Shown here piece after piece: positions 1 to 64,000 of a stretch of 64,000 nt of DNA. The position numbers and the translations under genes were made by a program. Source of the DNA: Escherichia phage phAPEC8; sequence record NC_020079.1; one strand, written 5' to 3'. The first letter of the stretch is position 1; each line of letters opens with the position of its first letter. Below the pieces are notes generated by a model. That model searched no databases, had not been told where the DNA came from, and saw nothing but the letters and a program-made list of their open reading frames with translations.

Positions 1-726
1 GAATCTTTCTTTCAACGTGAATGGTTACATAAAATATCTTATAAAGATGTTCCTAACAATCTTAAACTAATGCGAGCATGGGATAAAGCTGTTTCAGTTC
101 CTACAGAAACCTACCGTTATCCAGACTATACAACATCTGTCAAAATGGGTAAAGACCAAGATGGTAATATCTACATCTTTGGCGACTATGATTATGATGC
201 TGTGGATGAGAAAAGTAAAATTTTCGGAAGGTTTAGAAGACTACCTGGGGAAAGGGATAATCTGATTCTTAACCAATGCAAGATTGATGGACCAGAAGTT
301 ACAGTAGTGCTTCCTAAAGACCCATCTGGTGCTGGGACAATAGAATATACAGAGTCTGCAAAAAAACTTATTCTAGAAGGTTTTGTTGTTAAACCAGATG
401 CTATGCCAGGTAACAAGAAAAAGCTTCAGCGTTTTATGCCTTTTAGTAGTGCGTGTCAAAACGGTTTTGTTTATATTGTTGAAGATTCTTTCCCTAATGT
501 GGAAACTCTAACCCACTTTTATAAAGAATTGGAGTCTTTCAATGGTGAAAGATCTACAGCCACTATTAAAGATGACATTCCCGATGCTGCTGCTTCTTGT
601 TTTAATACTCTGTCAAAAGAAAATACTTTCAAGGCAGTAGCTATCCCTGCAACAACAAATGCTCCTACAGGATACAGTAGAATGAACAGTGGATTTCACC
701 AACCGTATAGTGTCCGTAAAAGATAA
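1..726 (+). CDS. terminase large subunit, C-terminal portion (5' end upstream of window)
   Basis: Reading frame of ORF 70..726 is open back to nt 1 with no in-frame stop; sits immediately upstream of the portal/head module. Assigned by synteny only, no motif verified. Confidence 0.4.
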   Translation, partial: ESFFQREWLHKISYKDVPNNLKLMRAWDKAVSVPTETYRYPDYTTSVKMGKDQDGNIYIFGDYDYDAVDEKSKIFGRFRRLPGERDNLILNQCKIDGPEVTVVLPKDPSGAGTIEYTESAKKLILEGFVVKPDAMPGNKKKLQRFMPFSSACQNGFVYIVEDSFPNVETLTHFYKELESFNGERSTATIKDDIPDAAASCFNTLSKENTFKAVAIPATTNAPTGYSRMNSGFHQPYSVRKR

Positions 727-729
727 TTG

Positions 730-758
730 TTGACAAAAGTCACTTTAAAGTGTATTAT
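730..758 (+). promoter_or_regulatory. sigma70-like promoter, TTGACA-N17-TATTAT with TG extended -10
   Basis: TTGACA at 730-735, 17-nt spacer, TGnTATTAT ending 758; lies in the gap between the terminase stop (726) and the portal start (828). Confidence 0.45.
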
Positions 759-827
759 AACTAGATAGGTGAGGTTGTATATAATACAGCCTTGCCTTAA
801 CGATTTTATACCTGACTGGAGGAACAA

Positions 828-2393
828 GTGTCAACAGGAAAAAGAACGTACACTAAAAAGTCAGAATACTGGGACAAAGGTGCTGCAAATAAAGCTGCTC
901 TCTCTCCAACAAAAGAGGCAGAGAAAGAGAAAACGTTACTCCTGTCACCTGAAATAGGAACGATCGGATTAAACTCAATCAAAGCATTTACGAATTTCAT
1001 GCAACCTTATGAGACTCGTTTCCCAGAATGTATTCGCACTTTTAAAGAGATGGGTGAAGACCCTGATGTAGCTACTGCTCTTGACGCTACATATATCTTT
1101 GTAGATAGAGCATTCTTTGATTTCAAGATAAAATACAATGTAAACTCGGCAAAGTCAAGAAAAGCTGCCAAGTTTATTGATTACATGTTACGCAATATGC
1201 AAGCCCCTCTACGTCAATATGTTAGATCACTTTTGACATATAAGCAATATGGTTTTGCATTCGCAGAGAAAGTTTATGAGTTGGATGAAGATCCTAAAAG
1301 TCCTTACTTTGGGTATTGGCGATTGACCAAATTGGCTTTTAGACCACAAGACACTCTTCACATGGCTCAACCTTTTACATATTCGGCAGACGGACGTTCT
1401 ATTCTATCTGTTAACCAGAATATCACCAATACGATGTTAGCTCCAGGTAATACAACTTTAGAAACTGGTATCAAAGAAATTCCTTTCAGTAAAGTTTTAT
1501 TTGTTGGTAGCAACATTACAGAGAATAACCCACTAGGAGTTAGTCCGCTTTTAGCTGTATATCGTAGCTGGCGTGAAAAATCTCTTATTCAGGAATTTGA
1601 GGTTATTGGGGTATCTAAAGATTTAGGCGGTATGCCAGTTCTCAAGGTTCCAAGTGACATTCTAAACAGGGCATCTTTAGATCCTGCTGGGGATGAAGCA
1701 CAATCTCTTCGAGTTCTCCAAGCCAACATCGCTAACCTGCACTCTGGTGAGCAAGCCTACATGGTATTGCCTTCAGACGTTTATGAAGGTACAGTGATGC
1801 GTCAATACGATCTTGTATTCCAAGGTGTTGATGGCACGGGTAAACAGTTTGACACTCAAGCGCTAATCAAACAACGCAAACTGGATATTTATAACCGTTT
1901 TGGTGCGGGTGTGTTGATTATGGGTGATGGTGATGCAGGAAGTTTTGCGCTTTCTGACAACAAACAAACACTATTGTCTCATTTTATTGAGCGAGATGTA
2001 GATATTGTTGTAGAAGCTATAAACTCTCAACTGATCCCTCAAACACTACGATTAAACAATATCTTCCTCTCTGATGAAGATATGCCTAAGTTTGTCAGTG
2101 GTGAAATGGGTGATCCTGATATTGAAGTAAATGCTAAAGCTATTCAGCAGTTGGTAGCCTCTGGTGCAATACCTTTAACCCCAGAAGTTATTAACGAGTT
2201 CCTTGAAAAAATTGGTTTTGAATATCGCATCCCTGATGATATTGTTGCCAACAAAGAGAAATTCTTTGAATTCATGGATAACTATATGCCTGACAAAACT
2301 TCACGATCAGGAGATGGTTTAGCTACAGCAGGAACTGGAACATCTGATAGCATTTCTGCTTTAGATCCTTCAGCACAAAACCTGTCGAATTAA
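828..2393 (+). CDS. portal protein (putative)
   Basis: 521-aa ORF with GTG start preceded by GGAGGA; position between terminase and head assembly genes and size fit a portal. No motif confirmation. Confidence 0.5.
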   Translation: MSTGKRTYTKKSEYWDKGAANKAALSPTKEAEKEKTLLLSPEIGTIGLNSIKAFTNFMQPYETRFPECIRTFKEMGEDPDVATALDATYIFVDRAFFDFKIKYNVNSAKSRKAAKFIDYMLRNMQAPLRQYVRSLLTYKQYGFAFAEKVYELDEDPKSPYFGYWRLTKLAFRPQDTLHMAQPFTYSADGRSILSVNQNITNTMLAPGNTTLETGIKEIPFSKVLFVGSNITENNPLGVSPLLAVYRSWREKSLIQEFEVIGVSKDLGGMPVLKVPSDILNRASLDPAGDEAQSLRVLQANIANLHSGEQAYMVLPSDVYEGTVMRQYDLVFQGVDGTGKQFDTQALIKQRKLDIYNRFGAGVLIMGDGDAGSFALSDNKQTLLSHFIERDVDIVVEAINSQLIPQTLRLNNIFLSDEDMPKFVSGEMGDPDIEVNAKAIQQLVASGAIPLTPEVINEFLEKIGFEYRIPDDIVANKEKFFEFMDNYMPDKTSRSGDGLATAGTGTSDSISALDPSAQNLSN

Positions 2394-2421
2394 AAATATT
2401 TAATATTTTTTAATTTTTCTA

Positions 2422-2450
2422 TTGACAAAACAACAAATATCCTGTAGACT
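2422..2450 (+). promoter_or_regulatory. sigma70-like promoter, TTGACA-N17-TAGACT with TG extended -10
   Basis: TTGACA 2422-2427, 17-nt spacer, TGTAGACT ending 2450; AT-rich intergenic region upstream of ORF 2487. Confidence 0.4.
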
Positions 2451-2486
2451 AAGATTTATGGGATATCTGTTTTTAAGAGGTTTCAA

Positions 2487-2966
2487 ATGGAACTCAATAA
2501 AGATACACTGTGGGAACTCTTCAAAACCTTCGCTGGTTTTAAAGAGAATTCTGAATCCCAACAAGATTCTATACCATCTCAAAAACCTGAAACTCTAGTC
2601 AAACAAAATAAATTTGATGAAGAAAAGATGCAGGTTATTGAGGTCTTGTATTGTCCACCTGAAGAAGACGATCTCCACGGAGAGCGCATGTCTGATTTGG
2701 AAATCAGGAAGATGGTTGACAACTTCAATGAGAATATTACCAACATTAGTGGTAATCTTGGTCACATGAAGAACACCGATAAGTTTTCTCCAATTAAAGC
2801 TTGGGTAAATGAAGTCGATTGTTACATTGGTGACGAACTCGTTGTGGAAGGAACTCCCCTCGTTAAAATCCAATTCAACGACCCTGAATTATATCAAGCT
2901 CGTAAAGACGGCGTTCTTAAAGGTTTGAGTATAGGCGCAATGGGCGTTAAAGTCAAGAAGGACTAA
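2487..2966 (+). CDS. head morphogenesis protein (function unresolved)
   Basis: 159-aa ORF between portal and scaffold-like gene, SD AAGAGG before ATG. Role (protease or assembly factor) not determinable from sequence alone. Confidence 0.35.
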   Translation: MELNKDTLWELFKTFAGFKENSESQQDSIPSQKPETLVKQNKFDEEKMQVIEVLYCPPEEDDLHGERMSDLEIRKMVDNFNENITNISGNLGHMKNTDKFSPIKAWVNEVDCYIGDELVVEGTPLVKIQFNDPELYQARKDGVLKGLSIGAMGVKVKKD

Positions 2967-2968
2967 TC

Positions 2969-4084
2969 GTGGCAAATACATATTTAACTAACGTAGACTT
3001 TTCAGGAAAAGCTACGGAAGAGTCACTAGGTGCTCATATTGCTTACACTTTTGATTTTCAAGGTGGAGCGGCATCTGGTTATAATACCCCCCTTTTATTT
3101 AAGTCAGACGGATCTCCAGACATAACTTTTGAAAAGTTAGAAGCTCTCACTAAAATGGGAGAAGATGTTACAGAGTTACGTAAAAGCTATATTCAACAAG
3201 TGATGGATCGCATTTCTGAAAAAGTGCGTGAAAAATTTGAAGCTGGTTGGGATTGGGTTTACGTTATTGATGCTGACTTCGATGCGAACGTTGCAATTTT
3301 CTGTTCAGATAACGGTATGTTCTCTGTTGGCTTTAAAGTTGACGGACTGAATGTTGAAGTTGAAGAGGTTGCTAAACCTGTTGTTCGTGTTACTGATTAT
3401 CAAGTTGTTGATGGTGATGTAATGATCTCCATTGATTTCTTTGAGGACGTTTTAGACGATGCTTTGAGTAATCTCGTTAAGAGTTCCTTGAAACAAAGTC
3501 AAGTTAAAGATTATTTAGTGAAAGCTCACGCTAAAGCTAATACAAACTCTGTGGATGCAGAGGCTAACCCCGCAGGTGATAAATCTGCAAACACAACTGG
3601 AATCAATAAAGGAGAAACCCCTTTGGAAAATATCAACAAAGAAGAATTCCTGAAATCTGCTGAATTCCAAGAACTGATGAAAGCACAGATTGCTGAAGCT
3701 GTAGAAAAAGCAGCAGCAGATGCACGTGCAGCCGCAGAACTTGAAGCACAGGAAAAAATCGCTAAGGCAGAACAGGAAGCAGAAGAACTTCGTAAAGCTG
3801 AACAAGCTCGTATCGAAGAAGAATATACAACTGTTGTTAAATCCTATTCTTTCGTAGAAGAAGACAAAGTTGAAGCTCTCGTTAAATATCTGGTAGACAA
3901 TAAAGATATCGCTGAAACTATCGTCAAAGCATTCGAAAAAGCACGTGCAGAAGTGGACGCAGTTAAGAAAGAATTTGGAACAGAACGTGGTGTTGACGTG
4001 ATCAATACTCAACCTGTAGCTAAATCTTCTTCTGAACTGATTAGTCAGAAAGCTGCTGAACTTAAAAAAGCCCAGAAACAATAA
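2969..4084 (+). CDS. scaffolding-like protein with Ala/Glu/Lys-rich coiled-coil C-terminal half
   Basis: 371 aa; C-terminal half is low-complexity, e.g. AEAVEKAAADARAAAELEAQEKIAKAEQEAEELRKAEQ, typical of scaffold proteins; located just upstream of decoration-like and major capsid genes. Confidence 0.45.
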   Translation: MANTYLTNVDFSGKATEESLGAHIAYTFDFQGGAASGYNTPLLFKSDGSPDITFEKLEALTKMGEDVTELRKSYIQQVMDRISEKVREKFEAGWDWVYVIDADFDANVAIFCSDNGMFSVGFKVDGLNVEVEEVAKPVVRVTDYQVVDGDVMISIDFFEDVLDDALSNLVKSSLKQSQVKDYLVKAHAKANTNSVDAEANPAGDKSANTTGINKGETPLENINKEEFLKSAEFQELMKAQIAEAVEKAAADARAAAELEAQEKIAKAEQEAEELRKAEQARIEEEYTTVVKSYSFVEEDKVEALVKYLVDNKDIAETIVKAFEKARAEVDAVKKEFGTERGVDVINTQPVAKSSSELISQKAAELKKAQKQ

Positions 4085-4103
4085 TCTTAGGAGATTAAAT
4101 TAA

Positions 4104-4502
4104 ATGGCTAAAGGAATTACTTTATCTAACTCTCGCCAGGAATTCGGACACCTGGTTCTGGGTGGAGTGTTTAGCTCTGACCTTGGACACTGTGTACGTG
4201 AAGTTAACCTGGTTAAAACAGCAACCATGAAAATTGGTTCTATCCTGAAAGCTGACAACACTGAAGCTGCTAAAGCTGAAGCTGCCGATGCTGCTAAAGT
4301 TCTGATTTGGACTGATGCTCTGTTCGGTATTGACGATGTAGCAGTAGGTGACACTTTCACCGCAGTTGTTGGCGTACGTGATCTTACTCTGAACCGCTTT
4401 GCAGTATACTACAAAGATGGCTCCCTGGTAGATGACGCTGGCGTAGCAGCACTGGAAACACATGATCTGAAACTGACCGAAAAAGTCGTTTTCACTTCTT
4501 AA
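4104..4502 (+). CDS. head decoration-like protein (gpD position)
   Basis: 132-aa ORF directly upstream of the major capsid gene; its initiation region TAGGAGATTAAATTAA-ATG is near-identical to that of the capsid gene, suggesting co-abundant expression. Confidence 0.4.
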   Translation: MAKGITLSNSRQEFGHLVLGGVFSSDLGHCVREVNLVKTATMKIGSILKADNTEAAKAEAADAAKVLIWTDALFGIDDVAVGDTFTAVVGVRDLTLNRFAVYYKDGSLVDDAGVAALETHDLKLTEKVVFTS

Positions 4503-4523
4503 TTTTAATAGGAGATTAATATA

Positions 4524-5525
4524 ATGCCAGCAGTAATTTTAGATCAGGTTGTAGATTTCAGCCCTATGATCGAACTTCAGGATTCCCCTGATACACTGAT
4601 TGCCAGCCTGAATCTGTTCAGTGTTGACTATCATTCAACTACCGCTATTGAAATCGGTAAAGAAAAAGCTGAAGATGCTCTGATCTCCGCTCGTGAGCGT
4701 GGTGGTGAGCGTAACTTCCTGACCATGAAAAATCCAGAACTGAAAGCGTTCCGCATTCCGTTCTTCCCTCTGGATAAAAACATCAAAGCTCAAGATATTC
4801 AATCTTTCCGTAGCTTTGCAATGGCAGGAATCAATGACTCTCTGCGCACAGACGCTGAAGTTGTTAACCGCTATATGTCCCAGATTCTGCGTGACGTAGC
4901 AAAAACCAAAGAGAAAATCTTTGCAGAAGCAGTTATGGGTCGTGCCTATAACGGCGTAGGTGGTGCAGCTAACTCTGCATACAACTGGTATACCGAATGG
5001 GGTGCTACCCAGAAATCTGTTGCTGTAGACTTTGCTTCTACCACTGTTTCTCCAGCAGCCACTATCGAACAAGAAGCTCGTGCTTACATCATCGATACTA
5101 AACAAGATGGCTCTACCGCTACCCGTATCGTAGCTCTGTGTTCTCGTGAATTTTTCGCATCTCTGGTTAACTCTCCGTTTGTTCGCCAGGCGTATCAGTA
5201 TTTCCAGGGAACTCCTAACCTTCTGCGTGACCGCCTTAGCGGTAACATGGATGTTCAGGTGTTCGAATGGAATGGTGTAACTTACATTGAAGATATCCAC
5301 GGTAACATCCCTGCTGGTGAAGCATATGTTCTGCCTATGGGTATCGAAGGTATGTTCCAGGCGCACTACGCTCCTGCGGATACTCCAGAACTGGCTAACA
5401 CCCAGGCTCGTGAACTGTATACCTTCATGATCAGCCAGCACCGCACTATTCAGCTTCAGTCTGAATTCTCGCTGCTCGCAGTTAACACCCGTCCAGAACT
5501 GGTAGTTAAACTGACTACGGCTTAA
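4524..5525 (+). CDS. major capsid protein, lambda gpE-like
   Basis: 333 aa; C-terminal region NTQARELYTFMISQ...ELVVKLTTA parallels the lambda gpE C-terminus (NTQARGLRTYG...EFVSVQLA, from memory); strong SD AGGAG; followed by an intrinsic terminator. Confidence 0.7.
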   Translation: MPAVILDQVVDFSPMIELQDSPDTLIASLNLFSVDYHSTTAIEIGKEKAEDALISARERGGERNFLTMKNPELKAFRIPFFPLDKNIKAQDIQSFRSFAMAGINDSLRTDAEVVNRYMSQILRDVAKTKEKIFAEAVMGRAYNGVGGAANSAYNWYTEWGATQKSVAVDFASTTVSPAATIEQEARAYIIDTKQDGSTATRIVALCSREFFASLVNSPFVRQAYQYFQGTPNLLRDRLSGNMDVQVFEWNGVTYIEDIHGNIPAGEAYVLPMGIEGMFQAHYAPADTPELANTQARELYTFMISQHRTIQLQSEFSLLAVNTRPELVVKLTTA

Positions 5526-5545
5526 TAGAACTCTGTTAATATTAG

Positions 5546-5579
5546 AGGCTCGTCCGTGATGGGCGAGCCTTTTCTGTTT
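5546..5579 (+). terminator. rho-independent terminator after major capsid gene
   Basis: Stem AGGCTCG(5546-5552)/CGAGCCT(5564-5570) with extra inner GC pairs, followed by TTTCTGTTT. Confidence 0.55.
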
Positions 5580-5609
5580 ACAATAAGAGTTTACAATGAG
5601 GAGATTGAT

Positions 5610-5954
5610 ATGTCAAACCCAGAATTGAAACGTTACTTTAGTTATCACGAAATGATTCGTGATTTCGAATCGCTTTCACCACTGATTGATGCTGATAAAA
5701 CATTAGTATCTGCGCCACCAATGTCTTTCTATCTGAAAGATGGTCGTATTGCATTAGGTGGAAACTTCATTCACTTCCTCACGCGTTTGAGAGAAGAAAC
5801 AGGTATTCTTGTGCATCCTTTTGCAAGTGAAGAACACATGGGTTACTATCTTGTGAGTTACGAAGACTATGCACCTGTAAAAATCAAAGAAGAAGTTTTA
5901 AAAGTAGAAGCGGTAGACACTCCAGCTAAAAAACGTTCCCTTCGTAAAAAATAA
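5610..5954 (+). CDS. hypothetical head-completion/connector protein
   Basis: Track ORF 5556..5954 begins inside the terminator hairpin; in-frame ATG at 5610 has SD GAGGAG (5598-5603) and gives a 114-aa product. Confidence 0.45.
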   Translation: MSNPELKRYFSYHEMIRDFESLSPLIDADKTLVSAPPMSFYLKDGRIALGGNFIHFLTRLREETGILVHPFASEEHMGYYLVSYEDYAPVKIKEEVLKVEAVDTPAKKRSLRKK

Positions 5955-5963
5955 GGTGGGCTT

Positions 5964-6512
5964 ATGCTGAATGCGGTAGAGTTGGCACCACTGATCCGAA
6001 TTCTTGTTTATAACCCTTCTCAAGAAGTATTGCCAGATGCAATGCTGATTCAGATCATCCAAACTTGGATTGATATTATAGGGAATGAAGATAAGGATAA
6101 GTGTGCAGTATTGTGGAACAGCTTGATTTCTGTTTTAGAGTATTTATGGAACAACGATGTTCTTAACAACAGTACTCAAACAGGGGGAGCTATGTCCCGC
6201 AGAGAAAAGATGGGTGAAGTCGAAGTTGAAGTTAAATTTAACAACGGTCAAATCACTTATAAGTCTCCGTGGGAAGATATCTATCATAACTATTTAAATG
6301 GTCTTATGGTCATTCCTGGGTGCACGGCAGGACGAGGAGCAACCAGTAAAGTTCTTATTGGTGGTGTTGATGCTCGTGAGATTGATCGAGTAAACAGCGA
6401 TCCTAACTCTGTAAATGGTCTTGGTAATGTTGCAAGTGTTGATCGTAATACACGCAACGTTAATTATTTGCGAAATTACGGACCTGTTTCTTTTTATCGT
6501 AGGGACAAATAA
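5964..6512 (+). CDS. hypothetical head-tail joining protein
   Basis: 182-aa ORF tightly packed in the head-to-tail gene block; SD AAGGTGG before ATG. Confidence 0.45.
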   Translation: MLNAVELAPLIRILVYNPSQEVLPDAMLIQIIQTWIDIIGNEDKDKCAVLWNSLISVLEYLWNNDVLNNSTQTGGAMSRREKMGEVEVEVKFNNGQITYKSPWEDIYHNYLNGLMVIPGCTAGRGATSKVLIGGVDAREIDRVNSDPNSVNGLGNVASVDRNTRNVNYLRNYGPVSFYRRDK

Positions 6513-7000
6513 TGGAAAGTGAGATCTTACCAGGGGACGATACAGATTGGGAAACCATTATCAAAAAGATGATGGACCTTGAACAAGTTCAAATCGAAGC
6601 TGGTTTTTTAACAAACAGAAGGCATCCTGAATCAGATCTCACTATTCCTGCAATAGCAGCTATTCAACAATATGGTAATGAAACAAATAACATACCTGCT
6701 CGCCCTTTTATAACAGATGGTGCTGTTATCTCACAGAACAATATCGCTAAAAAGATGAAGCAGGTGTTTGCAAATTACTTAATGCATAATGTTGGGTTAG
6801 CTGTTTTTGAGCCTATAGCGAGAGCCTCTAGAGAAGGAATAGCTCAAGCGATTGCAATGCAACGTTATCGTCCTTTATCTCCTGTGACAATTAAGATACG
6901 ACAAGATAAAGGCAACTATTCTAATCATATCTTAATAGATACGGCACACATGATAAATGCAATCGAAACAAAAATCACAAAAAGCAAGTCTAAAAAATAA
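6512..7000 (+). CDS. hypothetical head-tail joining protein
   Basis: 162-aa ORF; start overlaps the preceding stop (ATGG junction), typical translational coupling in structural operons. Confidence 0.45.
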   Translation: MESEILPGDDTDWETIIKKMMDLEQVQIEAGFLTNRRHPESDLTIPAIAAIQQYGNETNNIPARPFITDGAVISQNNIAKKMKQVFANYLMHNVGLAVFEPIARASREGIAQAIAMQRYRPLSPVTIKIRQDKGNYSNHILIDTAHMINAIETKITKSKSKK

Positions 7001-7001
7001 C

Positions 7002-7030
7002 TTGCATAAACTTTGTTTTTGATGTATACT
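7002..7030 (+). promoter_or_regulatory. sigma70-like promoter, TTGCAT-N17-TATACT with TG extended -10
   Basis: TTGCAT 7002-7007, 17-nt spacer, TGnTATACT ending 7030; followed by SD AAGGAG (7034-7039) and GTG at 7046. Confidence 0.35.
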
Positions 7031-7045
7031 AAAAAGGAGATACAA

Positions 7046-7462
7046 GTGTTACTAGATCAATTTACTCTCCTTGATCTAACTGAATACCAAGGTCGTAGAC
7101 GAGTCTACAAAGAGGCCGTTGGTTCAGTTATTGCTAACTTAGAAAGTAGTGTAGAATATGAACCATTTACTATTGAAGCTGCAAGCTTACAACCGATATC
7201 TGGTAAAACACTGAATGCACTACCTGAAGGTTACAGATCTAAGGCTCAATATAGTTTCTGGACTAAAACAGAAATGAAGGGGTTACAACAAGGAACAGAA
7301 CAGTTATCAGATCAGATATTGATAGATGGTAAATGGTATTCTGTTTATTCCCTTAAAGATTGGACCAGAACATCTTTCTTAGTCCATCATCACTGTGTTG
7401 CAATATTAGATGATCAAAACAACTCCTGGTCTTATGGAACAGAAGGAGGAAATTTTGGCTAA
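7046..7462 (+). CDS. hypothetical neck/tail-completion protein
   Basis: Track ORF 7013..7462; the in-frame GTG at 7046 has a near-perfect SD and lies downstream of the promoter-like element, so it is the preferred start. Confidence 0.45.
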   Translation: MLLDQFTLLDLTEYQGRRRVYKEAVGSVIANLESSVEYEPFTIEAASLQPISGKTLNALPEGYRSKAQYSFWTKTEMKGLQQGTEQLSDQILIDGKWYSVYSLKDWTRTSFLVHHHCVAILDDQNNSWSYGTEGGNFG

Positions 7463-8093
7463 TATTTACCAACAAATAGAAGCATACGAAAATGCCATCT
7501 ACTTAAATATAGGTGGCTTCCTTCAAGAATTAGTGGGGTTGCCAGTCTATGTTATGGATAAGCCATTCATTAAACCGGATACTCCTTACCTAGCACTACG
7601 TATTATCACTTCCAGCGATTCTGGAGGTTGGTCTTACCGAAGCTCTATTCAAAATGATATGTATTCCTACGAGATGGATAATACCTACGAGATTGAACTT
7701 GTAGCCTATCGTGGAAGACCTACCACTTTGATGAGCTATGTTCTGGCTGCTCTCCGTGGTGCAGAGGAATTAAAATACAAACATCTCTATTCTAAAGGTC
7801 TTGGTTTTTTAGGAGCCTCTAATATAGCTCAAGCCAATACAATTGTAGACGGAGATAAGACTGAATTAAGAGCGCGTATGGTTATGACGTTCAACACTCG
7901 TATGAGTATTGAAGATATTGCTACTACACCAATAGAAGCAATCAACATGCACATCCGTTCATTCAGAGATAGTTACAATGATCCTATCCCTTTAGATTTA
8001 ATTCTAAACAGGGTTTATGCAATTACTTTGGTTCCAGGCGAATACTCGTCAGTTAATCAAAATGGATCATTATTTAACAACCCTACCGAATAA
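7434..8093 (+). CDS. hypothetical neck/tail-completion protein
   Basis: Track ORF 7410..8093; start ambiguous (ATG 7410, ATG 7434 or TTG 7455 after GGAGGA); overlaps the 3' end of the upstream gene. Confidence 0.4.
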   Translation: MEQKEEILANIYQQIEAYENAIYLNIGGFLQELVGLPVYVMDKPFIKPDTPYLALRIITSSDSGGWSYRSSIQNDMYSYEMDNTYEIELVAYRGRPTTLMSYVLAALRGAEELKYKHLYSKGLGFLGASNIAQANTIVDGDKTELRARMVMTFNTRMSIEDIATTPIEAINMHIRSFRDSYNDPIPLDLILNRVYAITLVPGEYSSVNQNGSLFNNPTE

Positions 8094-8127
8094 ACTCATT
8101 GGAATTAAGTTTCTAACAGGAGCATAA

Positions 8128-9501
8128 ATGGCAACTTTTCGTGAAAAGGTAGCAACCGTAACTTTACTGTATGGTGCTACATCAATTCGTGAAACCCAGT
8201 TCGATATTCCCCTGATCCTTACAGGTCAGAACGTAACTGGCGAAGCGATTCAATATTACTCTTCTTCCGATGCACTTTTGGAAGCAGGTTATGGATTAAA
8301 TGATCCAGCGTATATTATGGCAGTCAAACTGTTTAACGGTTTGTTCCCACCAGATCAAGTCATGGTTGGTAAGCGTGAAGTTACAAACTTTACTCTAACT
8401 CCAATCGTAGAAGATAGTGCAACTTACACAATTACCATCAAAAATGGTACCAAGAAAAAAGAATTTAAATTCATTGCTGATGACACTGCAACTGCACAAG
8501 AGATTGTAGTTGGTCTGACTGAAATGATCAATGCAGATCTTGTTTATGGCCCACTGTTTACAGTAGCTAACAACGGTGCTGCAATGACTTTCACTCCAGT
8601 AGAAGGTAAGTTTGGTTCTATTGACAGCACAGGTTTCACTCAAGAAACTGTCTATGCTAATGCTATTACGGAAGATATTGCTGCTCTGCATGATATTGAT
8701 AGTAGCTGGTTCTGGACCCTTTCAGATTCCCATGAAACAGAAGATGTTCTAGCTTTGGCTGCATGGGTAGAAGAGAATGATAAAGTTTACTTCTTCTCTA
8801 GCTCTGAACCTGGAATTAAAACGAAAGCAGAAGATAACGTTCTGGAACGACTGAATGACCTCGGTTATAATAACACTTGCTTTGCTTTGTGGATGACCGA
8901 TGCAGATTCTGTATTCCCAGAAGCAGCAGTTGTTGGTGCAATCTGTTCTCGTCAACCTGGTTTAACTACTCTTCACGGTAAAACACTGGTAGGCGTAGAG
9001 ATCGAGAAACTGGATCAGACTTCGGAAAACAATATTGTTCAACAGAACGGTAACATCTATCGTAAAGAGCATGGAACTCTGTTCTATCGTGACGGATTGA
9101 TGGTTAGCGGTTTCTTTGTTGACTATGTTGTTCATGCTTTGTGGTTTAAAGCTCGCACAGAAGAATCACTGTTTACACTGTTTAAACAACAGTCTATGCT
9201 GGGTGGTGGTGTTCGTGCTACTTCAAATGGTCTGGCTTTGATTCGACAAGCTGTTCTGGCTAACCCGATCCAAGTAGGTATCCTCAACGGTTCCATCGCT
9301 AATGAAGTTGTTACTTCTGAAGAGACTGGTTTGCGTGTCGATCTGAAACCTATCGTTTATATTCCTTCTCGTGCCGATATGACTGATGCGCAAATCAATG
9401 CTCGTCTGGTCGATGGGATGAAGATTGAATATGTTTACGCTGGCTTCTTCCATTACGTTAAAGTTCAGGTTAACGTCCTGACTAACCGTACTGCAAACTA
9501 A
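8128..9501 (+). CDS. tail sheath protein (putative)
   Basis: 457-aa ORF immediately upstream of a 159-aa tube-like gene, chaperone pair and tape measure, the canonical contractile-tail order. No motif confirmation. Confidence 0.45.
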   Translation: MATFREKVATVTLLYGATSIRETQFDIPLILTGQNVTGEAIQYYSSSDALLEAGYGLNDPAYIMAVKLFNGLFPPDQVMVGKREVTNFTLTPIVEDSATYTITIKNGTKKKEFKFIADDTATAQEIVVGLTEMINADLVYGPLFTVANNGAAMTFTPVEGKFGSIDSTGFTQETVYANAITEDIAALHDIDSSWFWTLSDSHETEDVLALAAWVEENDKVYFFSSSEPGIKTKAEDNVLERLNDLGYNNTCFALWMTDADSVFPEAAVVGAICSRQPGLTTLHGKTLVGVEIEKLDQTSENNIVQQNGNIYRKEHGTLFYRDGLMVSGFFVDYVVHALWFKARTEESLFTLFKQQSMLGGGVRATSNGLALIRQAVLANPIQVGILNGSIANEVVTSEETGLRVDLKPIVYIPSRADMTDAQINARLVDGMKIEYVYAGFFHYVKVQVNVLTNRTAN

Positions 9502-9504
9502 TAC

Positions 9505-9525
9505 GGCGGGGGTTAAGCCCCCGTT
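9505..9525 (+). terminator. GC-rich stem-loop after sheath gene (weak terminator or stability element)
   Basis: CGGGGG/CCCCCG stem (9507-9512 / 9518-9523) with flanking wobble pairs; downstream U-tract is poor. Confidence 0.3.
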
Positions 9526-9547
9526 ATCAAAATAAAGAGGATCTATA

Positions 9548-10027
9548 ATGGATAAAATGCTTACTGGCGTAATGGCCTACGACCCATCTCAAGTTATCCT
9601 TTCATTAGGTGGTTGGGAACCGTGGGGTTTTGCGGCTGATACTAAAATCGTTATTGCTAAATCTAACGATATTATCAACCCTTATTCAGGGACTGATGGC
9701 GACGTTTCACTAGCTTTGAGTCGTAACCGTTTAGGAACACTCACAATGTCTTTGCAACGCACATCTCCAGCTAACGAAGTACTTGCAACATATGCACAAA
9801 CAATGTATTCTACTCGTCAAGTAGCGTTCAGTGTTTACTTGGAAGACCCACGTGGCTATTACATTAGCACGATTGGATGGATTCAAAGTCAGCCTGAAGA
9901 TACTATTGGCGAAATGATTACAGAGAACCAATGGGTTATTGGTCTTAAAGATGCAAGCCTTCTGCGTAATGAAGTTGGTGTAGGTTTGAGCACCCTTAAC
10001 TCAATCTCTGCTCTGACAATTCAATAA
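9548..10027 (+). CDS. tail tube protein (putative)
   Basis: 159-aa ORF between sheath-like gene and tail chaperone genes; strong SD AAAGAGG; followed by a terminator. Confidence 0.45.
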   Translation: MDKMLTGVMAYDPSQVILSLGGWEPWGFAADTKIVIAKSNDIINPYSGTDGDVSLALSRNRLGTLTMSLQRTSPANEVLATYAQTMYSTRQVAFSVYLEDPRGYYISTIGWIQSQPEDTIGEMITENQWVIGLKDASLLRNEVGVGLSTLNSISALTIQ

Positions 10028-10033
10028 TAAATA

Positions 10034-10060
10034 AAGGGCAGAAATGCCCTTTTTATCATT
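10034..10060 (+). terminator. rho-independent terminator after tube gene
   Basis: Stem AAGGGCA/TGCCCTT with GAAA loop followed by TTTTATCATT. Confidence 0.55.
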
Positions 10061-10072
10061 AGAGAGGAAAAT

Positions 10073-10555
10073 ATGTCACAAGAACAAGATAACACAATTC
10101 AAAAATATGCTCGACCAGAAGAAGTAGTTGAGATTCCGTTAGATGGAAACAGATCTGTTACTTTCCGTATTATGAAGTGGAGTCCATCTAAAGTGTTTGA
10201 CAGGATTCCAGAATTAGGTAGTGTTCTGGTTGTTCCTATGACTATGTATAGCACAGCAACAATGTCCGCAGACGAAGACCTTGAGTCACGTATTGCTATG
10301 GCACTGATCCAACTTTTTGCAGGTTTGGAAGAAAAGAATTTAACTGTCTTTTTGCGTAAAATTTTAGATGAGGTTTATACTCAAGACGGTTATAACGTTG
10401 CAGAAAATTTTGATGAATTATTTATGGCTCACCCAGAACTAGTGTTAGATCTTACGGCTAAAGTTCTGGAGGTAAACTACGGCCCTTTTTTCAAACGAGG
10501 TTTCGGAAAACTGTTCACACAGCTTCAGGCGATGACGAGTTTAGCAGCAAATTAA
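10073..10555 (+). CDS. tail assembly chaperone (G-like, zero-frame product)
   Basis: 160-aa ORF directly upstream of the tape measure gene; contains slippery heptamer T_TTT_TTC near its 3' end with an open -1 frame continuing downstream. Confidence 0.55.
   Translation: MSQEQDNTIQKYARPEEVVEIPLDGNRSVTFRIMKWSPSKVFDRIPELGSVLVVPMTMYSTATMSADEDLESRIAMALIQLFAGLEEKNLTVFLRKILDEVYTQDGYNVAENFDELFMAHPELVLDLTAKVLEVNYGPFFKRGFGKLFTQLQAMTSLAAN
10486..10492 (+). other. programmed -1 ribosomal frameshift slippery site (T_TTT_TTC)
   Basis: Heptamer in X_XXY_YYZ register relative to the 10073 frame (codons CCT TTT TTC AAA); the -1 frame is open from 10462 to the stop at 10819-10821. Confidence 0.5.
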
Positions 10556-10821
10556 CACCTGCGATTGAACATGCTATCGACACAGCAACGAAAACCCTTA
10601 CTTTGAAGTGGTATGAGGTTATTCTTTGCAAAGTCGTTAAAGATACCTCGGAAACACTGAAAACATTGGATAACTACGGTGTAGATTATCTTTTAAAACT
10701 ATATGAGTATTTAACATACGAAGAGTATGTTGAAGCCATGTATGTTAAAGACACTTCAATAAAGAGAAAACATCAAAACCAGACAAATAAAATGTCAGAT
10801 TTGTTTAAGAAACTTGTTTAA
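10489..10821 (+). CDS. tail assembly chaperone -1 frame extension (GT-like fusion, C-terminal part)
   Basis: After a -1 slip at 10486-10492 translation continues ...PFFQTRFRKTVHTASGDDEF... to 10821, giving a fusion of about 250 aa; track ORF 10603..10821 is the tail of this frame. Confidence 0.45.
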   Translation, partial: FQTRFRKTVHTASGDDEFSSKLTPAIEHAIDTATKTLTLKWYEVILCKVVKDTSETLKTLDNYGVDYLLKLYEYLTYEEYVEAMYVKDTSIKRKHQNQTNKMSDLFKKLV

Positions 10822-10841
10822 TCCAACACGAGGAACATACT

Positions 10842-12830
10842 TTGTTAGAAATTAACGCCTCCAAAATTAGTAACGTGGTTACGTTTAAGGTGGACAAGAA
10901 CAGTCTCAAGGAAGCAAAAGATGCCGTGTTGAGTGTTCAGAAGTTTGCAAATAAAATGCAACCCACTATGAACATGACCAAGTTTAGACAGCAAATGAAA
11001 GAGATTGAGCGTGAACTTAAGAAAGCTCAAACTCAAAGTCAAAAACCTATGCGAGCACCTACTCCCGCTGGAGCGGGTGCTCCTGTAGGAGGATCTGGTA
11101 GACCTAGAACTCCTAAAACCCCGCAAGGAAGAGAAGAAGAAAAAGCTCGTAAAGCTGCTGAACGCGAAGCTAAAGCAGCAGCACGTAGGGAAGATTTAGG
11201 TAATCTTCGTTTGCAGAACTTTAACTATCGAGCAAGAGCATTTAGTAAAGCTAGTCCTGGCGCTATGCAAGAAGCTAGAGACGTTATGGGTAAAGCTGTA
11301 GAACAATACAAAAAGGGTGAAATAACTCTTCAACGTATGAACCAAGCTCTTGCTCACCAGTTAGATGCCTTACGCAGATCTCATCGTGAAAAGAATGCTG
11401 AAATAGAAGACGAGGTTCGCGGTCGTCGCCGTATTCGTAGAGAGCTAGAAGCAGAAGCTAAAATGCGTATACGTATGCGAAATCGTGAACTTAGAGATAT
11501 AGAACGCAACCGTAAGCGTGAATTAGCTCAACAAAAACGTGATCGTGATCGTCGATATGGACAATTAAAAGAAGGTGCAGCAGGTCTTAATCCACGCATG
11601 ATTGCATCCTCTTTAATAGGTGCTGGGCTGTTTGCAGGTGGTTCTGTAGTTGGTAACACGTTGATGAATACTAACGAAAGAATTAAACTTGTAAGTCGTG
11701 GTGCTGAAAACGTTCAGACAAACGCCAACGCTATTTTGGCAATGACAGCTTGGGGTGAACAGAACGGTGTAGACTCTGCAAATATTATTAAGTCAATAGA
11801 TAATATTAAAGACGTTCGTGAACGTCTTGGTAATACAGTTTTAGCCTCAAAATGGAATGAGAAAGAAGGGAAGTGGAAAGGCGGTGATAATGGCATAAAT
11901 GACATTATGAACTTGTTTGGATGGAATCCAGAACAGCTTAAACCTTTACAGAACGATCCTTTAGCTTTTATTCAGGCTACTGTTAATGAAGGTGAGCGTC
12001 GAGGTATGAACTCTGCTCAAATCGGGCGACTTCTTGAAAACCTTGGTGATGACCTTATGCACTACCAACGTATGTTTAGTAAAAACGGCGAAGGGTATAA
12101 TGAAGTATTGAAAATGCTTCAAAGAACAGGTGCAACATTAACTCAAGAACAAATAGATGCTTCTAAAGAGTTTACTCGTTTTGCTGCAACAGTTCAGCTT
12201 GTAGGTCAAGGTATGCAGAACCATTTCTTAGAGGGTTTTGTAAAAGCTTTACCTAAAGATGATTCTTGGTTGGATAACGTTAAAGTGCTAGATCAGTTCG
12301 CCAAAGATTTAGGTGAAGAACTTGGTAAAACAACAGTTCAACTTGGTGGTTTTGCTAAAGAATTAGGAGATGGTTTCGGATCTTTTACCAATTGGCTTAA
12401 AGAAACATTCCCAGATACCTTCGGAGACAACACAGATCCTAATAAATCTTTGGCACAAAAAGCATACGAGGCAACGCAAAGTGGAGACAGCAATCCTGTA
12501 GCAGATTGGTTGTACAATTTAACAGGTATTGATACACAAGATATTGGTCGTATGTGGAGAGGAGAAGAAACAAGGACACGTGCTTTTGGATTTGGTAATC
12601 CTCTTGAAGATTTACGTGAATCAGCCTATACACCTAACGTAAGTTTGGCTCGTAATCAACCTGTTGTTGAGAATACGGTAGCAATACCAAGTGATCTTAT
12701 CAAAGTTACGATCAGCCCTTCTTCAGAGTTTGGAAATATTCTTGATGCAAGAATTCAAAATAGCGGAAATAGCATTTTCCAACGTTTGTCTCTTTCAACT
12801 CTAAGTGGACAATCTAACACTGGTGGTTAA
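10842..12830 (+). CDS. tail tape measure protein
   Basis: 662 aa; charged helical repeats (EEKARKAAEREAKAAARRED, RRRIRRELEAEAKMRIRMRNRELRD) and Gly-rich hydrophobic segment; located immediately after the frameshifted chaperone pair; followed by a strong terminator. Confidence 0.7.
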   Translation: MLEINASKISNVVTFKVDKNSLKEAKDAVLSVQKFANKMQPTMNMTKFRQQMKEIERELKKAQTQSQKPMRAPTPAGAGAPVGGSGRPRTPKTPQGREEEKARKAAEREAKAAARREDLGNLRLQNFNYRARAFSKASPGAMQEARDVMGKAVEQYKKGEITLQRMNQALAHQLDALRRSHREKNAEIEDEVRGRRRIRRELEAEAKMRIRMRNRELRDIERNRKRELAQQKRDRDRRYGQLKEGAAGLNPRMIASSLIGAGLFAGGSVVGNTLMNTNERIKLVSRGAENVQTNANAILAMTAWGEQNGVDSANIIKSIDNIKDVRERLGNTVLASKWNEKEGKWKGGDNGINDIMNLFGWNPEQLKPLQNDPLAFIQATVNEGERRGMNSAQIGRLLENLGDDLMHYQRMFSKNGEGYNEVLKMLQRTGATLTQEQIDASKEFTRFAATVQLVGQGMQNHFLEGFVKALPKDDSWLDNVKVLDQFAKDLGEELGKTTVQLGGFAKELGDGFGSFTNWLKETFPDTFGDNTDPNKSLAQKAYEATQSGDSNPVADWLYNLTGIDTQDIGRMWRGEETRTRAFGFGNPLEDLRESAYTPNVSLARNQPVVENTVAIPSDLIKVTISPSSEFGNILDARIQNSGNSIFQRLSLSTLSGQSNTGG

Positions 12831-12837
12831 TAAAATA

Positions 12838-12859
12838 CCTCGCTTCGGCGGGGTTTTTT
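12838..12859 (+). terminator. rho-independent terminator after tape measure gene
   Basis: Stem CCTCGC/GCGGGG with UUCG tetraloop (12838-12853) followed by T6 (12854-12859). Confidence 0.6.
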
Positions 12860-12867
12860 CGTTTCCC

Positions 12868-12897
12868 TTGACACGAAGTTTCTATATGTGTTACAAT
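12868..12897 (+). promoter_or_regulatory. sigma70-like promoter, TTGACA-N18-TACAAT with TG extended -10
   Basis: TTGACA 12868-12873, 18-nt spacer, TGtTACAAT ending 12897; sits between the terminator and the next gene start at 12957. Confidence 0.4.
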
Positions 12898-12956
12898 AAT
12901 CAATATGGGAAGATCTTGCATCTTCCTTTTGGCATTATCATTACTACGAGGTTATC

Positions 12957-13658
12957 ATGGCAGCAATGACTCCACAACAGTCGGTGAGAGCCGTCTATAA
13001 GGCAGAACAGGAAATCAACTCTACCGAGAATAAAAATACCTCGGCATCTACTGTAAAGGGTGATAATGGTTTCTGCATTTTAGCAAGTGTTTATAATAGT
13101 TCAAGTGATCAATATATTCAAAACTTTAAAGCAATTACTTTCGATTCAGTCCCTGAAATAGGTGTAACTCGTGAGGCAGATGTTACAAGTTTTCCAGTAG
13201 AATCAGGATCAGATGTAAGTGACCACGTTCAAATAAAAAACAACAGATTTAAACTTTCAGGTATAATTACCGAAACACCAATTCGGCTTATGCGAGATCA
13301 ACTATACAGCGCAGGTGTAAATGGGGCAAGGATTTCTCAAGCAATAGAATATCTAGATCAAATATTTGAGTCAAGACAACCAATAGTTCTTTTGACAGAA
13401 CACAGGACTTTTGAAAATGTTATTCTGAAAGGCTACTCTTATGATTATAAATCTGAATTTGCTATGCAATTTGATTTAGAGTTCGAACAAATTCGTCTAG
13501 TCTCTAAGGCCACTACTAATGCTATTGCTGTAAAAACAGCACCAAATAAGTCAACTGGTGGTGATGTGAAAGGTCAAGTCGCTTCTAATGGTCCTAAGTC
13601 AGATATTACAGTAAGAACTGCTGAAGCTACTAACACCCCAACAAACAACGGAGGTTAA
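12957..13658 (+). CDS. hypothetical tail/baseplate protein
   Basis: 233-aa ORF, first gene after the tape measure; SD GAGG before ATG. Confidence 0.45.
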   Translation: MAAMTPQQSVRAVYKAEQEINSTENKNTSASTVKGDNGFCILASVYNSSSDQYIQNFKAITFDSVPEIGVTREADVTSFPVESGSDVSDHVQIKNNRFKLSGIITETPIRLMRDQLYSAGVNGARISQAIEYLDQIFESRQPIVLLTEHRTFENVILKGYSYDYKSEFAMQFDLEFEQIRLVSKATTNAIAVKTAPNKSTGGDVKGQVASNGPKSDITVRTAEATNTPTNNGG

Positions 13659-13660
13659 TA

Positions 13661-14074
13661 GTGACAACTTATTCTAAAACAACAAGGTCTACAAGTAATA
13701 CAGGCTACAGTGCAGTTTATCTGGAGGACCATTCTACTTATTTTGCATGGTATCTGAAAACTGAAGAGTACCCTGATCAAACATATACAGTTACATTGGA
13801 TGGAGTTGATTATGACATTCGTTTAAGGTGGAACACTAGGGACGAGTCTTGGCAATGTCAGATCGGATTATCTGGAGATGATCCAAGTATAAGTTTCAAA
13901 GTTACAAATGGTTTAGATCTTCTTAAACCTTATAAATATCTTGAAAGTGTGCCAGATGGTCAATTGTATATAGTAGATACAGTTAAGATTAATGGTCGTC
14001 CTGGGTATACAACTACAGGTCGAGATAAACGTTTTGTATTGGTTTATATTGATAACAAACCTAATCAGGCGTAA
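13661..14074 (+). CDS. hypothetical tail/baseplate protein
   Basis: 137-aa ORF tightly packed downstream of the tape measure. Confidence 0.45.
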   Translation: MTTYSKTTRSTSNTGYSAVYLEDHSTYFAWYLKTEEYPDQTYTVTLDGVDYDIRLRWNTRDESWQCQIGLSGDDPSISFKVTNGLDLLKPYKYLESVPDGQLYIVDTVKINGRPGYTTTGRDKRFVLVYIDNKPNQA

Positions 14075-14083
14075 GGAGATAAT

Positions 14084-15094
14084 ATGGCAGAAAGAGAGTA
14101 TACAAAAGCTCCTGCCCCTAATTTAAACAGGGCATACAAATTATTAATTGGTTCTGCCACAAACACAATACAGAAGAGAACTAAGAACTCGGCATTTAAA
14201 TCTACAGTAGATTTGGATACCAAGTTAGGAACAACAGAAAAATCCTCTTCTAATTTGTATTTGTTGCAAGACCATCAAATAACCTTCAGTATTAAGAAAG
14301 ATAATAACAAAGATCCTAACCAAGCAGAGATTGTAGTTTATAACCTTTCGGATGATACTGTTAACTATATAAACCGTGGTATCCGAAATAACTTGGCTGT
14401 TGCTTTAGCGGTAGGATACGAAGGTGAAGAGTTGGTTATGGTCTTCAAAGGAACTATCCAGTGGGTTAGTGATACTTTTGACTCGGTAGACAGGAAAACC
14501 ACTTTACACTGTTTGGATGGCGGTATTAACATTGCAGAAGCAAGAACAAGCCGCAGTTATCCAAAAGGAACTAAAATCAAACGTGTTGTGACAGATTTGG
14601 TAAAGGATTTAGGAACTACAGAAGGTAATATACACGTAGATAATGATCAAACCTTATCCTCAGCAACAGCTATGTGTGGAAACACTTCACATTACCTAGA
14701 ACATATTTGTAAAAGTATTGATCACAATGTGTCAATACAAGATGGATCTGTTTATGTCACTCCTCGTTCACAAATGTCTAGTGCACGTAGCGCCTACATT
14801 AGCCCTGAAACTGGTCTGATAGGAAGTCCAGAACCATTCCACAACGATATAAAACCTACTAAAAAAGTTACCAAGTCATCTAAGAAGGCAAAGAAACCTA
14901 CAGATGGTGTTAAATTCAAATGCCAAATGAATGGTGCAATATTACCAGAAAAAACAATCTGGTTAAAAAGCCGAGATTATGATGGTCCATTTAAAGTTGT
15001 TTCTGTTTCTCACAATGGTGATAAAGAGGGTAAAGAGTGGGTTACTGAAGTGGAGTGTGTATCCGTGTCTGAAATAATGACTAAGGAGAAATAA
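14084..15094 (+). CDS. baseplate hub-like protein (putative)
   Basis: 336-aa ORF preceding the gpV-like spike gene; assignment by position only. Confidence 0.35.
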   Translation: MAEREYTKAPAPNLNRAYKLLIGSATNTIQKRTKNSAFKSTVDLDTKLGTTEKSSSNLYLLQDHQITFSIKKDNNKDPNQAEIVVYNLSDDTVNYINRGIRNNLAVALAVGYEGEELVMVFKGTIQWVSDTFDSVDRKTTLHCLDGGINIAEARTSRSYPKGTKIKRVVTDLVKDLGTTEGNIHVDNDQTLSSATAMCGNTSHYLEHICKSIDHNVSIQDGSVYVTPRSQMSSARSAYISPETGLIGSPEPFHNDIKPTKKVTKSSKKAKKPTDGVKFKCQMNGAILPEKTIWLKSRDYDGPFKVVSVSHNGDKEGKEWVTEVECVSVSEIMTKEK

Positions 15095-15828
15095 TGGATG
15101 CATTGAATTTTGTCACAGCAATGCGTGGCTTAATGACAGAACAATTAGCAGAAGTCCATACAGCCTTGCCAGTCCGTGTGACTGGCGTTAATTATGGTGC
15201 TAAAACTGTCACTTTAGAATCTATTGTTAAAAACACACGATCTAGTGAAGATGAAATAGATTACCCTACTTTTGAAGATGTTCCTTTTATGGTTAATGGC
15301 GGGGGGACAGGAAGAATCTCATTCCCTATTAAAGCTGGTGATTTAGGAACTGTTATATTTTCTGAAAGAGATCCTTCTAATGCACTGCAAACTAGTGGGG
15401 AAACCTCTTCATCATCCACTTTTATGCAGCCTTGTGGATTATACCCTATTTGTTTTATTCCCAAAATAGCTACAGGAACAGATTCAACAGAAGCTGTAGA
15501 TTCTGAAAAGGTAGTTATTTCTAATAACAAAAACACGTACGCTTCTTTCGACCCTACAGGTAATATTTCAATATGGAATAGTCAAGGGATGAAAATAGAT
15601 ATTACTACCTCTGGTATTACTATTACAGATGGCACAGGGACTTTGGATCTAAAAGGTGGTAATTTAACTTTCAAAGGCGGCGTAGCAGATATTAATGGTC
15701 TTAAAATAGATCAGAACGGTTTGATGACAGATGGTAATGGCATCGGATTCCATACTCACACGCACACGGTTCGTAACATTCAGAGCGGTAGCTCAAGTGC
15801 CGAGTCCTTAAAACCAACAGGAGCCTAA
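15094..15828 (+). CDS. baseplate spike protein, gpV/Mu gp45-like (putative)
   Basis: 244 aa; N-terminal pattern ALPVRVTGVNYGAKTVTL...GRISFPIKAGDLGTVIFSERDP resembles the OB-fold of gpV-type spikes; His-rich HTHTHT near the C-terminus. Confidence 0.5.
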   Translation: MDALNFVTAMRGLMTEQLAEVHTALPVRVTGVNYGAKTVTLESIVKNTRSSEDEIDYPTFEDVPFMVNGGGTGRISFPIKAGDLGTVIFSERDPSNALQTSGETSSSSTFMQPCGLYPICFIPKIATGTDSTEAVDSEKVVISNNKNTYASFDPTGNISIWNSQGMKIDITTSGITITDGTGTLDLKGGNLTFKGGVADINGLKIDQNGLMTDGNGIGFHTHTHTVRNIQSGSSSAESLKPTGA

Positions 15829-15829
15829 C

Positions 15830-16456
15830 ATGGGAATCCCTTTTGACTTAAAACTTGGACCAAACAACGACCTCATCATGGATGATGGGGATTTGGTCCT
15901 CACTACAACCAGAACAGAAATTGCAGCACAAACTCTTGGGATAACTCTGAACACGTATCGTGGGGAGTGGTTTTTAAATACTAACTTCGGTGTTCCTTAC
16001 TTACAAGAGATTATTGGTGTTGCTAGAAAGAAAGATATTGTAGACAGAATATTTTTAGCAGAGATTGCCAAAAACGTTTACATAGATACAATAAACAGTT
16101 ATAAATCTGCTTATGATATGGATCAACGTTATTACTCAATGACAGTTATGGTCACAGTTGGAGCAGATACAGTAACATCTATATTCAATACTCAACCTTC
16201 TGAAGAGTTTATTTACCCTGAAGCTGGTGAAGACAATGCAGCGATCATTTGTGAAGCTTACAGTATTGTTGAGAATTCGAATAGACTTTATCGCTTTATC
16301 AACTTTGTTGGTTTGCCACGTGATACCTACTCTACTTGGTGGAATGAATGGTCTACAGAGTCAGCAGTGGAAAGAATCATGGTTAACGAAAAAGGTGATG
16401 CATTAGCTACAAACAATAATTTCGGTATAACAGCTATGACAGGAGTAGAAGAGTAA
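15830..16456 (+). CDS. baseplate wedge protein, gp25/gpW-like (putative)
   Basis: 208 aa; N-terminal segment DLKLGPNNDL...TLGITLNTYRGEWFLNTNFGVPY resembles the GPW/gp25 signature. Confidence 0.4.
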   Translation: MGIPFDLKLGPNNDLIMDDGDLVLTTTRTEIAAQTLGITLNTYRGEWFLNTNFGVPYLQEIIGVARKKDIVDRIFLAEIAKNVYIDTINSYKSAYDMDQRYYSMTVMVTVGADTVTSIFNTQPSEEFIYPEAGEDNAAIICEAYSIVENSNRLYRFINFVGLPRDTYSTWWNEWSTESAVERIMVNEKGDALATNNNFGITAMTGVEE

Positions 16457-16929
16457 TGGCAGATTTAACTACGATCAAAATTTCTGATCTTACACAAACA
16501 ACCTCTGTGTCTGATACAGATTTCTTTGTAACAGATCAGGCTGGAATAACAAAGAAAACTTCTTTGAAAGTGCTGTTGAGTGGTGCAGGGGTAACTAGAA
16601 ACCGTTTAAATGCACGTGGAACAGTAACTAGCACCTTGGCATTAGATATTAGTTCAGCAGAATATTTTTCGGCAACTTTATCTTCTGCAACATGCACAAT
16701 TAGTTTTACTAATATTCCAGTAGCAACAAATGCAGTTTTAAACTTTACTTTAGCTTTGCGTCAAGGAAGTGGTGCAAATAAAGTTGTATGGCCTTCTTCT
16801 GTAAAATGGAGTTTTGGTCGTTCCCCAGTTTTGAGTTATCGTCAAGGTGCAACAGACACTTTTGAGTTTATCAGTTATGATAATGGTGCAACTTGGACAG
16901 GTAGCTTAGTTTTAGCAGGAGTTATTTAA
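16456..16929 (+). CDS. hypothetical baseplate protein
   Basis: 157-aa ORF; start overlaps the preceding stop (ATGG junction). Confidence 0.45.
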   Translation: MADLTTIKISDLTQTTSVSDTDFFVTDQAGITKKTSLKVLLSGAGVTRNRLNARGTVTSTLALDISSAEYFSATLSSATCTISFTNIPVATNAVLNFTLALRQGSGANKVVWPSSVKWSFGRSPVLSYRQGATDTFEFISYDNGATWTGSLVLAGVI

Positions 16930-19805
16930 TGTCAAGAGTTAAGCACAATATTGACAACACGTTTCAGTTGATTGAAGGGTTGGTTCAGTTTTTGGAAAGA
17001 AATACTGGGCTTACCATAGATCCTACGGTTCAGCATTACATTATCAACCCACAAAACGTATTGGCGAACAACAGACACTTTATTAACTGGACAGCGCAGG
17101 AAGGGCAACCAAACGGTGACGCTACTACCGAAGGTCAATCTGTGCTTATCACTGGTTTTGCCTATGCATATTTGGCTACAGGGGATAAAAAATATCTTGA
17201 ATCTGCCGAGAAGTATTGGCAAGCCTATATAGATCACTTCTTCGGGGGCCAACCTATTCCTGATCCTCCGGCTAAATATCGTCCCAACTGGATCATCAAT
17301 GGTAAAGAACCACGTTTAGCACATTACCCTCTCACAGATGATGGGTATCCTACGCACGGTGGGTTCAAAGGTAGCATGATGACTTGGATTAACGGAAGGA
17401 CTGTTATTCCTAAAGGTGCACCGCATTGGGGGGAATACTTAGATAAAGCTTGGTTTGCTTTCAATGGCAATCTTGGTTGGAACTCCGTTAACGCAACAGT
17501 TTATGCAACTAACCCAGATGGTTCAACCAACTGGAAAGAATATGGAGATCAGTGGGACGTTGAATGGATTATAGACCGTCTAGGACGTAAAGTTGATTGG
17601 GATGGTAACATTTTATCTACTGGTCATAGCTTTGCAGAATATGGAACAGTACAACTTAAAAATGCTTCTGTGAACGGGGACTATAAATTCAACTACGCTA
17701 CATGCAATCCTGTAGAACACGGTGGATATCTGCTTAAGCGTAATGAGATGTGGCATAACCGTCCTGTAAACGTTCCGGTAGAGTTAGGCTATCAAGATAA
17801 TGCTTCCGATGCTGAAACGTGGTGGTGTGATGCAAACTACTTGATGTATCAGATCACAGGAGAGAGAAAATACTGGCTTTGCTGGCAATCTTCTTTATTG
17901 TTGTGTCAAGACTACTCAAACATCGATATGTTTGATAAATTCTTCCGTAGATCTACGACAGCAATAATTCCTTTTACAGATGGTATCTCGTATGATTACT
18001 CATACCCATCTACAGCAATACCTAAATATTCTCGTGACGAATTAGGATACACAGTAATTCGCCAAGATGTTTCAGCACAAACAACTCTAGAACAACAGGC
18101 AGTTTGGTTCAGAGTAGATCAGAATTCAAAACTGCGTATTGAGTTTCAAGGTGTAGATGATGCAGGGGAAGGTGTTCTTTTCCGTCCAGAGCTAGAATTA
18201 AGCAAAACTAAGAGTGAAACAGACACAGTGACATATCGTTGTGGCTTACCTCTTGGTGCAGCTAATATGACTAAGATGGATATACCTTTATCTAGTTTTA
18301 TGCGCACCGAACCTCCTGGAGGTGGTGTATATATTATTGCTGAACCTAGAATTATTGTTGACTGGGGAAGCAATACTGTGATACAATATAAATATGCAAC
18401 TGGTATTGCTGGGACAAATAGTGATCAGATAGTTTCTGCTAATATGGATTCAGATGGTGGTTTTACTGTTGGGTTTTGGTTAACACCAACTAAAACAGCC
18501 AATTTAAAATCTATTACGTATCGTTCATACGCAGATGATTTTAACATCACTATTACGGATTCCGCAGGTTGGAGATGGTGGGCCATGTTAGAAAAAACAA
18601 ATTCTGCATGGGTTACTAAAGCTTTAAGTCCTGCTGATTTCAAATTAAGCACTTGGCAACCCAATCATAACGACACAGAGACAAAACCTTCGTCAATAAA
18701 CCTGACTGCTGTTGATCAGATCAACATTGCATTGGATTCTGAACCTGCAAATGGCTTGACAGGGGCAATCGATTTTTATTGTGTTAACGATATCCCATCT
18801 TTGTATTCTTCAGCCGCTGGTGATGATTACACAATGTATTTCAGGGTTACAGTTTCATCTGAAAATCCTTATACAGCAAAACTTGGAGATTGTACAATAC
18901 TGGACTATAAACTTGACAGTTTGAATTATACTCCAGGAATCATTCCATTTTCCAATATTAGTGATCCTAACACAGCATTATATGACGGTTGGCGTGGTAT
19001 TCCTTACCCAGGTTATCAATACCCATCCTTATATTGTTTTAAAGGGAGAGATATTGACTGGGTTCGTATGAACAACAGTATAGACTTTTTATATGATTCA
19101 CAAATGTGGTTTTATAATAAGTTTGCCCCTGTGATGCCTGGGCCAATGGCACAAGCTTATGTTTGGGATCGTTGGGATGCTCATAAATACGGAAACAAGA
19201 ATGAGTTCACAATGTATCATTGGAACGATAAAGCTTGGGATGGTTATGAAGCACGAGCATTCTTCTGTGCGTGTCATACAGTATACGAACTGAAGCAACG
19301 AGGAGCAGAAGTTCCTGAAAAACTTTTAACAGTTTGTAAAAACTGGATCAATTATCTGAAGTGGTTCCAGGATAACAACGAAGGAAGAACACCAACAATA
19401 TTTTATCCCAACGGAGAAGTGGCTGCGCCTGTAGATGACTTTACAAGTCACATGTCTGCGCTCTTTATGGCGGGATGTGCTATAATGGGGATGGCTGGAT
19501 ATGATTCAGAAATTCCTAACATTAAAATAGTAGCAGATCGCTGTTTTGAACTTATTCAGGAAAATTATATTGTTCTTGGTCCTAATCACGTTATGAATGG
19601 TTGTTGGAGTGCTGCTCCTAGACCAGACAGTGATAACGGAGTCTTCTTTGGCTTCCACGCCGGAGAGTTGTTACGTGGTTTTGGGTTGTATGCCTTATAC
19701 AAAAAACTTAATCCCCAAAATGCATTACCTGTTTTGGATTCGAGCAATATTCCTGCACTTACTGTTTTGACAATGGCAAACATTAGTGTGGACGTTACCG
19801 AGTAA
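16929..19805 (+). CDS. large tail-associated protein, possible glycan-degrading receptor-binding protein
   Basis: 958 aa; Trp/Tyr-rich segments (ITGFAYAYLATGDKKYLESAEKYWQAY, WWCDANYLMYQITGERKYW) reminiscent of alpha/alpha-barrel glycoside hydrolases; first of three consecutive large tail genes. Confidence 0.35.
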   Translation: MSRVKHNIDNTFQLIEGLVQFLERNTGLTIDPTVQHYIINPQNVLANNRHFINWTAQEGQPNGDATTEGQSVLITGFAYAYLATGDKKYLESAEKYWQAYIDHFFGGQPIPDPPAKYRPNWIINGKEPRLAHYPLTDDGYPTHGGFKGSMMTWINGRTVIPKGAPHWGEYLDKAWFAFNGNLGWNSVNATVYATNPDGSTNWKEYGDQWDVEWIIDRLGRKVDWDGNILSTGHSFAEYGTVQLKNASVNGDYKFNYATCNPVEHGGYLLKRNEMWHNRPVNVPVELGYQDNASDAETWWCDANYLMYQITGERKYWLCWQSSLLLCQDYSNIDMFDKFFRRSTTAIIPFTDGISYDYSYPSTAIPKYSRDELGYTVIRQDVSAQTTLEQQAVWFRVDQNSKLRIEFQGVDDAGEGVLFRPELELSKTKSETDTVTYRCGLPLGAANMTKMDIPLSSFMRTEPPGGGVYIIAEPRIIVDWGSNTVIQYKYATGIAGTNSDQIVSANMDSDGGFTVGFWLTPTKTANLKSITYRSYADDFNITITDSAGWRWWAMLEKTNSAWVTKALSPADFKLSTWQPNHNDTETKPSSINLTAVDQINIALDSEPANGLTGAIDFYCVNDIPSLYSSAAGDDYTMYFRVTVSSENPYTAKLGDCTILDYKLDSLNYTPGIIPFSNISDPNTALYDGWRGIPYPGYQYPSLYCFKGRDIDWVRMNNSIDFLYDSQMWFYNKFAPVMPGPMAQAYVWDRWDAHKYGNKNEFTMYHWNDKAWDGYEARAFFCACHTVYELKQRGAEVPEKLLTVCKNWINYLKWFQDNNEGRTPTIFYPNGEVAAPVDDFTSHMSALFMAGCAIMGMAGYDSEIPNIKIVADRCFELIQENYIVLGPNHVMNGCWSAAPRPDSDNGVFFGFHAGELLRGFGLYALYKKLNPQNALPVLDSSNIPALTVLTMANISVDVTE

Positions 19806-19813
19806 GGGGTAAA

Positions 19814-21967
19814 ATGAAACAAGCTATATTTACTGTCACGCGAGACAAGAGAGTAAATGCGAGTTCATTTAACTACACGACTGTTGATGGAACAGCAGTC
19901 GCTGGTAGAGATTATATTGCAAAATCGGGAACACTTGTGTTCCCTGATGATGCTGATTCTGCTACCATTGTGGTTGAAGTATTTGAACGACCAAAGAACT
20001 CAATAGATCTTAACTTCTCCCTCCAAGTTTCAGGGATTAGTCAAAATAATATGATGGTTGAAACAACCATCAATTGTATTATAACTACTATCCAAGAAAA
20101 TACTACTCCAATAACTTGGACTACAAAAGACGTTAAAATGTTCTCTCCTATGTATTGGACAATAGATTCTCAAGCAACGGAAAGTTGTTCTATTGTATCT
20201 CATGGAGACTCTTTTACTGCAAGATTTGTAAACAGAACAACAGCAGGTTTGGCAGGGGTTATCTGGAGCACAGTTGACAAATATGACCATAAAGGTGTTG
20301 GGTATTTACCCCACACAGATTTAAGTTCAGAGAAACTTTGGTTTAAAATGGAAATTAGTCAAAACATGCCAGGTTTTAAAGAAGAACCTTTGGTGCCGAC
20401 TTTGACTGTAACTCTCCTGGATAAAAGTGTTCATTATGTCAGTTTAGGATTCTACGCTTCAGATATTTCAGAAGATGGTAAAACAGCTACAATCAAGTTA
20501 GATTTTGGTAATATCTTTTCTGGCCCTAATAATGATATTCCTTTGGATATGAGTGCTGTAGATAATATTTTCTTCTCTTTGATTACAGCAAGGTATGAAG
20601 AAATAGAAGAGGTTGTACCTATTGACAGTCAAGAGGCTTGGTTTACTTTCACTCTTCTTGAACCTACTTCTGGTTACAGTATGATGAAAGTCAGCAACCT
20701 TGTCCAGCCTGAACATGATATTCGCATGTGCACATCTTATGATGATATGTATAACCTGACTCCAGAGAGAGTTATTTATAATACATATGCACTAGGTTAT
20801 CGTGGGATGATTAACCATTATAACGGAATGTCTCACTATTATGAGTTCTCATGGAATGGAACATCTTGGGCTTTAAATAAATCTGTTTTCCTGAATCCGG
20901 CTACAGAAGCTTGGCTTAACAGCTTTCATTCTATAGCAAACGAGAAGGGCTACACAATAATGAACTCTTTAAGTTTTGAATTGATGAGCACAGTTTGTCC
21001 TGTAGAATGGGTCCAGCATGATTGGAACGATGCTCTTGCAGCAACAGGGTATAAACCTCCTAGTTATGTGTTGTCTCCAACTATTGACGAAGGTATGGAA
21101 TATTTGCAAAATGTTATTAATAAAATAGCATCTATTTCTCAAGCTAACAATATTCCAGTCGTCATTCAAATTGGTGAACCTTGGTGGTGGTATAATACAG
21201 CAAGTAAAATGCCTTGCATATATGATTACACTACCAAACTGGCATTCAACACAGAAACAGGTTTATTTGCACAAGATGCAGGAACAATAGATAATTATAA
21301 AACAGGAACGCCGTTTGACGAATACTATGCATTTTTGTCTCGTAAACTAGGATTAAGAGTTACAAAGTTTGCAACAGATCCCAGAGCAACTTACCCAGGA
21401 GCCAAGGTAACATTGCTTCCGTTCTTGCCATCAATTATCGGCAACGGTTTGATGGAGAAAGTTAACTTTCCGTCTGATTACTACATTCCTGAAACTTTTG
21501 ATTTTTACTGTTCAGAGTGTTACGACTGGCTTCTGGAAGGTAAAATGATGAAAGCATTCGATGCAATTACCATACCACATGAAAAATTAGGTTTTGAATA
21601 TTCTGATATTCACTATCTTTCGGGTTTTGTTCCAGATGCTACTCTTGCACCTTTGTATGGCTTCGATCCTGAATCAAACTACCGAACGTATCTTTGGAAA
21701 ATGATTATAGGCAATATAGTATTGAACGCCAACAAGTTTGACGGACTTACACAATATATATGGGCCTATCCTCAAATAATGCACGATTCCATCACGGTAG
21801 TTAATTCTCAATCTCAAGTTTTCTATATGGGTAACGTGCCTTTGAACGTTTATTTACAGGATATCACTCTTAAACAGGTAAATGTTGAGATTGCCACCAT
21901 AAGTGGAATTACATTAGCCACTAAATCTGGAGAAGATTTGGTAACAACACAAAAATTTTATATATAG
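19814..21967 (+). CDS. tail fibre/spike protein with N-terminal Calx-beta-like segment (putative)
   Basis: 717 aa; N-terminus TTVDGTAVAGRDYIAKSGTLVFPDDADSATIVVEVFERP resembles a Calx-beta motif; lies within the receptor-binding gene block. Confidence 0.35.
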   Translation: MKQAIFTVTRDKRVNASSFNYTTVDGTAVAGRDYIAKSGTLVFPDDADSATIVVEVFERPKNSIDLNFSLQVSGISQNNMMVETTINCIITTIQENTTPITWTTKDVKMFSPMYWTIDSQATESCSIVSHGDSFTARFVNRTTAGLAGVIWSTVDKYDHKGVGYLPHTDLSSEKLWFKMEISQNMPGFKEEPLVPTLTVTLLDKSVHYVSLGFYASDISEDGKTATIKLDFGNIFSGPNNDIPLDMSAVDNIFFSLITARYEEIEEVVPIDSQEAWFTFTLLEPTSGYSMMKVSNLVQPEHDIRMCTSYDDMYNLTPERVIYNTYALGYRGMINHYNGMSHYYEFSWNGTSWALNKSVFLNPATEAWLNSFHSIANEKGYTIMNSLSFELMSTVCPVEWVQHDWNDALAATGYKPPSYVLSPTIDEGMEYLQNVINKIASISQANNIPVVIQIGEPWWWYNTASKMPCIYDYTTKLAFNTETGLFAQDAGTIDNYKTGTPFDEYYAFLSRKLGLRVTKFATDPRATYPGAKVTLLPFLPSIIGNGLMEKVNFPSDYYIPETFDFYCSECYDWLLEGKMMKAFDAITIPHEKLGFEYSDIHYLSGFVPDATLAPLYGFDPESNYRTYLWKMIIGNIVLNANKFDGLTQYIWAYPQIMHDSITVVNSQSQVFYMGNVPLNVYLQDITLKQVNVEIATISGITLATKSGEDLVTTQKFYI

Positions 21968-21975
21968 GAGTAAAA

Positions 21976-24741
21976 ATGTCAACTACAATTACTAATTTAC
22001 CCGAAACATCAAAAGTTAATGGTTCTGATTACCTGGTTTTAGATCAACCTGATAAGACTGTTAAAAGCACAGTTTCCAACTTTCTTACTGACACTGGGGT
22101 GGTTTTAGCCACCCAGCTAAAAGATACTTCTGGAGCTACCAAGTATCCAGAACTTCAAATGTCACGTTGGAGAGATGAAGGTGATCCTAGAGGATGGGGA
22201 GCAGTAGGTGACGGAGCAACAGACGATACTAATGCCATAACACAGCTTCTTGCTGCTATGCCTGATGGATGGATTGTTGATGGGCGTAATCTCACTTTCA
22301 AGGTTACAACACTACCAGATATAAGCAAGTTTAAAAACGCTGCTTTTGTTTACGAGCGTATTGTTGGACAACCCCTTACTTACGTATCTGAGGGTTTCTT
22401 TGATGGAAATCTGACAAAAATTACGGATACACCATTTTACAATGCTTGGACGCAAGATAAGACGTTTGTTTATGACAATGTTATATATGCACCATTTATG
22501 GCTGGCGAACGTCATGGTGTACAAAACCTCCATGTAGCGTGGGTTAAATCAGGAGATGATGGACAAACTTGGTCTATGCCAGAATGGTTAACTCCAATTC
22601 ATCCTGATTATAATGCCTCTTCAGCAAACAAAGTTAACTATCATTGTATGAGTATGGGTGTATGTGGTAATCGCTTATATGCGGTGATCGAAACCCGTTA
22701 CTTATCTAACATGCGATTGAAGAAAGCAGAACTTTGGTCACGTCCAATGCCTTATTATAGAAGGCCAACTGGAGGCATAACAATTAGTTCTGGGTCTACT
22801 ACAGCGACAATTGTTTTAGAAAAGCATGGTCTTAAAGTTGGAGATGCTGTTAACTTTTCCAATTCAGGTGCAACTGGCGTATCTGGAAATATGACTGTTG
22901 CATCTGTAATTAACAAGGATACATTTACTGTTACATTAGCGAGTGCTGCCACATCTAATATAGATAATACAGGAACTACTTGGCATTTTGGAACACGTTT
23001 CTGGGATAGCCCTTGGGAAATTACAGAATTACCAGATGTTGCCTATTCTACTAATGCAGATTTATGTGTTACAGAAACCCATAGTTTTACAGTTATAGAT
23101 GATGATAATTACACTTTTGCTGTTGGTTATCACAATGGTGATGTTTCCCCAAGAAGATTAGGTATTTTGTATTTCAATAATGCTTACTCTGACCCAAGTT
23201 CTTTTACTCGTAGAACAATTAGTCAAGAATATGCTGACAATGCAGCAGAACCCTGCATTAAATATTATGATGGAATTTTATATTTAACTACCAGGGGTAC
23301 TTCAACTTCTGCTGCTGGTTCTACATTAGCAATGAGTACCGACCTTGGAGAAAACTGGAACTACTTAAGATTCCCTAACAACGTTCATCATACAAACTTA
23401 CCATTTGCAAAAGTTGGTAACTACCTTTATATCTTTGGTACAGAACGTTCATTCGGAGAATGGGAAGGAGAAGAACTAGATAATAGATATAAAGGCACGT
23501 ATCCTCGAACGTTTATGTGCAAGATTAATGTATCTTCATGGCCTACATCTTTATCCGATGTTCAATGGTTTAATATCACTGATCAGATGTATCAAGGGCA
23601 TATTGTTAATTCTGCATGTGGTGTTGGTTCGGTATGTGTTAAAGATGGTTGGTTATATTATATCTTTGGAGGCGAAGATTTCTTATCTCCTTGGTCTATT
23701 GGGGATAATAGTAAAAAATTATGGTACAAGCATGATGGTCATCCAGCCGATTTATATAGTTATAGACTAAAGATTACCGAACATGATTTTGTATCACGTG
23801 ATTTCAAATATGGAGCTACGCCAAACCGTACATTGCCTGTATCTATGGGTACAGATGGGGTAAGGCATGTCTCAGCCCCTGTAACTTTTGATAATGATGT
23901 ACAAGTATACTCTTTAACAGTTACTGGCCTTGAGCATGATGGGACACAACAATCTGCCGTTAGAATAAAATTAGATGGTGATTATGGGGTTGTTGCAAAA
24001 AATGTCCCAATAAAAAATCCTTCTAAACAGCGACTAATCCTATGTGGAGGAGAAACTCCTTACGTTACTGATGGATCGCTATTACAACTATATGGTTCAA
24101 ACCATACGTATCCAAACAGAGCAGTTTTATATGCCCCAGGAGGAGCATATACCCAAAATAATTTCATGCCGTATTTAGATGGACAAGTTGCATTAGGCGG
24201 TGCGTCTAACAGATGGTCAGAAGTGTACGCATCTACAGGAACCATTAATACTTCAGATGGAACATTAAAAACTAAACCTACAGAGATTGAAGATATTTTA
24301 CTGAAAGCATGGGAAGATATTCATGTAATCTCTTACCAATGGCTTAGTGCTGTCGCGGAGAAAGGAGATTCTGCGCGTATTCATTTTGGTGTTATAGCTC
24401 AAGATGTAAGAGATATTCTGATTAATTATGGCTTAATGGATGAAAATAGCACTGATTGTAAGTATGCTTTTCTGTGTTATGATGAATACCCTGCTATGTA
24501 CGATAGTGTTGTTACGGGACAAAAAGAAATCCCTTTATTTGATGATGAAGGGAATGTTGTAATTGATGAAGAAGGTAATCCAGTAACAATCGTAGAAGAT
24601 GTTGTAGAAACTATCGAAATAATTCCAGCAGGATCGCGATGGGGTATCCGCGCTGACCAAATGTTTTTTATTGAGATGGCTTATCAACGTAAAAAGTTAA
24701 AAGCTCTTGAAGAAAGACTTGCAACCCTGGAAAGTAAATAA
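21976..24741 (+). CDS. endosialidase-like tailspike with C-terminal intramolecular chaperone (peptidase S74-type)
   Basis: 921 aa; WGAVGDGATDDTNAIT motif, Asp-box repeats (SGDDGQTW, STDLGENW), and a C-terminus (HFGVIAQDV...SRWGIRADQMFFIEMAYQRKKLKALEERLATLESK) typical of the self-cleaving chaperone domain of endosialidases and L-shaped fibres. Confidence 0.6.
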   Translation: MSTTITNLPETSKVNGSDYLVLDQPDKTVKSTVSNFLTDTGVVLATQLKDTSGATKYPELQMSRWRDEGDPRGWGAVGDGATDDTNAITQLLAAMPDGWIVDGRNLTFKVTTLPDISKFKNAAFVYERIVGQPLTYVSEGFFDGNLTKITDTPFYNAWTQDKTFVYDNVIYAPFMAGERHGVQNLHVAWVKSGDDGQTWSMPEWLTPIHPDYNASSANKVNYHCMSMGVCGNRLYAVIETRYLSNMRLKKAELWSRPMPYYRRPTGGITISSGSTTATIVLEKHGLKVGDAVNFSNSGATGVSGNMTVASVINKDTFTVTLASAATSNIDNTGTTWHFGTRFWDSPWEITELPDVAYSTNADLCVTETHSFTVIDDDNYTFAVGYHNGDVSPRRLGILYFNNAYSDPSSFTRRTISQEYADNAAEPCIKYYDGILYLTTRGTSTSAAGSTLAMSTDLGENWNYLRFPNNVHHTNLPFAKVGNYLYIFGTERSFGEWEGEELDNRYKGTYPRTFMCKINVSSWPTSLSDVQWFNITDQMYQGHIVNSACGVGSVCVKDGWLYYIFGGEDFLSPWSIGDNSKKLWYKHDGHPADLYSYRLKITEHDFVSRDFKYGATPNRTLPVSMGTDGVRHVSAPVTFDNDVQVYSLTVTGLEHDGTQQSAVRIKLDGDYGVVAKNVPIKNPSKQRLILCGGETPYVTDGSLLQLYGSNHTYPNRAVLYAPGGAYTQNNFMPYLDGQVALGGASNRWSEVYASTGTINTSDGTLKTKPTEIEDILLKAWEDIHVISYQWLSAVAEKGDSARIHFGVIAQDVRDILINYGLMDENSTDCKYAFLCYDEYPAMYDSVVTGQKEIPLFDDEGNVVIDEEGNPVTIVEDVVETIEIIPAGSRWGIRADQMFFIEMAYQRKKLKALEERLATLESK

Positions 24742-24789
24742 TACAGCTTAGGTGGTATTTCAATCTTTATATCCCACTTAGAGGTACTC

Positions 24790-25053
24790 ATGGCTAAAGA
24801 GAAAAATGGTTTTAAAAAATTTATTCGCGGAATGTTCTGCACTTACCCCGGCAACGGGGTAAGCTCTACGAAAGTCTGGAACGCTGTAGGCATGTCTGTT
24901 ATGACAGGCATGTTTATCTTTTTAGGAATAGAAAAAGAAATTCCTGAATGGATGGGCTGGGCTTTTGTTTTCATGATAACCCCTTCTCGCCTCATGAAAA
25001 ATCTTATTGATTTACGTTGGGGCAGATCACAATCTACCAAAGAGGATGACTAA
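24790..25053 (+). CDS. small two-TM membrane protein (holin-like topology)
   Basis: 87 aa; two hydrophobic helices (VWNAVGMSVMTGMFIFLGI, WMGWAFVFMITP) and a charged C-terminus; embedded between tailspike and baseplate genes. Confidence 0.4.
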   Translation: MAKEKNGFKKFIRGMFCTYPGNGVSSTKVWNAVGMSVMTGMFIFLGIEKEIPEWMGWAFVFMITPSRLMKNLIDLRWGRSQSTKEDD

Positions 25054-26540
25054 TGGACGAATATGGTTTGACAGATGCGGGATTTGTAATCCCGACTTTT
25101 GACGATGTTTTAAACAACTACATGACAGCAGTAAAAAACACATTTGGTGCAGATGCAGCCACTTCGGAAGACACTGTGATCGGGCAACTGTTTAGAATAA
25201 TTGCATACACAGATTACACATTGTGGGAAGGTATGCAAGGTGTTTATAATACTCAAACACTGGATGGTGCAGAAGGTATTTATCTTGACGAAATCTTTTC
25301 TAAACGCGGTTTCTATCGAGCAGGGGCAGCAGCAAGTACAGGTTATGCATATGTTAAGAGCAATAACAAAGCAGCTTGGACTTATGAGCTAGGCACGGAT
25401 ATTTACTTCAACTCTGATAGTGATATGAACTACTATGTTAGCACACCAACTATGTTGAATGCTAAGATTGCAGCTTATCAAATCTCTTGTGCTAATGCAA
25501 CTGCTACAGGTGTTCCAAATATTACTTTTTATGCACAAAGTGCGGTAGATGGAGGACTAAACAGTAAAACACTTGCACCTGGTTCTTCTACATTTATAAC
25601 CGATCTTGAAACTTTTATCAAGGCAAATTTAACAGAAGCTGATCGTAGTCTTGTATTTTCTGATTCAGGTAACTTATCAATTGGTTTTACTTCTTTAACT
25701 AGTGATACTCCAGTGGGACTGGTAACTCCTATTAAATTTTATGCTAGTGTTCCGGTTGGAACCAAGTGGAGTGAGATTCCGGTAGTTGCAGCAGAGAAAG
25801 GATACAACCCTGTTGGCGTGGAGTCTATTACAGGGATATCTTCTACCTTTACAGGTTATCTTGACAGTGGTAACTTTTATTCATTTTCTCCTGGTCGGGA
25901 TGTTGAGACAGACGCAGAATTCCGCTCTCGTTTCAATGACAACGTTGATGAAGCTAACGCAGGGACACGAGCAGCTATTGTGAAAGCTCTGCTACTTACA
26001 GATGGTGTTACTAAGGTGAAGATTTATGATAACCCTACATTACATGATCAAGAACATGCTCCGGCTATGACTTTCCAGACTATAGTTTATGGAGGAAGTG
26101 CTGAAGAAGTTGCTGAAGTTATTTACAAAACTAAACCAATCAACAGTTTGACACATGGAACAACCAACATAACTGTTACAACGGAAGACGGAGGACAAGA
26201 AATTATTCGTTTTTCTCCTGGTGCTTCTGCTACGTATTCCGTAAAACTTGTTTATCAAACTGTCAACGGAACAACTTTAAGTGGAACAGAAAAACAAAAC
26301 ATTGTAGAAGCTTTACAAAACCTGCAAGCTTACTTTGAATTAGGTTCTTCAGTAACGAACGATCAAATCAAAGGTGTTATTTATGCAGCACTTGCTTTTG
26401 GACGCTTGACTTCTCTTCGTGTTTATGTTAAACTTAATACTGAGGATGACAGTAAATATACAGAGAATAATATAGTTCCTGCTTATAATGTTGTCCCTTC
26501 TTTTGACCTTGATAACATTTCTTACGAGTATGGAGTGTAA
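25053..26540 (+). CDS. baseplate J-like protein (putative)
   Basis: 495-aa ORF followed by a 209-aa ORF, a fibre and a fibre-assembly gene, mirroring the P2 J-I-H-G order; N-terminal pattern loosely similar to gpJ. Confidence 0.4.
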   Translation: MDEYGLTDAGFVIPTFDDVLNNYMTAVKNTFGADAATSEDTVIGQLFRIIAYTDYTLWEGMQGVYNTQTLDGAEGIYLDEIFSKRGFYRAGAAASTGYAYVKSNNKAAWTYELGTDIYFNSDSDMNYYVSTPTMLNAKIAAYQISCANATATGVPNITFYAQSAVDGGLNSKTLAPGSSTFITDLETFIKANLTEADRSLVFSDSGNLSIGFTSLTSDTPVGLVTPIKFYASVPVGTKWSEIPVVAAEKGYNPVGVESITGISSTFTGYLDSGNFYSFSPGRDVETDAEFRSRFNDNVDEANAGTRAAIVKALLLTDGVTKVKIYDNPTLHDQEHAPAMTFQTIVYGGSAEEVAEVIYKTKPINSLTHGTTNITVTTEDGGQEIIRFSPGASATYSVKLVYQTVNGTTLSGTEKQNIVEALQNLQAYFELGSSVTNDQIKGVIYAALAFGRLTSLRVYVKLNTEDDSKYTENNIVPAYNVVPSFDLDNISYEYGV

Positions 26541-26542
26541 AA

Positions 26543-27172
26543 ATGGCAGTGAGTGTTGACCATGTAACAACTTGGGCCAGTATCAATGAAGACGTTAAAA
26601 ACCTTCTGATTGAAGATTTTAAATCTTCTCCTAACATTGTCAAGCTCCTCTACATCGTATCCAGTGAAAAGCAAAAGATAGATCAGGCAATGATCTATCT
26701 TGCTAAACACCGCTTGATCTCCACAGCCACAGGCAAATACCTAGATATCTTAGGAGAAGAAATGGGGATCGAACGTAATGGCTCTGATGATGAAGAGTAT
26801 AGAACAATATTAAAAATCAGGGCTTACCGCGTAGCCTCATCGGGGACTCGTGGTGACATAATTGATATCTTCGCCCGTTTCACAGGAACAGAGCGTGAAA
26901 CGCTTAATACTTACGTAGGTTTGAATAAAACCTTTGATGTGTTTTTCTACAACCTGTGTCTTCAATCTGATCAAGCTTTAGAGCAGTTGCTAAGTGTTTT
27001 CCCTATTATTAGTAGCTACCGTCTTGGAGCAAAAGCAGGATCAGCTTTTGGTTTTAGTTCTTATTATGCTACCAAACCGCCTCATGGTATTGGTGGTTTA
27101 GGTTCCCTGTACATGGAATCTACTGGGGATGAAACAGGACGCATGTGTACGCTTCTCAAGCAAATAGATTAA
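26543..27172 (+). CDS. baseplate I-like protein (putative)
   Basis: 209-aa ORF between the J-like gene and the tail fibre gene; synteny only. Confidence 0.3.
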   Translation: MAVSVDHVTTWASINEDVKNLLIEDFKSSPNIVKLLYIVSSEKQKIDQAMIYLAKHRLISTATGKYLDILGEEMGIERNGSDDEEYRTILKIRAYRVASSGTRGDIIDIFARFTGTERETLNTYVGLNKTFDVFFYNLCLQSDQALEQLLSVFPIISSYRLGAKAGSAFGFSSYYATKPPHGIGGLGSLYMESTGDETGRMCTLLKQID

Positions 27173-27181
27173 GGAGTTTAA

Positions 27182-28243
27182 ATGGCGAAGCCAATATATT
27201 ATCCTGACTGGGCTACACAAACTGTAACGCTCCCAGGAACTTTAAACACAAACAAAATTAGACCTAAAGAAACCATCCGCACAATTGGTATGGATTATGG
27301 TCAAATCATGACTTGCGAAGAGATGAACTGGATTCTTAATAATATCGGTTTATGGATTCGCTATTTGGTGGATGATTTTCTTCCAACTTTACCTAATACC
27401 TACTTGCCTTTAGTGGGAACTAAGATTACAATGGCAGGTGATGCTACTGGTGAGGCCACTTGGAACGGTAACAAAGAAGTTACTTTATCTATCCAAGTTC
27501 AAGATAACAGTCATAATCACTTGTCAGCAAACATTACAGATGCTACTAGTTCAACAGTAACACCAAACGTGTTGGTAAAACGTGATGCGGGTGGTGCTAT
27601 TTATGGTGGCGATGTTTATGTTAACGGTACTTCCACAACAGATCCTGCAACACTGTTCTTCAAAAACTTTGCAGGACAAACAAATGGTGAGATTTCTGCC
27701 GAGTATCAAAGCGGAGGTCAGCTTTACATCTATCGTAGAAATCCTAGCACAGGTAGTGTATCGGCAGGTGTTCGTTTATATGATGCAGGTTATGTTCTAA
27801 TAGATAATCCAAGATCGAACAGTGGACAAGATACTTCTAACGGAAATGCTTTAGTTCGTTTAGATTATCTGAACTCTCGTTTGACTTCCCTTCAGAACAC
27901 ATTGCAGACGAATATTAACACTGTTCAAAACAACTTGAATAATGTTAACAACAACCTCTCTTCTCGTATAAACAATGTAGAAAGTAATCATCAAAGTCAG
28001 ATTACAAATAACTACAACTATGCTAACGGAACCTTTGTAAGAGATATTCGTTATACTAGCCAAGGTGTGTATTATCCACCAGGGAACGAGGTTTCTTGGA
28101 CTTATATCTGTTCTTCTGGTTATGTTCTTTCTGGTATTATCGTACAGGAAACAGGACGTAGCTCTGCGGATAACATCGGTGGGGTTTACTTCAAACGCCT
28201 CCAGCGCAACGTTAACGGAAACTGGTACGATATTGGAGGCTAA
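27182..28243 (+). CDS. tail fibre protein (short)
   Basis: 353 aa; Asn/Ser/Thr-rich central region with heptad-like NNLNNVNNNLSSRINNVESN stretch; immediately followed by a tail-fibre-assembly gene. Confidence 0.5.
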   Translation: MAKPIYYPDWATQTVTLPGTLNTNKIRPKETIRTIGMDYGQIMTCEEMNWILNNIGLWIRYLVDDFLPTLPNTYLPLVGTKITMAGDATGEATWNGNKEVTLSIQVQDNSHNHLSANITDATSSTVTPNVLVKRDAGGAIYGGDVYVNGTSTTDPATLFFKNFAGQTNGEISAEYQSGGQLYIYRRNPSTGSVSAGVRLYDAGYVLIDNPRSNSGQDTSNGNALVRLDYLNSRLTSLQNTLQTNINTVQNNLNNVNNNLSSRINNVESNHQSQITNNYNYANGTFVRDIRYTSQGVYYPPGNEVSWTYICSSGYVLSGIIVQETGRSSADNIGGVYFKRLQRNVNGNWYDIGG

Positions 28244-28789
28244 ATGATATTTACAAACTTTAAAAAATATATTCCTGAAGACCCTGAACTAAAAGAATTG
28301 GTAGAAGCAGAGAACATTCTTTTTCTTCGTTGCGATCAAGGTTACGACTGGTATGATTTACGTAGCACAGAATTCAATAACGATAAAATGAAAGTCGTTT
28401 TTGATGATCAAAATCGTATTGTGTTTTGGAATACTGATCCTACACTACTTTGCCCTGAAGATCTTTCTATAGCACAAGTAGATTTTAATATAGATACTTT
28501 TGAGGATATTAGGAACAAGGTTCTGGATTTAGAAACCTTAACTCTTAAGGATAAAGAGTATTCCCGTGAAGAGTTGATGACACAAGCTAGTGCAAAAATT
28601 CGCTCTTTACAAGAAACAGCGGTAGCACTTATAACACCTTTACAGTATGCTAAAGATTTAGAAATGGCTACTGAAGACGAATTAGCTTATCTTAAAAATC
28701 TTCAAGTTTATGTAGTTAAACTAAATCGTGTTCCGCTTCAAAAAGACTATCCTTACGCTATAGATTGGCCTACATTACCGACAGAATAA
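28244..28789 (+). CDS. tail fibre assembly protein (Tfa/gpG-like)
   Basis: 181 aa; C-terminus AYLKNLQVYVVKLNRVPLQKDYPYAIDWPTLPTE matches the conserved Tfa ending (W..YR..LNRVD...P.I.WP..P). Confidence 0.6.
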   Translation: MIFTNFKKYIPEDPELKELVEAENILFLRCDQGYDWYDLRSTEFNNDKMKVVFDDQNRIVFWNTDPTLLCPEDLSIAQVDFNIDTFEDIRNKVLDLETLTLKDKEYSREELMTQASAKIRSLQETAVALITPLQYAKDLEMATEDELAYLKNLQVYVVKLNRVPLQKDYPYAIDWPTLPTE

Positions 28790-28798
28790 GGGATCACT

Positions 28799-29134
28799 AT
28801 GGAATTTCAAGAAGCATGGGGACTTGCAAAGGATGCAATAATCCCTTTAATCGGAGTCATCTGGTTCTTTTTCAAACAAAAAATGGATAAATTCGGCTCT
28901 GATCTTGAGGAAATGGAGGAGAAAAGTCGAGAGCTAGAGAAGAAGTTGGTCTTTGTTGAATCAACTTACGCAACTAAAGCCGAACTTACCCAGATGCTAA
29001 ATCAAATTAACTCTACATTAATGGCAAATAACAACACCCTTGAGCAAAAAATTGAAAAGATTATGGACCTCAAGAATGCGACTATCCAAATGATGCTAGA
29101 TGACATAGTTAAACGTACACAGAATAAGGGGTAA
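28799..29134 (+). CDS. small protein with N-terminal TM helix and coiled coil
   Basis: 111 aa; hydrophobic IIPLIGVIWFFF followed by charged helical region; function unknown. Confidence 0.4.
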   Translation: MEFQEAWGLAKDAIIPLIGVIWFFFKQKMDKFGSDLEEMEEKSRELEKKLVFVESTYATKAELTQMLNQINSTLMANNNTLEQKIEKIMDLKNATIQMMLDDIVKRTQNKG

Positions 29135-29137
29135 TTA

Positions 29138-32100
29138 ATGGCAACATTCCCAACATATCCAGCAACGTCTCTCGAACAGGGCGTAGACCTGGTTATTTTC
29201 TCATCTAACCAACTCCATGATGTTATTAATGGAAGTGCTACAGAGAGTATTGAAACAGAATCAGGGTTGATACCAACCCTGAGAAAAGCCCTTGTTGACA
29301 ACTTTTTCTTTAAAAGTCCATTAGATTGGGCGCAAGGCACAAACGAAACAGTTTTTAACCAACTTCGTTATTTCCAGAACGGGGTGTTGAGTGGTTATTA
29401 CTATGCGCCTAACGCTACACTGGTAAACCCAATTCCTATGCAAGGGACTCCAGTAGGAGATAACAACTGGGTATTGTGGGGACTGAAGACAGAACAACTA
29501 GCAACAGAAGTCACCCCTTGGGTATATTCTGGTGCAACTGGTTATGAAACAGTAATCAGTCCTCCCTACATCTTTGATAGTGCTATTGTTACGATCAATG
29601 GTGTTATTCAGGTTCTGGGAGAAGCTTTCCGCATAGAAGATAGTAAAATCATCTTATCTGAACCTTTGGGACACGATCCTGCAACAGGACTGCCAAACAA
29701 ACTTTTTGCCTATATTGGTAAAATCGTAGCTTCCGCAGATACAGATCCTAACTTAGAAAACCGTCTTGTCAGTTTAGAAACAAAAACTGAAGAACTGACA
29801 GAAAGCATGGATAAAGTACCTTTACAAACTATTGCTCGTAAATACGGTTTGTTGGATGATGAAGTAGCTTACGCAACAGCGGGTCAATCGTTAACAGGGA
29901 TTAAAGCTCTGTATGATCCAGTAGCACAATCTTCCTACACATTGCCTCCTAACATCACAGGGACTTTAACATCCTTGTCTGTTTCTGGAGTAATGACTTA
30001 TTCTGGCGGATCTGTAGATCTTTCTGCATTGGCTGTTGAACGTGGACAGTTTGTTCATTTGCCTACAAGCTTTGGTAATAACGTAACTCTGACAGCTAAA
30101 AATCAGACGATTGGACGTGGTGCTGGTCGTTATCGTTGGGCTGGGAGTTTACCAAAAAGTATTTTGGCCTCAGATACATTGGAGACAAGCGGTGGATTAG
30201 GTCCAAATGCATGGGTTCTGACCAATACAGAAGGACTGTTAACCCCTCGTGGTGGAACATACAACGATTTATTCGATGTTGTCTACTTATCAGAATTTGC
30301 TAACAACACAACAACATATACCACACCAGAAGCAGCTTTCCAAGCGGCACTGTTAGCAGCAAAAGCTTCGAAAAGCAAGATTCTCGATGCTTACGGTTGC
30401 GATATGACTTTCACGACAAGCTCTTTTGATATTCAAGGTATCACTTTGCGTGGGGGTGTGTTCCGTGGTCAACGCGACTATCGTGTGCAAAATGCTACAG
30501 TAGAAGGCACAACTTTCCGTAACTCTCGTGTTATGTATTGGGGTGGTGCTGTGCGCATGTTCGATTGTTTGTGGGACGGTGCTCCTCGCGCAGGTCAAGT
30601 TGGTAGCTTGGTATTCCAAGGCAACCCAATATCAGGTACTTTTGAAATTGATAACTGTACTTTTAAAAACGGGTTGTATGGCATCCTTCAACAAGGAACA
30701 GGGGAACCAGTAACACGTGGTGTCTTCCGTAACCTTACCTTCATGGACATGCAAGGTGATGCAATAGAACTGAACGTCATCAATAAACATTATGACGATG
30801 GTTGTGTGATTGAGAATATTTACCTGTCTAATATCGATGGGACTAACGCTCCTATTCCTCTGTCCAACTGGGGTATCGGTATCGGTGTAGCTGGTAAAGG
30901 ACCATATGGTTACGGAATCCCTGATGATCAATATTGCAAGAATATTACAATTCGTAACGTTTTTGCAAAACGTTGTCGTCAGATTGTCCACGTAGAAGTT
31001 GGTCGTAATATCTCTATCGAAAACATTCATGGCGATCCAGACCAGACCGTATCTGTTGGGACAGGTTTGGCAACTGGCGCAGTTGTAATGTATGGAAGTA
31101 AAGATTTTACGATTGACGGTGTTTACGGAGAGCCTAAAACAGACGGTAGCACACTTGCAAGTAATATCCGTATGATTTATTTGGAGTGGGGAACTAACGC
31201 AGTTCTGGACGAAGAGGGTAATCCGGTAGTTCCGGCACAGGGTAGACCTTCAAACCCATGCTTTAACTATTCTGTTCGTAATATTCACACCAAAACTGGG
31301 CGTGTTTTTGCAGGAGTTTCCGCTGGGCCAGGTTATGAAAACAGAGTTAGCTTTGAAAATATTCGTTGCGCTGCATTGCAGTTATTCGGTATAGCTTCTT
31401 GGCTTTCAATGTCTAACATCACCTGTAATATCTTCGATTGTGTTGGTCAACCTGAATCTGGTCCAGGGACATTTTATGATGGATTCTTCCGTAGAGAAAA
31501 ATCTGTTCTTGAAATGGTTAACGTGAACTGTTACCCAGATGGCAAGACGATGGTTACTGGTCGTCCACAGTGGAGCCGTTGCCGTTACTCGGATATTCAT
31601 CGTGTCAATTGTAATGTTGAAGCTAATATGTATACCAATATCGCAGGTGGTATTGGAGCTATTGTAGGGACAACGGGCAAAGTTTATTACTTAGAGCCTA
31701 ATCCTAGTCGAAACATTGATGGAATGCATTTCCCAACAGGGAAAGAGTTTGACAAAGGTGATATGATAGTCAAGGCGGATAATACGTTCTTCCTTGTAAC
31801 AACAAGTGGGGCATATATTCCAGATATCCCAGCTTTCGGTATTCGAGCTACACAGGCAGGAGATACCTTCCTGACACAGAACTTGACTCCTAACGGGACA
31901 GCAACAAATGCTTCTTGGTTGTATCATTACCCTCTGTCAGCAGGGACACGTATCCGTATTCCTGGCGCTGGTGTAGGTGGAGCAGATTTGGACACAGTTA
32001 TTACTCGTGCACCTTATCAAGATAATGATACGTGGACTAACCCAGTTAAAATAGACATTGCAGATCCAATTGTAACGCCTACAAGTGCTGGAGTTAGAAT

Positions 32101-32191
32101 TAAAACCATACCTAATGATTCCAGTAATGTTTCTGTAGGTAATACTGCGGTTATTCGCCCAACGCCAGTAGTAGATGTGCCAACAACCTAA
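29138..32191 (+). CDS. tailspike protein with right-handed beta-helix (pectate-lyase-like) domain
   Basis: 1017 aa; repeated beta-helix rungs (NCTFKNGLYGILQQG..., NLTFMDMQGDAIELNV..., NITIRNVFAKRC..., NISIENIHGD...) typical of polysaccharide depolymerase tailspikes. Confidence 0.6.
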   Translation: MATFPTYPATSLEQGVDLVIFSSNQLHDVINGSATESIETESGLIPTLRKALVDNFFFKSPLDWAQGTNETVFNQLRYFQNGVLSGYYYAPNATLVNPIPMQGTPVGDNNWVLWGLKTEQLATEVTPWVYSGATGYETVISPPYIFDSAIVTINGVIQVLGEAFRIEDSKIILSEPLGHDPATGLPNKLFAYIGKIVASADTDPNLENRLVSLETKTEELTESMDKVPLQTIARKYGLLDDEVAYATAGQSLTGIKALYDPVAQSSYTLPPNITGTLTSLSVSGVMTYSGGSVDLSALAVERGQFVHLPTSFGNNVTLTAKNQTIGRGAGRYRWAGSLPKSILASDTLETSGGLGPNAWVLTNTEGLLTPRGGTYNDLFDVVYLSEFANNTTTYTTPEAAFQAALLAAKASKSKILDAYGCDMTFTTSSFDIQGITLRGGVFRGQRDYRVQNATVEGTTFRNSRVMYWGGAVRMFDCLWDGAPRAGQVGSLVFQGNPISGTFEIDNCTFKNGLYGILQQGTGEPVTRGVFRNLTFMDMQGDAIELNVINKHYDDGCVIENIYLSNIDGTNAPIPLSNWGIGIGVAGKGPYGYGIPDDQYCKNITIRNVFAKRCRQIVHVEVGRNISIENIHGDPDQTVSVGTGLATGAVVMYGSKDFTIDGVYGEPKTDGSTLASNIRMIYLEWGTNAVLDEEGNPVVPAQGRPSNPCFNYSVRNIHTKTGRVFAGVSAGPGYENRVSFENIRCAALQLFGIASWLSMSNITCNIFDCVGQPESGPGTFYDGFFRREKSVLEMVNVNCYPDGKTMVTGRPQWSRCRYSDIHRVNCNVEANMYTNIAGGIGAIVGTTGKVYYLEPNPSRNIDGMHFPTGKEFDKGDMIVKADNTFFLVTTSGAYIPDIPAFGIRATQAGDTFLTQNLTPNGTATNASWLYHYPLSAGTRIRIPGAGVGGADLDTVITRAPYQDNDTWTNPVKIDIADPIVTPTSAGVRIKTIPNDSSNVSVGNTAVIRPTPVVDVPTT

Positions 32192-32197
32192 TGGAAT

Positions 32198-32217
32198 AGA
32201 GGGGGGATTCCCCCTCT
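32198..32217 (+). terminator. stem-loop after tailspike gene (probable terminator)
   Basis: 8-bp stem AGAGGGGG/CCCCCTCT with GATT loop; downstream tract pyrimidine-rich but not a clean U-run. Confidence 0.4.
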
Positions 32218-32253
32218 TCTTCCAATAGAATGGTCTAATGATAGGAGAGATAA

Positions 32254-34278
32254 ATGAATTTAACAAGACCTAATAGTGCGATAGCCGATCTGGTAGAAGC
32301 TACTTATCGAAAACGTCGCAGCTTTGAGGCAGGTTTTACATTACGTAATTCCCGTGAAGTTTTGCTGTTAGCAGCAGAAGGGAATTATTACCAATGGAAA
32401 GGAACTTTTCCTAAAGTTGTTCCAGCAAACTCTACGCCAGCCACCACAGGTGGTATTTCTTCCCTTGCATGGCAAAGTGTTGGGACCGCTGATGATATAG
32501 CAATTATCAATGCCAAGTTTACGGCAATGCAGCAACAGATTGATGATCTGTCGGAAACAATACCTGAAGCTGGTAAATCGGCTTATCAGATCGCACTTGA
32601 TAATGGTTTTGTTGGAACAGAAGCACAATGGCTTGCTTCTTTGAAAGGGGATACTGGTGCTCAACTTAATATTAAAGGATCATTAGCAAGCACTAGTGAA
32701 CTACCATCCACAGGTAACGTTGCAGGGGATGGTTATATCGTAGGTGATGTAATCTACGCTTGGGATGGTTCTGTTTGGAAACTTATTTCTTCTCTTGGGC
32801 CAGAAGGTAAATCAGCTTACGAGGTATGGTTGGCAGATGGTAATACAGGATCTGTTTATGATTTTCTTACCTCTATAAAAGGTGATAAAGGTGATGTTGG
32901 TCCTACAGGGCCACAGGGAGCACCTGGTGTTAACGCCAACGGTTTTGATTATCGTGGGGATTTGCCTTCTACAAGTAACTTACCACAACCTAACTCTGAA
33001 AACGTAAGCCAAGCTTATTCTATCAATGGTAATCTTTATGTCTCTAATGGGACAGCTTGGGTCAACATGGGTAATATTGTTGGTCCTCAAGGTCCACAAG
33101 GTGAGGCAGGTAAAGACGGTCTTGATGGAACAGATGGAGATGAAGGGAAATCTGCATATCAAAGTTGGCTGGATGCTGGTAATGAAGGGACAGAAGTAGA
33201 TTTTATTGCCTCACTTAAAGGTCCAAAAGGAGACAAGGGTGATCAAGGAGAGCGAGGTCCACAAGGTGAACTAGGTCCACAAGGACCAGTGGGTGCAACA
33301 GGATCAGGCTTAGAGATTATCGGGGTTCTGAACAGTGAAGCTGAACTTCCTCCTACTGGAGAAGTAGGTGATGCATATAAAATTAATAATGATTTGTATG
33401 TTTGGATTCAAGATGCTACGGAATGGATGAATGTTGGCAGTCTTGGAGGAACATCAATTACAGCTAAAGGTCATGTTCCGAACAGTGAAGCTCTCCCTGT
33501 TTATAATAACTATGGCGATGCCTACTTAACTGAAGACACCAGTAATCTTTACATCTATACCTACGATCAAGACACCAATTCCGCATCTTTTGTTGACATG
33601 GGAAGTATTAAAGGCGACAAAGGTGAAAAAGGGGATAAAGGGGATAAGGGTGATCCTGGAACAAATGGAACCAACGGTACTGATGGGACCAACGGTAAGG
33701 ACGGCGCACAGTGGTTTGTAGCAACAACTAATCCAGTCGCAGGAGACGGTGTTATCAATGATTACGCCTTCAATACTACCACTGGAGCAGTGTTTAAGAA
33801 AACAGATTCTTCTACGTGGACACTTATAGGAACTCTTCCTAGTATACCAGAAGCCCCTCAAGACGGCTTGACGTATGGTCGTTCTGATGGAAACTGGATC
33901 GAAATATCAGGATCAGATCCTACAGAAGCTATAACACCAACTAGAGTTACAGCAGGTTTCATGGAACTTGAAACAACTACTGCCAACTCTGGAGCATCTT
34001 GGACTCCTTCTGGAACTTCCAATATGTATGTTGTTACAGTAACTGATGCTCTGACAGTTGGAGCATGGCCTGGTGTCACTGGCTCTACAAAACCTAAAGC
34101 GTTTTCAGCAATGATTTATTTGATTCAAGATACAACGGGACACACGGTTACACTAGATGCGTCTTATGGAGCACTAAATGATACAGAAATAGCAACTACT
34201 GCTAACGCAGTAACAATTTTGCAATTAACGTATCCTGGTGTGGGTGATATCGTGGACATGGTTGTTGTAACACGATAA
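32254..34278 (+). CDS. collagen-like tail fibre protein with phage-fibre repeats
   Basis: 674 aa; three copies of K-SAY-x-(A/W)L-x-GFVGTE/GNTGS...(A/T)SLKG motif and several Gly-X-Y runs (GDKGEKGDKGDKGDPGTNGTNGTDGTNGKDG). Confidence 0.65.
   Translation: MNLTRPNSAIADLVEATYRKRRSFEAGFTLRNSREVLLLAAEGNYYQWKGTFPKVVPANSTPATTGGISSLAWQSVGTADDIAIINAKFTAMQQQIDDLSETIPEAGKSAYQIALDNGFVGTEAQWLASLKGDTGAQLNIKGSLASTSELPSTGNVAGDGYIVGDVIYAWDGSVWKLISSLGPEGKSAYEVWLADGNTGSVYDFLTSIKGDKGDVGPTGPQGAPGVNANGFDYRGDLPSTSNLPQPNSENVSQAYSINGNLYVSNGTAWVNMGNIVGPQGPQGEAGKDGLDGTDGDEGKSAYQSWLDAGNEGTEVDFIASLKGPKGDKGDQGERGPQGELGPQGPVGATGSGLEIIGVLNSEAELPPTGEVGDAYKINNDLYVWIQDATEWMNVGSLGGTSITAKGHVPNSEALPVYNNYGDAYLTEDTSNLYIYTYDQDTNSASFVDMGSIKGDKGEKGDKGDKGDPGTNGTNGTDGTNGKDGAQWFVATTNPVAGDGVINDYAFNTTTGAVFKKTDSSTWTLIGTLPSIPEAPQDGLTYGRSDGNWIEISGSDPTEAITPTRVTAGFMELETTTANSGASWTPSGTSNMYVVTVTDALTVGAWPGVTGSTKPKAFSAMIYLIQDTTGHTVTLDASYGALNDTEIATTANAVTILQLTYPGVGDIVDMVVVTR
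33613..33706 (+). repeat. collagen-like Gly-X-Y coding repeat tract
   Basis: Triplet-periodic GGN-NNN-NNN repeats encoding GDKGEKGDKGDKGDPGTNGTNGTDGTNGKDG within the fibre gene. Confidence 0.6.
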
Positions 34279-34281
34279 CAG

Positions 34282-34306
34282 AAGCCCCGAAAGGGGCTTT
34301 CTTTTT
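34282..34306 (+). terminator. rho-independent terminator after collagen-like fibre gene
   Basis: Stem AAGCCCC/GGGGCTT with GAAA loop followed by TCTTTTT. Confidence 0.6.
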
Positions 34307-34319
34307 ATGGAGGGTTTAA

Positions 34320-36995
34320 ATGTTTCCAATTCCAATATTTACTATTATGACCAGCACTGGTGTCGTTCCTCTGCCAGCAGGTATTGTTAAAAAAGTAATC
34401 ACTTTAGATTACCCAGATAATGCTGGTAATTCTAACAGCAGTTTAGCAATTTTGCTTAATGATGGTAGATTGTTTACTCAAGGCGCAAACCTTTTTGGTG
34501 AGATTGCAGATGGAACTCGTAGTGCACGATTCAATAATTTCCACTTAGCTTCTACTGTAGTAGCGGATGTGTTTACCGCAGATCGTTGTTTTGTTATTAA
34601 AACTAACAGTGGGGGATGGCAATATTCAGGATTGACAGCAGGATTGGTAGGATCTATAGCAGCAGGTGGTACGGACGCATGTGTAACTACTTGGACCAGC
34701 TTTCCATCTGTAATAACAGGGACTATCTCTTTAGCCAATCTTAAAGAGGTTAAGGGAGGATATAACAACACTCTCTGGTTAATGAATAGTGGTGTTCTTT
34801 ACGGATCTGGTCAAAACACAGTAGGCAGTTTAGGTGCAAGTACTACTAACGAAGTTTCTACTCCTCGTCAGATAACAAGTGCAGCAGTTGCTTTTGATGC
34901 AGGTTACAACCAATGCTCTTATGTCAACAATGTGGGAACCTTGCGTGTTTGTGGAGCTAGTAAAGGTTTAGCAGGTAATAATAACACAACAACAGCTTTT
35001 GTCAATGCCAAGATATCCGCTACTGAAACAGTGTATGTCAAAGATTACATCAATACAGTTTCCCAGACAATAGTTGTAGGAGATACCTCCGGTGGCACGG
35101 GTGCAGTAAACTACTTATATGTTAGATCTAATACAGAAACAACCTACACTAAACTGGATACCTTTGCAGCAGGTTTCTCAACATGGAAATTTCCACCAAG
35201 CCGCCACTCTTTTTTCGTTGGGATCAATAATTCCTTGTGGGCTATTGGTAAGAACTACACTGCAAACTTAGGTTTGGGGTATGATTCTGCGAGCGGAGAT
35301 CCACTTCAAGTGGGAAAACCAGTTAAACCTGAAGGAGTGGGTTCCTGGGATATAAACAAGCTCACAAGCGTTCATACGCTGAATATGGATGTTACTAACC
35401 AATTAGGTTATCAAGGAACCTTTTTCGTTTATAATGGAGATATGTATTATTCCGGTATTTGGAAAGATGGAAAAGCCTCGTATCTGTTCAATAGTGGTCT
35501 AAACTATAATAAATTCACACCAATAGCAAGCTCCGTGATTACGGGTGATATTCTGGCAACTGGCTTAACTACGGATTCTTTAGGAATTTGTATTGTAGGT
35601 GGAACTAAACAGTTGACACATTCTGTTAGCCCAGAAGGAGGTAAACTTTTCAATATTAAATATACTTCTTCTGCCCCTGCAAACATGACAATATCGTCTA
35701 CTGGTTTAATGACTTTCCATGCAGAAGGTGGTTTTGATGCAGGTATGACAGCCTTAAACGCTGAAGGAACAACTTTATCAGATACCTCTGGAGGATATGC
35801 TTCAACATTGAGTGTTTACACCCCTAGCTTATCTGCGATGGATGTAGGAACAACACAAACAATGGTAGCAGAAATAACGCCAACAGGAGCAGCAAGCTTA
35901 CCTGGCATGGTTGTTGAGTATTTCTCTAATGACCCTACGGTAGCAACAGTTGACCCCGTTACAGGCGTTATTACAGCGGTTGCTGATGGAGGTTGTCGTA
36001 TCGGTTGTAGAGCAACTTATCAAGGTGTGGTAACTGCCGAAGATAGTTCTTATCTCACAGTGAATGCTGTGGTGATTGTGATGGATTATGATTTGACGCA
36101 AGAAACTATTCCGGCGGATGTAAAGGTCAACAGGAGTAACCGTTATGCCAGGGCTTCTGGAGATATCCTTGTACCTACAGAGAGTTCTGCTCCCGTAGCA
36201 CCTTTAGAATATGTTGGTACAACTCCACAAGGTAGACGTGTTGTAGCAGCCAACCGTACACATATCTTTATCAACAATAACTTGACAACAGCTTCCCCGT
36301 GGTTGAAGACGAACTTGACAGTCACAGCATCAACAATCAACTCTCCGGTTGGAACTACGGCTAACACTTACAAGTTAACACCTTCTACAACTTCAGGACA
36401 ACATATTTTATCAGCAGTGAATACAGCTTCTGATATTACAGCAGGTAAGCACTGGGCGGCATCCGTATTCTTGAAGCCAGATGGGATCACTAAAGTGAAA
36501 CTCAAATTGACTTCAGGAGATGAGATTAACGAAGGGACTTATGATCTTGTAGCTGGAACATTTACAGGTGCAGATGCAAACATAATCGATATGGGGAATG
36601 GTTGGTATCGTGTAATTCTACACAAAGTGACAGTTGCCAAACAAGCATCTATAACCTATGAGATTATAGCTTTGAATGCAAGTGGATCAGACACTTTCGC
36701 AGGAGATGGTACGGCAGGTCTTATTGCTTGGGTTCCACAGCTTGAGATGGGGGATATGACAAATCCAGTTTGGGCGGGGACACCATTTGTTTGTTCTTAT
36801 GCACGAGACACTACCAGTGCTGTTACCTTCACTATTCCTAAGAATGGACATACTGGCGTGGACATTTACCACACTGATGGTACTGTGCAACGAGAGGTCT
36901 TCACTGGTACAGCTACAACTTGGATGTTGACGTTCACCGCCGCAAGTGCGGATTGGGGATCGAAGTTCATTACAGGTTTGAAATATTACGACTAA
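34320..36995 (+). CDS. tail fibre/adhesin protein with Ig-like (Big_2-type) domain
   Basis: 891 aa; segment VVEYFSNDPTVATVDPVTGVITAVADGGCRIGCRATYQGVVTAEDSSYLTVNAVV resembles a bacterial Ig-like group 2 domain; last gene of the plus-strand arm. Confidence 0.5.
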   Translation: MFPIPIFTIMTSTGVVPLPAGIVKKVITLDYPDNAGNSNSSLAILLNDGRLFTQGANLFGEIADGTRSARFNNFHLASTVVADVFTADRCFVIKTNSGGWQYSGLTAGLVGSIAAGGTDACVTTWTSFPSVITGTISLANLKEVKGGYNNTLWLMNSGVLYGSGQNTVGSLGASTTNEVSTPRQITSAAVAFDAGYNQCSYVNNVGTLRVCGASKGLAGNNNTTTAFVNAKISATETVYVKDYINTVSQTIVVGDTSGGTGAVNYLYVRSNTETTYTKLDTFAAGFSTWKFPPSRHSFFVGINNSLWAIGKNYTANLGLGYDSASGDPLQVGKPVKPEGVGSWDINKLTSVHTLNMDVTNQLGYQGTFFVYNGDMYYSGIWKDGKASYLFNSGLNYNKFTPIASSVITGDILATGLTTDSLGICIVGGTKQLTHSVSPEGGKLFNIKYTSSAPANMTISSTGLMTFHAEGGFDAGMTALNAEGTTLSDTSGGYASTLSVYTPSLSAMDVGTTQTMVAEITPTGAASLPGMVVEYFSNDPTVATVDPVTGVITAVADGGCRIGCRATYQGVVTAEDSSYLTVNAVVIVMDYDLTQETIPADVKVNRSNRYARASGDILVPTESSAPVAPLEYVGTTPQGRRVVAANRTHIFINNNLTTASPWLKTNLTVTASTINSPVGTTANTYKLTPSTTSGQHILSAVNTASDITAGKHWAASVFLKPDGITKVKLKLTSGDEINEGTYDLVAGTFTGADANIIDMGNGWYRVILHKVTVAKQASITYEIIALNASGSDTFAGDGTAGLIAWVPQLEMGDMTNPVWAGTPFVCSYARDTTSAVTFTIPKNGHTGVDIYHTDGTVQREVFTGTATTWMLTFTAASADWGSKFITGLKYYD

Positions 36996-36996
36996 T

Positions 36997-37031
36997 AAAA
37001 AAGGGAACCCGCAAAGGTTCCCTTTTCTTTT
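36997..37031. terminator. bidirectional intrinsic terminator at the convergence of plus and minus transcription arms
   Basis: A6 (36997-37002), stem GGGAACC/GGTTCCC (37003-37022), then TTTTCTTTT; flanked by U/A tracts on both sides so it can serve either strand. Confidence 0.65.
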
Positions 37032-37058
37032 ATAAAAACTCTTTATAAATCAATAAGA

Positions 37059-37946
37059 TTAGAATGGGATATCATCGTCGAAGTCCATTGGAGGTTCTTC
37101 TTGATTGCTTGGAGTTGGTTCTGGTTGTGGTTCAGGTTTCTTCTCTTCTTTCTTCTCTTCTTTCTTAGGTTGTTCTGCGGAACCACGAATGGCAGCAGCA
37201 ACTTTATCAGACAGAGCCAGAACTTTACGAGCAGAGTCAATCAGATCTTCTACAGATACAGTCTTAATGGTATGGTCTTTACAAGCATTGAGAATAGCGT
37301 GACCAACAGATGCCCCAAGATCATAATCATTAATATCAACGCCACGAGATTCAGCAATTTCAGATTTCAGCGTGACAGTTGCAGATTGAACAACCCCAGC
37401 GATATCGAAAGCATCGCCTTTAACACCATTACGAATCAGTTCCAGTGCACCATTTACTGCGTGACCAGTTTCCAGACCTACAGTATCACGTTTTTTATAG
37501 GACTGCTTAGGAGCAGCATCGTTGGAACCTTTATTGCCAGAAGATTTGTTAGACTTCTGAACACCATCGGTAGACAATACTGTAATACGAGATTTTTTAG
37601 TATTGTAGTAAGTCTTACCGCCTTTATTATCAACGCGATCAATATCAATACTTACTTCTACACCTTTTTCAATAGTGATCCAATTATCACCTTCTTTGAC
37701 TTGCAGGTTTTCATAACCTTCTTTCAGTTCAATGTCACCAAGAGAAATCCAAACACCTTTCTCATCTGGTTTAGCACCTTTCTCTTTCAGAACAAGAGAA
37801 GCTCGGTGAGTTGAAACAATCGTTTTCCCTTCCCAATGAAAAGTTTTAGGTTCAGCGAATTTATCCAGTTTAACGTAGTCTACGATACCAGTTGCATAAG
37901 TTACGGTTTTGCCTTTACGATCAGTTTCAGTATTAATTACGGACAT
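37059..37946 (-). CDS. ssb: single-stranded DNA-binding protein with E. coli SSB-type C-terminal tip
   Basis: 295 aa; C-terminus ...SNQEEPPMDFDDDIPF matches the acidic protein-interaction tip of E. coli SSB (PMDFDDDIPF, from memory); disordered Lys/Glu/Pro-rich linker precedes it. Confidence 0.6.
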   Translation of the reverse strand: MSVINTETDRKGKTVTYATGIVDYVKLDKFAEPKTFHWEGKTIVSTHRASLVLKEKGAKPDEKGVWISLGDIELKEGYENLQVKEGDNWITIEKGVEVSIDIDRVDNKGGKTYYNTKKSRITVLSTDGVQKSNKSSGNKGSNDAAPKQSYKKRDTVGLETGHAVNGALELIRNGVKGDAFDIAGVVQSATVTLKSEIAESRGVDINDYDLGASVGHAILNACKDHTIKTVSVEDLIDSARKVLALSDKVAAAIRGSAEQPKKEEKKEEKKPEPQPEPTPSNQEEPPMDFDDDIPF

Positions 37947-37962
37947 TATTATCTCCTCTACA

Positions 37963-38355
37963 TTACATTAATTTTGCACAGAAAGAGCGGAGTCTTTCCA
38001 TATCATCTTGCTCTAACAGGTATTTACCTTTACCTATTCCAACTCCAATTTCACCATTAGGAAAATGAACTATTTGCACTGGGAAACCTCCGAGTTTAAT
38101 TGTGGCAGCTTTGCCTTCTTCGTCTATAACGTTTCGGATTGTATCTTGCAGTGAAATGAATTCTTTGTTTGTAACAGTGGTTTCAATTATTTCAGATGTT
38201 TCGACACGAGCAGTTAGCTTCTTGTTTCCACCTTGAATAACCAAAATTTGAAAATAAAAAGAGTTGTCAAGACCTACAACATTTTTCTCAACTAGTGTCA
38301 AACTGGTATAGTTTCCATAAACAGTTTCAACAGCTATCTTAGAACGTTCAGTCAT
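37963..38355 (-). CDS. hypothetical protein
   Basis: 130-aa ORF between the SSB and nucleotidyltransferase genes; no recognisable motif. Confidence 0.45.
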   Translation of the reverse strand: MTERSKIAVETVYGNYTSLTLVEKNVVGLDNSFYFQILVIQGGNKKLTARVETSEIIETTVTNKEFISLQDTIRNVIDEEGKAATIKLGGFPVQIVHFPNGEIGVGIGKGKYLLEQDDMERLRSFCAKLM

Positions 38356-38400
38356 TGAATGCTATCCTATCATAAAATGTTTAATATTGTCAAGCTTTAA

Positions 38401-38994
38401 TTACCAAGGAATATCATCTTCTTCCAATCTGGTATCTACTTGAGGTGGACGTGGAACCTTAACCTCTTTCACAAAACGAAGATATGGGAAACGTGTAGCA
38501 ATTTTAATAACATGTTTGGCATCTTCTCTAACATCTTTGTGCAAGAAGCAGATCCCTGTTTCCAAGGTTGTTTCAAAATCTTTAGAATAATAACAGTCCT
38601 TCCCATCAAATGCAGCCTGGCAGATGGACAGATCGAACTCATTTAGAAAGGTTGTCATTACGCTTGGTTCCATAATCATAAGGTTGCAAAGCTGACCATC
38701 ACGTTCAAACTCAAAAACGTGTTTAAGACCAGTAACACCTTCATAATTGTCAGAAGCCTCTTTGTTCCCTAGTTTACGAATATTGGTTCCCATTAAAGCA
38801 GATGCAATTAATCCTTGTATTTGTTCTTCAGTCCGATGTGCAGGAAGGGATGTATAGAAATCCAGATCACGTCCAGCAATATCAAGAATACGCCAATCAC
38901 GAACAGCACCGCCAGCCAAGACAGAATTAGGATCAGCGATCTTTAATATGGTAAGAATTTCTTTGGCAATATTGATTTGTTTTGATTTAGTCAT
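38401..38994 (-). CDS. minimal Pol-beta-type nucleotidyltransferase (CCA-adding / poly(A) polymerase head-domain-like)
   Basis: 197 aa; N-terminal GGAVRDW...DLDF matches the GGAVRD + DxD catalytic signature of class II tRNA nucleotidyltransferases; no body/tail domains present. Confidence 0.5.
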   Translation of the reverse strand: MTKSKQINIAKEILTILKIADPNSVLAGGAVRDWRILDIAGRDLDFYTSLPAHRTEEQIQGLIASALMGTNIRKLGNKEASDNYEGVTGLKHVFEFERDGQLCNLMIMEPSVMTTFLNEFDLSICQAAFDGKDCYYSKDFETTLETGICFLHKDVREDAKHVIKIATRFPYLRFVKEVKVPRPPQVDTRLEEDDIPW

Positions 38995-39205
38995 TGATAC
39001 GCTCCACAGTTACTTTTACAACATCGTCCATATTAATCTCATCCCCCAAGACCTCAATAACACCTTCCTCATAAAGTCGAGCACATTCTTCCCACACTTC
39101 AGCTTCCGTCATTCCACCTGCAATCTTATTTGCAAGACCTTTAATAACATCTTCATTTTGTTCATCAACAAGAATTGAAACATTAAAGCTCACTAATTTA
39201 CGCAT
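38987..39205 (-). CDS. hypothetical small acidic protein
   Basis: 72-aa ORF; start overlaps the stop of the upstream gene. Confidence 0.4.
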   Translation of the reverse strand: MRKLVSFNVSILVDEQNEDVIKGLANKIAGGMTEAEVWEECARLYEEGVIEVLGDEINMDDVVKVTVERIND

Positions 39206-39215
39206 TGTTTTCTCC

Positions 39216-39368
39216 TTATACTTCTAAACGGAAAGTTTCTTTAGATACAAAATCGTATCCACCTTTTTCAAGCCAATCGTTGTAAACCTCATCGGCTTGA
39301 GACTCTATCATAAAATACCGAGTGGTAACTTCGTCTCCGACAATACGCACAATTTTATAGCAAATCAT
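39216..39368 (-). CDS. hypothetical small protein (50 aa, below ORF-track cutoff)
   Basis: Hand-translated ATG..TAA ORF (MICYKIVRIVGDEVTTRYFMIESQADEVYNDWLEKGGYDFVSKETFRLEV) filling an otherwise empty intergenic gap; weak SD. Confidence 0.3.
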   Translation of the reverse strand: MICYKIVRIVGDEVTTRYFMIESQADEVYNDWLEKGGYDFVSKETFRLEV

Positions 39369-39382
39369 GATACCATTTCCCA

Positions 39383-39574
39383 TTAATCTTCCTCCAGATC
39401 AATTTCATTATAACAATGTATACAGAAACCATCATTGTGCATATGTTGTTCATAAGACATATCTTTACCACAAGACCAACAACGGATATCCCCATCGTCC
39501 CATTCACGTTCTTCTTCACCTTCAAATTCATCTGGTAGGTAAGGCATACCAAAATAATCTAAATCGTAACTCAT
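39383..39574 (-). CDS. small acidic Cys-rich (zinc-ribbon-like) protein
   Basis: Track ORF 39383..39679 overlaps the polymerase 3' end; internal ATG at 39574 has SD AGGAG and gives a 63-aa product with CWSCG...CIHC. Confidence 0.4.
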   Translation of the reverse strand: MSYDLDYFGMPYLPDEFEGEEEREWDDGDIRCWSCGKDMSYEQHMHNDGFCIHCYNEIDLEED

Positions 39575-39587
39575 ATCTTCTCCTATA

Positions 39588-39605
39588 AAGGGGCAGAAGC
39601 CCCTT
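39588..39605 (-). other. GC-rich stem-loop between polymerase and small downstream gene
   Basis: Perfect 7-bp stem AAGGGGC/GCCCCTT with 4-nt loop; lacks a U-tract, so more likely a processing/stability element than a terminator. Confidence 0.35.
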
Positions 39606-39623
39606 ATAAAACAATACGTTAGA

Positions 39624-42221
39624 TCAATGACAGGATGCCCAGGAATTACCCACATCATATCCGGCAGTAAGCTGAACATTAAGATTGTAAAATTCTCCAG
39701 CCTTAGTAACAGCTAAGGCAGCAAGTTCACCTGCCCGACTATAGGCTGTAAACCATCCACCTTTGGGAGATTCATGAATGTTAGCCCAAATTTGTCCCGT
39801 CTCTTTTTCCTTATTATGCTTCCATTCTTCAACTTTAGCAAGGCATTCTTTATCAATTTTCTTTTGTTCTTCAGGATCGTCTACTTTCTTCCAACCTAAC
39901 GATTCAGGTGAAAACCATTTGAATTCTACAAGGTTACGAGAAACTTCAAGCTGGGCTTCATCGTGATATGCGATCATTTGTTGCACGAAGTCTTTATTCT
40001 TCCAGTCATCTTTAAAGAAGTCAACACTTAGTCCTTCTTCTTCGATCATGTCGTCATAAATAACCATTGCACGTTTAGCACAGATAACCCCACCACTTTG
40101 GAACAGAGAGTTAAGAATCGCGTGAGCAGAACGAGTAGGAACCTTACGACCGTCAATACCCAAAACATATTGTTTACCAGTCTTAACCCAGAAATCGTTT
40201 AAACGTTCTTTAAGACGCGCCAATGGGAATGCAGCTTCCCAGAAAGCATCGAACACCAATTGACCTGTAAACTTATCGCTACCAATTGTTTTAGCAACCT
40301 TGTCGGCTTGTGCACCATAGGTAATACCATACTTAACAGATTTAGCAGGACTACGTTCAAATTTACGTCCAATAGTTTCAGTGATACGTTTTGCCATCAT
40401 TGTGTGAACATCATTAGGTTTCTCTAACAGCAGAGCGTTACAATATTCGTGTGGCTCCGGCTCGTACCGCCAACAGTAGTGTGATTCAATTTTTGCTTCC
40501 AAAGAGTCGAAGTCGTAGCCGATCTGGAAGTATTTAGGAACCTCTACACCAAACAAGTTACGCATCTCCCATCCAAACAAAGATGTGACACGAGGAATAT
40601 TAGCTACAGATCTATGCTTCATACGAGAGGTTGCAGCATCACATGTAGCGGCTGGTGTAGGAATACGCCCATCCGCCCTTACTGCGGCTAAGAAACCTTT
40701 ATCGTATTCTTGATCTTCTTCGTCTTCTTCCCAATCAGCACCGCCACCTAAAATAGAGTTCCTACGATGCTTATACGTTAAGTATTCTACAATCTGTGTA
40801 GCATAAGGGAATTTCTCACCCAAAGCTTGCAGGTTAGGACAGATTTCTTTTTCCTGACCTTTGGTAAAACATGGGTTAGTCAATACTTTAAGACCGCGAC
40901 CTTTACCTTTTGCTATACGCTCTTGAATCTTCCTTTCCAAGGTTTCCGGTGTGCACTCCAGATGATCACAACGGTCCTGACAAAAATTAGAAGATAGAGT
41001 TTGCTCAACGTAAGCTCGAATACCTTTCTGAAGTTCTTCCTCGCTCTTTTTAATCTTGGTGCCAGATTTAAGAGTCAAGTCTTTATCTTTATATTCAGAC
41101 GGTACCCAACCTAATCCTACAAGCCAGTTTTTAATATGGGTTGTATCGTTCAATGTTGCAGGGATGTTAGGATCACACAGAGGCTCATCTGCTGCAACTG
41201 GCAGTTTCCACTCTTTCCCCAACATAACTAACCACCAATCGCCATCCCTCTCTTCCAAATGACCATCATGTTTCTTAGCAAAATTGATCATATGGTTAGT
41301 TGGCTCTAAGTTCTTTTTAATTTGCAACTTAGGTGGAATAAAAGCTTTAAGATAACCTTTTGTTGCTGGTTTAGGTGGCAAAATAGGCTCAACGAGTAAA
41401 CGAAGACGCTCCATTTCTGCATCCAAAAAAGCAAGGTTCTCTTCTGCTTGTTTCATGTTAAAAGCAAACCCACGGTGTTCCTGGCGTGTAATAATGTCTG
41501 CTACACGTTGTTCAAGTTCAAATGGACCTTCCCATTTATCATAATCACCCCATTCTTCCATAAGGTAATTATATACGCTCGTATTGGCTTTGTTGTCATA
41601 GATACAGTAATAAAGCATATCCGCAGCAAAAGTCTTAAATCGATCTTCTTCTGGAATCTCTTTACGGAAATCTATTTTTACATCACCACCTGCTTTTCGA
41701 GAAAGTGCTGCCAAGCTATGTCCTGATTTGCCCTCAATCTTTCGATCTGGGTTTAACACTTTACTCAAAATCAAGGAGTCAATAAGTTTTACCTTATTTT
41801 TGCCCCACGTATTATATTTAACACTGTAATCTAATCCATAAAACAGTTTTGTAGCCAACCAGTCGTAGTTGATACCGTTGTGAGCCACAGCCATTTCAAC
41901 CAGATATTCAGGCTTGTCTTTAAAATAACCTTCATGATTAATAAAATCTGGGAAATCTTTTAGTTGAAAATGTGTGTAATCTTGTGCCACATACTCTTTA
42001 AGAACATATGTGTATTTACCATCTGACTCTTCATAAGGACGCCCATCAAAGATGTATTTAGGGCCATCGTGGAAAGCTACTATTTCTCCTGTTTCATGGT
42101 TCTCTAAGACAATACAGTGCATTTGAAATGTGTCTTTGAGACGATAAGGACTAGCTAAATAATCAATAGTGTCATTATTCAACAATCCGTTTGCTTCAAT
42201 ATCCCATGTAAACTTACTCAC
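39624..42221 (-). CDS. DNA polymerase, family A (PolA/T7-like) with 3'-5' exonuclease domain
   Basis: 865 aa; Exo I motif WDIEANGL at N-terminus; motif B-like RSPAKSVKYGITYGAQ and motif C-like AYHDEAQLEV; GTG start overlapping the methyltransferase stop, with SD AAGGAGG. Confidence 0.8.
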   Translation of the reverse strand: MSKFTWDIEANGLLNNDTIDYLASPYRLKDTFQMHCIVLENHETGEIVAFHDGPKYIFDGRPYEESDGKYTYVLKEYVAQDYTHFQLKDFPDFINHEGYFKDKPEYLVEMAVAHNGINYDWLATKLFYGLDYSVKYNTWGKNKVKLIDSLILSKVLNPDRKIEGKSGHSLAALSRKAGGDVKIDFRKEIPEEDRFKTFAADMLYYCIYDNKANTSVYNYLMEEWGDYDKWEGPFELEQRVADIITRQEHRGFAFNMKQAEENLAFLDAEMERLRLLVEPILPPKPATKGYLKAFIPPKLQIKKNLEPTNHMINFAKKHDGHLEERDGDWWLVMLGKEWKLPVAADEPLCDPNIPATLNDTTHIKNWLVGLGWVPSEYKDKDLTLKSGTKIKKSEEELQKGIRAYVEQTLSSNFCQDRCDHLECTPETLERKIQERIAKGKGRGLKVLTNPCFTKGQEKEICPNLQALGEKFPYATQIVEYLTYKHRRNSILGGGADWEEDEEDQEYDKGFLAAVRADGRIPTPAATCDAATSRMKHRSVANIPRVTSLFGWEMRNLFGVEVPKYFQIGYDFDSLEAKIESHYCWRYEPEPHEYCNALLLEKPNDVHTMMAKRITETIGRKFERSPAKSVKYGITYGAQADKVAKTIGSDKFTGQLVFDAFWEAAFPLARLKERLNDFWVKTGKQYVLGIDGRKVPTRSAHAILNSLFQSGGVICAKRAMVIYDDMIEEEGLSVDFFKDDWKNKDFVQQMIAYHDEAQLEVSRNLVEFKWFSPESLGWKKVDDPEEQKKIDKECLAKVEEWKHNKEKETGQIWANIHESPKGGWFTAYSRAGELAALAVTKAGEFYNLNVQLTAGYDVGNSWASCH

Positions 42222-43015
42222 TATCCCTCCTTTCTAATGTTCTCCAGAACCCACTGAAGTTCTTTTAAACTTAAACTTCTTACTCCCGCAGTTTTACTAG
42301 CTTCAGCTTTAAGTAACGGGTAAGCCTCAATGATACGCGTTTTAAGATCAGAAGTCAAGGCTTTTAAAAAATAGGTAGATGCTTCAGATAAAGAATCCTC
42401 TTCTGATAACACTTTACCTGCACTTGCTCCCGCTCTCCTAACGGCTATGTCGTAGTCTTTACTGTTGCCTAATACGAATAGTCGATTTTCTCCTAAAACA
42501 ACGGGAGAACGCTTCTCGTTGCGTTTAATCCATATCTGGAATACACAAGGAACATCCCAAGGTTCTCCATGAAGAATAAAAGATCCTTTTGGACATTCTT
42601 CTTCGTAAAGAAGATGCATGTGGGGATTTAGTTTGTGTGCAAAAAAGATTTTTTGAAATGTGCGAGGCAAGATAAAACAAATACCACCTTCGTTATCCAG
42701 CATTTCAGCACAATGGTTAAAGAATTTAATGGCAAGACTAGCATTTTTTCCAAACGGAGGATTACCGACAAAAGCAGTTACACTGCCAACAGACTCAACA
42801 GATTGAGCTAAAAAATCTGCCTCAATACAATCTTCAAACTTAGGGTCAATATCAAAAGAAGTTATGTTTTTAAAACAAGAAGAGAAAGCTCCTTCTCCCG
42901 CAGATGGTTCTACGTAGTTAGCTTCCTCTCCAAAAATTTCTTTGATCTTATCACATAAGAACCCCGCATAAGCGGGGTTAGTGTAATATTGATCAAGTGT
43001 GTTCAACTTGCTCAA
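42221..43015 (-). CDS. SAM-dependent methyltransferase, N6-adenine/N4-cytosine DNA MTase-like (NPPF motif)
   Basis: 264 aa; motif I-like VEPSAGEGAF and motif IV VGNPPFG; translationally coupled to the DNA polymerase gene. Confidence 0.55.
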   Translation of the reverse strand: MSKLNTLDQYYTNPAYAGFLCDKIKEIFGEEANYVEPSAGEGAFSSCFKNITSFDIDPKFEDCIEADFLAQSVESVGSVTAFVGNPPFGKNASLAIKFFNHCAEMLDNEGGICFILPRTFQKIFFAHKLNPHMHLLYEEECPKGSFILHGEPWDVPCVFQIWIKRNEKRSPVVLGENRLFVLGNSKDYDIAVRRAGASAGKVLSEEDSLSEASTYFLKALTSDLKTRIIEAYPLLKAEASKTAGVRSLSLKELQWVLENIRKEG

Positions 43016-43024
43016 TAGTCCTCC

Positions 43025-43456
43025 TTAGTTGTTAGCGAACTCAATAGTGAGGTCAACTTTACCATCGTCAGAAATAACCATGTTTTTGGTATTTTTAAAG
43101 ATGATATCTACTTTACCTTCACTTACACGACAGAATGCAACACCATCTGCAACTTTATCGATATAATATTTGTAAGAAAGAATACCCACTTTACTACGAC
43201 CAGCACCTTTTGTGAAAGAAGGGCTTACATCGAAACGGAAACCTTTAGAAGAAACAACACGGTAAGAACGTCCAGTTGGAAGATGTTCAATAACAGAGAC
43301 ATTATTCTCAACAACTTTTACAGCAAACTCTTCAGGATGATCCTCAACAATCATATGTGGGATGGCAAATGCCAACGCTTGTTTGTGTTTAATAACACCA
43401 GCACCCAGAGCACCAGCAGCTTTAACTTTTGCATTCAGATCGATTGTCATACGCAT
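43025..43456 (-). CDS. hypothetical protein
   Basis: 143-aa ORF with SD GAGGAG and its own consensus promoter upstream. Confidence 0.5.
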   Translation of the reverse strand: MRMTIDLNAKVKAAGALGAGVIKHKQALAFAIPHMIVEDHPEEFAVKVVENNVSVIEHLPTGRSYRVVSSKGFRFDVSPSFTKGAGRSKVGILSYKYYIDKVADGVAFCRVSEGKVDIIFKNTKNMVISDDGKVDLTIEFANN

Positions 43457-43489
43457 TTTTACTTCTCCTCTTGTTTGGTTGATGAGACA

Positions 43490-43518
43490 AGTATAAGTCT
43501 CTTCCGTAAAGTTGTCAA
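43490..43518 (-). promoter_or_regulatory. sigma70 consensus-like promoter on minus strand (TTGACA-N17-TATACT)
   Basis: Minus-strand TTGACA (43513-43518), 17-nt spacer, TATACT (43490-43495); 34 nt upstream of the ATG at 43456. Confidence 0.5.
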
Positions 43519-43534
43519 CAGGTATTTTTAATAA

Positions 43535-43550
43535 AAGGGCCGAAGCCCTT
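43535..43550 (-). terminator. stem-loop at primase-helicase stop (probable terminator)
   Basis: Stem AAGGGC/GCCCTT with 4-nt loop overlapping the stop codon; minus-strand downstream sequence begins UUAUU. Confidence 0.4.
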
Positions 43551-45327
43551 AATAGTTGCTATCCGTAGGCAAATTAGCAGGATTGTTGAAATACTGCTCT
43601 TTGTCATGCAGAGTTGCAGTTCTAATGTCATAGTAAAACTGCCCTGCCGGACCAGTTTCTGAGAACTCACGGTTTTTTAGGATAAAGCAATGAGTCGTAT
43701 TGCGTTCTACAGGGTCTTCAGCGGCTTTATCTCGTTCCAAAGCCAAGGTAATACCAGCACCTTTAGCCAAGAAACTACTACCCATTGCATCGTCCTCTGT
43801 TAAGTGTTCATTGCCACCATTAGCCGATTTCTTAACGTGTGAGATGACAATAATAGTTATAGCATACTCTTTCATGATGCGCTTCAACCATGTTGCTAAC
43901 TCTTCCTGGGCTTGAACATCCATACCAGAAAGCAAATCAGAATAAGGGTCGATAACAAGAATTGTTACTCCAAAATAGATGATCATCTCCAAAACTTTTT
44001 CTTTGATAGACTCCACATCTGCTCCACGATCATCACACACATAAAAACGTGGTGATCCATCTTCTCTTTCGTAAAAATCTAGGATTTTTTCTTTATTCTC
44101 TTCCAAGATTTGAAATTTCTCTTCCGGTGTTTTCCTGTGTAGAGGAATATGCAGGAACGAGGACAACAGGTTACGAGAATATTTCTTATAAGTTGCTTCC
44201 AAGGACAGAATACCTAGGGTATGTTCTGGGTGCGCAACAATAATATGTTTGGTGATCTCGTTCACCATCAAAGTTTTACCGATACTGGTCTTTGCCAGGA
44301 TAACTGTAATCTCTTCCTCTACTAAACCACCACCCAGCATATTTGCAGCAACACGCATAAAAGGAGGCAAGGTAATCATCTTGGATTCCAAGCATTCTAA
44401 TGCAGCTTCATACAAGACATTAGAAGCATAAACACCTGCTGGGGTGTATAGACGAGCACTCCAAAAAGCTTTTACGAAATCTTTTGCACGACCTTCTTCC
44501 AGATACTGATTGGCATCCTTAAGATCCATCTGCATACGGTAGACTTTGTTACGAGGCAACACCTTAACAATATTTTCAAATGCCTCATTACCTGCTTTGT
44601 CATTATCCATGCAAACAATAATCTTCTTAAATTTTTCAAAGAAAGGATATTGTGCCTGAACTTGTTTATACATACTGGTTTCACCAGTTGTGCCACTAAC
44701 TACTGCTGGAAGTTCATATTTGTTGTCCAAGTTTTCAGACAGCATTTGATAAGCTGCCAGAGCATCGTGTTCACCACCTGTAATTACCACAGTATGAGAA
44801 CGGTCTGCAAAACGAATTTGTCCAAAAAGATCTACATCTTTACCTACTTGACCAATAGGTTTACTGAAATCTTTAGGATGAATACGACGCTTAAAACCAA
44901 CCAATTCTTTACCGATAGTAGTTGGATATAAACAACTTTCTACTACCATCTGATCCCCTTCCTGGCGGTATTCATAACGAACACCATAGAAAGATGAAAC
45001 TTTTTCTTTAATGCCTCGATAACCACGTGGGTTGGTTGATGTTTCTTGAACAATTTTACGATGAATCTGTTTATTAAATTCCGAACCCACAATCTCCTCC
45101 TCTTCTTCTAAAACTTCACCATTTTCTCGTAACCATTCTACGCTAGGAATAGTGTATTCACACGCAAAGCACTTAGCACCTTTATGCTCTCCATTAGAAT
45201 CTAATCCATAAACCATCAGGTTATTACGAGAGCGATCCTTGCCATTTTTCATGCAGCGCGGACAACCTGTATGTCCTTCCTTGCTAAGATCAACATCAAA
45301 TCCATATTTAGTTATAATGTGCGACAC
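43549..45327 (-). CDS. DNA primase-helicase (T7 gp4-like: zinc finger, TOPRIM, DnaB-type helicase)
   Basis: 592 aa; N-terminal CxxC...CxxC zinc ribbon (CPRCMKNG...CFACEY), TOPRIM motifs (ITGGEHDALAAY, CMDNDKAGNEAF), Walker A AKTSIGKT and Walker B ILVIDPYSDL. Confidence 0.8.
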   Translation of the reverse strand: MSHIITKYGFDVDLSKEGHTGCPRCMKNGKDRSRNNLMVYGLDSNGEHKGAKCFACEYTIPSVEWLRENGEVLEEEEEIVGSEFNKQIHRKIVQETSTNPRGYRGIKEKVSSFYGVRYEYRQEGDQMVVESCLYPTTIGKELVGFKRRIHPKDFSKPIGQVGKDVDLFGQIRFADRSHTVVITGGEHDALAAYQMLSENLDNKYELPAVVSGTTGETSMYKQVQAQYPFFEKFKKIIVCMDNDKAGNEAFENIVKVLPRNKVYRMQMDLKDANQYLEEGRAKDFVKAFWSARLYTPAGVYASNVLYEAALECLESKMITLPPFMRVAANMLGGGLVEEEITVILAKTSIGKTLMVNEITKHIIVAHPEHTLGILSLEATYKKYSRNLLSSFLHIPLHRKTPEEKFQILEENKEKILDFYEREDGSPRFYVCDDRGADVESIKEKVLEMIIYFGVTILVIDPYSDLLSGMDVQAQEELATWLKRIMKEYAITIIVISHVKKSANGGNEHLTEDDAMGSSFLAKGAGITLALERDKAAEDPVERNTTHCFILKNREFSETGPAGQFYYDIRTATLHDKEQYFNNPANLPTDSNY

Positions 45328-45339
45328 TTTGTTCTCCTG

Positions 45340-45618
45340 TTAAAATGGTTCGTTAGTCTCCATCATATATTCTGCTTCTAGTTCTTCCATATGCTTTCTA
45401 AATTGGAAAGCAATTTCTGCTACAGTTACATTTAAATCTTTTTCAAAAACTTCTGTAGAGCCTTCATAAAAACGAATACCGTCAATTAAAAGCCCTCCGT
45501 GGTAATCCCAATCACTTTCACGAGAAAGCGGGTTAGGCTCTTCATAATAGTAATCCACCTCCACGACTAAAGCTTTCCCGTTACGAGCGGTGTATTCAAA
45601 ATCAAAAGTGTTAATCAT
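45340..45618 (-). CDS. hypothetical protein
   Basis: 92-aa ORF between the primase-helicase and glycosyltransferase genes. Confidence 0.45.
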   Translation of the reverse strand: MINTFDFEYTARNGKALVVEVDYYYEEPNPLSRESDWDYHGGLLIDGIRFYEGSTEVFEKDLNVTVAEIAFQFRKHMEELEAEYMMETNEPF

Positions 45619-46562
45619 TATAGCTCCTCAAATAAAAGTCTACGACGCTCATTCAACACATCAATGTGATAATGAGTCCTGACATACTTAGCTAATGCTA
45701 ATCCTTTCTCCATGCAAACATCGGGAGCACTTAATAAGTATTCCGTAATATCTTTCCACTCGGAAGGTGTTTCAGCAAAGAATAACAAATCTTTAAACTC
45801 TTGTGTATGATAATTCTCACGAGGAGAACAGATCAAAGGTAAACCCTTAGCACCTGCCTCAAGAATTTTAAGATTGCTTTTTGCATTATTAAACACGTTA
45901 TCAATCAATGGCGCAAGACTGATTTGATGACCATCGTAAGATTCCATGTAGTTGGCATATGGTCTTACACCTTCATAAACACAAGTTGGTGCTACATTTT
46001 CTCTGATTACAGACCATTCACGACTACTTAAAACTTCAGAATCCCTACGAAAACCACATATTGTAAGATCTTTACCAAAATCGGGCAAGATAGCCAAGTC
46101 TTGTTTATGTGTTTCACTTCCAGCCCAGACTAATGGAGTTTTGGAGTAGCGATCACGGGTCAACACAAATTGACCTTCATCGTAAGGAAGTCCATTAGGG
46201 ATTATGTGCACATTATCATTGTATTGTGAAAGTTCAACTTGCAAAGCAGGTGTCGTAGTTGTAACGAGATCGCTGTGCTCTAAAAACCATTTTAAATGTT
46301 CACGAATACCTGATTCAAAAATACCTTCTAACATGTGTCCTTTTGGAATAACTAAAGAGTCATCCAAATCCATAACCATTTTAAAGCCTAGGTTTTTAAG
46401 GGCTAAAAAGCCCTCTTTACCTTTTGTTGGCACCCCGTTAAAAACGAAAACGTTGTGTTTAGGTTGTGAAGAGAACTGCCTTGAGTAAGGCAGCACTACT
46501 CTATGGAAATCGCAGACACTATAATTGATTCCGTTACGATTGTCAAGAATTATTTGTCCCAT
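45618..46562 (-). CDS. glycosyltransferase, GT-B fold (GT4-like), paralog 2
   Basis: 314 aa; shares extended identity with ORF 46570..47520 (e.g. FNNAKSNLKILEAGAKGLPLICS vs FNNCKSNLKILEAGAKGIPIVCS); K-x-LEAGA-x-G-x-P motif typical of retaining GT-B enzymes. Confidence 0.5.
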   Translation of the reverse strand: MGQIILDNRNGINYSVCDFHRVVLPYSRQFSSQPKHNVFVFNGVPTKGKEGFLALKNLGFKMVMDLDDSLVIPKGHMLEGIFESGIREHLKWFLEHSDLVTTTTPALQVELSQYNDNVHIIPNGLPYDEGQFVLTRDRYSKTPLVWAGSETHKQDLAILPDFGKDLTICGFRRDSEVLSSREWSVIRENVAPTCVYEGVRPYANYMESYDGHQISLAPLIDNVFNNAKSNLKILEAGAKGLPLICSPRENYHTQEFKDLLFFAETPSEWKDITEYLLSAPDVCMEKGLALAKYVRTHYHIDVLNERRRLLFEEL

Positions 46563-46569
46563 ACTTCAC

Positions 46570-47520
46570 CTACAAACTTTCAATAACCTGGCGTCGCAAC
46601 TCGTTTGCATCTGCCAGATTATAATGTGTTCGAACATGTTCAGCCAAGAACAAGCCACGATCTTCCCGATAGTTTGGATTGCGAAGAAGCTTAACAATTT
46701 CGTAATGCCATTCTGCTTTATTCTCTGCGTAAGCAACAGCGCGAGCATCTACAGGGTTAAAATAAGGTAATACCTTAGAACAAACAATTGGAATACCTTT
46801 TGCTCCAGCTTCCAGGATTTTGAGATTACTTTTACAATTATTAAAATCGTTATCTACCAAAGGAGCTATAGCAATAGCATGACTTTCGTAAACACTCATG
46901 TAATTATCTAAATCTTTTACAGCGGCTTTATATTTGGCATTTGGTAAATTTCTGCGAATCTTAATCCACTCTTGTCCTGTGATGCTTTGTGATGCTTCAT
47001 ATCCCGCAATAGTAAGAAGTTCATCATCGAAAGTATTAGAGACTAGTCGTAAATCGGGTTCGTGACTAGCACCGCCAGCCCATACAACAGGGGTACCGGA
47101 TGAACGATCATTTGACAAAGTGAATTGTCCGCTATCAAAAGGAAGTGCATTTCGGATCACAACAACATTCCTATTTAAGTGGCGGATCTTATATGCCAAA
47201 TATTCCGTAGTCACAATAACCACATCAGCAAGCTTAACCATAGCTACAATAGCATGAGTGTTTGACTCGTATAGACTTGCTAAATAATGTTCTGGATTGA
47301 GTTGGTAGAAATCATCTAAATCTACAACAATCTTAACACCTTGACGTTTCAAAGATAAAACGTATTCTGCACCTTTAGAGTGGATACGGTTAAACACAAC
47401 AACATCTTTCTTAGGTTGAATATTATTGTTGTTAAAGGGCATAACAATACGATGATAGTCACAACCGCTATGAGGTTTTGCATCAATTTTTAGTTTAGAC
47501 CATTTTTTTTTATTTGACAT
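46570..47520 (-). CDS. glycosyltransferase, GT-B fold (GT4-like), paralog 1
   Basis: 316 aa; tandem paralog of ORF 45618..46562 with the same conserved blocks (CDYHR, VDLDD, TPVVWAGG, KILEAGAKG). Confidence 0.5.
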   Translation of the reverse strand: MSNKKKWSKLKIDAKPHSGCDYHRIVMPFNNNNIQPKKDVVVFNRIHSKGAEYVLSLKRQGVKIVVDLDDFYQLNPEHYLASLYESNTHAIVAMVKLADVVIVTTEYLAYKIRHLNRNVVVIRNALPFDSGQFTLSNDRSSGTPVVWAGGASHEPDLRLVSNTFDDELLTIAGYEASQSITGQEWIKIRRNLPNAKYKAAVKDLDNYMSVYESHAIAIAPLVDNDFNNCKSNLKILEAGAKGIPIVCSKVLPYFNPVDARAVAYAENKAEWHYEIVKLLRNPNYREDRGLFLAEHVRTHYNLADANELRRQVIESL

Positions 47521-48193
47521 GTGCTAGTGCCTCCTCATAGGAAATTCGGATTTTCCCATTTTTAATATCCTCTAAAGATGCTTTATATTCTTCCCAGTTA
47601 ATCCCAATAGCAGCTTCTTTCTCTTCTTTTGTCAGATTAGCAAAAGGCATAGGATTGTTTCCAAAAACATCGTCTGGGTGGATATAAGCCATGATACGAA
47701 GTGGACAAGGTGTTGCCTGAATACCATGATTCAAACCAGCAGCTTGCAAACGGTGTCCCCATTCAGCATCTTCAAAACCATAACCGTGAGTGTAAGGACG
47801 GAAATAACCCATCTTCTCAACAACGGCACGAGAATACATTGCAAATTGACACATTGCAAGTTCCCAGAGAATAACTTCTCCTTTGCTTCCAACAACTTTA
47901 TCTTTGAAATACTCCGGCATACCAAAGAAATCCCATCCTCCAGAGACAGCTTGATCTACAAAGTATGTTTCCCATCCCTCCATGACTGGGTAGCAATCGT
48001 CGTCAAAAATAAACCAATAATCATAACCTTCTTCATAAAACTGGTGCATAAGTTCATTCCTGGCATAAGCTACACCTTTACGATCTGGATCGTTGAATAC
48101 TCGAAAATCTGCACGTGGATCTGTTACAAGGTAGTCTTTAAGTGGACGGACACCTACAGTGATAACACCCACTCCGATTTTAATATTTTCCAT
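47510..48193 (-). CDS. glycosyltransferase, GT-A fold-like (DxD motif)
   Basis: 227 aa; N-terminal IGVGVITVGVRP and acidic FIFDDDCYP motif resembling the DXD nucleotide-sugar-binding motif. Confidence 0.45.
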   Translation of the reverse strand: MENIKIGVGVITVGVRPLKDYLVTDPRADFRVFNDPDRKGVAYARNELMHQFYEEGYDYWFIFDDDCYPVMEGWETYFVDQAVSGGWDFFGMPEYFKDKVVGSKGEVILWELAMCQFAMYSRAVVEKMGYFRPYTHGYGFEDAEWGHRLQAAGLNHGIQATPCPLRIMAYIHPDDVFGNNPMPFANLTKEEKEAAIGINWEEYKASLEDIKNGKIRISYEEALAHVK

Positions 48194-48201
48194 TTTCTCT
48201 C

Positions 48202-48765
48202 CTAAATAGTTTTACTGTGATCATGACAGTGTAATAAATGATGTATAGACCGTTGAGGATTTGTTTGACCTAATCTGTAAATGTGAAACAGATACATTCC
48301 CCGCATCAATCCTAACCTCTTTCCTTTTTCATGTAAAGTGCGAGAGAAAATTAAGTCGAATTGGATAGATTTTTCTTCGAAAGGAATTTCATTCCACAAT
48401 GATTTTCTAAAAAGCAAAAAGAAACCTGCCAGAGGTGTTCCGAAAGGAACTTCTTCAACATTTACTTTATGATATTCTCTTGCAATCTTAGCATATTCTA
48501 TATGGTTTAGAATATCGGGATCATCGTTAATTTGGTTAGAGAAAAGCTGATAACCACTACCTAACCTGTTACAAGTTGCACCTATTACATCAAAAGGCGG
48601 GTTTGACATAACAAGCTCTTCAAGCATAGATGGTTGATCAGGTAGGAGGAACATTGTATCGGTATCTCTTAAACACACCCAACTATCATCTGGAAGAACG
48701 GCAATGGCTTCATTGATAGCCTTGCCGATATTTCCTGTCAGATAGGGAGTAATATAATAAATCAT
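48202..48765 (-). CDS. glycosyltransferase-like protein (GT-A-like N-terminus)
   Basis: 187 aa; N-terminal IYYITPYLTGNIGKAINEAI and CLRDTDTMF (DxD-like); weaker assignment than the three upstream GT genes. Confidence 0.35.
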   Translation of the reverse strand: MIYYITPYLTGNIGKAINEAIAVLPDDSWVCLRDTDTMFLLPDQPSMLEELVMSNPPFDVIGATCNRLGSGYQLFSNQINDDPDILNHIEYAKIAREYHKVNVEEVPFGTPLAGFFLLFRKSLWNEIPFEEKSIQFDLIFSRTLHEKGKRLGLMRGMYLFHIYRLGQTNPQRSIHHLLHCHDHSKTI

Positions 48766-48781
48766 TCTCCCCTCCGTTATA

Positions 48782-48973
48782 TTAACTGTCGGCTACAATC
48801 CCGCGTTTAATCATTTCCTGTTGGATTTGGATGACACGATCTCGTGCTTCCATGTATTCTTTAAAAGATTCTTGAAGATGGTCACGAGCTACGTCTCGTA
48901 GCTTAATCAGTTTGTCGTTTGTCACTTCTTGAAGAGAGATTTCGCCAGTTTCATTGGTCCCAAGCGTTTTCAT
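48782..48973 (-). CDS. hypothetical small protein
   Basis: 63-aa ORF, helical and charged. Confidence 0.4.
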   Translation of the reverse strand: MKTLGTNETGEISLQEVTNDKLIKLRDVARDHLQESFKEYMEARDRVIQIQQEMIKRGIVADS

Positions 48974-49181
48974 TTACAACCTCCTTAATAGCTACTGCAC
49001 AGTTCTTACAAATACATTGACCTTTGTTCTTAGAAATTTCAATGTAAGGTTCATTTTCGTTTTCTCCGCGTCGTGAGTCGTATATTACTGTATTGAAGCA
49101 GACAACGCAAATGTTTTTAATAACGACATATTTTTGCACTTTCTGTTTAGTGCGAAAATTGACTTCAATGACTTCTCCCAT
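48951..49181 (-). CDS. small Cys-rich zinc-ribbon-like protein
   Basis: Track ORF 48951..49229 trimmed to the internal ATG (MGEVIEVNF...) that abuts the upstream gene; contains CVVCF...CICKNC. Confidence 0.4.
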   Translation of the reverse strand: MGEVIEVNFRTKQKVQKYVVIKNICVVCFNTVIYDSRRGENENEPYIEISKNKGQCICKNCAVAIKEVVNENAWDQ

Positions 49182-49465
49182 CAATGAATCTCCCCTAAAA
49201 TGTTGTTTTGAGACATTACTGCGGAGCATTCTACAGCATCATGAGTCCTTGCAAAACGCTCCCACAACACAGCATCTACTTTAAGAACCATACAAGGATA
49301 AATACTGTCGTTGATCATGTCAATGCTATATTTATCTACATCCTTTTCATCTTCCATAAACAAAGTAGCGTATGCTTCTAAATGCTTACGGGTGTAGTAT
49401 ACATCCTCTTCAGTAAGACCGACAACCAGGTAACTTGCTACAACAACAGTATTATCTTCTTGCAT
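49181..49465 (-). CDS. hypothetical protein
   Basis: Track ORF 49181..49528 trimmed to the internal ATG (MQEDNTVVV...) immediately after the stop of the hydrolase gene. Confidence 0.4.
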   Translation of the reverse strand: MQEDNTVVVASYLVVGLTEEDVYYTRKHLEAYATLFMEDEKDVDKYSIDMINDSIYPCMVLKVDAVLWERFARTHDAVECSAVMSQNNILGEIH

Positions 49466-49466
49466 T

Positions 49467-49988
49467 TTAACTCCCCTTTGGTAGATAGAAACCATGCACT
49501 TTATCTCGATAAACAAGACGCATATCACGTTCCCAGTGTGTCCTTATATTCCGTTTCTTGAAGTATAGAGCACCTTTAGTAACATCTAAAACAGACCGCA
49601 ATTCAGGAAAATGTTTCTCTAAATAAAGTAAACGCTCCGCTATTGCTTTTGCTTCCTGCCACTTATCTTTCTCTGTTACGTTAAAAGTTTTCGCATATGA
49701 GAATTGCCCTTTCTGGAACAAGACTCCTCTGACTGTGTTAGGGAAGTAGGTATCATTTCTTCTGTTGATTACCACATTCCCAACGGCATTCATTCCTTTT
49801 TTACCCAGACCGCGACCTTCTGCGTAAATTGCACAAGCTAATAGAATTTTATCATTATATTGCTTTGTACATTTGTGAACTACTTTAGCGGTTTTTACGT
49901 TTGCAGCTTCGGCTTTCGCCACAACAGGTGTAAATGTAAAAGCAGTTAAGGATAGTAACGCAACTGTTACAAAGTTTTTTATCAGCAA
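49467..49988 (-). CDS. secreted cell wall hydrolase, SleB/Hydrolase_2-like (endolysin candidate)
   Basis: 173 aa; N-terminal signal peptide (LLSLTAFTFTPVVAKAEA) and core ACAIYAEGRGLGKKGMNAVGNVVINRRN...FPNTVRGVLFQKGQFS matching the SleB-type signature; TTG start with SD AGGAGG and its own promoter. Confidence 0.55.
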   Translation of the reverse strand: MLIKNFVTVALLSLTAFTFTPVVAKAEAANVKTAKVVHKCTKQYNDKILLACAIYAEGRGLGKKGMNAVGNVVINRRNDTYFPNTVRGVLFQKGQFSYAKTFNVTEKDKWQEAKAIAERLLYLEKHFPELRSVLDVTKGALYFKKRNIRTHWERDMRLVYRDKVHGFYLPKGS

Positions 49989-50020
49989 ATTTTGCCTCCT
50001 TTTTAAGTTAACGAACTTCT

Positions 50021-50049
50021 AGTATAACACGATAGAGGCTTTATTGCAA
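50021..50049 (-). promoter_or_regulatory. sigma70-like promoter on minus strand (TTGCAA-N17-TATACT)
   Basis: Minus-strand TTGCAA (50044-50049), 17-nt spacer, TATACT (50021-50026), 32 nt upstream of the TTG start at 49988. Confidence 0.45.
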
Positions 50050-50069
50050 GAGGGGGATTTCTCCCCCTC
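50050..50069 (-). terminator. stem-loop downstream of TerD-like gene (possible terminator, weak U-tract)
   Basis: Perfect stem GAGGGGGA/TCCCCCTC with TTTC loop; minus-strand downstream is UUGCAAUAAA. Confidence 0.3.
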
Positions 50070-50087
50070 AAAATCATTTGTTAATTA

Positions 50088-50690
50088 TTATGGACATTCA
50101 TACCATTCTTTTTTACCACCAAAGGCCATCACCACATCGCAAATATCCAGACCAGCTTTACCTACACCATATGCTTTCAGCTTCCATTCCCCATCTTCAC
50201 GAACCAGCGAAGCCACGTGGCAGATTGTGTTGCCAGCTACTTCAGGAGCCAGGAAGTCAAAATCCAGAATTTCCACATTGCGCTCGGAGTCGAAGATTTT
50301 AAGCATACCTTCAGAAGCATGACCAAAACGTTTCAGACCTGTATCATCATCAATGGTCAGAACAAAGGCAATCTCTTGTGCATCAGGAGAGATTTTAGCC
50401 AGAGTAATATCAATCTGCTCCATGCTGCCAGTTCCATCACGAACATCGTCACCAGCGAAGGTAGAACGTTCAGGATCAAACTTGTTAGCATAGCAAACCA
50501 GATGACGTGCAGACAGCATTTCAGGATTGCCAGCGGCATTATGACGACAAACCAGTGCACTTACATCCAGATCCAGTTTAGAATCAGATTTCCAAGAGAA
50601 TTCCAGGCGCAGTTCTTTCAGAGCCGGAGCAACTTTCTTCAGGGAAATTTTTTCGCTAGAACCTTTTTTCAGGGAAATTTTATCAGTCAT
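50088..50690 (-). CDS. TerD-family protein (tellurium-resistance TerD/TerZ/TerE-like)
   Basis: 200 aa; alignable block-by-block with E. coli TerD as recalled: ISLKKG..ISLKK, LDLDVSAL, AGDDVRDGTGS, IAFVLTIDD, FG...G, GEWKLKAYGVGKAGL. Confidence 0.8.
   Translation of the reverse strand: MTDKISLKKGSSEKISLKKVAPALKELRLEFSWKSDSKLDLDVSALVCRHNAAGNPEMLSARHLVCYANKFDPERSTFAGDDVRDGTGSMEQIDITLAKISPDAQEIAFVLTIDDDTGLKRFGHASEGMLKIFDSERNVEILDFDFLAPEVAGNTICHVASLVREDGEWKLKAYGVGKAGLDICDVVMAFGGKKEWYECP
50638..50681 (-). repeat. 14-bp direct repeat (TTCAGGGAAATTTT x2, 30-bp period) at the 5' end of the TerD-like gene
   Basis: Two identical copies at 50638-50651 and 50668-50681 encode the duplicated KISLKK peptide at the TerD N-terminus; a similar sequence opens the vWA gene. 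Confidence 0.5.
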
Positions 50691-50705
50691 CTTTTGTCTC
50701 CTCTA

Positions 50706-50975
50706 TTATTTAAGTGTAATACCAGTTACAGTCAATTCTACTTCCAAAAGCTTAGATGTGTTTTGGATTGATACTAATTGTGCATGATGGTTTAGTTCTA
50801 CAGCAGAATAATCATTTTCCCCATCATCTACTTTTAAATAAACAATGATTTCACTAAGGTCTAAACCATTTTCGTCAAATGCATTTTCATAGACGAAAGT
50901 ATCTCCTACATCCAAATCTTTAATGGTAAGGCATCGTTTATTTACTTTTTGCTCATCAATTTCGAAGTTTAACAC
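50706..50975 (-). CDS. small protein, paralog B of a duplicated family preceding Ter-type genes
   Basis: 89 aa; GTG start with SD AGGAGG overlapping the upstream gene end; paralogous to ORF 51997..52275 (shared DLDVG.TF...Y, ...VE(V/L)(D/E)L(E/T)VT(N/G)ITLK). Confidence 0.45.
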   Translation of the reverse strand: MLNFEIDEQKVNKRCLTIKDLDVGDTFVYENAFDENGLDLSEIIVYLKVDDGENDYSAVELNHHAQLVSIQNTSKLLEVELTVTGITLK

Positions 50976-51204
50976 TTCTTCCTCCTAATGTTATCTCCGG
51001 TTTGTATATACGAAGAATTATAGCATTTTCATTTTCTTTGTCAACCCATTCTTCATAATCGGGCCATACATGAATCTCTACTCTACTTACAATATCTTCC
51101 ATCCGCACAATCCCAATGAAATACTCTTTGAGACTGCGCATAATGAAAGCTTCTCTCTCGCGCCAATAATTTTCTACGACTTGAGAGGCAAGCTCGTCGA
51201 TCAT
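50956..51204 (-). CDS. hypothetical small protein
   Basis: 82-aa ORF between the vWA and paralog B genes; start overlaps the vWA stop. Confidence 0.4.
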   Translation of the reverse strand: MIDELASQVVENYWREREAFIMRSLKEYFIGIVRMEDIVSRVEIHVWPDYEEWVDKENENAIILRIYKPEITLGGRSVKLRN

Positions 51205-51995
51205 TTTTTAGCACCTACTTTAACAACCCACTCTCCGAACTCTTCAGATAAGAGTTTGTCATAAAGCTCTGAATCTGTCAAGTCTAAATCTTTAATGCCA
51301 ATGAAACCAACATTATCATAAGCATTTGCCAGTTCTTTCAGGAAGCCAAACTTCTCATTACCAACGCCAACCATGAACCAATAAATAGGTTTATTCTTAT
51401 TCTCTTCGATAAGACGACGAACAGCACTAGGATCACCATTCTCACCATCCGTTTGGAAGAATACAACACCAGGGGTAACGTCAGCACCTGGTTCAGATAC
51501 AGCTACAACCTTTTCACGCTCTACAGATACTGTTTCAGTTTTACCAAGCAGACGATTAAAGAAGCCTTTCTTTGGAGCCTCCTCTTGTACCACTTGTTTA
51601 GTGGTAATATATTTGGTAACAGTGCCAAAATACTCGTCGTAGATATCTGCCATTACAGGGGCGTAGTTTGTTCCACCTCCGATACGAACATTACGCATAC
51701 ATTTACCAACATAATCATCGTAAACGTCTGCTGTTGCTGGGGTAAGCTCTTGAGAACTCGTATTAAAGGCCCACATATCAATTTGTTCATTATCGTCGAA
51801 CAGCATACCAAAAGGAAGCAGTTTACCTACAAAATCACTCACTACCCCACTAGCATATAGACCATGCATACTACCAGAAATATCTAGAGCACATGCTACA
51901 CGAAGAACAATCTTACCTTCATTCAGGTTCTTATTCTTTTTCAGAGAGAAAGCAAGGTTTTCTTGACGTTTTTTCAGGCTGATTTTCTCGGACAT
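51201..51995 (-). CDS. von Willebrand factor A domain protein (TerY-like context) with TerD-like N-terminal peptide
   Basis: 264 aa; MIDAS motif DISGSM, GGTNYAP and TDGENGD; N-terminus MSEKISLKK...FSLKK echoes the TerD N-terminal repeat. Confidence 0.65.
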   Translation of the reverse strand: MSEKISLKKRQENLAFSLKKNKNLNEGKIVLRVACALDISGSMHGLYASGVVSDFVGKLLPFGMLFDDNEQIDMWAFNTSSQELTPATADVYDDYVGKCMRNVRIGGGTNYAPVMADIYDEYFGTVTKYITTKQVVQEEAPKKGFFNRLLGKTETVSVEREKVVAVSEPGADVTPGVVFFQTDGENGDPSAVRRLIEENKNKPIYWFMVGVGNEKFGFLKELANAYDNVGFIGIKDLDLTDSELYDKLLSEEFGEWVVKVGAKK

Positions 51996-51996
51996 A

Positions 51997-52275
51997 TTAT
52001 TTCTCCTTCTTAAGTGTAATGTTGGTAACTTCTAAATCTACTTCCACCATCTTTGTATCTGGTGGGATGCAATGAGTATAGCCTCGTTGTGCTAGTGATC
52101 CATTAATACAGATCGCACTGTTTGTGGAATTTTTAATGAACACCAAGTTACGGTAGGTATCCAACCCTGCGTCTTCATAGGCATCATAATACATGAATGT
52201 GGCCCCTACGTCAAGATCTTCGAAAGCAATAGGTAAATCCTGACTTTTTTCTTCTTGAATATTGAATCTAAACAC
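51997..52275 (-). CDS. small protein, paralog A of a duplicated family preceding Ter-type genes
   Basis: Track ORF 51997..52341 trimmed to a GTG with SD GAGGAGG that overlaps the upstream gene end, the same arrangement as paralog B. Confidence 0.4.
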   Translation of the reverse strand: MFRFNIQEEKSQDLPIAFEDLDVGATFMYYDAYEDAGLDTYRNLVFIKNSTNSAICINGSLAQRGYTHCIPPDTKMVEVDLEVTNITLKKEK

Positions 52276-52831
52276 GCATACCTCCTCTACCAATTTTGAA
52301 GCCCAAATCGTAAGCTTCCTTAGTGATCTTTTGTAACTCACTTATAGGAAGTGTTACAAGAGGATCATCTTCTTCAATTTCCATCTTGTCATCTTCTGTT
52401 TCAATGAGAGTATTATGCACTTTGTGATAAGGGTTGTCAACACGTTTAAACTTATTCTTTTCTGTGCTGAAAAAACAATCTGGATCTTCTTCACCATCAC
52501 CCCAACCTTGGTTAGGATCTCCGTCAGATTGTTCTGTAGGGATTTCACCTGTAAAGTACTCTTCCAGCACCATAGCGATACCGTCCCTTGGATTTGAGGA
52601 ATGCATCAAATCACAAACCTTACTCCAATCCATAGCCCATTCAAATCGTTCACGAACACCATTTTCATCCTCCTTTCCAGAGAAAACACAACCATAACTA
52701 TCATAGTTGCCATACATCTCTTCAATAACAACACCGTCCTTCAAAAGAAAGAGATAACAAGGTGATCCGTCGAAAGAAGTAGAAAGGGCAGCTTTGCCCG
52801 ATTCTTTGCACAAAAAGCTAAAACAACCCAT
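52268..52831 (-). CDS. hypothetical acidic protein
   Basis: 187 aa; Asp/Glu-rich central region (EQSDGDPNQGWGDGEEDPDCFF, ETEDDKMEIEEDDP). Confidence 0.45.
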   Translation of the reverse strand: MGCFSFLCKESGKAALSTSFDGSPCYLFLLKDGVVIEEMYGNYDSYGCVFSGKEDENGVRERFEWAMDWSKVCDLMHSSNPRDGIAMVLEEYFTGEIPTEQSDGDPNQGWGDGEEDPDCFFSTEKNKFKRVDNPYHKVHNTLIETEDDKMEIEEDDPLVTLPISELQKITKEAYDLGFKIGRGGMRV

Positions 52832-53229
52832 TACAAACCCTCCTTCAGATTATCAAGAGCTACAGTGGTTTCACAAAATTCTCCATAAGCTTTATGATGT
52901 TCCAGAAAAGCTTCGGGTCCACCCCAGTCATTATCTTGTGTATTCCAGCCATCAATAAAAGCATCTTCAATGATTGTGATCAGTTCCTGTCGAGTCAACG
53001 TAATGGTATCAGGTTTCTGCGTAGTTTCCACACGGAACCCTGGTTCTTCATAAAAACCTTTAGTTACAATGGATTCTAACTCTTCTGCATCACAGAGGAA
53101 GTAGCCACAAAGATAACACCCACCGTCATCATCTTTCATTACTTCATAAACTTCACCACTTGCTAACTTGATGAAAAGAGTAGGGTCTGTTACTGTAAGT
53201 TTTAAAAGAATACCTGTTGGATTATACAT
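52831..53229 (-). CDS. hypothetical protein
   Basis: 132-aa ORF; ATG overlaps the 3' end of the small acidic ORF upstream. Confidence 0.45.
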   Translation of the reverse strand: MYNPTGILLKLTVTDPTLFIKLASGEVYEVMKDDDGGCYLCGYFLCDAEELESIVTKGFYEEPGFRVETTQKPDTITLTRQELITIIEDAFIDGWNTQDNDWGGPEAFLEHHKAYGEFCETTVALDNLKEGL

Positions 53230-53395
53230 CTTCTTCCTCCTCTAAGATATGGAACCCGTAATTACAATAATCCTGAAAGGTTTCGTGTGCAAGATCTTCT
53301 ATATCTTCTTGAGACATATCATCTTCAATTTCGATATCTACAACCTCATTGCATCCACACCAAGCCGTTTCAATATTCACTCGTAATATTTTCAT
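53222..53395 (-). CDS. small highly acidic protein (57 aa, below ORF-track cutoff)
   Basis: Hand-translated ORF MKILRVNIETAWCGCNEVVDIEIEDDMSQEDIEDLAHETFQDYCNYGFHILEEEEDV; preceded by GGAGGAGGAGGAG; its ATG shares a nucleotide with the upstream stop (TAATG). Confidence 0.4.
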   Translation of the reverse strand: MKILRVNIETAWCGCNEVVDIEIEDDMSQEDIEDLAHETFQDYCNYGFHILEEEEDV

Positions 53396-53595
53396 TACTC
53401 CTCCTCCTCCTCATTGAAGTCAATATCTGCAAGGAGTTCGAATTTACGGAAGTTACGACAACCTTCATAAATATAACAATCACGACAAACTGCTAGAACA
53501 CTTGGGGGATATATGCCTCCCATCGGTGCGAATCGTTTTTCGTCATCATAACGGACACCAATGTCTTCATCAATTATATAGATACGGATTCTCAT
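53395..53595 (-). CDS. small acidic Cys-containing protein
   Basis: 66 aa ending in NEEEEE; start overlaps the upstream gene stop. Confidence 0.4.
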   Translation of the reverse strand: MRIRIYIIDEDIGVRYDDEKRFAPMGGIYPPSVLAVCRDCYIYEGCRNFRKFELLADIDFNEEEEE

Positions 53596-54704
53596 TTACC
53601 AAGCCCTCGTTTCACAGCAGCTACCATCCCGTCTTCCAGAGATTGAACTTCATTAATATAATCAACACGAGCAGCACGGGCTTCCGTATTGATGCGGTTA
53701 GTTTCTTCCAACATCTTAACCAAGTTTTCCTGATCGTGACGCAGAGTTTCAATATCCAACACTTGACGGTTAGCCAGTGCTGCTGCTTCGATCTGATTCT
53801 GTGTGGCAAGATCGCTACCCAGTTTAATTGCCAGGTTAAATTCATCAAGAACGTTATTCTGCGTCTCTGCTGCTTTCATTTGACGTAAGCTCTCGATATA
53901 CATTGAGAAGTTAGCAGAGTAAGCAGGAATAACATTATTTACTATGTTACGCGCAGATCGCATTAAGCTTGCAGAAACTTTTTGCATACCTTGTACACGC
54001 GGTCCCATTTGGACACACAGTAGGCGCAATGCTTTTAAATCTGCAATACGAATCTCCAGAAGATCCAAAGTATCTCGGATCACTTGTCGCTGTTCTACTG
54101 CATCTTCTGGAAGAGCAGCCAAAGCTTGTTCTTCTTTTTCATAGGTTGCTGTTAGAAGCTGCATATCTCGGTTCAAACTTGCAGCATATTGTCCAATAGC
54201 TTGATGTAGCTTTTCAAGATATACCAAGGAATCTTCTTCTTTGCGAATATCCATTTGAAGGTTCTTTACCAACTCTTCAATACGGTTATTAACATTATCA
54301 AACTCCCCAAACAGATCTTCTTTCATACCCATAACTTTTTTAATGAGTTTAGTAATACCCTTGCTTTGTTTAATAGAGTTTGGATCAAGTTGTTTTGCCT
54401 GTTTAATCAAAGCTGTGAGTCGTTCACTCATCTGATCGCCTTGATTACTACGTTGATGTTTTAATACCTCGGCATTCAAGGAACGCAAGGTTGTTCCTGC
54501 CTCTGCCCCAATCTCTTCAATCTCTTGTCGGGTCATAGAAGGCAAAACTGGAACTTCTTGCGGTGCCGCTGGTGCATAAACAGGACTGGCATCTAACACG
54601 CTTGGAGCGAATACAGATTTACTTGCATCGGTTGTTGCAGCAAATACGCTCATTTCAGGCTTCTTCTGACCACCAGTAGCTGCTTTTAAAAATGGACTTG
54701 TCAT
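53592..54704 (-). CDS. coiled-coil protein, TelA-like (toxic anion resistance family) candidate
   Basis: 370 aa, predominantly helical/coiled-coil; TelA assignment rests on size, composition and proximity to TerD/TerC/vWA genes, not on a verified signature. Confidence 0.35.
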   Translation of the reverse strand: MTSPFLKAATGGQKKPEMSVFAATTDASKSVFAPSVLDASPVYAPAAPQEVPVLPSMTRQEIEEIGAEAGTTLRSLNAEVLKHQRSNQGDQMSERLTALIKQAKQLDPNSIKQSKGITKLIKKVMGMKEDLFGEFDNVNNRIEELVKNLQMDIRKEEDSLVYLEKLHQAIGQYAASLNRDMQLLTATYEKEEQALAALPEDAVEQRQVIRDTLDLLEIRIADLKALRLLCVQMGPRVQGMQKVSASLMRSARNIVNNVIPAYSANFSMYIESLRQMKAAETQNNVLDEFNLAIKLGSDLATQNQIEAAALANRQVLDIETLRHDQENLVKMLEETNRINTEARAARVDYINEVQSLEDGMVAAVKRGLGK

Positions 54705-55291
54705 TCTTCATTCTCCTCTTCTGCATCTCTTATATATGGTGAAACACCGTACTCTTTAGCTACTTTAACCCAATCGTCCCATTTATACAACCATAATTTT
54801 CCTTCGGTCCCTTCTTTATCTGATTTCAACCACATATTAGGTTGCTTACCTGGGTACATGCGATTAGGTTTACGATTATAACCTCTAACACATCTTGTCG
54901 CAAACCCATCTACCAGAACAAGAACATATTTATATTCGTGGTTCAACGGCTCTTTGGAAGTGGCTTTAGGATTAGCCCCTAATTCTGCTGCCAGTTTTTG
55001 CCAATGAGCACCGTGCCTACTAAACTTACCCATACAACCATCAATAGCATGAGCAATTTCGTGCTTCATTGTGTCCACGATCATATCTCTTGTGGAGTTC
55101 TTATGCAAGTGCCAATTTACAACAACAATTTTATCTCGGTAGTTGCACCAACCGAAAGAGTTATTCACTTTGTTTCTAACACAAGCTTTATATCCTGCTT
55201 CACGTAACATGTTGTAGTAAACAGGAAAATCTTCTTTTATTTCCTGCATCACTTCCCACCACAAGAGTTGCAAGTCTCTCTCGGTATGCAT
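54701..55291 (-). CDS. SprT-like zinc metalloprotease domain protein
   Basis: 196 aa; HEIAHAIDG (HExxH) followed 8 residues later by HGAHW, the SprT-family pair of motifs. Confidence 0.6.
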   Translation of the reverse strand: MHTERDLQLLWWEVMQEIKEDFPVYYNMLREAGYKACVRNKVNNSFGWCNYRDKIVVVNWHLHKNSTRDMIVDTMKHEIAHAIDGCMGKFSRHGAHWQKLAAELGANPKATSKEPLNHEYKYVLVLVDGFATRCVRGYNRKPNRMYPGKQPNMWLKSDKEGTEGKLWLYKWDDWVKVAKEYGVSPYIRDAEEENEE

Positions 55292-55294
55292 AAC

Positions 55295-55888
55295 TTACAC
55301 CTTAAAAGCGAAATGCGTGGTCGTGGCTTCAAAATCAGGGCCAGATAAACTTGCACTGAAATCTGAAATATTTGTAATTAAAAAGCTTTTATGCATACCT
55401 AACACAGCCACGCTTTCAATATCTTCTACTAACATTTCAATCATGTTAGAAACATGGCTGAACGTATAGTTTTGTTTTTTGATGGTGTAGAAAGAAAGAC
55501 TCCCACCTGCTGTATAAGATACCTCTTCAAAATCTTTAATCGTATATTGTGTACCATCAGTAAAGAAAATGGTAGCTTTATTAGTAGCACGTTTCTTGTT
55601 TTTTGGTCCTTTTTTACGTTTACTGCGAGTAGGCAAACCGTTTGGGAACACCGTAGCTACAAATTCTTCAGGGGAAACCTCCTTACCGAAATCATAATCG
55701 TAAGAAACAGCGTCTATACACTCGTCGTCTTCATTTTTAAAATAATGAAAATAGGGCCAATTTGAGAGATTATCGAGCATCTTATGCGCATCCACAACAG
55801 AGAACGTATCCCTCAAAGCACGTGTGATTTGCAAAGCATTAGGCAAACTTTTAACACCTGTAATGGAAGTACGAATAGAAATTGTCAT
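55295..55888 (-). CDS. hypothetical protein
   Basis: 197-aa ORF with a basic central patch (RSKRKKGPKNKKRATNK). Confidence 0.45.
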   Translation of the reverse strand: MTISIRTSITGVKSLPNALQITRALRDTFSVVDAHKMLDNLSNWPYFHYFKNEDDECIDAVSYDYDFGKEVSPEEFVATVFPNGLPTRSKRKKGPKNKKRATNKATIFFTDGTQYTIKDFEEVSYTAGGSLSFYTIKKQNYTFSHVSNMIEMLVEDIESVAVLGMHKSFLITNISDFSASLSGPDFEATTTHFAFKV

Positions 55889-55902
55889 TGTTTTTCTCCT
55901 TA

Positions 55903-56355
55903 TTAACGTCGCTTGCTACGAGATGAACTCTTTTTACTTAAAGGGCTATTGTAAGATTTACGAGTTGTATAGCTACTATTTGTTTTAAAAGTTTGTCTCG
56001 GCTTTTCATAAGTTTTTATCTCTTGTTTAGGCTTACCATAAAAATTAGTTTTCGGTTTAGGTGTATTATAATGCTTATTAATAATCGTTCTGTTATCGTT
56101 ATAATCCCCACTGCTACGATTACTACCACCACTCATCATATGCCCTAACAACATACCTGTAGCAAACTCACCAACACCGCTACTACTAGAACCGCCACCA
56201 TTGTTGATAATAGTTGTATCTCCGTCAGATCCTTGTTGAGCGTATTGTTGAGGAGGTTGTTGGTATTGTGCAGGATTTGTTTCATCCTCGCAAGCTGTTA
56301 AAAAGATACAACCAATTAAAATCAGGGCTAGTTTTTTCATATTTGCTTTCCTCAT
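55903..56355 (-). CDS. lipoprotein (signal peptide + lipobox LTAC), Gly/Ser/Gln-rich
   Basis: Track ORF 55903..56415 trimmed to MRKANMKKLALILIGCIFLTAC; classic n-h-c signal region with lipobox Cys; alternative start at 56340. Confidence 0.5.
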   Translation of the reverse strand: MRKANMKKLALILIGCIFLTACEDETNPAQYQQPPQQYAQQGSDGDTTIINNGGGSSSSGVGEFATGMLLGHMMSGGSNRSSGDYNDNRTIINKHYNTPKPKTNFYGKPKQEIKTYEKPRQTFKTNSSYTTRKSYNSPLSKKSSSRSKRR

Positions 56356-56527
56356 TTTGACTATTAATACATCTGTGTTTGAAATCTCCAGAGAAGCAAT
56401 AAAGTTGCTCTCCATCTCGGTATAAACTCACTTTACTGCCGTTGATTACGCTTGTCAATACAAAAATTACAACAAACAACCCTATTGCAAAACAAATATT
56501 TTCAAACACAACCAACAAGTATTTCAT
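56282..56527 (-). CDS. small membrane protein overlapping the lipoprotein gene start
   Basis: 81-aa ORF with N-terminal TM helix (LLVVFENICFAIGLFVVIFVL); its 3' part overlaps the lipoprotein gene in another frame, so true extent is uncertain. Confidence 0.3.
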   Translation of the reverse strand: MKYLLVVFENICFAIGLFVVIFVLTSVINGSKVSLYRDGEQLYCFSGDFKHRCINSQNEESKYEKTSPDFNWLYLFNSLRG

Positions 56528-56874
56528 TTTAAAAATACCTCATCATCAGTCTCATTATCCCAGAAGAACAAATCCCAACCATTCGGATCATTCCATTTGG
56601 CTGCTGGAGAAGTCCATATTTGTTCGATATCAATATTCAAAACTTCACCGTTTCGTTTTGAAACAGCTTTAGTTAATTCCCAACGAGATACAGGCTCTAC
56701 TTCCCCTGAACCACTCCCACAACAAGCTACCACGTTAGGAGGCAAATTAATTGGATCTTTGGTCACGATCATAACGCTTACCCCAGGGTAAACTTTTGAA
56801 AGATAATCTAAAACGTAATCCACATCACCAGATAAATCCCAAACAAGTTCTTGAATTTCATCAAAATTATTCAT
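56524..56874 (-). CDS. hypothetical protein
   Basis: 116-aa acidic ORF immediately downstream of the TerC-like gene. Confidence 0.45.
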   Translation of the reverse strand: MNNFDEIQELVWDLSGDVDYVLDYLSKVYPGVSVMIVTKDPINLPPNVVACCGSGSGEVEPVSRWELTKAVSKRNGEVLNIDIEQIWTSPAAKWNDPNGWDLFFWDNETDDEVFLK

Positions 56875-56916
56875 AAGTCTCTCCTATAAAATAGCCTCCC
56901 GAAGGAGGCTCATCTA

Positions 56917-57891
56917 TTAAACAGCAGCTTCTTCTTTTTCAGGGAAGATAAAGCTTGCAATAACACCAAGAGCTAATGTGCCTAGAACAATCATCAGACT
57001 TACGTTAGGGGAAATATCATGCGGGAGGAATGACCACTTGGCATGAAGTGTTTCACCGAACGGGTGATACATAAGTTTAGCACCGACAAATACCAGAACC
57101 ACAGCAACAGCTTTCTCTAAGTGAACCAGATATTTCACAGCCACACTTAACACAAAGAAAAGTGCACGTAAACCAAGAACAGCCATCAGCATTGCAGAAT
57201 AAACTAGCAGAGGTTCTTGTGTCACACCGATCACAGCCGGAACTGAATCAAAAGAGAAGACAATATCTGTAAGCTCAATAACAAACACACAAAGAAGAGC
57301 AGGAGTTGCATATTTAATACCATTCTTAATGGTGATGAACTTTTCACCATCTAGTGCATTGTGCACAGGCAGAACTTTACCTACTAAACGAACAGCCCAA
57401 TGCTTAGAGTAATCAATATCCTCTTCTTCGTCACCACCTTTGATGATAGCCACGGCAGACCAAGCTACAATCAAACCGAACAACACTTGGACCGACCAAT
57501 GAAGGTTAAACAAAGCGGTCCCTGCTGCAACAAAAATACCTCGGAAGACAATGGCTCCTGCAATCCCCCAAAGTAAAATCTTATGTTGGAGATGTGTGCT
57601 CTTAATTCCAAAGCTTGCAAAAATTGCCATGAACACCATCAAGTTATCTACAGAAAGACTCTTTTCCAACACATAGCCACTTAGGAAAAGCGCGGCAAAC
57701 TCTTTACCATGTTCTACCCAAATGAATGCGTAATATCCTAAAGCTAAAGCAATCCAAAAAACAGACCAAAGCAAAGCAGATTTAATTCCAATTTCTTTAT
57801 TCTCTTTATGACCAAAGAAATCGATACCAATAGACAATGCTAAAATACCAACCAAAACAACTACATCAATAATGGGGAAACCAAGTTGCAT
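56917..57891 (-). CDS. TerC-family integral membrane protein
   Basis: 324 aa, multi-pass hydrophobic; contains EKSLSVDNLMVF and ELTDIVFSFDSVPAVIG, matching the two conserved TerC blocks (SxDN and ExxDxxFxxDSxPA). Confidence 0.6.
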   Translation of the reverse strand: MQLGFPIIDVVVLVGILALSIGIDFFGHKENKEIGIKSALLWSVFWIALALGYYAFIWVEHGKEFAALFLSGYVLEKSLSVDNLMVFMAIFASFGIKSTHLQHKILLWGIAGAIVFRGIFVAAGTALFNLHWSVQVLFGLIVAWSAVAIIKGGDEEEDIDYSKHWAVRLVGKVLPVHNALDGEKFITIKNGIKYATPALLCVFVIELTDIVFSFDSVPAVIGVTQEPLLVYSAMLMAVLGLRALFFVLSVAVKYLVHLEKAVAVVLVFVGAKLMYHPFGETLHAKWSFLPHDISPNVSLMIVLGTLALGVIASFIFPEKEEAAV

Positions 57892-57910
57892 TATTTTCTC
57901 CTTTCTCTTT

Positions 57911-57929
57911 GCGGGGAACCACTCCCCGC
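57911..57929 (-). promoter_or_regulatory. 5'-UTR stem-loop upstream of the TerC-like gene
   Basis: Stem GCGGGGA/TCCCCGC with 5-nt loop, 20 nt upstream of the ATG at 57891 and downstream of a promoter-like element; no U-tract. Confidence 0.3.
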
Positions 57930-57941
57930 CTCATGTGATAC

Positions 57942-57969
57942 ATCTTACTCTATTCTAAAACTTTGTCAA
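57942..57969 (-). promoter_or_regulatory. possible sigma70-like promoter (TTGACA-N16-TAAGAT) upstream of the TerC-like gene
   Basis: Consensus -35 TTGACA (57964-57969) with a weak -10 TAAGAT (57942-57947). Confidence 0.3.
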
Positions 57970-57972
57970 CAC

Positions 57973-58194
57973 TTATTTTGAAGAACTTGAGGAAAAGATC
58001 CCACGTAGTACAGCCATGATAAATGCCACACACACCACAGTCCAGAAGGTGACAGGAACAGTGATATCTGTGTGACCCATCATTTCAACAACGTAGTTAT
58101 AAGCCAGCAGCAGAAGCCATGCTGGAATCATACTAATCAGAAAAGCAATAACAAACACAATAATCACTGCAAGAATACCTGCTAAAACGCCCAT
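57973..58194 (-). CDS. small hydrophobic membrane protein (3 predicted TM segments)
   Basis: 73 aa, almost entirely hydrophobic (ILAVIIVFVIAFLISMI, WLLLLAYNYVV, VTFWTVVCVAFIMAVL). Confidence 0.45.
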   Translation of the reverse strand: MGVLAGILAVIIVFVIAFLISMIPAWLLLLAYNYVVEMMGHTDITVPVTFWTVVCVAFIMAVLRGIFSSSSSK

Positions 58195-58207
58195 AATATT
58201 TCTCCTC

Positions 58208-58681
58208 TTAAAGTTTATAAATAGTCACATCGTGACCTGTTTTTACTAAAGTTTCTTCAATCATCACTTGGATGATAGCCCAATTACCTCCAGCATGTCC
58301 AGCGCCAATCATAGGTAAGCCGATCTTACATTTTTGGTCACGGAGAAGCAAATCGTTAGCCATAGCTATTAGTGCATCGTAAAGTGCATCATAGTCCAAC
58401 TGACGACCTTTAGCATTGTATCCGTAACGGTATTGCCCGTATAGATTATATACCAAAGGGTCTGATTGTTCGTCTGGCACTCCTAAACTAAAACAACCTA
58501 GTTTACTTTGATCACCAGCCATTGTGTCTAAGTCTGCTGCATATGCGTAAGGAAATGCTCGTTTGATTTGTGGGGCAATACCTGCCCCCATATTACACAT
58601 ACAGTTGCAACAATGAGCAATAACAGTTACTTCACCTGCTTTAGCGGCATCAATAAGATTACCTGTTTTCATTTTAAGCAT
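58208..58681 (-). CDS. macro domain protein, TARG1/DarG-like (ADP-ribose-processing hydrolase)
   Basis: Track ORF 58208..58786 trimmed to the ATG with SD AAGGAG just after the upstream stop; motifs VIAHCCNCMCNMGAGIA and GLPMIGAGHAGGNW...VTIYKL parallel human TARG1 (AHCISEDCRMGAGIA, MPRIGCGLDRLQW...ITVYTL, from memory). Confidence 0.65.
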   Translation of the reverse strand: MLKMKTGNLIDAAKAGEVTVIAHCCNCMCNMGAGIAPQIKRAFPYAYAADLDTMAGDQSKLGCFSLGVPDEQSDPLVYNLYGQYRYGYNAKGRQLDYDALYDALIAMANDLLLRDQKCKIGLPMIGAGHAGGNWAIIQVMIEETLVKTGHDVTIYKL

Positions 58682-58694
58682 TTTTAGCTCCTTA

Positions 58695-59522
58695 TTACAG
58701 AATGTGTTGTTTTGTGTAACGATCCAAGAATTCAAAGTTTTCAGCATACTTTGAAATTCGGTTGTAACCTTCTCCCAAGCATCCAAAGAAAAGTTGCTCT
58801 ACATAGTAATGTGGCAATTGGCTAAGAATGATTTTGAAGTCTTCATGATTTTGGCCCATAAGATACTTAATAGGACGAACAAGACACTGTGCATCACGTT
58901 CTTCATTAATCATTTTAACAAACGCTTCCGGTGTATTAATGTAGTTAAAATTCAGTTTAGCTTCGGTATCTGCTTGATTACCTTCATATTTTGCAAAATA
59001 CAGGAAGTAAACATCATTTTTAACTTGATTTTCATTAAGGATCTCAATCAGTTTGTCTTCATGCGTTCCAGTGATATTTACATCATCAATGAATACAAGC
59101 TTCTTATCACCCCAGAATTCTTTGTTACAGTAGAATGTATCCCCATCAATAAGTTTCTTACGACTAGCTTTATCCAAGAAACCATAATCGTTGATATAGC
59201 TAACTTTACGATGAATAATGTCCAGTTCTGCTGAACGACCTTGATCATATTGTGATTGCAACATATTAAAGTAATTAATAAAATGATCTGTCATCATTGT
59301 TGCAGCATTATGCACATGGTTGTAAGGAGAAGGAATGATAACAAATTGTTCCCCAATATGTTTCATTGCCACTTGAGCAAAAAACTGAAGTGCCAATTCT
59401 TTACCCATACGACGCGCGGCTTGGTTACTACCAAATTTCAATTTTGAATAATCTTGGATATCAAAAGTAGCAGTTTCCAGGTCATCAAATTTATTTGCAA
59501 AAATTTGAGTTTGATTACGCAT
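58695..59522 (-). CDS. type I phosphoribosyltransferase-fold protein (PRPP-binding loop)
   Basis: 275 aa; KKLVFIDDVNITGTHEDK matches the PRPP-binding motif (hydrophobic-DD-x-x-TG-x-T) of type I PRTases and PRPP synthetase homologues. Confidence 0.5.
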   Translation of the reverse strand: MRNQTQIFANKFDDLETATFDIQDYSKLKFGSNQAARRMGKELALQFFAQVAMKHIGEQFVIIPSPYNHVHNAATMMTDHFINYFNMLQSQYDQGRSAELDIIHRKVSYINDYGFLDKASRKKLIDGDTFYCNKEFWGDKKLVFIDDVNITGTHEDKLIEILNENQVKNDVYFLYFAKYEGNQADTEAKLNFNYINTPEAFVKMINEERDAQCLVRPIKYLMGQNHEDFKIILSQLPHYYVEQLFFGCLGEGYNRISKYAENFEFLDRYTKQHIL

Positions 59523-60171
59523 TTACAATTTCTCCTCTTTTAAGTTTCTCTAGTAAGTCGTTAGGGTTCTTAATATGACAGAAGTTAAATCCTAAGTCAA
59601 CACATTTTCCATCATATTCTTCACTATCGCCTACGTGCAATACTTCGTGCCCTAACAGAGGGATCGGAGAATACGTGAGCGTGCGAGCAAAGAATCGCGG
59701 ATCTGGTTTACAAAGTAAAGCTTCATCCGAGAAATGGGTGAACTCAAAACAATTCCAACTATCAAACTTACAAGCACGACGCAGGATATCCCCTGATATA
59801 AAGTTGGTATTGCTCTTAATACTCAAATCATAACGTCCCGAAAGATACAGCAAGTACATCGGCAGATCCACGGCTACGTGTGGTGGAAACTTAAGGAACC
59901 ACTGTTCACACTCGAAACGAAGCTTTGCAGACTTCCAAGGTGTTATCCCAAGTTCAGAACCAAGTCTTTCCCAGGCGTATGCTGCACACTCGGCTTTGCC
60001 TTGAAGTGCTGCATTATCCAGTTCCTTTTTGATCTTCTTATAAGCTGCTCTTGCTTCCACTTCCGTAATATCTCCATATTTTGCGATAGTCCAGGCTCGC
60101 ATGTCTGCGTAATTGGAGTTTGCTGTGATCAGTGTGTTCCATACATCAAAAGAGATATGTTTAATAGTCAT
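59515..60171 (-). CDS. HAD-superfamily hydrolase-like protein (putative phosphatase)
   Basis: 218 aa; N-terminal ISFDVWNTLI (motif I-like, Dx(W)xT) and C-terminal LHVGDSEEYD (motif IV GDxxxD); second Asp of motif I is replaced, so assignment is tentative. Confidence 0.4.
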   Translation of the reverse strand: MTIKHISFDVWNTLITANSNYADMRAWTIAKYGDITEVEARAAYKKIKKELDNAALQGKAECAAYAWERLGSELGITPWKSAKLRFECEQWFLKFPPHVAVDLPMYLLYLSGRYDLSIKSNTNFISGDILRRACKFDSWNCFEFTHFSDEALLCKPDPRFFARTLTYSPIPLLGHEVLHVGDSEEYDGKCVDLGFNFCHIKNPNDLLEKLKRGEIVNA

Positions 60172-60172
60172 A

Positions 60173-60778
60173 TTAAGCCCACCATGCGTCTAAGTTAAGA
60201 TTACTGTCCACTACCACTTGTTCTATGTGGTAGCCTTTTATCTGTATCCCACTGTTCAAGAGCATATCATACGCTTCATTGAAACGCAACTTATCTTCTG
60301 CGGAATATAAGCGAGCATTATAAAATCGGTAATCAATTTCTTCAGCATTAGAAGAAATACGGAAGAAGTTTGTTTCTACTTCGGGATCACTTGCTGAAGT
60401 CTTAATGTGAACTTCTCCGTAATTTTCTTTACTTAGATCCATGAAAAGAACACAGGCAACATGTTTAAACATTCGTTCCAGTTTGTAACGAACAACATTG
60501 AAACCTGCATTCTCAAGTTTTTCTACACACTGCAACATTAAAGTAGTGTCGAGATCGCTTTGATACTTTGTTAACATACGATCACGTTGAGACTTTGTAT
60601 CCCGATGTAAATCAATTGTTGTGCATTTGGCACCAATAATCTTAGCTGCTTTCATCAACTCTTCAGAACTAACGTTAGATAAAGTAAGATGAAAGTGGGC
60701 TTTCCACACTTTTTTAGCAGGGACACCAAAAGATTTATCCCCACTATTCGGCATGTTGACTACTACACTATGTTGCAT
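60173..60778 (-). CDS. hypothetical protein (one HxTx motif, possible 2H-phosphoesterase relative)
   Basis: 201 aa; contains HFHLTL but a clean second HxT/Sx motif is missing. Confidence 0.4.
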   Translation of the reverse strand: MQHSVVVNMPNSGDKSFGVPAKKVWKAHFHLTLSNVSSEELMKAAKIIGAKCTTIDLHRDTKSQRDRMLTKYQSDLDTTLMLQCVEKLENAGFNVVRYKLERMFKHVACVLFMDLSKENYGEVHIKTSASDPEVETNFFRISSNAEEIDYRFYNARLYSAEDKLRFNEAYDMLLNSGIQIKGYHIEQVVVDSNLNLDAWWA

Positions 60779-60793
60779 TACTTATCTCCTCAC

Positions 60794-60985
60794 TTAAAAT
60801 GGAAGTCTTTGAAGTTCATCTCCTCCGATATCAAGTAATTTAGCAACATCTCGATCAGAAAGCAACTCTTTTCTTTGTAAAATATCCACAAGGGTTGCAA
60901 GAATGTCCTTAACGTCCCGATCACTGTTCTTCAAAAGTTCTCCTGCCGTCCCTACTCTATCTCCTACAGCAAAATATGTAACCAT
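60794..60985 (-). CDS. hypothetical small protein
   Basis: 63-aa ORF between nrdG and the downstream metabolic genes. Confidence 0.4.
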   Translation of the reverse strand: MVTYFAVGDRVGTAGELLKNSDRDVKDILATLVDILQRKELLSDRDVAKLLDIGGDELQRLPF

Positions 60986-60997
60986 GAAACCTCCTAG

Positions 60998-61468
60998 TTA
61001 ATCTGATTGCCAACCACTTGCCGTTTTGGTCCATAATCTTTGATTATCTGACCCTCTGAAAGGTTTTGTAGTTGGATTGTTTATTTCATACTTTCCGTCT
61101 ACAATAATGTCAACAAGATTTTTAATATACAAAGGCACTTCCTCAAAAGTATACCCTGTATACACCATTATATCTTTGCTTGACCCATAAACGTCTCTAA
61201 CCTTTTCTATAAGGTTTTTAACATTGTAAATATTCTGTGGATCTAATGGCTCTCCTCCTAAAATTGTTAAACCTTTTACAAACGGTCTTGACAAATCTTT
61301 TAAAACTTGCTCTACATTTTCGTGAGTAAACGGTTTCCCATAAGAATAAGACCAGGCTTTTTGGTTAAAACAGCCACGACAACCGTGGCTACAACCACTA
61401 ACCCAGAGGGAGCACCTAACTCCCTCACCATTAATAAGATCTACAGGTTCGTATCCTGCAAAATTCAA
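60998..61468 (-). CDS. nrdG: anaerobic ribonucleotide reductase activating protein (radical SAM)
   Basis: 156 aa; VDLINGEGVRCSLWVSGCSHGCRGCFN parallels E. coli NrdG (VDIVNGPGTRCTLFVSGCVHECPGCYN, from memory); start overlaps the nrdD stop. Confidence 0.85.
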   Translation of the reverse strand: MNFAGYEPVDLINGEGVRCSLWVSGCSHGCRGCFNQKAWSYSYGKPFTHENVEQVLKDLSRPFVKGLTILGGEPLDPQNIYNVKNLIEKVRDVYGSSKDIMVYTGYTFEEVPLYIKNLVDIIVDGKYEINNPTTKPFRGSDNQRLWTKTASGWQSD

Positions 61469-63279
61469 AAATGTTTCTCCCTTTGCAAAACTTCCTGCAT
61501 TTTACCTTTGTTGTAAGGCCGTGAATTAGGGGCAGAAAGATACCCTGATACACGTCTAACTACAGAAATAGTTTCTTCTTCATGGTTGCCACAATCAGGA
61601 CACTCAAACCCTTTAGCCGTTGCCTTAAATTCTCCATGAAAACCACACTTAAAGCATTGATCCACGGGCTGATTAATACCAAAATAGTGAATATGTTCAT
61701 AAGCGTAGTCTACTAAAGTCTCCAAAGCTTCTAAGTTATTCTTTAAGTTTGGTGTTTCGACATAACTTATGTTACCACCATTACTAATCTGTGCAAAACC
61801 TGCTTCATAATCCCATTTTTCAAAAGGATTTGTTACCAACCACACAGGTTGATGAAAAGAGTTAGTAAGATAATCTCTTTCTACCAAACCTGGGTATTTT
61901 TCATTTAAAGCTGTTGCAAACTTATAGCACAAGGATTCTGCTGGAGTTCCATAGAGACTAAACGCCAAATTAGATCGTTCTTTAAACACAGCACACACAT
62001 CTTTCATATGTTGCAGAATGTTTTTACCAAGTTCCTTTTTATCTTTTTCTTCTGGATAAAGGATTTCCAAAGCTTCGGCAAGACCTACATAACCAATACT
62101 AATAGAAGCATAACCACCTTCAAACAAAACACCAATTTCATCGTTGGCATTTAAACGCGCTAAAGCCCCTTCCATGAAAAGAATAGGGTTTTCAGATGCT
62201 TTGGTATGTCTGATACGGTTTACACGTAGCATGTGAGCATCGTAGGCTATCTCCATATGTTTATTAAGAAGATCGGTGAAAGATTCTCCTTTACTTCTCG
62301 CTTCCGCAGCGATCAGAGGTAAGTTGATAGAAACTACTCCAAGGTTGAATCGTCCATCGTATTTTTCTCCTTGTTCTGTGGCATAGTACGACAAAAAGGA
62401 ACGACAACCCATACTCGTAACAGTGCCATCTGCTGATCCCGTAACTTCTTTGTTCAAAGGAACAGAAATAAAATCTGGATAAATACGATCAGCACAACAT
62501 GCCAAAGCTTGTTGCTTAAGGTCATAGTTAGGATCACTAGGTTTCATGTTAACACCTTCTTGTAAAAAGAAAATAACTTTAGGGAATACAGGCGTTACAT
62601 GATCTTTGCCTAGACCATTACTATGCACTTTAAGATAGTTAGCTGTGATCATTCTGCCAAAAACAGAGGTATCCAGACCCATACTGATTGTAATAAAAGG
62701 AGATTGTCCATTAACACTCATTAAAGTATTAACCTGATACAAGAGAGTTTGCATAGCATCATATACATCTTGTTCGGTCATTTCTAGGGCTTCTTTCCTT
62801 GCATAACAACCGTAGCGACGTTTGGTTATCTCCATGTTTTTAAGGAAACTAGCTTCAACATAAGGACTAAGACCTTTATCAATGTGCGCACACGTCTGAC
62901 CTCCATACTGACTGGAGGCAACAGCTTGGATGATTTGAGTTAGCACTGTGGTAGCTACTCCAATAGATTTTGGTTTTTCTATCTGTGCGGCACCGATTTT
63001 AAAACCATTTTCTAACATATCTTGATAATTAACAAGACAACAGTTTGTAAGAGGAGAGAGCAGATAATCCAAGTCGTGAATATGTCCAAAACCTTCTGTA
63101 TGCCACTCTGACAAGTTTTTTGGCAGTATCTGTGTCATTGCCATATGTTTGCTTAAAATCCCCGCCAAGAGATCCCTATGCGTGTTAACGAGGTGGGAAG
63201 GTTTGTTTGCATTCTCTCTAGTGTATGTTTCTGAAGTACGATCTAAAAAAGAAAAAACATCTTGGTACAAATCTTTCAT
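61465..63279 (-). CDS. nrdD: anaerobic ribonucleoside-triphosphate reductase (glycyl-radical enzyme)
   Basis: 604 aa; C-terminal zinc ribbon CFKCGFHG...CPDCGN followed by glycyl-radical motif RRVSGYL; gene pair order nrdD-nrdG. Confidence 0.85.
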   Translation of the reverse strand: MKDLYQDVFSFLDRTSETYTRENANKPSHLVNTHRDLLAGILSKHMAMTQILPKNLSEWHTEGFGHIHDLDYLLSPLTNCCLVNYQDMLENGFKIGAAQIEKPKSIGVATTVLTQIIQAVASSQYGGQTCAHIDKGLSPYVEASFLKNMEITKRRYGCYARKEALEMTEQDVYDAMQTLLYQVNTLMSVNGQSPFITISMGLDTSVFGRMITANYLKVHSNGLGKDHVTPVFPKVIFFLQEGVNMKPSDPNYDLKQQALACCADRIYPDFISVPLNKEVTGSADGTVTSMGCRSFLSYYATEQGEKYDGRFNLGVVSINLPLIAAEARSKGESFTDLLNKHMEIAYDAHMLRVNRIRHTKASENPILFMEGALARLNANDEIGVLFEGGYASISIGYVGLAEALEILYPEEKDKKELGKNILQHMKDVCAVFKERSNLAFSLYGTPAESLCYKFATALNEKYPGLVERDYLTNSFHQPVWLVTNPFEKWDYEAGFAQISNGGNISYVETPNLKNNLEALETLVDYAYEHIHYFGINQPVDQCFKCGFHGEFKATAKGFECPDCGNHEEETISVVRRVSGYLSAPNSRPYNKGKMQEVLQREKHF

Positions 63280-63350
63280 TATTAATCCTTATTTTGTGAG
63301 TAGAACTATTATTCTACCTCTTCCAACCGAAAAAAGCTTTGAGGAAAATC

Positions 63351-63374
63351 AAAAAAGGCGCAAAGTGCGCCTTT
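63351..63374 (-). terminator. rho-independent terminator upstream of nrdD
   Basis: Stem GGCGCA/TGCGCC (63357-63371); on the minus strand it is followed by U6 (plus-strand A6 at 63351-63356). Confidence 0.6.
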
Positions 63375-63379
63375 AAGTT

Positions 63380-64000
63380 TTATCGTTTGGAGAGGAATTG
63401 TCTTCCCATGATCTTACCGTTCTTTACAGCGGTCCCATCGTGTCCATTATAATCCCAAGTTCCATCAATGTTACGCAAGAAGCTATCACGAACAGTGTAG
63501 GCTTTACCGTTCTCTACTTTACTTTCTTCAACAATGATTGCCATAACAAGCTTATTTTCAATTTCGGTAGTAACCGATTCTTTAATACCCTCTGTAACTT
63601 CACGATCATATTGGATATAAACTCGCTCCTCGGTTACTTGCACATCAACCACATTTTTAAATGTGTATGTCTGTTGTGTAGTGTAGAGGACACGAACGAC
63701 ACTCTTCTTACCTACCGGAGGCTTCTTACGAGGCTTACGGTAACGTGGTTTAGGGTTGTTAGTTGGAAGCCAACCAACAATATCCCGATCATATCCAACA
63801 TGACCCCAAGTGAAATGCGTAGCCGATCCACTATCCGTAGTTCCGTCACGAAAGAGAACTTCTACGTGACCACCACAAGGGCGGTGTCCACCATTATTAT
63901 AGTTGTATTTTGCCGTGCGCGGGAGAATGAAGTATTCTTTAATCGCCCACTCTTCCAGATTGTCGATATTCCAAGTGAATACTGTTCCCTTAGCAACATC
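63380..64000 (-). CDS. partial ORF (N-terminus beyond window), possible M15-like peptidoglycan peptidase domain
   Basis: Track ORF 63380..63652 is the 3' end of a frame that stays open to nt 64000; in-window part includes NYNNGGHRPCGGHVEV, loosely resembling the GGHVE ending of L-Ala-D-Glu peptidase endolysins. Confidence 0.3.
   Translation of the reverse strand, partial: DVAKGTVFTWNIDNLEEWAIKEYFILPRTAKYNYNNGGHRPCGGHVEVLFRDGTTDSGSATHFTWGHVGYDRDIVGWLPTNNPKPRYRKPRKKPPVGKKSVVRVLYTTQQTYTFKNVVDVQVTEERVYIQYDREVTEGIKESVTTEIENKLVMAIIVEESKVENGKAYTVRDSFLRNIDGTWDYNGHDGTAVKNGKIMGRQFLSKR

Follow-up and report, generated by a model that had tools for sequence, protein, structure and literature searches.

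The window, the whole 64-kb stretch of DNA analysed here, carries on its minus strand a pair of genes for an anaerobic (class III) ribonucleotide reductase (RNR). nrdD (61465..63279), identified from the open reading frame (ORF) list and profile matches, encodes a class III ribonucleoside-triphosphate reductase of 604 aa. nrdG (60998..61468), identified from profile matches, encodes its radical-SAM activase of 156 aa and reads from a TTG start. Both ORFs lie exactly where the first-pass annotation had placed them and both products score above the equivalog cut-offs, so the pair that it described is real; the profile scores of NrdD and NrdG are far beyond chance. The window is collinear throughout with Escherichia phage vB_EcoM_ASO2A (98.6-99.2% identity), and its sequence places it in Phapecoctavirus, as a phAPEC8-like E. 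coli myovirus. nrdDG is 100% identical in ASO2A, where it is already annotated, and the NrdD protein is 100% identical to ASO2A_225. With NrdD homologues in 2922 of 50,697 phage records, the pair counts as known and common; it is itself not new, since dozens of near-identical genomes already have it annotated and it belongs to a well-described coliphage pattern of class I plus class III enzymes.

NrdD matches the Pfam models NRDD (E 2.3e-164) and Gly_radical (E 2e-27), the NCBIfam equivalog PRK09263 (763.7 bits; cut-off 657) and TIGR02487 (532.7 bits; cut-off 326). Its top match among solved structures is the 605-aa NrdD of phage T4 (1h78; E 5.6e-168), with 47% identity over 589 aligned residues. 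All functional residues of T4 NrdD are identical in the alignment: those of the active site (T4 C79, M288, C290 and N311; phage C80, M290, C292 and N312), the zinc-ribbon cysteines (T4 C543/546/561/564; phage C542/545/560/563) and the radical glycine (T4 G580; phage G579). The glycyl-radical motif and zinc ribbon noticed at first pass are present, then, with residues that align to the T4 enzyme. The radical motif itself reads RRVSGYLS in the phage and RRTCGYLG in T4, and the phage C-terminus fits the glycyl-radical pattern RVxG[FWY]. An N-terminal ATP-cone is found in most bacterial NrdD proteins, is not defining, and is missing in T4. The phage NrdD likewise has no PF03477 match in Pfam, and its alignment to PRK09263 begins at model position 97 of 712, whereas the 712-aa E. 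coli NrdD has the cone. By sequence, NrdD is a T4-type class III RNR without an ATP-cone, although a relative from Klebsiella phage KP13-16 has one (Pfam, 64 bits). T4 nrdD harbors a group I intron with I-TevII, and nrdD is also interrupted by a group I intron in the relatives nepoznato and L035; the nrdD of the window, in contrast, is intron-less, its ORF being continuous and an Rfam search of 57800-64000 returning nothing near threshold.

NrdG matches TIGR02491 (164.5 bits; cut-off 126) and Pfam Fer4_12 (E 3.3e-42), and no match was found among PDB sequences. The radical-SAM-type cysteine cluster that had been reported for it was located as CX3CX2C at C26, C30 and C33; this cluster and a GGEPL motif align with those of E. 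coli and T4 NrdG, to which the protein is 39% and 44.6% identical, respectively. As in T4, nrdG lies downstream of nrdD. The two T4 genes are separated by mobC, whereas in the phage the stop of nrdD and the TTG start of nrdG share 4 nt (TTTTGAAT), which suggests that the genes are translationally coupled; a GGAG lies 8 nt upstream of the TTG. An AlphaFold model, made without an alignment, of the 201-aa protein encoded downstream of nrdG had a pLDDT of 37 and was unusable.

The catalytic scheme that we propose is drawn from the conserved residues and established class III chemistry. NrdG, with a [4Fe-4S] cluster on C26/C30/C33 and S-adenosylmethionine, would abstract a hydrogen from Gly579 of NrdD. 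The glycyl radical would then be relayed to Cys292, which would attack the ribose of NTPs, and Cys80 and Met290 would complete the reduction, while the four-cysteine zinc ribbon would hold the glycyl loop in place. We take the Cys80/Met290 pairing to be the formate-type 'NrdD1' signature, common to T4 and E. coli, so that host formate is the likely reductant. Since the ATP-cone is absent, NrdD should escape dATP shut-off, as in T4.

Two other readings of the enzyme were weighed. The RVSGY radical motif, in place of RTCGY in T4 and RVCGY in E. coli, is that of pyruvate formate-lyase (PFL), which could make the large protein a PFL-like glycyl-radical enzyme or an inactive remnant. This is effectively refuted at the sequence level and retains next to no probability: full-length NrdD equivalogs match above cut-off, the similarity to T4 NrdD covers 589 residues, the zinc ribbon is kept along with every RNR-specific residue, the serine is invariant across the whole clade, and the best PFL-activase models fall far below cut-off for NrdG. 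It is also quite improbable that NrdD belongs to the thioredoxin- or glutaredoxin-dependent subtypes (NrdD2/NrdD3) and draws on a phage glutaredoxin instead of formate. A glutaredoxin is indeed encoded in ASO2A, but it lies near nrdAB, ~90 kb from nrdD; among NCBIfam models the E. coli-type PRK09263 comes closest; and the Met-Gly-Cys loop (M290, C292) and C80 are as in the T4 and E. coli enzymes, which depend on formate, under a residue-to-subtype rule that we assume to hold.

The first-pass annotation saw no class I enzyme in the window and allowed that one may lie elsewhere in the genome, and both points are borne out. A tblastn search of the 64-kb window with ASO2A NrdA, NrdB, glutaredoxin and ThyA gave nothing below E = 2. 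ASO2A itself encodes a class Ia NrdA (746 aa; Pfam Ribonuc_red_lgC, E 2.9e-97), an NrdB (Ribonuc_red_sm, E 8.3e-33) and the glutaredoxin, all ~21-30 kb before the position matching the window start. The nrdAB region was found in 69 phage records (at least 80% coverage) and nrdDG in 61. T4, too, combines nrdDG with class Ia NrdAB in one genome, as the phage does to judge from near-identical genomes. The class III enzyme would accordingly serve as the anoxic part of a two-part dNTP supply whose aerobic part, class Ia NrdAB with glutaredoxin, is expected ~21 kb upstream of the window.

These genes bear on the earlier suggestion that the phage is adapted to anaerobic niches such as the gut, of which the genuine class III RNR and activase stand, while the specialization was overstated, as relatives carry class Ia nrdAB too. 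It is very improbable that the phage is an anaerobic-niche specialist relying on class III RNR alone. The window without a class I enzyme and the origin of many isolates from sewage, faeces or poultry would agree with such a life style, but nrdA, nrdB and glutaredoxin lie outside the window region in the collinear ASO2A, the nrdAB region recurs in ~69 related records, and class III-only phages are those infecting strict anaerobes (Dwivedi 2013, PMC3653736). Class I plus class III enzymes are standard equipment of phages infecting facultative anaerobes (Dwivedi 2013, PMC3653736), a point also made for a Stephanstirmvirinae phage (PMC12210895), so the pair is not a sign of an anaerobic specialist. 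From its gene content, nrdDG rather points to a phage able to replicate whether or not oxygen is present.

Just upstream of nrdD lies a 462-aa ORF, which runs from 63380 to beyond 64000 and whose frame is open in translation to the window end. Some GenBank records name it a 'class III ribonucleotide reductase', and PHROG 15930 calls it a 'ribonucleotide reductase'. As a third RNR gene it was rejected, with no Pfam match, a best PDB match of E 0.67 and a best NrdD similarity of E 0.36, and the RNR label is unsupported. At the 3' end of this gene is an intrinsic terminator-like hairpin (63354..63374, minus strand) with a 9-bp stem, five of its pairs G-C, followed by a T-run; its RNA fold has an energy of -14.3 kcal/mol (z = -3.2), and it is annotated as a terminator in ASO2A. 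The hairpin probably insulates nrdD from upstream read-through.

Between this hairpin and nrdD, on the same strand, is a candidate regulatory site. A palindrome resembling an FNR box, TTGATTTTCCTCAA (63339..63352), agrees at 9 of 10 positions with TTGAT-N4-ATCAA and overlaps the terminator T-tail; it is the single box of the region, 66.5 nt before the nrdD ATG. It has T rather than G before TGA, which distinguishes FNR sites from CRP sites. A -10-like hexamer, TAGAAT (63311..63316), follows exactly 22 nt downstream, and a Shine-Dalgarno-like AAGGA (63286..63290), read from the sequence, stands 6 nt before the ATG. The predicted nrdD transcription start falls near 63301-63306, and the 22-nt distance from box to TAGAAT puts the box centre at about -41.5 relative to it. 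No -35 element was recognisable before TAGAAT on sequence inspection, and a missing -35 is usual in class II activator-dependent promoters. The published FNR consensus is TTGATnnnnATCAA, and 19 of 23 FNR-activated promoters have the site centred at -41.5 +/- 4 (Myers 2013, PMC3688515). A composite motif (box with at most one mismatch, spacing of 21-23 nt, at least 5/6 match to TATAAT) occurs only twice on both strands of the 151,660-bp ASO2A genome, once at nrdD in the right orientation, and on average 0.26 times in shuffled copies of the 64-kb window. FNR-like boxes with at most one mismatch are not by themselves enriched across the window (8 versus 5.8 +/- 2.3 expected).

The same arrangement of box, spacing and -10 precedes nrdD at 18 loci with 15 distinct upstream sequences, drawn from Phapecoctavirus, Justusliebigvirus, Klebsiella phage KP13-16 and jumbo-phage contigs of 350-378 kb. 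The boxes have 0-1 mismatch and the spacing is 21-23 nt; box and -10 are kept while the flanks have diverged, the half-site columns holding 1.80 bits of conservation versus 0.68-0.71 bits for flanks and spacer. Perfect boxes are found at 11 loci (TTGATCTAGATCAA, TTGATCCAGATCAA, TTGATTTATATCAA), and some loci have an extended -10, TGnTATAAT. No box of the required kind was found upstream of nrdD within nrdAB-grx operons (related genes of phage nom, L017 and L018; nrdD genes bearing an ATP-cone), nor before nrdD in T4, T5-like SE11, Crifsvirus, Felix-O1-like or Aeromonas phage; in T4-like contigs the matches fall inside ATP-cone coding sequence, with none of the required kind. Since T4-like and T5-like phages and nom, L017 and L018 do without the box, FNR control is not general to phage nrdD.

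Known FNR-controlled promoters offer further comparison. The host nrdDG operon encodes the same enzyme pair and is FNR-activated (PMC2892513, PMC4009431, PMC3688515), and the host sequence has an FNR box with one mismatch upstream. To judge by sequence alone, the E. coli promoter region is ~390 bp long and has boxes whose centres lie 242 and 211 nt ahead of the ATG, beside the NrdR-box-like CACTATATATAG. The phage region, with its single box, has no sequence similarity to it. This dissimilarity argues against recent capture of the host promoter, and recent capture of host nrdDG as a whole was rejected, identity being only 45% for NrdD and 39% for NrdG and the promoters unrelated. A parallel is provided by class II FNR promoters of E. 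coli (such as ydfZ, narG and dmsA), in which TTGAT-N4-ATCAA is centred at ~-41.5 and replaces the -35, as in the predicted phage site; the half-site variant of the ydfZ site, TTGATaaaaAACAA, is that of phage locus L015. These E. coli sites are chromosomal and experimentally validated, whereas those of the phages are predicted and lie on the DNA of lytic phages.

We consider it highly probable that the nrdD-nrdG operon of Phapecoctavirus encodes a functional T4-type class III RNR, which supplies dNTPs without oxygen next to an aerobic counterpart, and is served by a putative FNR-activated class II promoter. The expression scheme was built from sequence and comparison only: the upstream terminator would isolate nrdD, the host oxygen sensor FNR would activate the class II promoter that transcribes it, and the oxygen-labile enzyme would be made only in anoxic cells. 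nrdD expression would then be oxygen-responsive through host FNR, and the putative promoter fits a conditional, anoxia-only use of nrdDG. The broader proposition, that in Stephanstirmvirinae and the 350-378 kb jumbo phages a conserved predicted class II FNR site replaces the nrdD -35, so that a lytic phage reads the redox state of its host and confines production of the oxygen-labile enzyme to anoxic cells, we favour by a modest degree.

A possible but less probable account is that nrdDG is expressed regardless of oxygen, through read-through or an unrecognised phage promoter, and that the box is fortuitous or part of the terminator T-tract. The box of the window does have one mismatch and does overlap the terminator tail, but the boxes of the jumbo phages are perfect 10/10 palindromes ~35 nt away from their terminators. 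The lack of window-wide enrichment of such boxes is likewise in keeping with a chance occurrence, against which stand the rarity of the composite motif (two in 151.7 kb) and the retention of box, spacing and -10 in 15 distinct sequences with diverged flanks. Other phages are arranged otherwise: in T4, nrdD and gene 49 adjoin without a promoter between them, unlike the phage gene with its own predicted terminator-plus-promoter region, and in T5-like phages a plain sigma-70 promoter precedes nrdD. In phages W22 and KP13-16, moreover, the stretch from the predicted -10 to the ribosome-binding site contains, past the predicted start, a hairpin that resembles a terminator and has a U-run, and this too speaks for oxygen-independent expression.

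No report of an FNR-wired phage nrdD was found in the searchable literature. The cyanophage genes pstS and phoA carry PhoB boxes, which place phage metabolic genes under host regulators. The concept is the same, a phage metabolic gene made conditional through a site for a host environmental sensor, whereas the regulator (here FNR, sensing oxygen), the host group and the gene differ, and the phage FNR site is predicted from sequence. If FNR control of nrdD holds, the host regulator would make a phage auxiliary metabolic gene oxygen-conditional, a hypothesis that is cheap to test, and it would matter for the behaviour of therapeutic Phapecoctavirus phages in the gut as against aerated culture.

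The anaerobic ribonucleotide reductase (RNR) pair read by the first-pass annotation is borne out in full by ORFs, equivalog models and residue alignment. In the six-frame ORF list, nrdD (61465-63279, minus strand) encodes 604 aa and abuts nrdG (60998-61468, minus strand; 156 aa), whose TTG start overlaps the nrdD stop and is preceded by GGAG 8 nt upstream. Along its whole length, NrdD matched Pfam NRDD (E 2.3e-164); it also matched Gly_radical (E 2e-27) and exceeded the curated cut-offs of the NCBIfam equivalogs PRK09263 (763.7 vs 657 bits) and TIGR02487 (532.7 vs 326 bits). NrdG scored 164.5 bits against equivalog TIGR02491 (cut-off 126) and could be aligned to the E. coli and T4 proteins across the CX3CX2C cluster (C26/C30/C33), GGEPL, DGK and RGSxNQ.

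The closest solved structure to NrdD is that of bacteriophage T4 (1h78, E 5.6e-168), and this alignment was used to index residues to T4 numbering. All T4 functional residues map onto identical residues: C79 onto C80, M288 onto M290, C290 onto C292, N311 onto N312, the zinc ligands C543/546/561/564 onto C542/545/560/563, and the radical glycine G580 (Ala in the crystallised mutant) onto G579. The radical motif reads RRVSGYLS, compared with RRTCGYLG in T4 and RRVCGYLG in E. coli, and its Ser is invariant throughout the clade of this NrdD. By established class III chemistry, the NrdG-bound [4Fe-4S] cluster and SAM would generate a radical on Gly579, after which a thiyl radical would form at Cys292. 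Conserved Cys80 and Met290, the signature of the formate-dependent subtype, suggest that the enzyme belongs to that subtype.

No ATP-cone was found in NrdD (no PF03477 match; the PRK09263 alignment starts at model position 97), and T4 NrdD likewise lacks one, whereas the 71% identical NrdD of Klebsiella phage KP13-16 has kept it (Pfam 64 bits). The same subfamily holds forms with the domain (KP13-16, 706 aa, locus L009 2198-4318) and without it (604 aa, the window). The nrdD and nrdG genes of KP13-16 have two small ORFs between them. The window allele has no intron. In some relatives, a group I intron splits nrdD at the codons for residues 290-293, which form the catalytic Met-Gly-Cys-Arg loop; the site is equivalent to nrdD nt 873/883 in the window (~62397-62407). 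The intron of phage nepoznato (locus L003 5429-6165; ~770 nt) carries a 169-aa HNH endonuclease ORF and scores 39.3 bits in Rfam, under the gathering score, and an ORF-less one of ~290 nt in IMG/VR contig L035 (1707-1992) exceeds that threshold at 70.4 bits. In T4, the intron of nrdD is at a different site, falling between window residues 177 and 182, and nrdD of phage nom is split after ~residue 191.

Over the 6 kb around nrdDG, identity is 99.8% to Escherichia phage vB_EcoM_ASO2A, a Phapecoctavirus of the Stephanstirmvirinae, and 94-98% to dozens of further phAPEC8-like phages; the window in its entirety aligns collinearly with ASO2A record 66,022-130,006 at 98.6-99.2% identity. ASO2A matches nrdDG at 100% across all 2,282 bp and has the two genes annotated as the large and small proteins of a class III RNR, and tblastn detected homologues of NrdD in 2,922 of 50,697 phage records. 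The gene pair is therefore both known and common, and detecting it, though correct, is an ordinary observation of already annotated genes. Since identity to the E. coli host proteins is only 45% (NrdD) and 39% (NrdG), nrdDG represents an old phage gene lineage rather than a recent host capture.

Within the 100-nt intergenic gap 5' of nrdD lie, in order, a terminator, a box resembling the site of FNR (the host oxygen sensor), a -10-like hexamer, AAGGA and the ATG. The strong terminator hairpin (63374-63354, minus strand; -14.3 kcal/mol, z = -3.2) is annotated in ASO2A, and its T-tail is overlapped by the box TTGATTTTCCTCAA (63352-63339, minus strand), which matches the FNR consensus TTGAT-N4-ATCAA at 9/10 positions. 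Exactly 22 nt past the box is TAGAAT (63316-63311, minus strand), a spacing that would centre the box on -41.5 relative to the expected start; this is the class II position, seen in 19 of 23 E. coli promoters activated by FNR (Myers 2013, PMC3688515).

Could such a site be fortuitous? The window has no excess of boxes with at most one mismatch (8 observed vs 5.8 +/- 2.3 expected), and a single box match taken alone is weak evidence. The composite motif, defined as a box with at most one mismatch, 21-23 nt and at least 5/6 of TATAAT, occurs only twice on both strands of the 151,660-bp ASO2A genome, once at nrdD in the correct orientation, and averages 0.26 in shuffled copies of the 64-kb window. 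Relatives with upstream regions that cannot be aligned to the window's repeat the architecture: TTGACTAAGATCAA, 22 nt and TAAAAT in Justusliebigvirus W22; CTGATTTAAATCAA, 22 nt and TAAAAT in KP13-16; and TTGATCCTGAACAA, 21 nt and TAAAAT in IMG/VR contig L015 (NrdD 87% identical). Jumbo-phage sequences of 350-378 kb (14 IMG/VR loci and GenBank record L011; NrdD 61-64% identical) have 22-23 nt and TATAAT, some with an extended TG, and eleven of these loci have perfect palindromes (TTGATCTAGATCAA, TTGATCCAGATCAA, TTGATTTATATCAA). Across 15 distinct promoter sequences, half-site columns carry 1.80 bits with invariant TGA/TCA cores, compared with only 0.68 bits for the 25 nt upstream and 0.71 bits for spacer positions 1-20. 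Because the composite is rare, recurs in diverged relatives and is selectively conserved, the box is more than chance. The second composite (FNR box, 22 nt, TAAAAT; 56851-56864, plus strand), antisense within a minus-strand gene in the ASO2A_216 region, is probably a chance occurrence, although it could drive an antisense transcript.

The box is missing where nrdD lacks a free-standing promoter region, among the phages examined: at nom, L017 and L018, whose nrdD encodes an ATP-cone and comes after nrdAB-grx; upstream of nrdD in T4-like contigs and T4 itself; and in a T5-like phage, where nrdD has a plain TTGACA-17-TATAAT. E. coli nrdDG is itself FNR-activated, and has a 1-mismatch box upstream, but the arrangement there differs from the phage's and is much longer. 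The rarity, recurrence and selective conservation of the phage motif lead us to predict from sequence that host FNR would activate phage nrdDG, switching it on in anoxia. No report of FNR control of phage nrdDG was found in the literature searched; as a side result, the conserved FNR-type promoter is testable and of modest interest. In W22 (locus L008 ~2440-2480) and KP13-16 (L009 ~2140-2180), the stretch from the predicted -10 to the nrdD RBS contains a terminator-like hairpin and U-run that could be a leader terminator, an attenuator or a 5' stabiliser.

Directly 3' of nrdG are six minus-strand genes (57973-60985): a 63-aa ORF, a 201-aa ORF with no family match, a REG-2/YjjG-like HAD hydrolase (weak match), a ComF-like PRTase_3 (143 bits), a Poa1p/DarG-like Macro-domain protein (weak match) and a 73-aa membrane protein. 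The ASO2A annotation and a terminator scan gave no convincing terminator 3' of nrdG before ~57901-57929, so these genes may be co-transcribed with nrdDG. They may form an ADP-ribose or nucleotide-processing module; as the set is not kept behind nrdG in W22 or KP13-16, it was left out of the RNR module. The gene adjoining nrdD upstream (63380-64000, continuing past the window end) is ASO2A_226, 462 aa, which some GenBank records call 'class III ribonucleotide reductase' and PHROG 15930 calls 'ribonucleotide reductase'. With no Pfam match, no PDB match and no NrdD similarity, this unsupported label is probably a propagated misannotation. A 90-aa GTG ORF or truncated gene at 63380-63652 was rejected as an edge artefact, the frame being open to the window end.

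The first-pass annotation saw no class I enzyme in the window, and tblastn with ASO2A NrdA, NrdB, Grx and ThyA queries agreed (best E > 2). Its caveat that one may lie elsewhere was right: in collinear ASO2A, record 40,928-44,619, ~21 kb before the window start, holds nrdA (746 aa) and nrdB (361 aa), and a glutaredoxin (86 aa) is encoded at 36,522-36,782. Pfam confirms all three genes: NrdA matched Ribonuc_red_lgC (E 2.9e-97) and Ribonuc_red_lgN, with a weak ATP-cone match as well, and NrdB matched Ribonuc_red_sm (E 8.3e-33). At a coverage of at least 80%, the nrdAB region was found in 69 phage records and nrdDG in 61. Also outside the window stretch, ASO2A carries a Sir2-like protein, a four-gene dTDP-rhamnose pathway, an RNA ligase and 12 tRNAs (jointly at record 23786-24586, 36782-40060, 55047-55979 and 61157-63169; loci L004 and L005), which give context for a large auxiliary-metabolism complement. 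Most phages of facultative anaerobes carry both class I and class III enzymes, and class III-only phages are those infecting strict anaerobes (Dwivedi et al. 2013, PMC3653736); dual content has also been stated for a Stephanstirmvirinae phage (PMC12210895). The proposed adaptation to anaerobic niches thus has a real class III pair behind it but is overstated, given class Ia genes in a near-identical genome. It should be softened, and the phage is better described as equipped for both oxygen regimes.
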